Source of the DNA: an uncultured Prolixibacteraceae bacterium
GTDB lineage: Bacteria > Bacteroidota > Bacteroidia > Bacteroidales > UBA1556
NCBI GenBank assembly: GCA_964442545.1
Contig: CAYUAN010000249.1
Coordinates: 1-32,523, forward strand
Direction: 5' to 3'
DNA length: 32,523 nucleotides
Part shown: one piece after another, positions 1-32,523 of the stretch
Position numbering within the stretch: position 1 is the first letter of the stretch
How the letters are laid out: every line of letters begins with the position of its first letter
Program-made: the position numbers and the translations under genes
Notes under the pieces: generated by a model
What the model saw: the letters and a program-made list of their open reading frames with translations, nothing else
Told to the model about the DNA's origin: nothing
Databases searched by the model: none

Positions 1-1
1 C

Positions 2-517
2 GCCGGAGGAATTTTGCCGGATGTGCCCCTCGAAAAAGAGGAATGGCCTGTTATTTTAAGCAATTTGCGCAGCCAATACTTAATCTTCGATTTTGCGACA
101 CGCTACGTTTTGACGCACGACAGCATCAAAGACCCGGCGAATTTTGAAATCACCGACGCCCTGTATGAAGAGTTTGTGCACTTTACGAAGGATAAGGATT
201 TTAACTACCGTACTTATACCGATGCCTATTTGGAAAAGCTGGAGAAAAACGCCAAGGAAGATGGATATTACGATGAGCTGAAAATGGATTTGGATGAGAT
301 GAAGGCAAATCTGGACAGTCTGAAACAGCAGGAGATTTACACCTATAAAGAGCTGATTAAAGAGGCGCTGCATACCGAGTTGATTTCGCGGTATTATTAT
401 TTACCCGGAAAAATTTCCGCACAAATAATAGATGATGATGAGGTGAAAGCCGCTCAGCAATTATTGAATAATTCGGCAAAATATCAATCGATTTTACAAG
501 GAAGCGCAAAGGAATAA
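2..517 (+). CDS. 3' end of a CDS truncated by the window edge; possibly the C-terminal region of an S41-family (Ctp/Prc-like) peptidase
   Basis: The frame is open from base 2 (AGGILPDVPL...) to the TAA at 515-517, so the TTG at 14 in the ORF track is probably not a real start. G-G-I-x-P-D at the edge resembles the motif after the catalytic domain of S41 peptidases. The rest is a charged helical tail. The product call rests only on remembered family motifs. Confidence 0.45.
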   Translation, partial: AGGILPDVPLEKEEWPVILSNLRSQYLIFDFATRYVLTHDSIKDPANFEITDALYEEFVHFTKDKDFNYRTYTDAYLEKLEKNAKEDGYYDELKMDLDEMKANLDSLKQQEIYTYKELIKEALHTELISRYYYLPGKISAQIIDDDEVKAAQQLLNNSAKYQSILQGSAKE

Positions 518-579
518 ACGCATACAATAAAGCGCCGGCGACGGAGTTTTTTTAGTGCACAGTGAACGAAACGGAATAA

Positions 580-2127
580 ATGGCAGAACAATACCGTAAA
601 TACATTTTCTTTTTTAGCATAGGCCTGTTAATCATTGGCCTGCCTTTTTCGCGGGCGCTGATTAGCATCGGGGAAGTGGGAATGATTGCCGCCTGGTTGT
701 TCGATAAAAACATTGGCGCTAAATTCAAAAAGTTTCTGCAGTCCAAGGCGGCACTGGCCTTTAGTTCCATTTATTTTATGCACATTATCGGGCTTTTATA
801 CACCTCTAATTTCGATTATGCCCTCTTCGATTTGCGCACCAAACTGCCCCTGCTGGTTTTTCCGATGATATTTGTAAGCAGTCCGCCGCTCACAACGCGC
901 GAAACCCGTAACTTTCTGTTGCTCTTTGCCGCGGCGGCCACCGCTTCCATTTCGTACAGTCTTTTTCTGTATCAGTTTCATCATTATGCCGATTACCGGG
1001 AGGCCTTTCCTTTTATCTCGCATATCCGCCTGAGTCTTGAGGTGCTGATTGCCATGAGTATTATGATGTTTTACGGCCAAAGTTTATATCAGGGAATAGG
1101 GAAATACGGACGCTGGTTGCTGCTCGCTATTCCCTTCTATTTGCTGTGGGCTTTATTTGTGCTGGAACTGATGACCGGAATCCTGATATTCGGAATCGGT
1201 GTTTTTTTGTTTTTAATCAGGTTGATGTTGGCAACAAAAAACAAAAGAGCACCCTGGATTGGGTTTTTTACGGGCCTCATTCTTTTTGGCGGTTTTTTGT
1301 TTTGGGTGAACCGCGTGGTGAAGGAATATCGTACGGCGCCCGCTTATGATTTAGCTGCCCTTGAAAAAACGACGGCTGAAGGCCATCCGTATGAACACAC
1401 ACCGGAACTTTATCAGATTGAAAACGGCCATTATATCGGATTATATATTTGTCGCGAGGAGCTGAGAAGGGAATGGAACAAGCGGAGCAAATTGGATTTT
1501 GACGGCCATGACGAGCGTAATCAGGAATTAAGTATGACTTTGATTCGTTATTTGAATTCCAAAGGTTTGCGCAAGGATGCCGGGGGTGTGCACCAACTTT
1601 CGGATGAGGATATCCGCAATGTGGAAAAAGGAATCGCCAATGCGGAATTTGCCCGGAAGCTGAGTTTGAAAAAAAGGATTTACAAAATGATTTGGGAGTA
1701 CAACCTGTATATGCAGGGAAATCCGGCCTATGGGCATTCCATTGTGCAGCGGATTGTTTTGTGGCAAACGGCGCTGAATATTTTTAAGGAGCATCCGCTA
1801 TTTGGTGTGGGTACGGGCGATGTGTGCGATGCCTTTGAAGTGGAATTTCAAAAAGAGCATTCCATATTTGCCGGCTCGGGTCTGCGTTCGCATAATCAGT
1901 ATTTAAGCTTTGCCGTTACCCTGGGCATTGTCGGACTTTCGGTATTTTTATTCTCACTGATTTATCCGGCCACGGTATTGAAAATGTGGGCCTACACCCC
2001 CTATTTTTATCTGTTTGTGATTATCACCCTATCCATGTTTTGGGAGGATACGATTGAATCCCAGGTTGGGGTAACCATCTATGCCTTTTTCAGCTCCTTT
2101 TACCTGTTTACCCGAAAAAGGATTTGA
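580..2127 (+). CDS. O-antigen ligase / Wzy_C-family polytopic membrane protein
   Basis: 515 aa with many hydrophobic helices and a large hydrophilic loop. This is followed by a GVGTGD...SHNQYLSFAVTLGIVGL segment typical of O-antigen-ligase-like (Wzy_C) proteins. Confidence 0.65.
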   Translation: MAEQYRKYIFFFSIGLLIIGLPFSRALISIGEVGMIAAWLFDKNIGAKFKKFLQSKAALAFSSIYFMHIIGLLYTSNFDYALFDLRTKLPLLVFPMIFVSSPPLTTRETRNFLLLFAAAATASISYSLFLYQFHHYADYREAFPFISHIRLSLEVLIAMSIMMFYGQSLYQGIGKYGRWLLLAIPFYLLWALFVLELMTGILIFGIGVFLFLIRLMLATKNKRAPWIGFFTGLILFGGFLFWVNRVVKEYRTAPAYDLAALEKTTAEGHPYEHTPELYQIENGHYIGLYICREELRREWNKRSKLDFDGHDERNQELSMTLIRYLNSKGLRKDAGGVHQLSDEDIRNVEKGIANAEFARKLSLKKRIYKMIWEYNLYMQGNPAYGHSIVQRIVLWQTALNIFKEHPLFGVGTGDVCDAFEVEFQKEHSIFAGSGLRSHNQYLSFAVTLGIVGLSVFLFSLIYPATVLKMWAYTPYFYLFVIITLSMFWEDTIESQVGVTIYAFFSSFYLFTRKRI

Positions 2128-2200
2128 AATATAACGGGAAGTCACAACTTTATCATCCTCTTTCTTTTAACTGTTGCTCCCTTCCTCCTTCCGAATTTAT

Positions 2201-2208
2201 TACCTTTG
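2201..2208 (+). promoter_or_regulatory. Bacteroidota-type -7 promoter box (TAccTTTG) for the 5'-nucleotidase gene
   Basis: Exact match to the TAnnTTTG consensus, 26 nt upstream of the ATG at 2234. Confidence 0.45.
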
Positions 2209-2233
2209 AGCAATAATTTGAAAACCAAAATTT

Positions 2234-3973
2234 ATGAAGCAATACCTACTCCTTTTCACTGTTTTAGGACTTCTTTTGGGGCTGTATTCTTGCCGGCCGG
2301 CAGCACAACGCCCCGATAAAATCAGTTTTCTAATCGTGGAGAGCACCGATGTGCACGGCAGCTTTTTCCCCTATGATTTGGTGCGCCAACAAAATGCCGG
2401 AGGCAGCCTGGCGCAGGGACAAACATGGCTGCGCGCACAAAGAGCAAAGGACACCGTGGAAATAGTATTGCTGGATAATGGCGACATCATGCAGGGCACG
2501 CCCGTGATTTATTATGCCAATTTTATCGACAGCAGCCGCTCTTATCTGCTGGCCCGCATGATGAATTTCATGCATTATGATGCCGCGAGTGTGGGCAATC
2601 ATGATATTGAAGCCGGCCCCGCTGTGTACGAGCGTTTTCGCAAACAGGCGAACTTTCCGTACCTGGCGGCCAACGCGCTGGATTCCACAAGCAAACAGCC
2701 GCATTTCGAACCCTATACCATTATCCGTCGTCAAGGGGTAAAGATTGCCGTTTTGGGCTTGATTACACCTTCCATTCCCAATTGGCTGCCCGAAAAACTG
2801 TGGCCCGGAATGTATTTTGAAGATATGATTAGCACTGCCCGCCATTGGGTAGGGATTATTCAGGAAAAGGAACAACCCGATCTGATTATCGGCTTGTTTC
2901 ATGCGGGAGTGGATGCCACTTACGGTGGGGCCTCGCCCGACGAGCCCCGCAACGAAAACGCGGCCATGCTGGTGGCCGAGCGGGTTCCCGGCTTCGATAT
3001 TGTTTTCGCGGGCCATGATCATAAGCCGCTCTCGACTTTTGTACGCAATACTGCCGGAGATTCGGTATTGGTATTGAATGCAGGCGGACATGCACATAAT
3101 TTCGCGGTGGCCTCCGTAAATATGGTTTTGGATAAAAATACCAAGGACTACCGTAAGCAACTTAGCGGTCATCTGGAAGATTTGTCCGCTTATCCCGCCG
3201 ATTCGATTTTTATGGTGGCATTTGCTTCCTATTTCGACAGTGTGGAGGCCTATGTAAATCAAAAGGTGGTGGAGCTGGACACCGCCATACGGGCGCATGA
3301 CGCACTATACGGCCCATCGGCTTATGTGGATATGATTCATCGCATTCAGCTGGATTATAGCGGAGCAGATATTTCGTTCGCGGCTCCTTTTTCGACCAAT
3401 GCCGTGCTCGATAAGGGCCCTCTTTATATTCGTGATATGTTTAAACTGTATCGCTACGAAAACTTTTTGTGCACCATGAAACTGAGTGGTGAGGAGGTGC
3501 GCCGCTTTTTGGAATATTCCACCTCGCTATGGTTTGATTCGCTGACTGCCGCTAGCCGCAGTATTCTGTTGCTGCGCAAAGACGCCTCAAAAGACCGTTA
3601 CGGCCTGCCCCTGAAAAACGCCTATTATAATTTTGATTCGGGCGCGGGTATCAAATATACCGTGGACCTGCGAAAAGCACGAGGCCAACGGGTAAAAATT
3701 TTAAGCATGGCCGACGGCAGTGCTTTTGATCCGGAAAAAACCTATACCGTAGTGATGAATTCTTACCGGGCCAATGGCGGAGGCGGACATTTAACCAAAG
3801 GCGCGGGACTGATAAAAGAGGAGATTAAGCAACGCCTGCTGCAATGCAGCGACCGCGATTTCCGGATGATTTTGACGGAATACCTGCAGAAGCATGGACG
3901 TTTTAAGCCGCAGACTTTAAACGCATGGGCCTTGCTGCCGGAGAAACAAATAGAAAAAATGGTACAACAATAA
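2234..3973 (+). CDS. Bifunctional metallophosphatase / 5'-nucleotidase (UshA/CpdB-like), lipoprotein
   Basis: Signal peptide with a lipobox-like LGLYSC. Calcineurin-type metallophosphatase motifs are present (TDVHG, GDxxQG, GNHD, GHDH). The C-terminal 5'-nucleotidase substrate-binding region includes MNSYRANGGGG. Confidence 0.85.
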   Translation: MKQYLLLFTVLGLLLGLYSCRPAAQRPDKISFLIVESTDVHGSFFPYDLVRQQNAGGSLAQGQTWLRAQRAKDTVEIVLLDNGDIMQGTPVIYYANFIDSSRSYLLARMMNFMHYDAASVGNHDIEAGPAVYERFRKQANFPYLAANALDSTSKQPHFEPYTIIRRQGVKIAVLGLITPSIPNWLPEKLWPGMYFEDMISTARHWVGIIQEKEQPDLIIGLFHAGVDATYGGASPDEPRNENAAMLVAERVPGFDIVFAGHDHKPLSTFVRNTAGDSVLVLNAGGHAHNFAVASVNMVLDKNTKDYRKQLSGHLEDLSAYPADSIFMVAFASYFDSVEAYVNQKVVELDTAIRAHDALYGPSAYVDMIHRIQLDYSGADISFAAPFSTNAVLDKGPLYIRDMFKLYRYENFLCTMKLSGEEVRRFLEYSTSLWFDSLTAASRSILLLRKDASKDRYGLPLKNAYYNFDSGAGIKYTVDLRKARGQRVKILSMADGSAFDPEKTYTVVMNSYRANGGGGHLTKGAGLIKEEIKQRLLQCSDRDFRMILTEYLQKHGRFKPQTLNAWALLPEKQIEKMVQQ

Positions 3974-3985
3974 AAAGCAAAAACT

Positions 3986-4792
3986 ATGAAAAGAACAGTA
4001 TTAATTATTATCGCCTTAGCGAGTATTCAGTGGATGATGGCGCAAAAGATAAAGCGCTACGAAATTGAAAGCGGAATTATTGAATACAAAACTTCAACAG
4101 GCCATGGGAGCGCGGTTTCCGAAGGAACGAAGACAATAGCATTTACCGATTTCGGTGCCCGTGAAAGTATTCAGGAAGATTATAATGAAGGAGACAAATC
4201 CGTACACAAATTCTCCCTCTTTAACAATGGGATGGTGTATCTGGTGGATTATGATGACGAAAAGATTTACCAAAAAACCGACCCGCTGGCTATGATGCAC
4301 AAAGAATTTGGTGCTGACATGGGCAATACCGGCAAAGAAATGCTCAAAGCGATGGGTGGAAAGAAAATCGGGAACGAGAAATTTTTGGGCTACGATTGTG
4401 AGCTATGGCAAATTCCCGGAGGCAAGCAATGGATTTATAAAGGCGTATTGCTCAAATCCGAAATAAAGGTGATGGGCGTAACGACTATTGAAGAAGCCGT
4501 GTCGGCTAAATTTAATATACCGGTGAATGAAGAACTGTTTAATCTGCCCGATTTTGAAGTCTTGGATATGACTGCGCCCATGGGGACAATGGACAACATG
4601 ATGGATGTTCCTGTCGAGGATGATTTTTCGCCCGAGGAAGTGGAAATGATGCGCAATATGAGCTTTGAGGAGTTCAAAGTGATGCTCAAGGAAGAAGATC
4701 CGGAGACTTATGAAAGTATTCCTGAGGAGAATCTGCGCATTATGTTTAATGAAATGAAAAAGTGGGCGGAGTCGCATGCCGGCGACAAATAG
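3986..4792 (+). CDS. Secreted hypothetical protein with an acidic C-terminal tail
   Basis: Starts 12 nt after the 5'-nucleotidase stop, so it is probably co-transcribed. It has an N-terminal signal peptide (MKRTVLIIIALASIQWMMAQ). I recognise no family. Confidence 0.6.
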   Translation: MKRTVLIIIALASIQWMMAQKIKRYEIESGIIEYKTSTGHGSAVSEGTKTIAFTDFGARESIQEDYNEGDKSVHKFSLFNNGMVYLVDYDDEKIYQKTDPLAMMHKEFGADMGNTGKEMLKAMGGKKIGNEKFLGYDCELWQIPGGKQWIYKGVLLKSEIKVMGVTTIEEAVSAKFNIPVNEELFNLPDFEVLDMTAPMGTMDNMMDVPVEDDFSPEEVEMMRNMSFEEFKVMLKEEDPETYESIPEENLRIMFNEMKKWAESHAGDK

Positions 4793-4795
4793 TGA

Positions 4796-5668
4796 TTAAG
4801 CGAAACGCTTTAATACACGAACAATCCCGCTTAAATAGCCGCTGCCAAACAGATTCAGGTGTACCAGGGTCGGGTATAAATTGGCGACTTCGACTTGTTC
4901 GGTCCAGTTCGATTCCATTGGGAAAGCCTCATTGTAGTGCTGGTAAAATTCCGGACTGAAGCCGCCGAACATTTTCGTCATTCCGATATCCATAATACGG
5001 TGGCCGTAATAAACGGCGGGGTCGAATATGCAGGCGTTTCCCTGCTCATCCGTCATAAAATTTCCGCTCCATAAATCACCGTGCAGCAGGGCCGGCTTTT
5101 CCTCCGGGAAAATATACTCCACTTTATGAAACAATCGTTCGAATTGGCGGCTGTGCTCCCGGCCTAATAAACCGTTGTCGCGTGCCATGCGTATTTGCGC
5201 CAGCAGACGCTCCTCCACAAAAAAGTCCGCCCAGCCGCTATGCTGCGTATTGCTTTGACGCAGCGAGCCGATATAATTATCAAATGCCAAGCCGAAATGC
5301 GCATTGCTGTTGCGGTGCAATTCGGCCAGGCCGAAAGCGAAAGTGCGCCAGAAATCTTTTGCCGGAGGTGCGCTTTCGATAAATTCAGTCAACAGAAAAG
5401 CATCCTTTTCGCTTTCGCCGCTAAGCAAGGGCTGCGGGATACGTAAAGCGGATTTACCCTGCAATAATTCCAGTGAGCGCGCTTCAATTTCAAACATTGC
5501 CGGATAGCGGCTCGCGCTGTTCCATTTGATAAAAAACTTCCCCTTTTTGCAGAGCATATAAGCGGCTTCATTTATTGAGCCGCCTCCGATAAAACCCGCC
5601 TCATGCGGGCTGTAGTCCGTGCCCAGTCGCGCGACAATCTCTTTACTGATATGTTCCGGAATGCTCAT
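4796..5668 (-). CDS. Fructosamine/ketosamine-3-kinase family protein
   Basis: 290 aa with the kinase catalytic-loop motif LLHGDLWSGNF and the overall pattern of the fructosamine kinase family. It converges on the previous gene with only a 3-nt gap. Confidence 0.8.
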   Translation of the reverse strand: MSIPEHISKEIVARLGTDYSPHEAGFIGGGSINEAAYMLCKKGKFFIKWNSASRYPAMFEIEARSLELLQGKSALRIPQPLLSGESEKDAFLLTEFIESAPPAKDFWRTFAFGLAELHRNSNAHFGLAFDNYIGSLRQSNTQHSGWADFFVEERLLAQIRMARDNGLLGREHSRQFERLFHKVEYIFPEEKPALLHGDLWSGNFMTDEQGNACIFDPAVYYGHRIMDIGMTKMFGGFSPEFYQHYNEAFPMESNWTEQVEVANLYPTLVHLNLFGSGYLSGIVRVLKRFA

Positions 5669-5669
5669 C

Positions 5670-6227
5670 TTAGCTTAGTTTCCACGATTTTAACACCTTA
5701 TATTCGGGACCGTTTTTATGCAAAATGCTTTGATACAAATATACACGGTCTATTTTTATGGGGCCGGAATCAAAATCGCGATAGCGGTCCACCACCGATT
5801 GAAAATATTTACGGCTGTCCAGATGTTTGATGCGCGCGATGGTCAGATGGGGAACGAAATTTTGGCGGTCATACGCAAATCCCGCTCCGCTAAGCGCTTG
5901 CCTGATTTTTTGCTCCGGCTCTTGCAAAGCTTCGGGATTTTCAAGTCCCATCCATAGCACCCGTGCCTGATACCGGCTTCCGAATAAACCCAAATGAGTG
6001 AACCTGAGTTCGATGGCGTGCATGTTAATCAGGCATTGGTCCAGGGTAGTTTCAATCAATTCGATTTGTTTGGCAGGGGTCGGGCCGAAAAATTTCAGGG
6101 TAATATGTAAATTTTTCGCCTCTACCCATTTTATTTTCTGTGCAGTCAGCTCCGATTGTATTGTGCTGATATAGTTTATGATAAATTCATTATCCCGGAA
6201 ACTTACTGCCAGAAAAATCCGTTTCAT
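5670..6227 (-). CDS. thpR: RNA 2',3'-cyclic phosphodiesterase (2H phosphoesterase, LigT/ThpR)
   Basis: Two H-x-T-x motifs (HITLKF and HLTIAR) at the spacing expected for the 2H superfamily. I place the start at the ATG at 6227 (MKRIFLAV...). The longer ORF-track version runs into the divergent tetR promoter and gene. Confidence 0.85.
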   Translation of the reverse strand: MKRIFLAVSFRDNEFIINYISTIQSELTAQKIKWVEAKNLHITLKFFGPTPAKQIELIETTLDQCLINMHAIELRFTHLGLFGSRYQARVLWMGLENPEALQEPEQKIRQALSGAGFAYDRQNFVPHLTIARIKHLDSRKYFQSVVDRYRDFDSGPIKIDRVYLYQSILHKNGPEYKVLKSWKLS

Positions 6228-6248
6228 AGGCCTGTTTTTGTAAACTAT

Positions 6249-6276
6249 GGAAACTTTAATGTCGCTAAAAGTTTCC
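6249..6276. promoter_or_regulatory. Perfect 9-bp inverted repeat (GGAAACTTT-N10-AAAGTTTCC); candidate TetR operator
   Basis: The palindrome sits in the thpR/tetR divergent intergenic region. It ends 17 nt upstream of the -7 box of the efflux operon, over the expected -33 region. Confidence 0.35.
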
Positions 6277-6293
6277 TGAGTTTCGTTTTTATA

Positions 6294-6301
6294 TATCTTT
6301 G
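6294..6301 (+). promoter_or_regulatory. Bacteroidota-type -7 promoter box (TAtcTTTG) for the tetR-efflux operon
   Basis: Exact TAnnTTTG match. Its position argues against the GTG start at 6301 and for the ATG at 6334. Confidence 0.45.
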
Positions 6302-6333
6302 TGTTCTCAAAAGTAGAAAATAAAGACAGTGCT

Positions 6334-6945
6334 ATGGAAGAACAAATACAAGAAATTGTACAAAAGACGGCCAAGCTTTTTCATCGCTACGGAATAAAAA
6401 GTGTGAGCATGGATGATGTGGCCCGTGAATTATCGATTTCGAAAAAGACATTGTACAAGCTGTTCAAGGATAAGGAAGAGTTGGTGGCCAAGGTGCTTGA
6501 TTGCCCGAATCATGATGATTTTAAGGGGTTTCCGCAAGACGATAATCTCAATGCCGTGGAAAAACATATTATGGTGTACGAAACCATCGTGGCATTTCTG
6601 ACCAATCTGAATCCCAGCTTTGAATACGACCTGAAGAAATATTATTCCAAGCTTTATCTCCGCTATATTCAGAAAAGGCGGGACCGGGTATTCGAAAATA
6701 TGCGGCGCGATTTGCTGCAAGGCATCAAAGAGGGGTTTTTCCGTTCCGATATGGATGTGGAAATCATCACGATGATTAATGTAACACGCATCGAGAGTTT
6801 GCAGGGAATGGATGTGTACGAGGTGTTTCAAAGGAGTTTGATTGATGTGGTAAAGGAATTTTTCTCCTATCATTTTCATGGGATTGCCACCGAAAAAGGC
6901 TTGAAAGAATATAAACGATTAATGGAGGAGCGAAATCATGAATAG
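6334..6945 (+). CDS. TetR/AcrR-family transcriptional regulator
   Basis: N-terminal HTH (FHRYGIKSVSMDDVARELSISKKTLYKLFKDKEELV). Its stop overlaps the start of the following TolC-like gene by 8 nt. Confidence 0.85.
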   Translation: MEEQIQEIVQKTAKLFHRYGIKSVSMDDVARELSISKKTLYKLFKDKEELVAKVLDCPNHDDFKGFPQDDNLNAVEKHIMVYETIVAFLTNLNPSFEYDLKKYYSKLYLRYIQKRRDRVFENMRRDLLQGIKEGFFRSDMDVEIITMINVTRIESLQGMDVYEVFQRSLIDVVKEFFSYHFHGIATEKGLKEYKRLMEERNHE

Positions 6946-8290
6946 ACTATTGCTGATTTATTTGTTGAGTTTGTTGGTTTTTCCGCTGACGGCCCAAAAA
7001 ACGTATATCCTGACATTACCTAAAGCCGTTGATTTGGCCTTACAGGAAAACCGGAATATTTTGAATGCCAAGGCCGACATTGCCATAGCCAAGAAAAAGG
7101 TGTGGGAAACCACCGCCATAGGTTTGCCGCAGGTGCGAACCGATATGAAGTTCAACGATATGTTGGATATCCCCGTTACCCTGATGCCGGAAAAGATTTT
7201 CAACCCCAATGCTCCGGAAGATTCTTATATCCCGATGAAGTTCGGGCAACAATATGGCGCGTCCTTTGATTTTTCGGTAAGCCAGTTGTTGTTCAGCGGG
7301 GAATATATCGTTGGTTTGCAGGCTTCGAAAACGTATCAGGAATTATCGCAAAAGGCCTCGCTCAAACAAGAAAATGATGTAATTGAGCTGGTTACAAAAT
7401 CCTATTATGCGGTGCTTTACGCTTACGAAAATGAGAAAGTGCTGCAATCGACCAAGGTGGATATTCAAAAAACATACGACGATTTGGAGAAAACGTATCA
7501 GGCGGGCATGGCGGACGAAACCGATGTCAGCCAATTGGAATTAAACCTGATTACAGTGAATAATTCATTGCTGTCCATTAAAAATCAGATACGGGTAGCG
7601 GAGCAAATTCTGAAATTTCAAATCGGGATTGATGTTAATGATTCCATCGTTTTGCTGGACAGCATACAGGGTTTGTTTGATGCCGCCAATTTGCAGGGCA
7701 TAATGAGCCAGAATTTTGATATGGATAAAAATATCGAATATCAAATGATGCAAACCCAAAAAGAAATTTCAAACTTGAATCTCAAGCGCGAAAGGTCTTT
7801 ATTCCTGCCGTCCCTGTCGGCTTTTTACACCCATCAGGTAAACGGGCAAACCAATGATTTCGGTGATTATTTCGACGGAAGTCAAAAATATTTTCAGTCA
7901 AACATTATTGGGGCGGGCCTGACGTGGAATATTTTCGGCAGCGGCTCCAAAATTGTGCGGGTACAACAGGCCAAGCTGGAGGTGGACAAAATTCGCAATC
8001 AGGAATACATTCTGCAACAGTCGCTTACCTTTCAGGTAAACCAAACACGCACCCAATTACTAAATGCCTACAATACCTATTTGAAAGAGGAAAAGAATAT
8101 CAAACTGGCCAAGCGGATTTACGATCGTTCGCTGGTGAAATTCCAAAACGGAATGATTAGCAGTACAGAACTGACCCAGTTAAACATACAGTACTTTAAT
8201 GCCCAGTCATCATATTATTCGGCGATGATGAATGTGCTGAACGCCAAAGCCGAACTGGATAAAATTTTAGGAAATAATATTACACGTTAA
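6938..8290 (+). CDS. TolC-family outer membrane efflux protein
   Basis: Signal peptide followed by the two-repeat OEP architecture of about 450 aa. It is the first structural gene of an OMP-MFP-RND set. Confidence 0.85.
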   Translation: MNRLLLIYLLSLLVFPLTAQKTYILTLPKAVDLALQENRNILNAKADIAIAKKKVWETTAIGLPQVRTDMKFNDMLDIPVTLMPEKIFNPNAPEDSYIPMKFGQQYGASFDFSVSQLLFSGEYIVGLQASKTYQELSQKASLKQENDVIELVTKSYYAVLYAYENEKVLQSTKVDIQKTYDDLEKTYQAGMADETDVSQLELNLITVNNSLLSIKNQIRVAEQILKFQIGIDVNDSIVLLDSIQGLFDAANLQGIMSQNFDMDKNIEYQMMQTQKEISNLNLKRERSLFLPSLSAFYTHQVNGQTNDFGDYFDGSQKYFQSNIIGAGLTWNIFGSGSKIVRVQQAKLEVDKIRNQEYILQQSLTFQVNQTRTQLLNAYNTYLKEEKNIKLAKRIYDRSLVKFQNGMISSTELTQLNIQYFNAQSSYYSAMMNVLNAKAELDKILGNNITR

Positions 8291-8302
8291 ACAGAGCCGA
8301 TT

Positions 8303-9445
8303 ATGAAAAAATTTGTCATTATACTATTAGCCGTGCTAAGCATATTTGCTTGTAAAAACACAAGTGATGACCCCAAGGCGATACAAGAAGAAATCAATAA
8401 AAAGAAAATGGAAATAATGAAGTTGCAAACCCAAATCCATGATTTGGAGAAGCAGCTGAAAGAGCAAGGAATAAATACGGACGACCGGAGTATTCTTGTA
8501 CGGACGATTACCGTGAAACCGCAGCGCTTTGTTCATAATCTGGATGTTACCGGTAATGTGGAAACGGATCTGGAAGCCTTTATCAGTCCGGAAATCAATG
8601 GGCTGGTGGATAATATTATTGTTCAGGAAGGTGATTTTGTGAAGGCCGGGCAATTGCTGGCCACCATTAATACCGACTTGATTGAAATGAATATTCAAGA
8701 AGTCAGTACCCAATTAAGTTTGGCCAAAACGGTATATAAAAAGCAAAAAGAATTATGGGACCAGAATATCGGGTCGGAGATTCAGTACCTGCAAGCCAAG
8801 ACCAATATGGAGGCTCTGGAAAAAAAGCTGGATGCCCTGAAAACACAGTTGAGCAAAGCGGATATCCGTGCGCCTTTTGAGGGCCATATCGAAAAAATTT
8901 ATCAAAAAGTCGGGGAGATGGGAAATCCGGCCCGCAACTTATTTCATTTGGTAAATCTGAGCAAACTGAAGGTTTCGGCCAATATATCGGAAACCCATTT
9001 GCCCTATATCAAAAAAGGTGATACGGCCACTATTTCATTTGCCATTTATCCCGATCTTGTTTTGCGCGAGCCCATCAGTGTAGTGGGCAGCGTGATAAAT
9101 CCGGCTAACCGGACTTTTGAAATCCAAATCCAAATTCCGAATAAAGACCGCCTGCTCCGTCCGAATATTATCGCCACGGTGCAAATCAGCGACCATGTCT
9201 ATGATTCGGCCATTGTGGTGCCCTCTATTATTGTAAAGAATGATGCCCAGGGAAAGAGCTACGTTTATGTGGCCGGGGAATCGAAGGGTGAAAAGGTGGC
9301 GCAAAAACGCTACATCATCACCGGTTTGAGCTATGGCAATAAAACAATGGTGGTAAATGGCTTGAAGCCGGGTGACCAATTGATTATTCAGGGATATAAT
9401 TTGGTTAAAAACGGCAGTGCAATTCGACTTAAAGAATCAAATTAA
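8303..9445 (+). CDS. Efflux RND transporter periplasmic adaptor (MFP/HlyD family), lipoprotein
   Basis: Lipobox (LSIFAC), a coiled-coil hairpin, a lipoyl-like segment and beta-barrel domains typical of AcrA/HlyD_D23 proteins. Confidence 0.85.
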   Translation: MKKFVIILLAVLSIFACKNTSDDPKAIQEEINKKKMEIMKLQTQIHDLEKQLKEQGINTDDRSILVRTITVKPQRFVHNLDVTGNVETDLEAFISPEINGLVDNIIVQEGDFVKAGQLLATINTDLIEMNIQEVSTQLSLAKTVYKKQKELWDQNIGSEIQYLQAKTNMEALEKKLDALKTQLSKADIRAPFEGHIEKIYQKVGEMGNPARNLFHLVNLSKLKVSANISETHLPYIKKGDTATISFAIYPDLVLREPISVVGSVINPANRTFEIQIQIPNKDRLLRPNIIATVQISDHVYDSAIVVPSIIVKNDAQGKSYVYVAGESKGEKVAQKRYIITGLSYGNKTMVVNGLKPGDQLIIQGYNLVKNGSAIRLKESN

Positions 9446-9455
9446 GACAAGCAGT

Positions 9456-12400
9456 ATGGAAAAGAAATCCGATCATAAAGACAGCATTGTGCGGAATTTT
9501 CGCTTGACAACCGCTGCGATTAACAACCGGAATACAGTTTTGTTGCTAACATTGATTCTGGCTGTTTACGGCCTGATTACTTACATCAATCTCCCGAAAG
9601 AAAGTTTTCCGGATATCAGTATTCCCAAGGTGTTTGTAAAAACGGTTTATCCGGGAAACCCGCCGGTGGATATGGAAAACCTGATTACCCGGCCATTGGA
9701 AAAAGAATTCAAAACCATTAAAGGAGTTAAGGAAATACGCTCGGTTTCATCACAGGACAATAGCGATATCATCGTGGAGTTTAAAAGTGATTATGATATC
9801 AAAAAGGCCTTGCAGGATATAAAAGACGCTATTGACAATGCCAAAAGCGACCTGCCCGATGATCTGAAAATGGACCCGATAGCCAATGAATTGGATGCTT
9901 CGGAATTCCCGATTTTGAGCATCAATCTTTCCGGTGATTTTAGTATCGAGGAGCTGAGAAATATTTCAGAAGATTTAAAGGATGATATTGAAGCCCTGCC
10001 GGAAATTTCAAAAGTGGATATCAAGGGTTTAAACGACAGACAGATTAATATCAATATCGATCAGGCCAGGATGACGGCAAATAATGTCAGTTTTAAGGAT
10101 ATTGAAAATGCCATTAAGTTTGAAAACCTTTCCATGTCGGGTGGTGAAATCGTAACCGACCAAACCACGCGTGCCGTGCGTATTGACGGGGAATTCAAGG
10201 ATGTGAGCGAGATGAATGATATTATCGTTAAGCACGAAAAAGGAAATATAGTTTATCTGCGCGATATCATTAAAGGCGGTAAAGTGGTGGACGGCTACGT
10301 GGACCCGCTGACCTTCGCCCGCCTTGACGGCGAAAAGGTGGTGTCGCTGTCCGTAGTGAAAAAAAGCGGTGAGAACCTGATTGACGCTACAGTCAAGATT
10401 AACAAGGTGCTGGATGAATCCAAGGCTTCCGGACTGATTCCGGAAAACATGAAGATGGTGATTACCAACGATATGTCGGATGTGGTAAAAAAATCCGTGA
10501 GTAATCTGGAAAACAGCATCATTATGGGGATGATCCTGGTAATCTCCGTGCTGTTTTTCTTTCTCGGCCTGCGAAACGCGCTCTTTGTCGGGCTTGCCAT
10601 TCCCATGTCGATGCTGACCTCTTTTGTAGTTATCGGTATGTTTGGCTATACCATTAATATGATGATATTATTTGGTTTAGTCTTGGCATTGGGTATGTTA
10701 GTAGATAATGCAATTGTGGTTGTCGAAAATGTTTATCGTTTTATAGACAGAGGTTATAGTGTATTCGAAGCTACGCGGCAGGCCGTTGGGGAAATTGCCT
10801 GGCCGATTATAGGCTCTACGGCAACTACACTGGCGGCATTCTTACCCTTAATTTTTTGGCCGGGCCTGGTGGGAAGTTTTATGAGTTTGCTCCCTAAAAC
10901 ATTGATTATAGTATTAACGTCCTCCTTGTTTGTAGCCTTGGTTATTGTGCCTACGTTTATTGTAATGCTGGTAAAGGAAGGTAATGAGGAGCATCCGCCG
11001 CGAAAGAAACGCATGTTTGTCACTTTGGCGATAATGGCGGTTTTCATTGGTGCAGGCTATGCAATGGGTGTTTCCTGGCTGGCAAACTTCACCATTTTTA
11101 TGGCTATTTTGGTTGTTGCCAATTATTTATTTCTCTACAATTGGAGCAAGAAGTTTCAGACAAATTTCTTAAGCTGGCTGGAGGCTTATTATTTGCGGGT
11201 ACTCAATTGGGCATTGTCCGGCCGTAAGCCGCGTATGTTGCTGGGCGGCGGTTTCGTTTTATTAGTCGTGACCATGATATTTTTTGGTGCTGCGGGCGGA
11301 AATGTGATTTTCTTCCCGAATAACCAACCGCGCTACCTGAATGTAACGATGAAACTTCCCATTGGTACCGATATCGATTCTACCAATCGTTTCGCCTTTT
11401 CTATCGGGCAAAAAATTCAACGGATGTTGGAGCAGGATACCAGCATTATTAAATCCATTTTGACTACGGTTGGTAAAGGGGCTGTCGGAGAACGAGAGCA
11501 GAGCTTTGGGAATAACCCCGAAAAAGCCTTGATAACCATAACTTTTATTGATTTTGATTTGCGGATGAACCACCGATCGTCCACCGAAATTATGAAAGAG
11601 CTTTCGGACTCCTTGATTGGGCAATATCCGGGCGTGCAAATTTCCGTGGAGAAAAACAAAATGGGACCACCCACCGGAAAGCCTGTAAATATTGAAGTTA
11701 CAGGTAAAGATTATCCCACATTAATCGCCCTGACGGATTCCATTATGGCTTTTATCGAAAATGCCGATGTGCCCGGAATAGAAGAATTAAAAAAAGACCT
11801 GGACAACGGAAAGCCTGAAATAATTATTAATATCGACCGGGAAAAAGCACGCCGCTTTGGAATGTCCACAGGACAAATCGCCGAGAGTATCCGTACTTCT
11901 TTGTTTGGCAAGGAGGTGAGCGACTTTAAGGATGGCGAGGATAAATACCCGATACGGGTGCGCTTGTCGAAAGAAGACAGGAATCGCATTACCAATCTGT
12001 TTAATCAAAAGATTTATTTCCGTAATAAGCAGGGAAAAGCTATGGAAATTCCTATATCTTCCGTGGCCACTTTGCAATACAGCAACACCTATGGCTCGGT
12101 AAACCGTAAGGATTTGAAGCGGAATATTACCATTTATTCCAATGTGTTGGAGGGCTATAATGCCAATATAATAAACGGACAGTTGAAAACCCTCTTGCGT
12201 GGTTTTGACCTGCCCGAGGGCTATTCCATCAGCTTCACGGGTGAGCAAAAAGACCAGGCCGAATCAATGGATTTTATGATCAAGGCCCTGACTATCGCCA
12301 TTGCTTTGATTTTCCTGATTCTGGTTACCCAGTTCAATTCCTTTGCCAAGCCCTTTATCATCATGATTAGCGTGCTGTTCAGCACGATTGGCGTTTTTGG

Positions 12401-12890
12401 CGGTTTAGCTACTTTCAAAATGGATTTTGTGGTAATTATGACCGGTATTGGTATTATCTCCCTTGCCGGAATTGTGGTAAACAATGCCATCGTATTAATA
12501 GACTATATCGACTTGCTCAAAAATCGCCGGAGGGTAGAGCTGGGGATGCATCTGGAAGATGACTTGCCTATAGAGGAAAGTATCAGCTGTGTTATTGAAG
12601 CCGGAAAAACCCGTTTGCGTCCTGTATTGCTGACTGCCATTACCACGGTTTTGGGATTGGTACCGATGGCTATTGGAATGAATATCGATTTTGGCGGCCT
12701 GCTGAACGACCTAAGGCCTAACCTCTATTTCGGTGGCGAAAATGCCGACTTCTGGGGTCCGATGGCTTGGACCGTAATCTTCGGATTGACCTTTGCCACC
12801 TTTATGACCCTGATACTTGTTCCCGTAATGTATGTGGTGGGAAATAAGATTAAACTGGGCATAAAGAAGATGGTCAGCGGGGGGAAATAA
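9456..12890 (+). CDS. Efflux RND transporter permease (AcrB/CzcA superfamily), 1144 aa
   Basis: Full-length RND architecture with two large periplasmic loops and conserved TM4/TM10-type segments (LALGMLVDNAIVVVEN and LAGIVVNNAIVLIDY). I place the start at the ATG at 9456, after the adaptor stop. Confidence 0.9.
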   Translation: MEKKSDHKDSIVRNFRLTTAAINNRNTVLLLTLILAVYGLITYINLPKESFPDISIPKVFVKTVYPGNPPVDMENLITRPLEKEFKTIKGVKEIRSVSSQDNSDIIVEFKSDYDIKKALQDIKDAIDNAKSDLPDDLKMDPIANELDASEFPILSINLSGDFSIEELRNISEDLKDDIEALPEISKVDIKGLNDRQININIDQARMTANNVSFKDIENAIKFENLSMSGGEIVTDQTTRAVRIDGEFKDVSEMNDIIVKHEKGNIVYLRDIIKGGKVVDGYVDPLTFARLDGEKVVSLSVVKKSGENLIDATVKINKVLDESKASGLIPENMKMVITNDMSDVVKKSVSNLENSIIMGMILVISVLFFFLGLRNALFVGLAIPMSMLTSFVVIGMFGYTINMMILFGLVLALGMLVDNAIVVVENVYRFIDRGYSVFEATRQAVGEIAWPIIGSTATTLAAFLPLIFWPGLVGSFMSLLPKTLIIVLTSSLFVALVIVPTFIVMLVKEGNEEHPPRKKRMFVTLAIMAVFIGAGYAMGVSWLANFTIFMAILVVANYLFLYNWSKKFQTNFLSWLEAYYLRVLNWALSGRKPRMLLGGGFVLLVVTMIFFGAAGGNVIFFPNNQPRYLNVTMKLPIGTDIDSTNRFAFSIGQKIQRMLEQDTSIIKSILTTVGKGAVGEREQSFGNNPEKALITITFIDFDLRMNHRSSTEIMKELSDSLIGQYPGVQISVEKNKMGPPTGKPVNIEVTGKDYPTLIALTDSIMAFIENADVPGIEELKKDLDNGKPEIIINIDREKARRFGMSTGQIAESIRTSLFGKEVSDFKDGEDKYPIRVRLSKEDRNRITNLFNQKIYFRNKQGKAMEIPISSVATLQYSNTYGSVNRKDLKRNITIYSNVLEGYNANIINGQLKTLLRGFDLPEGYSISFTGEQKDQAESMDFMIKALTIAIALIFLILVTQFNSFAKPFIIMISVLFSTIGVFGGLATFKMDFVVIMTGIGIISLAGIVVNNAIVLIDYIDLLKNRRRVELGMHLEDDLPIEESISCVIEAGKTRLRPVLLTAITTVLGLVPMAIGMNIDFGGLLNDLRPNLYFGGENADFWGPMAWTVIFGLTFATFMTLILVPVMYVVGNKIKLGIKKMVSGGK

Positions 12891-12915
12891 TTTGCGTTTG
12901 AATGAGATTTAATTC

Positions 12916-12949
12916 AAAGCCGGAGAAATTACTTCGGCTTTGTGTTTTT
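12916..12949 (+). terminator. Intrinsic terminator after the efflux operon
   Basis: AAAGCCGGAG / CTTCGGCTTT stem with one G-U pair on the + strand, followed by GTGTTTTT. Confidence 0.6.
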
Positions 12950-12995
12950 ACCACAATCATTTGTTGAAAAACAGTAAAAAGCCATAGGGCCGCTC

Positions 12996-14609
12996 TTGAA
13001 AAATATAAATACTTTTAGTCGGCAATTTCAAAACAAACGATTAGAATTTAATACATTGAGATATATACTTTTAGCATCATTTATTTTCGTCTTTACCTGG
13101 CGTGCCGCTGCCCAGCAAAATGTAAAGCAATCCGCAGATTATTATCTGAATTTCTGGAAAACCAATCTGGACAGTCTGTGCGACAGCTGGGTCGTAAAAC
13201 AGCAGTTTACACCCGTCCCGCCCAAAATACAGGCCGAAATCAGCAGCCCGGTGATTATTACCGAGCAAAACTGTGGCGGCTATGTGGCTGTGCTGCACCC
13301 CAAAGACTTTTACCGCCGCAATCCGCGTGTGCGAGAGATACTGACTTATTATTTGCAACAAAAAAGCCGGCTGGAAATAGCATTTTCCTACCGGCAGTCG
13401 CTGGATGCTATTTTTATCCCCGAACTAAAAAAAGCGGGCCTGCCCGAAGAGTTGAAAAACCTGCCGATTGCCTTGTCGGCCATGAATAATAAAGCCATCG
13501 GCAAAACCGGGGCCGGCGGACTGTGGCAAATAATGTATGCCAACGGCCGGCGGCAGGGCTTGCGCATCGATTCGTATGTGGATGAGCGGCGCGATGTACG
13601 CGTGGCGGCAAAAGCGGCGATCGCCGAGCTGAAGTTCTATTACGGGCTTTACCAAAACTGGGAACTGGCTCTTGCGGCCTACACTTGTGGTGCAACCAAT
13701 GTGAATAAGGCCATCCGCCGCAACGATAACCAAAAAGATTTTTACGCCATTTACCAATCCCTGCCCGATTTTGGCCGCGATGTGGTGCCGGCCGTTACCG
13801 CCATCAGCATTATCGAGCAAAACAAAAAAACATTCGAGTTGAATATCCCCGAATGGAAACTGAATATTCCCGTTGATACGGTGGAGGTTTCGCAGCGTCT
13901 GCATTTCGCACAGCTGGAGGCGATTCTGGATATTCCGATTGAAGAGCTGCGTTATCTGAACCCCAAATATAAATTTGATATCGTGCCTGCCATCGACGAG
14001 GTCTTTCATATTTTATTGCCCGCCGGCAAACTGGCCGGATTTAACGCGCTGGAAGATTCCATTTACCACTACAAAGACACCATCCTCTTTAATCTGAAAA
14101 AGCCGGTGGTTTTGCCTCCGCCATCCAAAGGAAGCCATTATTCACGTTACCAGCCCGAACTGCCGCCCGACAATAGTACACTGTTGTACTACACCATCAA
14201 ATCGGGTGATAATCTGGGTTATATAGCCTCCTGGTACGGGGTGAAAGTGCGGCAGATTGAGGATTGGAATAATATTTACGACCCGCGCCGCCTGAAACTG
14301 GGCCGGAAACTAAAAATTTATGTGCCCGAAGATAAGGCGGATTATTATCGTCCGGTGGACAAACTCAGTTTTGCGGAAAAGCAAAAGCGTGTGGGACGCA
14401 CGGTTTCCGCCAAGCAAGCACAGGCGCAAAAACAAGAACCGCTTGGCCCGGATTTTTTCTGGTACACGGTGAAGCCGGGGGAATCGCCCTATATCATTGC
14501 CAAGAAATATCCCGGCGTAAGTGCCGACGATATCATGCGTTGGAATAATATTAAGGACCCGCGTTATATTAAGGCCGGGCAGAAACTGAAAATCAAGAGA
14601 GTGAAATGA
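12996..14609 (+). CDS. MltD-like protein: family-1 lytic-transglycosylase (SLT) fold plus two C-terminal LysM domains; catalytic Glu apparently absent
   Basis: SLT motifs GLWQ and AYTCG are present, and two LysM repeats are visible (YYTIKSGDNLGYIASWYGV... and WYTVKPGESPYIIAKKYPGV...). The E-S catalytic motif position reads L-S (LPIALSAMN). The start is uncertain. There is no in-frame ATG, so the candidates are the TTG at 12996 and the TTG at 13056. The latter would give MRYILLASFIFVF..., a cleaner signal peptide. Confidence 0.75.
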   Translation: MKNINTFSRQFQNKRLEFNTLRYILLASFIFVFTWRAAAQQNVKQSADYYLNFWKTNLDSLCDSWVVKQQFTPVPPKIQAEISSPVIITEQNCGGYVAVLHPKDFYRRNPRVREILTYYLQQKSRLEIAFSYRQSLDAIFIPELKKAGLPEELKNLPIALSAMNNKAIGKTGAGGLWQIMYANGRRQGLRIDSYVDERRDVRVAAKAAIAELKFYYGLYQNWELALAAYTCGATNVNKAIRRNDNQKDFYAIYQSLPDFGRDVVPAVTAISIIEQNKKTFELNIPEWKLNIPVDTVEVSQRLHFAQLEAILDIPIEELRYLNPKYKFDIVPAIDEVFHILLPAGKLAGFNALEDSIYHYKDTILFNLKKPVVLPPPSKGSHYSRYQPELPPDNSTLLYYTIKSGDNLGYIASWYGVKVRQIEDWNNIYDPRRLKLGRKLKIYVPEDKADYYRPVDKLSFAEKQKRVGRTVSAKQAQAQKQEPLGPDFFWYTVKPGESPYIIAKKYPGVSADDIMRWNNIKDPRYIKAGQKLKIKRVK

Positions 14610-16078
14610 AACCGCTGAAAACACTGGCTTTCTTTCTTCTGGTGGGCGCCTTTTTGCTGCCTGCCGTATTATTGTTTCCCGAAGAGGGTATCGAAATGGG
14701 GCCTTTTAAATTGCAAATGATGACCCTGGATGATATTTTTGCCAAGGACACCGTGCAATATGCCGATATCAGCGATTTGATTCAAAACGGTTTTGATGAA
14801 GATTCCCTGCCCGATATTACCGAGATGCTTCCGCCGGCTGCCGATAGCGTGGAAATTCCTTTGGAGGAAGATACGGTGCGTGCCGATGCCGCGGCCCTGG
14901 CGGCAAGCGTTTATCGCCTGGAATTTCCCAATGGCGACAAAAGCATACTGAATACCTTTTTCAAATCGCTGGATCAATTGGCGGCGGGTAAAAAAGAGCT
15001 TGTGCGGATTCTTCATTATGGCGATTCGCAGATTGAGGGCGACCGCATCAGTAGTTATATTCGCAATAAGCTGCAAACCAAATACGGGGGAACGGGTCCC
15101 GGATTATTGCCCGCCCTGCAACCCTACGAATCGTATTTTTCCATTACGCAAACCAACGAAGGCGATTGGCGTCGCTATGCCGTTTTCGGGCGTAAAAATC
15201 CTGAGGTGGAACATAAAAGTTATGGCGCTTTGGCGGCATTTTCCCGTTTTGCACCCATCGTCCCCGATTCGCTCTTTAAAGATTCGGTTTTATATACGGC
15301 CGCTGTGAATTTCAGCGAGTCCAAGGTGGCTTATTCACGGGTGCGTACGTTCCAAAAAGTGCAGATTTTTTATGGCAATGCGAAACGTCCGGTGGAAGTC
15401 AGTTTATGGGTGGACGAGGTGGAAGTGTATCGCGACAGCCTGAAAGCGGATGTTGATTATGCCCGCTTCAGTTACGTTTTGCCGCAGGCGACAAAAAATC
15501 TGAGCATTAAATTCAGCGGCTACGACAGCCCCGACATTTACGCGATTTCCCTGGAAAGCCTTTCCGGAATTAGTTTGACCAATATCGGTATGCGGGGCAG
15601 CTCGGGAACCGTGTTTAACAAAATGGAATACGGACACCTGAATCGAATGTATGCCGACCTCAACGTGAAATTGTTTATTCTGCAATTTGGCGGAAATGTA
15701 ATGCCTTATATCAAAGATTCTTCGGAAGCGATTAGTTACGGACGATGGTTCTACAGCCAGTTGCGCAGTTTGAAAAAAATGCGGCCCGATGCTTCCTTTG
15801 TGGTTATCGGCCCCTCGGATATGTCGTACAAAGTGAAGGATAAATACCTTACGTATCCTTTCCTTCCATTGGTGCGCGACGAATTGCGCAAAGCCACGCT
15901 CAAAGCGGGATTTGCCTATTGGGATATGTTTGAGGCGATGGGCGGATACAACTCGATGCCCTCGTGGGTAAATGCCGATCCCGCACTGGCCGGAAGCGAT
16001 TATACGCACTTCACTCCGCGCGGGGCCAAGCTGATTGCCAATATGTTTTATAATGCTTTGATGATTGAGAAAAAATGA
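14606..16078 (+). CDS. SGNH/GDSL-family hydrolase or acyltransferase with N-terminal membrane anchor (Ape-like architecture)
   Basis: Block I is HYGDSQIEGD, with the Ser141 codon at 15026-15028. Block II-like is IGMRGSSG, block III is QFGGN and block V is DYTHF. About 180 aa are inserted between blocks I and II. The ATG overlaps the upstream stop (ATGA at 14606-14609). Confidence 0.75.
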   Translation: MKPLKTLAFFLLVGAFLLPAVLLFPEEGIEMGPFKLQMMTLDDIFAKDTVQYADISDLIQNGFDEDSLPDITEMLPPAADSVEIPLEEDTVRADAAALAASVYRLEFPNGDKSILNTFFKSLDQLAAGKKELVRILHYGDSQIEGDRISSYIRNKLQTKYGGTGPGLLPALQPYESYFSITQTNEGDWRRYAVFGRKNPEVEHKSYGALAAFSRFAPIVPDSLFKDSVLYTAAVNFSESKVAYSRVRTFQKVQIFYGNAKRPVEVSLWVDEVEVYRDSLKADVDYARFSYVLPQATKNLSIKFSGYDSPDIYAISLESLSGISLTNIGMRGSSGTVFNKMEYGHLNRMYADLNVKLFILQFGGNVMPYIKDSSEAISYGRWFYSQLRSLKKMRPDASFVVIGPSDMSYKVKDKYLTYPFLPLVRDELRKATLKAGFAYWDMFEAMGGYNSMPSWVNADPALAGSDYTHFTPRGAKLIANMFYNALMIEKK

Positions 16079-17373
16079 TGAATGGCCTGCGACTGACCGG
16101 TTTAGTTCTGTTGCTGATGTTGTCGGCAAGGCTCTCCTTTGCCCAATATTACGAATATCCTTTCCCGATTAGTCATTACGACTTTGTCAATTACGACAGC
16201 AGCCGTATCGAATATCCCGGCGGGGAAGGCGCTTTAGACCGTTTTTACCAACGCCTGTCGGAGGTGGTGCTCGAAGGAAAAGGGCAGGTAAATATTGTGC
16301 AAATCGGAGGTTCGCATATTCAGGCCGATATGATGTCGGGCGAGTTGCGTACCCGTTTTCAATCATTCGAAGGCGGCCAAAATGCGGGGCGGGGCTTTGT
16401 GTTTCCCTACCGTTTGGCACGTACCAATACGCCTTTTGGTTATCATTTCGAATACAGCGGTAAATGGTCCACTTGTCGCAATGTGGAGAAAAAACGGGTG
16501 TGCCGCCTGGGCATGGCCGGAATTAGTGCCTATACTACCGATTCGGCAGCTTCGTTGGCTGTTTGTTTCGAGCCCGAAAACGATATTAAATACCGCTTTA
16601 ACGCCTTGAAAGTGTATCACGATACCGGGCCGGATGCCTTTGCCGTGCAGATTGACAGCAATTTGCTCGATACCTTGTGGGTGGATACTCTGGGTGGTTT
16701 TACGCAAATTGTATTGAAGGATTATCTGGATAGTTTGGGGATGCGTTTTGTTAAAACCGACAGTTTGCAAAATGGGTTTATGCTGTACGGAATGAATCTG
16801 GAAACGGATGAGCCCGGCATTGTTTTTCATAATCTGGGAATCAACGGCGCGGCGACGACTTCTTTCTTGCGTTGTCAATTGCTGAGTGCGCAACTGGCTA
16901 CGCTGAAACCCGACCTGGTTATTCTCGGGCTGGGCATTAATGATGCCTATGGCAGAAATTTCAGTCAGCGTGAATATGAGCGTAATTACGAACAGCTGGT
17001 AGGCGAGATTCGCAAAGCCAATCCCGATGTGTGCATTTTGTACACCACGAATAACGACAGTTATATCCGGCGGCGCTATTTGAACCGGAACGGAATAAAG
17101 GTACAGCAAAGCATGAAGCGGCTGGCCAAAAAGCAGGACGCGGCCCTTTGGGATATGTTCGAAGTGATGGGCGGCCTCAATTCCATTGTGCGCTGGCAGC
17201 GTTACGGCCTGGCCAAAGCTGATCGCATTCACTTTACACGGCCGGGCTATTTACTGATGGGCGATTTGATTTTTGACGCGCTCATTCGCGATTTTGGCGA
17301 TTATCTGCAACGACAGTACGATTCCGCCGAACAAGCCAATCTGTTGAACCCGAAAAACGGCAACCGAAGATGA
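16075..17373 (+). CDS. SGNH/GDSL-family hydrolase or acyltransferase, secreted (paralog of the preceding gene)
   Basis: It has a signal peptide. Block I is QIGGSHIQAD (Gly replaces the usual Asp), block II-like is LGINGAAT, block III is LGINDA and block V is DRIHF. It carries the same large insertion between blocks I and II. There is an ATGA overlap at 16075-16078. Confidence 0.75.
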   Translation: MMNGLRLTGLVLLLMLSARLSFAQYYEYPFPISHYDFVNYDSSRIEYPGGEGALDRFYQRLSEVVLEGKGQVNIVQIGGSHIQADMMSGELRTRFQSFEGGQNAGRGFVFPYRLARTNTPFGYHFEYSGKWSTCRNVEKKRVCRLGMAGISAYTTDSAASLAVCFEPENDIKYRFNALKVYHDTGPDAFAVQIDSNLLDTLWVDTLGGFTQIVLKDYLDSLGMRFVKTDSLQNGFMLYGMNLETDEPGIVFHNLGINGAATTSFLRCQLLSAQLATLKPDLVILGLGINDAYGRNFSQREYERNYEQLVGEIRKANPDVCILYTTNNDSYIRRRYLNRNGIKVQQSMKRLAKKQDAALWDMFEVMGGLNSIVRWQRYGLAKADRIHFTRPGYLLMGDLIFDALIRDFGDYLQRQYDSAEQANLLNPKNGNRR

Positions 17374-19040
17374 CGATATCCGAAATGGCAGCCCATATAT
17401 TTCTGTACGATCCGGAGAAGCCGCTGATCTTCACCCGGTTCTACTTTTGGGTGTTTTATGCCATTGTGCTGGCCGGTTATTCGCTGGTTTACAAAAACCG
17501 CAACCGGACCATTCGTGCCGCTTATCTGTTTGCCGTAAGCTTGTTTTTCTACTACAAATCCAGCGGGATGTTTTTCTTTATTCTGCTGTTTTCCACGCTC
17601 ACCGATTTTTATATCGGCAAATGGGTGTATGAGTCGCGAACCGTACTGGCCAAGCGTTTGCTCATCAGTTTGAGCATTACCATAAATCTGTTTTTGCTGG
17701 TATATTTCAAATACACCTATTTCTTTACCGAGAGCATCAATCAAATGTTCGGCACCGATTTTCAGGTGGTGAATTATATGGCTATGTGGGCAAACTCGGC
17801 TACGGGCACGCATTTCGAGGTGGATCAGATTCTGCTGCCGGTGGGTATTTCCTTTTATACCTTCCAAACCATTTCCTATTCCATAGACGTATATCGGGGC
17901 GAGGTGAAGCCTGTAAAAAATCTTATCGACTTCGGCTTTTATGTGAGCTTTTTTCCGCAGTTGGTGGCGGGACCCATTGTGCGCGCGGCACAGTTTATTC
18001 CGCAGATGTACAAGGATTATAAGCTTACCAAAGCCGAATTCGGATTGGCGATTTTCTGGATAATGAAGGGCCTGGTGAAAAAGATATTTATCGGCGATTA
18101 TATTGCCGTAAACTTTGTTGACCGGGTGTTTGATGCACCCTTGCATTATACCGGAGTGGAAAATCTTTTGGCCCTCTTCGGCTATTCCTTGCAGGTGTAT
18201 GTGGACTTTTCCGGTTATACCGATATGGCCATCGGGGTGGCGCTGCTTCTGGGATTCCGCCTGCCCAAAAACTTCGACTCGCCCTACAAAGCCCAAAATG
18301 TGGGTAATTTCTGGAAACGCTGGCATATTTCGTTGTCCACCTGGCTGAAGGATTACCTCTATATTCCCATGGGCGGAAATCGCGGAGGCTCGTTGTTCAG
18401 CTATATCATGCTGACGATTATCCTTCTGTTTATCACTCTTTTGGTGGGAAAATGGTGGGTGTTCCCCGCTTTGGTGAGCACGGGCTTGGTTATCGGTTTT
18501 ATCTCCTGGAAATTCCCCAACTTCAAACGTCAGGTGAACACCAATATCAACCTCATGCTTACGATGCTTCTGGGCGGTTTGTGGCATGGTGCCAGTTGGC
18601 AATTTGTAATTTGGGGCGGACTGAACGGTTTGGGGCTTGTGGTATATAAATTCTGGCGAAAAATCAGTCCTTGGGAAAAATCTACCCATCGCCTGGCGGT
18701 GGTGTGGAAAATCGCGATTACGTTTACCTTTATCACCTTTACGCGGGTATTTTTCCGTTCCGAGAGTATGGAGGTGGTGAACGGAATGTTGCATCAGATT
18801 TTCAGTCCCACGGCACTTTCTTTGATTCCCGAAATACTGGTATCCTACAAATGGCCGCTGCTGGTCATGCTCATTGGATTTGTATTCCACTGGCTGCCTT
18901 ATTCCCTGAAAGACCGCTACCGGAATTGGTATATCCGCCAGCATTTTGTGGCCCAGGCCGCCATATTCGCCCTGGTGGTATTTGTGGTCTATCAGTCCAT
19001 ATCTTCCGATATGCAGGCCTTTATTTACTTCCAGTTTTAA
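17370..19040 (+). CDS. MBOAT-family membrane-bound O-acyltransferase (AlgI/PatA/DltB-like)
   Basis: Polytopic protein of 556 aa with MBOAT signature segments (FWKRWHISLSTWLKDYLYIPMGGNRGG and LLGGLWHGASWQFVIWG, the latter containing the conserved His). There is an ATGA overlap with the upstream gene at 17370-17373. Confidence 0.9.
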   Translation: MTISEMAAHIFLYDPEKPLIFTRFYFWVFYAIVLAGYSLVYKNRNRTIRAAYLFAVSLFFYYKSSGMFFFILLFSTLTDFYIGKWVYESRTVLAKRLLISLSITINLFLLVYFKYTYFFTESINQMFGTDFQVVNYMAMWANSATGTHFEVDQILLPVGISFYTFQTISYSIDVYRGEVKPVKNLIDFGFYVSFFPQLVAGPIVRAAQFIPQMYKDYKLTKAEFGLAIFWIMKGLVKKIFIGDYIAVNFVDRVFDAPLHYTGVENLLALFGYSLQVYVDFSGYTDMAIGVALLLGFRLPKNFDSPYKAQNVGNFWKRWHISLSTWLKDYLYIPMGGNRGGSLFSYIMLTIILLFITLLVGKWWVFPALVSTGLVIGFISWKFPNFKRQVNTNINLMLTMLLGGLWHGASWQFVIWGGLNGLGLVVYKFWRKISPWEKSTHRLAVVWKIAITFTFITFTRVFFRSESMEVVNGMLHQIFSPTALSLIPEILVSYKWPLLVMLIGFVFHWLPYSLKDRYRNWYIRQHFVAQAAIFALVVFVVYQSISSDMQAFIYFQF

Positions 19041-19068
19041 GCCGCGCTTTCTAACGGGTCAATTTAAT

Positions 19069-19076
19069 TATCTTTG
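19069..19076 (+). promoter_or_regulatory. Bacteroidota-type -7 promoter box (TAtcTTTG) for surE
   Basis: Exact TAnnTTTG match, 22 nt upstream of the ATG at 19098. It lies inside the longer ORF-track version of surE, which supports the shorter start. Confidence 0.45.
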
Positions 19077-19097
19077 CAGCCAAACGAGAAAAGAAAT

Positions 19098-19874
19098 ATG
19101 TCAAAACCACTTATATTAGTTACCAATGATGATGGTATAGATGCGCCGGGCTTGCGCAAATTAATCGAACTGATGCGGCAGTTGGGCCGTGTGGTTGTGG
19201 TGGCTCCTCAGGAACCGCAATCGGCTATGAGCCATGCAATAACCATCAAATATCCTTTGATGTACAAAGAAATTGAGCTGTCGGATGATTATAAGGAATA
19301 CAGTTTGAACGGAACACCGGTGGATTGTGTGAAATTCGGCATTCACCGCTTGTTGGACGAAAAGCCCGATTTGGTGGTTTCGGGCATTAATCACGGTTCC
19401 AATGCCTCTGTAAACATCATTTACAGCGGCACGATGGCCGCGGCTTTGGAAGCCGGAATGGGCGGTATTCCCGGTATCGGGTTTTCTATTTTGGATTATA
19501 ATCCGGATGCGGACTTTAGCCAGGCCGAGGACTATATTTTGGCTCTTTCGCGCAAGGTATTGCGTGAGGGTTTGGACGAAGGTCTTGCCTTGAATGTGAA
19601 TTTCCCAAAACCATTGAACGGCAATGCCTATAAAGGAATTAAAGTATGCCGTCAGGCCTCGGCCTATTGGAAGGAGGATTTCGAAGAGCGGATTGATCCG
19701 CGCAACGGGAAGCCCTATTTCTGGTTGACGGGCACCTTCAATCTGCAAGAAGATAACAATACGACCGACGAATGGGCGTTACAGAATTATTATGTTTCCG
19801 TGGTGCCGGTTCAGTTCGATTTCACGGCGCATAAGTTGATTGATAAATTCAAATCCTGGGAGCAAGATGCTTAA
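19098..19874 (+). CDS. surE: 5'/3'-nucleotidase SurE
   Basis: N-terminal ILVTNDDGIDAPGL motif plus GINHGSN and the overall SurE pattern. Confidence 0.9.
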   Translation: MSKPLILVTNDDGIDAPGLRKLIELMRQLGRVVVVAPQEPQSAMSHAITIKYPLMYKEIELSDDYKEYSLNGTPVDCVKFGIHRLLDEKPDLVVSGINHGSNASVNIIYSGTMAAALEAGMGGIPGIGFSILDYNPDADFSQAEDYILALSRKVLREGLDEGLALNVNFPKPLNGNAYKGIKVCRQASAYWKEDFEERIDPRNGKPYFWLTGTFNLQEDNNTTDEWALQNYYVSVVPVQFDFTAHKLIDKFKSWEQDA

Positions 19875-20172
19875 ATTGTTAAAAACCAATTCAGTTTGGT
19901 ACGGAATTGCCATCGGGCTATTGGTACCGGTAATTTTATACTTTTCGCTCAGTTTTATAGTGGAAAAATTAAGCCTGGAATTAACCTTTGGTATTCAGTT
20001 GGTGCAGGAAAAGAATATCGAGCTGGTAAGTATTTTTCTGAACCTCTTTATTATGTATCCTTATCTGCAAAAGCCCGATTATGAGCGAACAGGCAGAGGG
20101 GTGTTGCTGGTTACCTTTATTATGGCCTTACTGCATTTCTTTTTTCGTTATAAATACCTGCTGTTTAACTAA
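19867..20172 (+). CDS. Small hypothetical membrane protein (about 3 TM helices)
   Basis: The ATG at 19867 overlaps the surE stop. The 101-aa product is hydrophobic, and I recognise no family. Confidence 0.5.
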   Translation: MLKLLKTNSVWYGIAIGLLVPVILYFSLSFIVEKLSLELTFGIQLVQEKNIELVSIFLNLFIMYPYLQKPDYERTGRGVLLVTFIMALLHFFFRYKYLLFN

Positions 20173-20181
20173 TTTGCCTAC

Positions 20182-21294
20182 ATGAAGTATTTTATCGTTG
20201 CCGGCGAGCCTTCGGGCGATTTACATGCAGCCAATTTGATTTCGGCCTTAAAGCAGGAAGATGCTACGGCGGAATTCCGTTTTTGGGGCGGCGATAAAAT
20301 GCAGGAAGCGGCCGAAACAGCTCCCCTTAAGCACTATCGTGAGTTGGCCTTTATGGGTTTTGTGGAGGTGGTGCAAAATATTGGAGCCATCATGGGTAAT
20401 TTGAAGCTCTGTAAAAAGCAAATTAAGGAATACCGGCCCGATGTGGTTATTTTGGTGGATTATCCGGGCTTTAACCTGAAAATCGCCAAGGCGGCACATT
20501 ATTACGGCTTCAAAGTTTTCTATTATATTTCTCCGAAAATATGGGCATGGAAACAGCGTCGCGTTCATGATGTGAAGAAATACGTGGACATGATGTTTAC
20601 CATTTTGCCTTTTGAAACCGATTTTTACAAAAAATTCGGCGTAGAGGTGCAGTATATCGGAAACCCCCTGATGGACAGTATTCTGGCCTATAAAGAGGCT
20701 AATGAAGAAAGCAAGGTGCCGAAAGGAAAGCCGGTAATCGCCTTGTTGCCGGGCAGCCGTGCGCAGGAATTGCGCCGTATTTTACCCGATATGCTTTCCA
20801 TCCTGCCCGATTTTCCCGGCTATAGTTTTGTGGTGGCGGCCACCTCTGCCTTAGACCGGGAAGTATATAATGAAATTATAGGAACACGTTCGGTGCATTT
20901 GGTTTTTGATCGTCCGTATGATGTGTTGGAACATGCTGAAGCAGCCTTGGTCACTTCGGGTACGGCGACGCTGGAAACAGCCCTGCTGAATATTCCGCAG
21001 GTGGTCTGCTACAAAGCCAATCAAACCTCTTATAATATCGCCAAACGTGTGGTGCATATTAAATATATTTCGCTGGTAAATCTTGTTTTGGACAGGGAGG
21101 CCGTGCGGGAATTGATTCAAAACGACCTGAATACGGCCAATCTGAAAACGGAACTACACGCTATTGTCAAAGGCGGTAGTAAGCGGGAAAAGATGTTGGA
21201 GGACTATGCGGAACTGCGGAAGCTGATTGGCGGGCCGGGCGCTTCGGAACGTGCGGCCAAACTGATGGTGAAATATTTACGGCCTGCCGAATGA
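20182..21294 (+). CDS. lpxB: Lipid-A-disaccharide synthase
   Basis: N-terminus MKYFIVAGEPSGDLHAANLI and the full-length LpxB pattern (LLPGSR, TSGTATLE). Confidence 0.9.
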   Translation: MKYFIVAGEPSGDLHAANLISALKQEDATAEFRFWGGDKMQEAAETAPLKHYRELAFMGFVEVVQNIGAIMGNLKLCKKQIKEYRPDVVILVDYPGFNLKIAKAAHYYGFKVFYYISPKIWAWKQRRVHDVKKYVDMMFTILPFETDFYKKFGVEVQYIGNPLMDSILAYKEANEESKVPKGKPVIALLPGSRAQELRRILPDMLSILPDFPGYSFVVAATSALDREVYNEIIGTRSVHLVFDRPYDVLEHAEAALVTSGTATLETALLNIPQVVCYKANQTSYNIAKRVVHIKYISLVNLVLDREAVRELIQNDLNTANLKTELHAIVKGGSKREKMLEDYAELRKLIGGPGASERAAKLMVKYLRPAE

Positions 21295-21349
21295 GCTGAC
21301 GTTATGATTTTATGTCCCCTGATTTTGAAGAAATAATTACCCCTAAATA

Positions 21350-21389
21350 TTTGTCCTAAAGGAACTTTAGCAGGCGCCTTTAGGACAAA
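21350..21389. terminator. Bidirectional terminator-like hairpin between convergent lpxB and TonB genes
   Basis: Perfect 13-bp stem (TTTGTCCTAAAGG / CCTTTAGGACAAA) with a 14-nt loop. Confidence 0.55.
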
Positions 21390-21400
21390 CTTTGATTGGA

Positions 21401-22069
21401 TTATTCGATTAAAACATACCGGATGGGTAAGGTATAATAAACCCGTACGGGTTTATTGCGTTGCATGCCGGGTTTCCATTTAGGCATTGCTTTAATGGCG
21501 CGCACGGCCTCTGCATCACATTCTTCGGAGATGCCGCGCTTTACCTCTATATGGGAAATACTGCCGTCTTTTTCCACCACAAAACCGACATATACCGTTC
21601 CTTGAATACCGGTTTCCACCGCCATTCTGGGATATTTTACGGTACTCAGATAGCGCATTAAGGCTTCCTCGCCACCGGGAAATTCAGGCATATTTTCAAT
21701 GGGGACGAAAATAACAGGCTCCACCTCTTCCACAGGCTCATCCTCAATGAGTGCATAGTTTTCCATTGGCTCGTCCGCGCCAATTTCCACATTGATTTCA
21801 ATATCAGGAATGTCGGTTTTATTGGTGACCTCAAATATTGTTACGGGTTTGGGTTTCGGAGGTTTTATTTCCTCGGGCCGCATGGTTTGAACAATCACAT
21901 CGGTTTCTTCTTCCATAGCCATATTGCCGAAATCATAATGCTCAGGGCCCTCATATACGCGGTACTCAAAAGCCATCCAACTTAAGGAAAGACTTACGAC
22001 CAATCCGAACAGGAAGTAGCTTCTGCGCCGGGATTCCAGATTTGCTTTTTTGCTTTTTTTAATTTCCAT
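21401..22069 (-). CDS. Energy transducer TonB-family protein (paralog 1)
   Basis: N-terminal anchor (MEIKKSKKANLESRRRSYFLFGLVVSLSLSWMAFEY), an acidic/Pro linker, and a C-terminal TonB domain (FPGGEEALMRYL...GTVYVGFVVEKDGSI...KPGMQRNKPV). I place the start at the ATG at 22069. Confidence 0.8.
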   Translation of the reverse strand: MEIKKSKKANLESRRRSYFLFGLVVSLSLSWMAFEYRVYEGPEHYDFGNMAMEEETDVIVQTMRPEEIKPPKPKPVTIFEVTNKTDIPDIEINVEIGADEPMENYALIEDEPVEEVEPVIFVPIENMPEFPGGEEALMRYLSTVKYPRMAVETGIQGTVYVGFVVEKDGSISHIEVKRGISEECDAEAVRAIKAMPKWKPGMQRNKPVRVYYTLPIRYVLIE

Positions 22070-22321
22070 AATAAAGTGTTTTACAGGTTTGTAATTTGAT
22101 TTTATCGGGCACATCAAGGCTAAACTTCGGGCATGAAAATTCCATTAAACAGCAAGCTGTTTTTAGTTTAGTGACAAACCGGCCAATTTGAGAATGTGCA
22201 GTCTGTCAGGGAGATTCATAAACTGTGCCAAAAGAAGGGTTAAATCTAATTTTGATGTGTTATTTGTATTTTATGATTGATTGGATCCTTTGTAGCATAT
22301 TATGATTTCTTTGTTTTCGCT

Positions 22322-22422
22322 CTTACTTTTTCTTGCTAAAAAGTAAGTATCCCAACCCATTGGGACAAGGTCAAACAATCTTCCGCCTTCCTCAGCTCAA
22401 ACAGCTTGTTTACAAGCTGAGG
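22322..22422 (+). other. Three consecutive hairpins in the ORF-free island
   Basis: The first hairpin is 22322-22347, a 10-bp stem CTTACTTTTT / AAAAAGTAAG. The second is 22351-22364, CCCAA / TTGGG. The third is 22390-22422, CCTCAGCT / AGCTGAGG with an inner AAACA / TGTTT helix. Confidence 0.5.
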
Positions 22423-22426
22423 GACT

Positions 22427-22660
22427 GCCACATTAGGGATAATGGCGTTAAAAAAAGCGGAGCAAATAATCGTTAAGAAACACATCTTGTTCGACGCTCG
22501 TTAGGCTCCGAAGTTTTGTTGATATAAGAGTAAGTTTTGCATGGAAAGATTTGGGAATGAATAATAAATTGTTTCCTATGCATAGCTTCGGAGACTAAAA
22601 GGAGGAGTTATGTGTTTTAGATTATTGCTTCGGTTTTTAGCCATTATTCCTCAGTGGCGA
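22427..22660 (+). ncRNA. Candidate structured RNA: rod-like imperfect hairpin of about 234 nt (class unknown; strand tentative)
   Basis: In a hand fold, 22427-22485 pairs with 22610-22658 in six helices. Inner helices are 22501-22513/22586-22598, 22539-22547/22572-22581 and 22549-22552/22566-22569, for roughly 65-70 bp in total. Three non-Watson-Crick positions inside helices are G-T on the + strand and none are A-C. There is no credible ORF, and a terminator-like element follows directly. Confidence 0.4.
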
Positions 22661-22667
22661 TTTCCTG

Positions 22668-22698
22668 CCTGTCGGCAGACAGGTTTGTTTCTTTTTTC
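22668..22698 (+). terminator. Terminator-like element after the rod hairpin
   Basis: GC-rich stem CCTGTC-GGCA-GACAGG followed by TTTGTTTCTTTTTTCT. The T tract is also the 5' arm of an AT-rich hairpin at 22683-22718. Confidence 0.4.
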
Positions 22699-22823
22699 TA
22701 AAAAAAGAAAAAACAAACGAACAAATACAATGGCTATTTATTAACTCCGCGCATTAAAATAGGAAATAGTTATAAAATACAAGGGCGGTATTTACAATAA
22801 GTTGCACGGGAATAAAAATTATG

Positions 22824-22831
22824 TACCTTTG
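22824..22831 (+). promoter_or_regulatory. Bacteroidota-type -7 promoter box (TAccTTTG) for rplY-pth
   Basis: Exact TAnnTTTG match, 51 nt upstream of the rplY ATG, with a TTG about 21 nt further upstream. Confidence 0.5.
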
Positions 22832-22881
22832 CACACCCTTTTTGAGGGGGAATATTTATAAATAAATTAAAGAACAAAATT

Positions 22882-23502
22882 ATGAAAACAGTATCTATGA
22901 GCGGTTCTCTTCGCGAGAACGTAGGGAAAAAAGATGCAAAGAAACTGCGCAAGCAGGGCTTGGTACCATCGGTTATTTACGGTGGTAAGGAGCAGGTGCA
23001 CGTGGCTATTCCGGTAGCCGATTTTCGTCATCTGATTTTCAGTCCCGACATTGCGTTTGTAAACATTAATGTGGACGGTAAGGAATACAAAGCAATCTTG
23101 CAGGATATTCAGTATCATCCGGTAACGGATAATATCCTCCATGCCGACTTCCTGGAGTTGGTGGACGGTAAGCCGATTGTAATGGGTGTTCCGGTAAAAA
23201 CTACCGGTGTTGCTCCCGGTGTATTGGCCGGTGGTAAGCTGACCATTAAGATTCGTAAGATGAAAATCAAAGCGCTTCCGGAGCATATGCCTGAGACCAT
23301 CACTATTGATATTTCAGATTTACATATCGGTGGCGGCGTTAAGGTTAAAGAAGTGGAAATCGAAAACGGAACAGCCTTGGATGCGCCGAACGCACAAGTT
23401 GTTTCTGTACGTGTAACACGTGCTGCAATTTCCGCTAAGATGACAGCCGGTGAAGAAGGTGAAGAATCAGAAGAAGCTGCACCTGAAGCTACTGAAGAAT
23501 AG
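22882..23502 (+). CDS. rplY: 50S ribosomal protein L25 / general stress protein Ctc
   Basis: Long-form L25 pattern (RKQGLVPSVIYGG..., HPVTDNILHADF) with an acidic C-terminal tail. The classic rplY-pth pairing is present. Confidence 0.9.
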   Translation: MKTVSMSGSLRENVGKKDAKKLRKQGLVPSVIYGGKEQVHVAIPVADFRHLIFSPDIAFVNINVDGKEYKAILQDIQYHPVTDNILHADFLELVDGKPIVMGVPVKTTGVAPGVLAGGKLTIKIRKMKIKALPEHMPETITIDISDLHIGGGVKVKEVEIENGTALDAPNAQVVSVRVTRAAISAKMTAGEEGEESEEAAPEATEE

Positions 23503-23520
23503 ACTATTCAAATTAAGAAT

Positions 23521-23556
23521 AAAAAAGGTGTGGGCTTTGCGCACACCTTTTTTTTA
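23521..23556 (+). terminator. Hairpin plus T-run between rplY and pth (terminator or attenuator)
   Basis: AGGTGTG / CACACCT stem flanked by an A-run and followed by TTTTTTTT. Confidence 0.6.
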
Positions 23557-23583
23557 TTTTTGAGGCGGTAAAAAACAAGCATT

Positions 23584-24147
23584 ATGAAATATTTGATTTT
23601 CGGTTTGGGTAATGTGGGAAGTGAGTATGAGCACACGCGTCATAACATTGGTTTTGATGTTTTGGACCGTATGGCTCGTGATGCCAAGGCCGAATTTAGC
23701 ATTGAGCGCCATGCCTATCGAGCGGAAATAAAATTCAAAGGCCGAAAATTGGTCTTGTTAAAGCCGACTACCTTTATGAACCTTAGTGGCAAGGCAGTTA
23801 AGTACTGGATGACAACTGAGAAAACCGGCCCGGAAAATATATTGGTGATATTGGACGATTTGGCCCTGCCATTGGGCAAATTACGTATGAAGCTCAAGGG
23901 TGGTGACGGAAATCATAACGGATTGACAAGTATAATTGAGTCGCTCGGACACAGTAATTTCCCGCGTTTGCGTTTTGGTATCGGAAATGATTTCCGGCGC
24001 GGGTATCAAAGTGATTTCGTTTTGGGGAAATGGCGCCCCGAAGAAGAGGCAATTATTGATGAACGTATCGATATGGCCATCGAGATGATTAAAAGTTTTG
24101 TGACCATTGGCGCTCAACGAACGATGACGGCATTCAATAATAAATAA
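23584..24147 (+). CDS. pth: Peptidyl-tRNA hydrolase
   Basis: LIFGLGNVGSEYEHTRHNIGF N-terminus, FMNLSG, HNGL and the overall Pth pattern. Confidence 0.95.
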   Translation: MKYLIFGLGNVGSEYEHTRHNIGFDVLDRMARDAKAEFSIERHAYRAEIKFKGRKLVLLKPTTFMNLSGKAVKYWMTTEKTGPENILVILDDLALPLGKLRMKLKGGDGNHNGLTSIIESLGHSNFPRLRFGIGNDFRRGYQSDFVLGKWRPEEEAIIDERIDMAIEMIKSFVTIGAQRTMTAFNNK

Positions 24148-24203
24148 AATCGCCAATAAATTTTATTGATAGGGGATTTTGTGTAACAATATTCGGTATA
24201 AAC

Positions 24204-24237
24204 AAAAAAGGAGTATCATCTGATACTCCTTTTTTTT
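24204..24237. terminator. Bidirectional intrinsic terminator between convergent pth and TonB paralog 2
   Basis: GGAGTATCA / TGATACTCC stem flanked by AAAAAA on the left and TTTTTTTT on the right. Confidence 0.7.
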
Positions 24238-24253
24238 ATTCTTTTTCGGGTTA

Positions 24254-24931
24254 TTAGCCTGCCAAAACGAAACGAATCGGCATGTTAAACTGGGCACGAA
24301 CAGCACGTCCCCTTTGCTTACCCGGTTTCCAACGCGGCATGTTTTTAATAATCCGCACAGCTTCCTCGTCACAACCTCCGCCGATTCCACGAAGTACCTT
24401 TACGTTGGTAATTCTACCGTCTTTTTCTACTACGAATGTTACGTAAACCGTACCCTGGATGCCGGACTCTTTAGCCATTTCAGGATATTTAATATTTTCC
24501 TGTAAATATTTGATACGGGCTTCATCTCCACCGGGGAATGAAGGTTGATCTTCAACAAATACGAAGATTTCATCTTCTTTTTCCTCTTCGGGCTCTTCCT
24601 CAACAATGGCTTGCTCTTCGATTTCTTCCTCGTTATCCGTCTCGGCATCAATCTCGATATCGTCCACTTCCACATCATCTTCTACCACTTCGATAACGGT
24701 AGTTTGTTGTGGTGGCGGTGGTGGCGGTGGTGGCTCATTACGCTGAGTTTGCAGAATGATATCCTCCTCATCCTCAATCATCGTATTCTGCATCAGCTGA
24801 ACCTCTTCACGATCGTATGTTTTGTGCTCAAAAGCAAACCACACCAAGGAAAGGGTGATCACCAATCCGATAAGAATAAATGTATTCCGGTGTTTCTCCA
24901 GATCTGCTCTGTCTGTCTTTTTTACTTCCAT
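24254..24931 (-). CDS. Energy transducer TonB-family protein (paralog 2)
   Basis: Same architecture as paralog 1: MEVKKTDRADLEKHRNTFILIGLVITLSLVWFAFEH, a 9-Pro run, an acidic linker and a C-terminal TonB domain. Confidence 0.8.
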   Translation of the reverse strand: MEVKKTDRADLEKHRNTFILIGLVITLSLVWFAFEHKTYDREEVQLMQNTMIEDEEDIILQTQRNEPPPPPPPPQQTTVIEVVEDDVEVDDIEIDAETDNEEEIEEQAIVEEEPEEEKEDEIFVFVEDQPSFPGGDEARIKYLQENIKYPEMAKESGIQGTVYVTFVVEKDGRITNVKVLRGIGGGCDEEAVRIIKNMPRWKPGKQRGRAVRAQFNMPIRFVLAG

Positions 24932-25005
24932 AATACTCTGTATTTTATAACAATAGATGTTAAAAATTTCAATTAGCTAAAGTAGTAATAAAATTTTAAT
25001 TGATC

Positions 25006-25386
25006 TTATATAAAATTCTTAATTTTCCTAAATCTGTAAAATGCATATAATCCGATACTTACTCCAACAATATCCGCAATGGCGTCATAAATATTCCCAT
25101 TGCGCCCGGGTATCAGATAGAACTGCATGAGTTCCGTAAAAATCGCATAAACTGTGCCAATCAGCCCCGATTTTAACAGACTTTTTCTTAAATATTTTTT
25201 TGTTGCCCCAAATCCTCTTACCAATAAAAACGAAAAGGGAGCAAACATTCCGAGGTGAATAAGCTTGTCTGTTGAAAGAAGTTCCCAAAAGTCATGAATG
25301 CGCGGAACATAATTTCCGGGGAGGCCTGTAATGACTAATATTGCCAGTCCCCATACAATCGCAGGTATATGCCTTCGGAAATTCAT
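25006..25386 (-). CDS. VanZ-family membrane protein
   Basis: 126 aa with four hydrophobic helices and a VanZ-like pattern (KLIHLGMFAPFSFLL, D..AD..G). Confidence 0.7.
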   Translation of the reverse strand: MNFRRHIPAIVWGLAILVITGLPGNYVPRIHDFWELLSTDKLIHLGMFAPFSFLLVRGFGATKKYLRKSLLKSGLIGTVYAIFTELMQFYLIPGRNGNIYDAIADIVGVSIGLYAFYRFRKIKNFI

Positions 25387-25390
25387 AAAA

Positions 25391-25412
25391 AAAGCACTCC
25401 GAAAAGTGCTTT
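25391..25412 (-). terminator. Hairpin plus U-run downstream of gcvH, abutting the vanZ start
   Basis: AAAGCACT / AGTGCTTT stem. On the minus strand it is followed by a T-run that reaches the vanZ ATG. Confidence 0.4.
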
Positions 25413-25431
25413 CAAATAATTTTGGAACAGC

Positions 25432-25809
25432 TTAGCTGATCAATTCTTTATAAGCTTTCGCATCTAAAAGATCATCCAGTTCTGAAGCGTCTTTCATGTT
25501 AACCTTGATAATCCAACCGTCACCATAGGGGTCTTTGTTGATTGTCTCGGGAGCATCCTCCAGAATTTCATTGAATTCGATCACCTCACCGCCTACGGGC
25601 ATAAACATATCCGAAACGGTTTTAACGGCCTCAATACTTCCGAATGATTCTTCACGATCAAGAACTTCGCCCTGAACTTCAACCTCTACATAAACGATAT
25701 CTCCTAATTCAGTGCTTGCAAATTCAGTAATTCCCACAATAGCCACATCTCCTTTAACGCGAACCCACTCATGGTCTTTAGTGTACTTTAATTCTTCAGG
25801 TATATTCAT
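25432..25809 (-). CDS. gcvH: Glycine cleavage system protein H
   Basis: 125 aa with YTKDHEWV and the lipoyl-lysine motif (IEAVKTVSD). Confidence 0.95.
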
Positions 25810-25835
25810 AATTTCTTATTGTTTGATTTCAGTCG

Positions 25836-25843
25836 CAAAGTTA
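25836..25843 (-). promoter_or_regulatory. Bacteroidota-type -7 promoter box (TAacTTTG on minus strand) for gcvH
   Basis: Exact TAnnTTTG match on the minus strand, 27 nt upstream of the gcvH ATG. Confidence 0.45.
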
Positions 25844-25917
25844 GTTATTTTTCAATATGCCATGCATTTGCAACAAGCTTAGTTTATTAAAAAGACTAAA
25901 AATTTATTAATTTAGGT

Positions 25918-26613
25918 TTAATCTACAAGTAATTTGAAGCCAATGCCATGAACATTAATAATCTGAATGCGTTCATCCTGCTTCAGGTATTTACGCAACT
26001 TGGTAATATATACGTCCATACTGCGCGCATTGAAATAGCTGTCGTCTTTCCAAATCCGGTTCAGGGCTACACGACGGTCAAGCACCTCATTTTTATGCTC
26101 ACAAAGCAGTTTTAATAAGTCCGCTTCTTTCGAAGTTAATTTCTGGATGCTTCCTTTATAATTAAGGGTTTGGTGCTTGTATTCAAAGGTAAAATCACCG
26201 ATATCATATTTGTCGGTTTCTTTCTTCTCTTCATAAATATTATGGATGCGTCGCACGATGGCATTAATCCGTGCCAACAACAGTTCCATATTAAAAGGTT
26301 TGGCGATATAATCGTCACCGCCCAGGGCGAAACCTTTTAATTTATCTTCTTCCATAGACTTTGCCGTAAGGAAGATGATGGGAATCACTTTATCCGTTTT
26401 CCGGATGTTCTCAGCCAGCGTGAACCCGTCCATCACGGGCATCATCACATCAAGCACCAGCAAATGATAGTTAGGATTTTTGTGGTAGCCCAATAATGCT
26501 TCTTCCCCGTTAACGTATAAGTCCACCTCAAAGCCTTTGGCAACAAGGTAGCTTCTCAAAATTTTCCCCAAATTGGGGTCATCTTCGGCGAGTAATAATC
26601 TGATTTTTTCCAT
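25918..26613 (-). CDS. OmpR/PhoB-type response regulator
   Basis: Receiver domain (LLAEDD..., LDVMMPVMDGF, the Lys in LTAK) plus a C-terminal winged-helix domain. Confidence 0.9.
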   Translation of the reverse strand: MEKIRLLLAEDDPNLGKILRSYLVAKGFEVDLYVNGEEALLGYHKNPNYHLLVLDVMMPVMDGFTLAENIRKTDKVIPIIFLTAKSMEEDKLKGFALGGDDYIAKPFNMELLLARINAIVRRIHNIYEEKKETDKYDIGDFTFEYKHQTLNYKGSIQKLTSKEADLLKLLCEHKNEVLDRRVALNRIWKDDSYFNARSMDVYITKLRKYLKQDERIQIINVHGIGFKLLVD

Positions 26614-26625
26614 AGTATATCGTTA

Positions 26626-28041
26626 TCAACATTGTATTTTTTCGTTATCAAACGGCAAACGGATAATAAATGTACTTCCTTTACCGGGCGTGCTATCAAG
26701 CTCAATTAATCCTTTATGTTTATTAACAATGGCTTTTACATAGCTCAGTCCCAGCCCAAAGCCCTTGGTGTTATGCACATTGCCGGTAGGTACGCGATAT
26801 AGTTTTTCAAAGATCTTCTTCTGGCTTGTCTTCGAAATACCAATTCCGTTATCCTTGATGTAAATCTTCAGACAATCGCCATCCTGTTCGGTGCCCACTT
26901 CAATTAAAGGATTTTCAAAAGTATATTTATTTGCATTATCCAGCAAATTATATATCACATTACTCAGATGCAGGTGGTCGGCCTTGATGACAAATTTATC
27001 GGCTTTCAGGTGGAATTTCAGCTGTCCGCCTTTTTGTGCCACCTGGATCTCGATATTTTTAACCACATCTTTTATAATATCATGCACGTTCACCCACTCC
27101 TGGTTCAACTTTAATTCGCCCTTATCCAAAATAGCGGTTTGCAATATCTTTTCCGCCATGCCGCCCAGCCGCTTATTCTCTTCATCGATAATGGCGATAT
27201 AGGTTTCGTATAAGTCCGGTGTTTTCTCCATATCCTTGTCCATCAATGCTTGGCAGGCCAGTGATATAGTCGATATGGGTGTCTTGAATTCGTGTGTCAT
27301 ATTATTCACGAAATCATTTTTTAAGGTCGATAATTTCGCTTGATGAATAATGGTGCTCAATGAATACCAGAACAGGAAAATAATCCCTAAAATCAGCACA
27401 ATCGATGTGCCGACGATAAGTCCCGATTCGCGCAGCAGGAATCCCTTTTCATGTGGGAAATGCACCATCAGGTAAATGTGTTGCACCATGTCGTTCGAAT
27501 TGAACGGAAAGGCATAAGCTTCACTTAAAAATGCTTTTTTGCTTAACCCCGGCGCCTTATATAAAAGATGGTTGTTTGTTTCATTAAAAATATTGAAGCG
27601 GTACTTGATGTAAATATTGTTCTTTTTCAGGCGGTAGTCGATAATAGAGTCGATTTGCCGGAAGGCCCAGGCGGGGTTGTCAAACAGCGGATTGTCAAAT
27701 ACGCCACGGGGGGTAAAAGCGGTAAGTATTTGTTTTGAAAATTTAATCTTTCCGTATTTGCTGTTGAATTCGGCAACTGATTTTCCTCCCTCGGTACGCA
27801 CTTCTTCATGGGGAATAATGCCTCGTTGTCCCAAAATTTTCAGTACACGATTTTTGTTGGACACATCTTCCAGCCGGCTGATATCCATCATTACTTTGGT
27901 GAAAATGCGTTGGATATTTTCATTAAATGCTTGCTCATTAATGCGTAGCGTGGTTCTTAACCAAAAAAGCTGCATCAAGACCAAGCCGGTCATTGCCAGC
28001 CCCATTCCCACACTGATAAAGATGATTTTTCGTTTGTCCAT
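26626..28041 (-). CDS. Sensor histidine kinase
   Basis: Two TM segments flank a periplasmic domain. H-box is MTHEFKTPIS, N-box is LLDNANKYT, G1 is DNGIGI and G2 is GFGLGLS. I place the start at the ATG at 28041, because the TTG at 28053 falls inside the putative promoter box. Confidence 0.85.
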   Translation of the reverse strand: MDKRKIIFISVGMGLAMTGLVLMQLFWLRTTLRINEQAFNENIQRIFTKVMMDISRLEDVSNKNRVLKILGQRGIIPHEEVRTEGGKSVAEFNSKYGKIKFSKQILTAFTPRGVFDNPLFDNPAWAFRQIDSIIDYRLKKNNIYIKYRFNIFNETNNHLLYKAPGLSKKAFLSEAYAFPFNSNDMVQHIYLMVHFPHEKGFLLRESGLIVGTSIVLILGIIFLFWYSLSTIIHQAKLSTLKNDFVNNMTHEFKTPISTISLACQALMDKDMEKTPDLYETYIAIIDEENKRLGGMAEKILQTAILDKGELKLNQEWVNVHDIIKDVVKNIEIQVAQKGGQLKFHLKADKFVIKADHLHLSNVIYNLLDNANKYTFENPLIEVGTEQDGDCLKIYIKDNGIGISKTSQKKIFEKLYRVPTGNVHNTKGFGLGLSYVKAIVNKHKGLIELDSTPGKGSTFIIRLPFDNEKIQC

Positions 28042-28050
28042 GCCCGATTG

Positions 28051-28058
28051 CAAATATA
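28051..28058 (-). promoter_or_regulatory. Bacteroidota-type -7 promoter box (TAtaTTTG on minus strand) for the two-component operon
   Basis: Exact TAnnTTTG match ending only 9 nt before the ATG at 28041, which implies a very short or absent leader. Confidence 0.4.
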
Positions 28059-28162
28059 AGCTATTTGAGCAAGCGGAAATTTAGGGCTGCCATTCATGAC
28101 GGTCTTTAACAGATTTTAAGACTTGTTTAATTCTGTTAACATTTGCGCGGGGCCGCTTGACT

Positions 28163-28170
28163 TATCTTTG
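28163..28170 (+). promoter_or_regulatory. Orphan + strand -7 promoter box (TAtcTTTG) with no downstream ORF
   Basis: Exact TAnnTTTG match with a TTTG at 28142-28145 upstream. Both neighbouring genes are on the minus strand. Confidence 0.4.
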
Positions 28171-28176
28171 CAGCAG

Positions 28177-28317
28177 TTCTTTTAATAGAGAATATCCTAC
28201 CTTATTATTAGGAAACACCATACAGTTAATCATCGATTTGTTATAGTTCCTGTGCAGTTTTTATGACAATGATTAACACGCATAAAAGGCAACTTCCCAG
28301 GTTGCCTTTTTTGTTTT
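28177..28317 (+). ncRNA. Candidate small RNA of about 140 nt (ends inferred, not observed)
   Basis: It lies between the orphan promoter box and a strong + strand terminator. An internal 9-bp stem pairs GTTAATCAT (28225-28233) with ATGATTAAC (28269-28277). The only ORF present is 18 codons long. Confidence 0.3.
28286..28317. terminator. Intrinsic terminator, stronger on the + strand
   Basis: AAGGCAAC / GTTGCCTT stem with a 7-nt loop. It is followed by TTTTTTGTTTT on the + strand but only TTTTA on the minus strand. It also lies just downstream of the minus-strand anti-sigma-like gene. Confidence 0.65.
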
Positions 28318-28338
28318 AAATAAAATTCAAAGGGTATT

Positions 28339-29586
28339 TTATGGATTTACACCATCTTCAGTGCTACGAAGAGGCTTGCGCTCCGATTCTACCAAGATAT
28401 TATAGCCATTCATGGCTATTTCAGCTAAATTCTTCATCTGTCCGCGCAAACGATCTTTTTTCAGGCGGTCGCTTTTACTCAGTAAATTGCTGAAGCGGTT
28501 CACCATACGGGCCGCCAATCCGTTTAAAACAATACCGTCTTCTTTGGCGGTTTTGGTTTGCAGATAATTGGTATAGTTTGAAACGGAAGCTTCAATTTCC
28601 ATCGCTTCGGGCGTAATGCTTAAAGAGGTGATACTATGCGTTTTAACTTGTGCGATTTCATCGATAGAATGTCGTGTGTTGATTTCGGGTTTTGTAGTTT
28701 CCGGAAGTGGATGATGCTTCGAGCGTACTACTTGTGGCAGGGTAGTAGAAATATCGCCAGTTTGCTCTTTTTCCTGATTATTTGCCATTGACCGAATATG
28801 TAAAGTTCCGTCAATTGTGTGGCGAGCGATAGCTGTAGTTTTATAAGGTGTTGCCGTCGGGCGCTCAAACAAGAAATAAAACGAAATCAATATGAGTATG
28901 GCGGCGGCCATTCCCGCTAATCGGCGGCTTATAGCCGGCATGGCGATACTGCGTCGCTTCAATGCGGACTTGTCCGGATAATGAATACCGCCGTCAGCTT
29001 GTAAGCGTAAGGCGCTGAAAACACCAACCTCTTTTTTATACTGCTCGTTTTTATCGATAAATTTATGCAGCTCCGCCTCTTGCTCTTTATCAAGGTCGTG
29101 CTCCAAAGCGGCGATTAAAAAGTCCTGATAGTTTTCGTCATTAACGGATTCGCCTGCTTCCACGGCATTTTGGTAAAGCAGTGTTTTTTGTGGAAATAAT
29201 TCTGCGCGGTCTGCATTTAGGCGGGTTCGGGCATAGGCGGCAAATACGGCTTTGCTTGCCGGATATTCCTGTACGAAATTTTGCACATGTATTTGCTCCT
29301 CAGTGCTTAAATCTCCTTCATAATAGGCGATGCAGTATTCTTCAAAATTTTCTTGGGTAATTCGCCCCGTTTCGGGCACATTTTTCTTCAAATCCATTTT
29401 GTAAGCAAACGGGTCGTGCTCGGGCTCAATACGGACGAACTCAAGACCTTCGATTTCGTTTTGGATATCGGGATTTTCATCCAGGAAAGCCAATAGCTGC
29501 TCTTCTTGACCGGGGGCCAGAGTGCCGTCGAGATAATCAATCAGATATATCTCGTAATTACTTCTATTGATATTAATGCTTTCCAT
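28339..29586 (-). CDS. Membrane-anchored anti-sigma-factor-like protein with a triplicated N-terminal module
   Basis: Starts 2 nt after the ECF sigma stop. It has three YLDG-type helical modules of about 70 aa, one TM helix (LAGMAAAILILISFYFLF) and a C-terminal extracytoplasmic region of about 170 aa. Confidence 0.6.
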   Translation of the reverse strand: MESININRSNYEIYLIDYLDGTLAPGQEEQLLAFLDENPDIQNEIEGLEFVRIEPEHDPFAYKMDLKKNVPETGRITQENFEEYCIAYYEGDLSTEEQIHVQNFVQEYPASKAVFAAYARTRLNADRAELFPQKTLLYQNAVEAGESVNDENYQDFLIAALEHDLDKEQEAELHKFIDKNEQYKKEVGVFSALRLQADGGIHYPDKSALKRRSIAMPAISRRLAGMAAAILILISFYFLFERPTATPYKTTAIARHTIDGTLHIRSMANNQEKEQTGDISTTLPQVVRSKHHPLPETTKPEINTRHSIDEIAQVKTHSITSLSITPEAMEIEASVSNYTNYLQTKTAKEDGIVLNGLAARMVNRFSNLLSKSDRLKKDRLRGQMKNLAEIAMNGYNILVESERKPLRSTEDGVNP

Positions 29587-29588
29587 TC

Positions 29589-30074
29589 TTAAATTACCAT
29601 TTCAATCTTGCCGATATATTTTTTCATGGCGATACGCGCCCGATAGATATACACTTTTACTTGTGATTCATTCAATCCTACGATTTCACCGATCTCTTTG
29701 TATGAATATCCTTCATAATCGCGGAGCAGCAGTACCGACTTTTGCACTTCGTTTAATGTTTCCAGCGCTTCGTGCAGTACTTCCTGCAAATCGGAATAGC
29801 CGTGACCGCTACTCTTTTGTTTCTCCAAATCCGTATCAGTACCGAAAAAACGCTGTTGCTTACGGATATAATCAATCATGGTATGGTAGCCCGCCGTAAA
29901 CAGATAGGATTTAGCCTTCGTTCCTTCAATATTGTCCCGCTTTTCCCACATCTTGGTAAAGGCGTCTTGCACAATATCCCGGGCGGCCTCTTCTTCCCGC
30001 ACATTTTTTAAAATGAAGCGGTAAAGTCCGTCGGCATGTTCATCCACACATTGATTATATTGGCGCGTAGTCAT
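29589..30074 (-). CDS. ECF-type RNA polymerase sigma-70 family factor
   Basis: 161 aa with region 2 (DIVQDAFTKMWEK...YLFTAGYHTMIDYIRK) and region 4 (QKSVLLLRDYEGYSYKEIGEIVGLNESQVKVYIYRAR). Confidence 0.9.
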   Translation of the reverse strand: MTTRQYNQCVDEHADGLYRFILKNVREEEAARDIVQDAFTKMWEKRDNIEGTKAKSYLFTAGYHTMIDYIRKQQRFFGTDTDLEKQKSSGHGYSDLQEVLHEALETLNEVQKSVLLLRDYEGYSYKEIGEIVGLNESQVKVYIYRARIAMKKYIGKIEMVI

Positions 30075-30110
30075 TCTATTGCATAAGTTCGGCTAATGTA
30101 ACGCAATTAG

Positions 30111-30135
30111 GACGGCTAAGTTGCGGAAATGTTAC
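30111..30135 (-). promoter_or_regulatory. Possible ECF-type autoregulated promoter (GTAAC-N16-CGTC on minus strand)
   Basis: The AAC-N16-CGT arrangement lies 36 nt upstream of the sigma ATG. Two TTAGCCG copies on the minus strand are spaced about 23 nt apart in the same region. Confidence 0.3.
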
Positions 30136-30150
30136 AATGTAAGGGGAGAT

Positions 30151-30185
30151 AAAAGCAAAAAAGCCCCCGTTTGTGCGGGAGCTTT
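30151..30185 (-). terminator. Intrinsic terminator downstream of lpxD
   Basis: The minus strand reads AAAGCTCCCG-cacaaa-CGGGGGCTTT followed by TTTGCTTTT. The single imperfect position is a G-U pair on the minus strand only. Confidence 0.7.
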
Positions 30186-30202
30186 ATAGTTGTTGAAGAA
30201 AA

Positions 30203-31246
30203 TTATTTTGAATTCTTCAGTTCTTTTAGTTCTTTTTCTAATTCGCTGATACGGCTTGCTAAAGAAGGCAGTTTGCGGAAAAACACATAAGACTGCAGGA
30301 AAGATTTATGCGGAAATGACGGAGCGCCCATTTGCACGTCGTTTTCTTTTAGAATACTTGAAGCGACACCGCTTGTAGCGGCAAGTTTTACGCCATCGGC
30401 TATTTCCAGATGGCCGGCAATACCGACTTGACCGCCAAACATACAATTTTTACCGATTTTCGAGGAACCGGAAATTCCTGTTTGTGCAGCGATTACGGTA
30501 TTCTCACCAACTTCCACATTATGGGCAATCTGGACCAGATTGTCGAGTTTAACGCCTCTGCGAATAATGGTTGAACCCATGGTTGCCCGGTCCACAGTGG
30601 TGTTGGCTCCAATTTCCACACGGTCTTCAAGAATAACATTCCCAATTTGAGCAATCTTTTTATAATCTTCGTTGTTTTGCGGAGCAAAACCAAAGCCATC
30701 GGCTCCAATTACAGCACCGGAATGAATCGTGCACTCATTGCCAATAACGCAATCAAATAATACGCGAACTCCCGGATAAAGCCGGCAATCGTTACCGATT
30801 TTTACATTATCTCCGATATAAACTTGCGGAAAAATTTTGCAATTGTCTCCGATAACCACATCCGGACCAATTACGGCAAATTCGCCGATATAAATATTTT
30901 CGCCAAGCCTGGCGGATTCATGAACAAAAGCCATTGGAGAAATTCCCGTTCGTTTCATTTCACGGGCTTCACTATAAGCATTTAATAGTTGGGCAAAGGC
31001 TGCATAAGAATCATCGACCTTAATCATGATCGTTTTTACTTCTTTCTCAGGCTTTAAGGATCTATTCACAATAACCGCAGTAGCTTTTGTGTCATATAAA
31101 TACTGGTTATATTTTGGATTTGACAGAAAGGATAAACTCCCCGGCTTGCCTTCTTCTATTTTACTTAAGGTTTTAATTTTGGCTTCCGGATCACCAACAA
31201 TTTCACCGTTAATCCATGAAGCAATCTGCTTTACCGTAAATTCCAT
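30203..31246 (-). CDS. lpxD: UDP-3-O-(3-hydroxyacyl)glucosamine N-acyltransferase
   Basis: N-terminal LpxD domain ([17 protein letters not shown]..., LSFLSNPKY), a left-handed beta-helix of hexapeptide repeats, and a C-terminal helix. Confidence 0.95.
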
Positions 31247-31302
31247 TGTGTATGCATGTTTTTTAGGCGGCCAAGATACTAAAAAATTAAATTATCGTCT
31301 TT

Positions 31303-31346
31303 TAGGAAAAACGAAAAGCCGTCCTGTTTTCGGGAACGGCTTTTCC
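31303..31346 (-). terminator. Intrinsic terminator downstream of the PLD-family gene
   Basis: The minus strand reads GGAAAAGCCGTTCC-cgaaaaca-GGACGGCTTTTC followed by GTTTTTCC. Confidence 0.6.
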
Positions 31347-31364
31347 AATGAATAATAAAGCGTC

Positions 31365-32522
31365 TTATTGAATTACAAAGGTGGAAAGATGCTGTTTTTC
31401 CCCTGATTTCATCTGCAGGATATAGGTTCCGCGAGCCAGATTATCCAAATTGATGCGAATGGTATTATTTCCGCTATTCAACATTTTTTGCGTAGCGAAA
31501 ACCTGACGACCACTCAAATCATAAACGATAAATTCAGCCTTGAAGTTTTGTTCCGCCTCGATTTCTACGCGAAAATCGCCGTTTGAAGGATTCGGATATA
31601 AACGCACTTGTGAGGCAAAATTATTTACATCAATTCCTACATAATTCAAATCGAAGCGCTGTTTAAATGCTTGATAATAAATATTGGCTAATGTGTCGTC
31701 GTGAATAATCAAAGTGTTCTCATCATTTTTGTTATTGGCAGCGTTGCTCCAGTTGTGCGAGCCCACCAAAAGCATCGGGTCGGAGGTGGTTCCTTCGTCC
31801 ACAATCATAAATTTATGGTGCATAATTCCTTGACCTTTTTTATCGTCTGTAAGATCGTTTCCAAGTAAATTGCTTAAGATATTCCATACTGTTTGAGAAC
31901 AGCTGCCTTCGGCGTCAACTAAAATCTTAGTAGCTGCATTGTTGTTATTTACGGCATCCTGGATGGCATAGGCAATATCGCTGCGTGTAATCAGCATGGT
32001 CGCAATACGCATATTGGTGTTGGCACTTTCAATTGTGGAAATAATATGGTCGTTGGTACCGTCGGAGGGGCTGAAGTAGCATTCAACATGACGTCCGCCA
32101 ATTTCGAACAAGTGTGGTGTGTTATCCGTTTTATCCGGGCCGAATTTAGCATTAGTCAAAGATGGAATAGGCGTATCCGAGCCGAACATTTCATTAAATT
32201 CCAAAGTGTAGGCCATAGCCAAACTTTTGTCCTGAATAATGATAACGCTATTGGGATCTACATTCACTTGGCCGTTTGTCAGGTTGGTCGATCCGGTCCA
32301 AACGATGGCGTCATTAGGATCGTTGGTATGCGCATCAAATATGATGAATTTGTTATGCATAATCCCATAAGCAGAACTTGAGGGACTTCCAATCTTTTTT
32401 ATAGAAGGATTAAGACTTTGAATAGCCGTGTTATTGGCCGAGCCGTCAAAGATAACCCGAACAGTAACTCCACGTGCATCTGCGGCGTTCAGTGCGCCGG
32501 ATACGCTGGAAATATTGCTCTC
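31365..32522 (-). CDS. Phospholipase D / nuclease-family protein (two HKD motifs) with T9SS C-terminal sorting domain; 5' end lies outside the window
   Basis: I translated upstream of the ORF-track Met and the frame stays open to the window edge (...YGIMHNKFIIFD). HKD motifs are HNKFIIFD and HHKFMIVD. The C-terminal roughly 80 aa (RLYPNPSNGDF...GTYILQMKSGEK...FVIQ) match the type A T9SS CTD pattern. Confidence 0.8.
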   Translation of the reverse strand, partial: ESNISSVSGALNAADARGVTVRVIFDGSANNTAIQSLNPSIKKIGSPSSSAYGIMHNKFIIFDAHTNDPNDAIVWTGSTNLTNGQVNVDPNSVIIIQDKSLAMAYTLEFNEMFGSDTPIPSLTNAKFGPDKTDNTPHLFEIGGRHVECYFSPSDGTNDHIISTIESANTNMRIATMLITRSDIAYAIQDAVNNNNAATKILVDAEGSCSQTVWNILSNLLGNDLTDDKKGQGIMHHKFMIVDEGTTSDPMLLVGSHNWSNAANNKNDENTLIIHDDTLANIYYQAFKQRFDLNYVGIDVNNFASQVRLYPNPSNGDFRVEIEAEQNFKAEFIVYDLSGRQVFATQKMLNSGNNTIRINLDNLARGTYILQMKSGEKQHLSTFVIQ

Positions 32523-32523
32523 T

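Follow-up and report, generated by a model that had tools for sequence, protein, structure and literature searches.

A probable peptidoglycan O-acetylation operon of the Bacteroidota type preceded by an MltD-like gene without the catalytic glutamate

The closest described relatives of the locus analyzed here are the ape1b-ape1c-pat clusters of Bacteroides thetaiotaomicron, B. fragilis and Porphyromonas gingivalis, and the O-acetylated fraction of the peptidoglycan was 27% in the first of these species and 69% in the second (Weadge, Pfeffer and Clarke, 2005, PMC1199599). In the PatA/PatB/Ape1 systems, the FxYxxF acetyl-tyrosine motif has been demonstrated experimentally for PatA (Anderson et al., 2025, PMC12148441), PatB being the protein originally named Ape2. 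The lytic transglycosylase (LT) LtgA and the esterase Ape1 of Neisseria meningitidis associate in a complex, and each stimulates its partner, LtgA stimulating Ape1 even on a substrate that LtgA itself leaves alone (Williams et al., 2020, PMC7083599). Additionally, an LT gene adjoins the pat operon in Zymomonas.

In the window, i.e., the whole metagenome-derived stretch of 32,523 nucleotides that was analyzed, the ORF listing revealed four plus-strand ORFs with the coordinates given in the initial annotation, and the three ATGA stop/start overlaps joining them were likewise reproduced from the sequence:

12915-12942, + strand: terminator-like hairpin with an 11 bp stem, 6 GC pairs and a T-run (hairpin scan)
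12996-14609, + strand: gene 1, MltD-like ORF of 537 aa (signal peptide, SLT, MltD linker domain, two LysM)
14606-14609, + strand: ATGA stop/start overlap of genes 1 and 2
14606-16078, + strand: gene 2 (SG1, 'Ape1b' position), 490 aa, SGNH with an inserted beta-sandwich
16075-16078, + strand: ATGA stop/start overlap of genes 2 and 3
16075-17373, + strand: gene 3 (SG2, 'Ape1c' position), 432 aa, cleavable signal peptide and Ape1-like SGNH domain
17370-17373, + strand: ATGA stop/start overlap of genes 3 and 4
17370-19040, + strand: gene 4, PatA-type MBOAT, 556 aa (Pfam MBOAT 2e-22)
19069-19076, + strand: TATCTTTG, match to the Bacteroidetes -7 box TAnnTTTG (motif scan)

The hairpin, located directly 3' of an RND pump gene and closing a TetR/OEP/MFP/RND efflux operon, marks the putative 5' limit of the four-gene unit; the upstream terminator had previously been placed at 12916-12949. 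At the other end, the promoter box claimed earlier is indeed present as a match, TATCTTTG, 22 nt upstream of the start codon of surE (probably ATG at 19098 and not TTG at 19074), but TAnnTTTG occurs in the window 34 times versus 33 expected by chance, i.e., is not enriched, so that only the placement of the match before surE is suggestive of a 3' limit. The true start of gene 1 is probably TTG at 13056 (517 aa), considering the JGI start call, the length of the homologues (510-527 aa) and a near-match to the -7 box at 13010-13017, ahead of this codon.

Profile searches with SLT, LysM, SGNH/GDSL and MBOAT models gave matches to all four genes, the GDSL_2 match of gene 2 being weak. Relatives of gene 2 are encoded in at least 595 species-level genomes. 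All four genes follow in the same order, with tight junctions, in 48 of the 80 sampled Bacteroidota loci, so the arrangement, whose conservation the initial annotation had proposed to check, is a conserved unit and not a chance arrangement of one window. An MltD-like gene is located immediately upstream in 60 of the 77 loci with enough flank and is missing in the remaining 17.

The following features of genes 2-4 bear on their function:

14612-14674, + strand: N-terminal transmembrane anchor of gene 2, aa 3-23 (hydropathy)
15026-15028, + strand: catalytic S141 of gene 2
16007-16009, + strand: catalytic H468 of gene 2
16312-16314, + strand: catalytic S80 of gene 3
18585-18587, + strand: invariant His406 in GLWHG of gene 4 (motif)
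19020-19037, + strand: C-terminal FIYFQF of gene 4, fitting the FxYxxF acetyl-tyrosine shuttle motif
19026-19028, + strand: Tyr553 within FIYFQF of gene 4

Both SGNH proteins, recognized as Ape-like paralogues from the start, match Ape1 by sequence, and gene 2 does so by predicted fold as well. They are 26% identical to each other (E 3e-23), and both keep the block II Gly aligned to G236 of Ape1. In the gene 2 product, the N-terminal anchor is followed by a disordered linker and an Ape1-type SGNH domain with atypical block signatures (GDSQ, RGSSG, GGNV); its catalytic residues, which also include G331, N364 and D465, are conserved by 100% across 81 orthologues. The sequence matches N. meningitidis Ape1 (4k3u) at 7e-14 and 54.9 bits (profile 7e-19), and the AF model (pLDDT 73.5) matches Ape1 in Foldseek with E 2e-19 and TM 0.77, PatB structures being absent from its best 50 fold matches. 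Gene 3, the catalytic set of which further includes N289, D383 and H386 (92-100% conservation across 69 orthologues), carries motifs near-identical to those of Ape1 (GGSH, GINGA, GINDA, DRIH) and matches GDSL_2 at 4e-19, Ape1 4k3u at 6e-20 (74.6 bits) and Campylobacter jejuni Ape1 8gkd at 9e-9. The features said to mark PatB transferases were seen in neither paralogue, and no PatB wing hairpins were detectable in them. The occurrence of two Ape paralogues without PatB, initially regarded as unexplained, is not new and corresponds to the Ape1b/Ape1c pairing catalogued in 2005 (PMC1199599). Gene 4 was correctly called an MBOAT acyltransferase: besides the Pfam match, it possesses the PatA-type His and tail, and GLWHG together with C-terminal FIYFQF is present in 54 of its 55 orthologues.

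The whole is probably an O-acetylpeptidoglycan (OAP) operon of the Bacteroidota type, ape1b-ape1c-patA, with a dedicated upstream Glu-less protein derived from MltD. The enzymatic activities, the roles of the paralogues and the contacts between the proteins, which we infer, would be as follows. The gene 4 MBOAT would draw acetyl from cytoplasmic acetyl-CoA via His406 and, by the PatA mechanism, would auto-acetylate Tyr553 in its periplasm-facing tail. One Ape1-fold SGNH protein would then accept the acetyl group on its catalytic Ser and pass it to the C6-OH of MurNAc, and the other would strip O-acetyl groups, allowing remodelling of glycan strands. Since no PatB-type protein is present, the transferase of such a system must be an Ape1-fold protein.

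We lean slightly towards gene 2 as the transferase, which would accept the acetyl group while tethered to the membrane, leaving gene 3, with its cleavable signal peptide, as the putative soluble O-acetyl-peptidoglycan esterase. The anchor and long linker of gene 2, resembling those of PatB, its remodelled block II loop and the likewise atypical surroundings of block III, as opposed to the almost unchanged Ape1 signatures and higher Ape1 score of gene 3, and three loci without gene 3 (L019, L026, L061) where gene 2 directly adjoins the MBOAT gene all point in this direction, as does, weakly, the mirror-tree partial correlation (0.49 for SG1-MBOAT versus 0.11 for SG2-MBOAT). The roles could be reversed, with gene 3 as the PatB-equivalent transferase and gene 2 as an esterase forming an LtgA-Ape1-like module with the MltD-like protein, and we regard this as a serious contender with somewhat less than an even chance. 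In most loci the neighbour of the MBOAT gene is gene 3 and not gene 2, while SG1-type genes also occur with no MBOAT gene nearby, either with MltD (L081, L092-L094) or alone (L027, L059); genes 1 and 2 are the tightest-coupled pair, which fits the LtgA-Ape1 precedent. Besides, the 2005 classification unites Ape1b, the first gene, with the esterase-type Ape1a, and its Ape pairs are either Ape1b with Ape1c or Ape1a/1b with Ape2, so that Ape1c takes the place of Ape2, i.e., PatB (PMC1199599). No experimental assignment of roles to the two paralogues was found in the searched literature.

With gene 2 still slightly preferred as the transferase, the remaining component is gene 1, within which the following features were located:

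13410-13739, + strand: SLT (family 1 lytic transglycosylase) domain, aa 139-248 (Pfam, 8rhe alignment)
13473-13475, + strand: Leu160 (codon TTG) in place of the catalytic Glu of MltD, 'ES' to 'LS' (alignment)
14181-14318, + strand: LysM domain 1, approximately aa 396-441 (Pfam, 8rhe alignment)
14463-14597, + strand: LysM domain 2, aa 490-534 (Pfam, 8rhe alignment)

The LysM/SLT character ascribed to gene 1 in the initial annotation is borne out by Pfam (SLT 1e-19; LysM 2e-28 over two stretches), by NCBIfam MltD (8.5e-47, under the family cut-off) and by a sequence search against PDB (8rhe, Pseudomonas aeruginosa MltD, 1.4e-27). The best Foldseek matches of its AF model (pLDDT 81.5) were P. aeruginosa MltD 8rhf, 8rhe and 8rhi, with a core identity of 29% (Foldseek alignment, 8rhe/8rhi) and TM of 0.6-0.7 on the target. 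The signal is of the signal peptidase I type, with no lipobox Cys. In the gap-free alignment to 8rhe, the catalytic 'LPviESAyN' of MltD reads 'LPIALSAMN', confirming that the protein is Glu-less, as had been suspected. The groove motifs GLWQ, SYVDERR and AAYxCGxxNVNKAIRR are kept, and the substrate motifs AYN and RETRGY are degraded. Since the MltD fold, the groove motifs and two LysM domains are retained but Leu160 stands in place of the catalytic acid, the gene 1 product would be a non-catalytic binder of glycan strands, and it might target, regulate or present substrate to the SGNH enzymes in the manner of LtgA and Ape1 in Neisseria.

The catalytic Glu is missing in 40 of the 59 cluster-linked MltD-like genes, 19 having it, and in all 52 closest homologues of gene 1 (at least 44% identity). 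The residue in its position varies by lineage (L, I, V, S, C, K, F, R or Q), and the domain alignment displayed no compensating conserved acidic residue elsewhere in the Glu-less SLT domains. At 40-50% identity of SG1, the SLT domains are approximately 32% identical among Glu-less proteins versus 72% among Glu-bearing ones, which shows a strongly relaxed constraint in the former. Genes 1 and 2 overlap in 22 of 38 Glu-less loci and in 1 of 19 Glu-bearing ones (Fisher p = 1e-4, with phylogeny not corrected for and start codons picked heuristically), while Glu-bearing copies stand behind parA-parB-DUF5683 and Glu-less copies never do. A Glu-less, translationally coupled first gene turns out to be both widespread and conserved, and no description of it was found in the searched literature. 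About a third of the clusters retain the canonical Glu-bearing MltD, and hence a non-catalytic partner is not generally required by the system.

It is improbable that the gene 1 product still cleaves glycan via a different catalytic residue or mechanism, with cleavage coupled to acetylation as in the Glu-bearing Bacteroidales clusters. The retained fold and many groove residues would allow this, other LT families use Asp in place of Glu, and a Glu-bearing MltD occupies the same position in 19 loci; however, the lack of any conserved acidic substitute, the degraded substrate motifs and the relaxed SLT constraint argue against it.

Even less probable is that the operon acetylates another polymer (exopolysaccharide, capsule or LPS glycan; cf. 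AlgI/J/X and WssH/I) and that the LysM/SLT protein is a mere neighbour. MBOAT-SGNH pairs do act on several polymers (PMC12148441), and at a distance of 11 kb upstream there is a gene of the Wzy_C (O-antigen ligase-like) type. The best NCBIfam match of gene 4 is DltB, below the cut-off, so that the substrate cannot be read from the MBOAT by itself. Nevertheless, peptidoglycan O-acetylation, as read from the locus initially, agrees with the homology of both SGNH proteins to Ape1, since their top sequence matches among solved structures, and the fold matches of gene 2, are peptidoglycan O-acetylesterases, as well as with the PatA-type acetyl-Tyr tail of the MBOAT. The alternative grouping of the SGNH proteins with AlgJ/AlgX was not observed, as neither gave a match to AlgX, AlgJ or WssI among solved structures at E up to 10, and the flanks of the cluster within the window contain no glycosyltransferase or polysaccharide export genes. 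Moreover, an MltD-family peptidoglycan enzyme is the conserved neighbour, the Glu-bearing loci place the cluster in the housekeeping context of parA-parB-DUF5683, and the published Bacteroides/Porphyromonas gene order goes together with O-acetylated peptidoglycan in Bacteroides species possessing this cluster (PMC1199599). That gene 1 is a functionless decaying relic carried along by the operon, as the fast evolution of its SLT domain might suggest, is the least credible option in view of full-length intact ORFs persisting in different orders of Bacteroidota at identities as low as about 25-30%, many invariant residues in the closest 24 homologues, both LysM domains included, and translational coupling to gene 2 being commoner in Glu-less loci.

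Read as a peptidoglycan O-acetylation operon with a non-catalytic first gene, the locus shares with ape1b-ape1c-pat a pair of Ape1-family SGNH genes ahead of an AlgI-like MBOAT gene, the lack of Ape2/PatB, the phylum and, as in Bacteroides, an efflux transporter upstream; gene 3 differs from Ape1c, defined as devoid of the ~100-aa insert after motif I, in having ~175 residues from Ser80 to block II, resembling Ape1. The searched passages of the 2005 paper contain no mention of an upstream MltD-like gene, coupling or Glu loss (PMC1199599). The sole under-described feature of this otherwise known cluster is its first gene, which resembles an enzyme that cuts the cell wall but is devoid of the catalytic residue. 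With PatA/PatB/Ape1 of Neisseria and Campylobacter the locus has in common the MBOAT His and C-terminal FxYxxF shuttle, an SGNH protein with a Ser-His-Asp triad as the putative acceptor, a putative Ape1 esterase distinct from it and carrying a CBM35-type insert, and the operon organization; unlike them, it has no PatB-type SGNH protein, which leaves the transferase role to an Ape1 fold, and its order is reversed, with MBOAT last and an extra LT-derived gene first (PMC12148441). As in LtgA-Ape1, an LT-fold protein would be functionally paired with an O-acetyl-peptidoglycan esterase, but LtgA is active, is of the Slt70 type and has its gene elsewhere in the genome, whereas gene 1 is MltD-type, Glu-less and translationally coupled (PMC7083599). 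Gene 1 shares with MltD (family 1D membrane-bound lytic transglycosylase; P. aeruginosa 8RHE/8RHF) the SLT fold, the MltD-specific linker and C-terminal LysM, and differs in Leu for Glu, the degraded AYN/RETRGY, the missing lipobox Cys and its location inside an OAP operon and not behind parA-parB-DUF5683. A dedicated SLT-fold pseudo-enzyme partner of acetylation machinery was not found in the searched literature. The degenerate LytM factors EnvC, NlpD and ActS are amidase activators with a hydrolase fold, without catalytic residues and often with LysM; although gene 1 differs from them in fold and in the class of the partner enzyme, it is alike in concept, namely, a catalytically dead peptidoglycan hydrolase fold that would serve as a regulator or targeting factor.

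Four consecutive ORFs of the forward strand make up the cluster, and the ATGA overlaps reported for them in the initial annotation were seen at all three junctions.

ORFs of the four-gene cluster
12996-14609, + strand, gene 1, MltD-like protein
14606-16078, + strand, gene 2, SGNH protein SG1 ('Ape1b' position)
16075-17373, + strand, gene 3, SGNH protein SG2 ('Ape1c' position)
17370-19040, + strand, gene 4, PatA-type MBOAT protein

The terminator proposed upstream was found at 12915-12942, where a hairpin is followed by a T-run 3' of the RND pump ORF (9417-12890). On the other side of the cluster, the sequence TATCTTTG at 19069-19076 fits the Bacteroidetes -7 box TAnnTTTG and lies 22 nt 5' of the probable surE start at 19098; since the window contains TAnnTTTG no more often than shuffled sequences do (34 vs 33), only the position of this box is suggestive. 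The surE ORF was listed as 19074-19874, from TTG 19074, and other gene callers begin it at ATG 19098 (258 aa), which is likely the true start. Gene 1 likely starts at TTG 13056, with a product of 517 aa, because one gene caller places it there, its homologues are 510-527 aa long and a -7 box with one mismatch is located nearby, at 13010-13017. A sigma-70 promoter scan of the window, performed with a model inappropriate for Bacteroidota, gave sites no more numerous than in shuffled controls, and an Rfam scan of the whole window returned no RNA family at threshold. A 547-aa ORF on the reverse strand (17301-18944) is antisense to the MBOAT gene, and similar long ORFs lie opposite genes 1-3; the coding strand most probably gives rise to all of these as shadow ORFs.

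A profile of gene 2, scanned against one genome per species, gave matches in at least 595 genomes, from which 80 loci (L006-L085) were kept, spanning Bacteroidales, Marinilabiliales, Flavobacteriales, Cytophagales and Chitinophagales-type labels. The gene order is conserved, all four genes being present in window order and on one strand in 48 of the 80 loci. As for the idea that the ATGA overlaps are conserved as well, tight packing is indeed retained (mostly overlaps or gaps < 20 nt) and the exact ATGA is not. Two loci, L039 and L080, are typical Bacteroidota-type clusters under Gammaproteobacteria/Betaproteobacteria labels (Luminiphilus, Comamonadaceae) and are probably mis-binned MAG contigs.

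Directly upstream of gene 1 the window contains an efflux operon (6301-12890) with overlapping junctions.

Genes of the upstream efflux operon
6301-6945, TetR-family regulator
6938-8290, outer-membrane factor
8303-9445, membrane fusion protein
9417-12890, RND pump

The RND pump, surE and lpxB are neighbours of the cluster in none of the 80 genome loci, and only metagenome contigs with the same protein have them; the 2005 survey of O-acetylpeptidoglycan (OAP) clusters reports a cation-efflux transporter upstream of the Bacteroides ones (PMC1199599). Between surE, whose end it overlaps, and lpxB (20182-21294) lies a hydrophobic ORF (19840-20172, 101-110 aa, without Pfam match). The stretches 21401-22117, 24254-24931, 25918-30074 and 31365-32360 are ordinary chromosomal surroundings, with a pair of TonB_C proteins, a two-component system, lpxD and a PLD-domain protein bearing a type IX secretion C-terminal sorting domain; they also include an ECF sigma factor whose next ORF (415 aa, without Pfam match) may encode an anti-sigma factor. 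The GC content is 0.48 across the four-gene cluster (13001-19000) vs 0.43-0.45 in both flanks, a difference that might stem from the cluster having been relocated or transferred in the window's lineage.

The assignment of gene 4 to the MBOAT family was borne out (Pfam MBOAT, 2e-22). The protein possesses an invariant His406 in GLWHG and a C-terminal FIYFQF with Tyr553, both motifs being kept in 54 of 55 orthologues. PatA auto-acetylates the Tyr of its own C-terminal FxYxxF, and PatB accepts the acetyl from that peptide (Anderson et al., PMC12148441); by the motif definition of that work, gene 4 has the features of a PatA, namely the catalytic His and the C-terminal FxYxxF.

Genes 2 and 3 encode paralogues (26% identity over ~400 residues, E 3e-23), and the best match of both among solved structures is N. 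meningitidis Ape1 (7e-14 for gene 2; 6e-20 for gene 3, against 4k3u), in agreement with the two SGNH paralogues recognized initially. Each phmmer match consists of two collinear stretches bracketing an inserted domain, and both proteins have the organization of Ape1, in which the SGNH fold is split by a beta-sandwich insert between blocks I and II. The gene 2 model (pLDDT 73.5) matched Neisseria Ape1 (4k3u, E 2e-19, TM 0.77) and Campylobacter Ape1 (8gld, E 2e-16, TM 0.72) in Foldseek. Blocks I, II, III and V of Ape1 (GDS(H), oxyanion Gly, GxN, DxxH) are present in both paralogues, as GGSH, GINGA, GINDA and DRIH in gene 3 and as GDSQ, RGSSG, GGNV and DYTH in gene 2. Side by side on one strand and with the Ser-His-Asp triad intact, genes 2 and 3 are thus Ape/PatB-type SGNH genes as is characteristic of OAP clusters. 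Considering that the catalytic Ser/Gly/Asn/Asp/His are 92-100% conserved in 81 gene 2 and 69 gene 3 orthologues, both proteins are probably active enzymes.

PatB is marked by the replacement of the block II Gly by Ser or Asn with a type I turn, by two wing-like beta-hairpins and by the absence of the CBM35 insert (PMC12148441). The Gly aligned to Ape1 G236 is kept in genes 2 and 3, and both carry the insert. Neither protein gave a PatB sequence hit at E up to 10 (phmmer and profile searches against all PDB sequences), and the PatB structures 7TJB and 8TLB were missing among the top 50 Foldseek hits of gene 2. As the Gly and the insert are retained and all matches are of the Ape1 type, PatB membership of genes 2 and 3 was rejected. 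This rejection carries the caveat that model confidence drops to pLDDT < 50 in the block II loop of gene 2 (aa 329-339). A further published criterion for PatB is a hydrophobic residue in front of the catalytic His. Genes 2 and 3 have Thr and Ile there, respectively; since Ape1 itself has Val, this position does not discriminate a transferase from an esterase. PatB has an N-terminal membrane anchor and a linker of roughly 100 residues ahead of the SGNH domain (PMC12148441), a layout found in gene 2 only, where a transmembrane helix (aa 3-23, hydropathy 2.57) and a disordered linker of ~70 residues, including aa 46-91 of the model, precede the catalytic Ser at position 141; this is an architectural resemblance, not membership.

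The initial annotation had regarded two Ape paralogues without a PatB-type protein as unexplained. Ape2 later proved to be the transferase PatB, and hence two Ape-like paralogues without PatB represent the known Ape1b/Ape1c pairing. This pairing dates back to 2005 (PMC1199599). A transferase is required by the system, so that a pure esterase role is improbable for at least one of the Ape1-like paralogues.

By analogy with PatA, the MBOAT would acetylate its own periplasmic-tail Tyr553 from acetyl-CoA. As no PatB-type protein was found, an Ape1-fold protein must perform the acetyl transfer: one of the two would hand the acetyl to the MurNAc C6-OH, and the other would remove the O-acetyl. Gene 2 appears the somewhat likelier transferase, given its PatB-like anchor and linker, its remodelled block motifs (gene 3 has a cleavable signal peptide and retains the Ape1 motifs), three loci in which SG1 stands directly beside the MBOAT in the absence of gene 3, and mirror-tree partial correlations between distance matrices. 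The latter link the MBOAT with gene 2 rather than with gene 3 and make SG1 the hub, a position that may merely reflect the best proxy of the species tree, so these correlations are weak evidence. The reversed roles, with gene 3 as the transferase and gene 2 as the esterase, have slightly less than an even chance: gene 3 is the usual neighbour of the MBOAT, genes of the gene 2 type also occur with MltD or alone with no MBOAT nearby, and the 2005 scheme places Ape1b with the esterases (PMC1199599). Other partial loci among the 80 contain SG1 and SG2 only (3 loci), and several contain MltD and SG1 only or SG1 alone; as SG1 was the search query, the presence/absence sample is biased, and the patterns conflict.

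Gene 1 has the LysM and lytic transglycosylase (LT) character ascribed to it initially, its SLT domain (1e-19) being accompanied by two LysM domains. It aligns with P. aeruginosa MltD (8rhe, 1.4e-27) free of gaps around the active site, its model (pLDDT 81.5) has MltD structures as first Foldseek hits (E 2e-16), and the SLT fold, the MltD linker domain and the C-terminal LysM are all present. In the alignment to 8rhe the position of the catalytic Glu of the 'ES' motif is occupied by Leu160 (LPIALSAMN vs LPviESAyN), which substantiates the suspected lack of Glu, and gene 1 was therefore filed as MltD-derived and not as an MltD enzyme. E. coli MltD is a lipoprotein with a lipobox Cys; unlike it, gene 1 has the N-terminus MRYILLASFIFVFTWRAAAQQ, a Cys-free signal of the signal peptidase I type.

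The Glu is absent in all 52 closest homologues of gene 1 (44% identity or more), and the more distant ones mostly have IIESALNP. Among the cluster-linked MltD-like genes, 19 loci have the catalytic Glu and 40 have another residue (Leu in 24, Ile in 4, Val in 3, Ser in 3, Cys in 2, and Lys, Phe, Arg and Gln once each). In the Glu-less proteins the fold is retained, as are both LysM domains and several of the groove motifs; the AYN and RETRGY motifs are lost, and no compensating conserved acidic residue was gained in the SLT domains. At 40-50% SG1 identity, the SLT identity is 72% among Glu-bearing and 32% among Glu-less proteins, so the constraint on the catalytic domain is relaxed in the latter. 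Residual catalysis of gene 1 via another residue is disfavoured by this relaxation and by the variety of the Glu replacements. Likewise, we disfavour gene 1 as a functionless relic: retention is deep, the Glu-less ORFs remaining intact across orders, many residues are invariant, those of both LysM domains among them, and the coupling to gene 2 is tighter, an overlap (4 or 1 nt) being present in 22 of 38 Glu-less and 1 of 19 Glu-bearing loci (Fisher p = 1e-4, for raw locus counts uncorrected for phylogeny and heuristically chosen start codons). In an NJ tree the Glu-bearing proteins formed a single short-branched clade and parsimony gave one change, a loss count made unreliable by rate heterogeneity. 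The MltD-like proteins of L007 (2801-4378), L049 (2404-3972) and L065 (6343-7941) are near-canonical except at the catalytic position, where L007 has Lys and both L049 and L065 have Ser; this suggests recent, possibly independent losses of Glu. A Glu-less or catalytically inactive MltD is not described in the literature searched. The new element of the locus is a widespread Glu-less MltD-derived partner that lies in a genomic context of its own, evolves faster and is more tightly coupled.

Of the 77 loci with enough flank, 60 have an MltD-like gene immediately 5' of the gene 2 orthologue, and the remainder have an unrelated upstream gene. A parA-parB-DUF5683 block precedes the Glu-bearing copy in 14 loci, every Bacteroides-labelled locus among them, the exceptions being L047, L048 and L069 (L022 and L025 begin inside the MltD-like gene); upstream of the Glu-less copies it was found in 0 of 40 loci. 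Three canonical MltD proteins illustrate what may follow parAB-DUF5683-mltD(Glu): the full cluster (P0071), only an SGNH gene of the gene 2 type (P0320, a Marinilabiliales-labelled MAG) or unrelated genes (P0055). Among the matches listed in a protein search with the canonical P0055, none was traceable to a genome known for the Glu-less cluster. On the simplest reading, the acetylation genes were placed behind the housekeeping mltD in Bacteroides-like lineages; elsewhere, the window included, the cluster would occupy a different location, together with an MltD-derived gene of its own, whose catalysis would be lost, as judged from sequence.

The parA-parB-DUF5683-mltD block is in itself conserved in many Bacteroidales-type genomes, DUF5683 being always located between parB and the Glu-bearing mltD, which hints at a link of chromosome segregation/division genes with a Glu-bearing LT.

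Loci with the block parA-parB-DUF5683-mltD
L020, L026, L028-L030, L036, L040, L053, L056, L057
Further loci: L061, L062, L068, L073, L086-L094

In a Marinilabiliales-labelled MAG (L092:8626-11519; also L093, L094) a lone SG1-type SGNH gene comes after the canonical mltD, with a Mur ligase family gene next in line, and a second SGNH or MBOAT gene is absent within 7 kb. Two loci without an MltD-like gene have an enolase-superfamily gene (MR_MLE_C) just 5' of the SG1 orthologue (L034:6824-7906, L038:6762-7811); this superfamily includes the L-Ala-D/L-Glu epimerases of peptidoglycan recycling.

The assignment of the operon to peptidoglycan O-acetylation, made in the initial annotation, is supported by sequence features: the Ape1-like SGNH pair, the PatA-type tail of the MBOAT and the LysM/SLT neighbour. 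Weadge, Pfeffer and Clarke (2005) described OAP clusters, and in their paper the order ape1b, ape1c, pat, with no ape2, is given for Bacteroides thetaiotaomicron, B. fragilis and Porphyromonas gingivalis, together with measured peptidoglycan O-acetylation (B. thetaiotaomicron, 27%; B. fragilis, 69%; PMC1199599); the cluster type has, consequently, been known since 2005, and functional studies of the Bacteroides cluster after that paper were not found in the literature searched. Acetylation of another polymer is unlikely, as the conserved neighbour is a peptidoglycan enzyme, AlgX/AlgJ/WssI-type matches are lacking and polysaccharide genes are absent from the flanks. Membership in the AlgI/AlgJ/AlgX or WssH/WssI systems was rejected, since no such Pfam, PDB-sequence or PDB-fold hits were obtained, and exopolysaccharide genes occurred neither in the window flanks nor in those related loci for which gene calls were inspected.

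Taken together, these data allow a joint reading, which as a whole we consider doubtful. Most Bacteroidota outside Bacteroides-like lineages might O-acetylate peptidoglycan by a PatB-less machine, in which an Ape1-fold protein has turned acetyltransferase and the Glu-less MltD is a dedicated, stoichiometrically co-translated pseudo-enzyme subunit. Its LT-type groove might hold the glycan with the MurNAc C6-OH positioned as in the LT reaction, the strand being presented for acetylation or de-acetylation and not for cleavage; the Glu-less gene might be a copy of the parAB-DUF5683-linked mltD, repurposed upon the move of the cluster.

Peptidoglycan O-acetylation governs both lysozyme resistance and the cell's own LTs, and Bacteroidota include dominant gut and marine bacteria; to our knowledge, they are without PatB, and the mechanism of O-acetylation is resolved only for OatA and PatA/PatB. 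The locus makes testable which Ape1-fold paralogue is the transferase, and hence what converts an SGNH esterase into a transferase, as well as the role of a dead LT that evolves fast, is retained across several orders and is translationally coupled to an SGNH enzyme. Were the proposal to fail, the locus would remain a well-conserved, ordinary member of the cluster type known since 2005. By analogy, the gene 1 product would bind glycan strands non-catalytically, targeting or regulating the SGNH enzymes: in Neisseria, Ape1 is bound in a complex by LtgA and is stimulated even when the substrate is one that LtgA does not use (PMC7083599), and an LT gene is reported to adjoin the pat operon in Zymomonas. 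Should the dead LT indeed be a presenting or targeting subunit, it would offer a direct view of the coordination between cleavage and acetylation at one and the same MurNAc C6-OH, and would be the LT counterpart of the degenerate LytM amidase activators.
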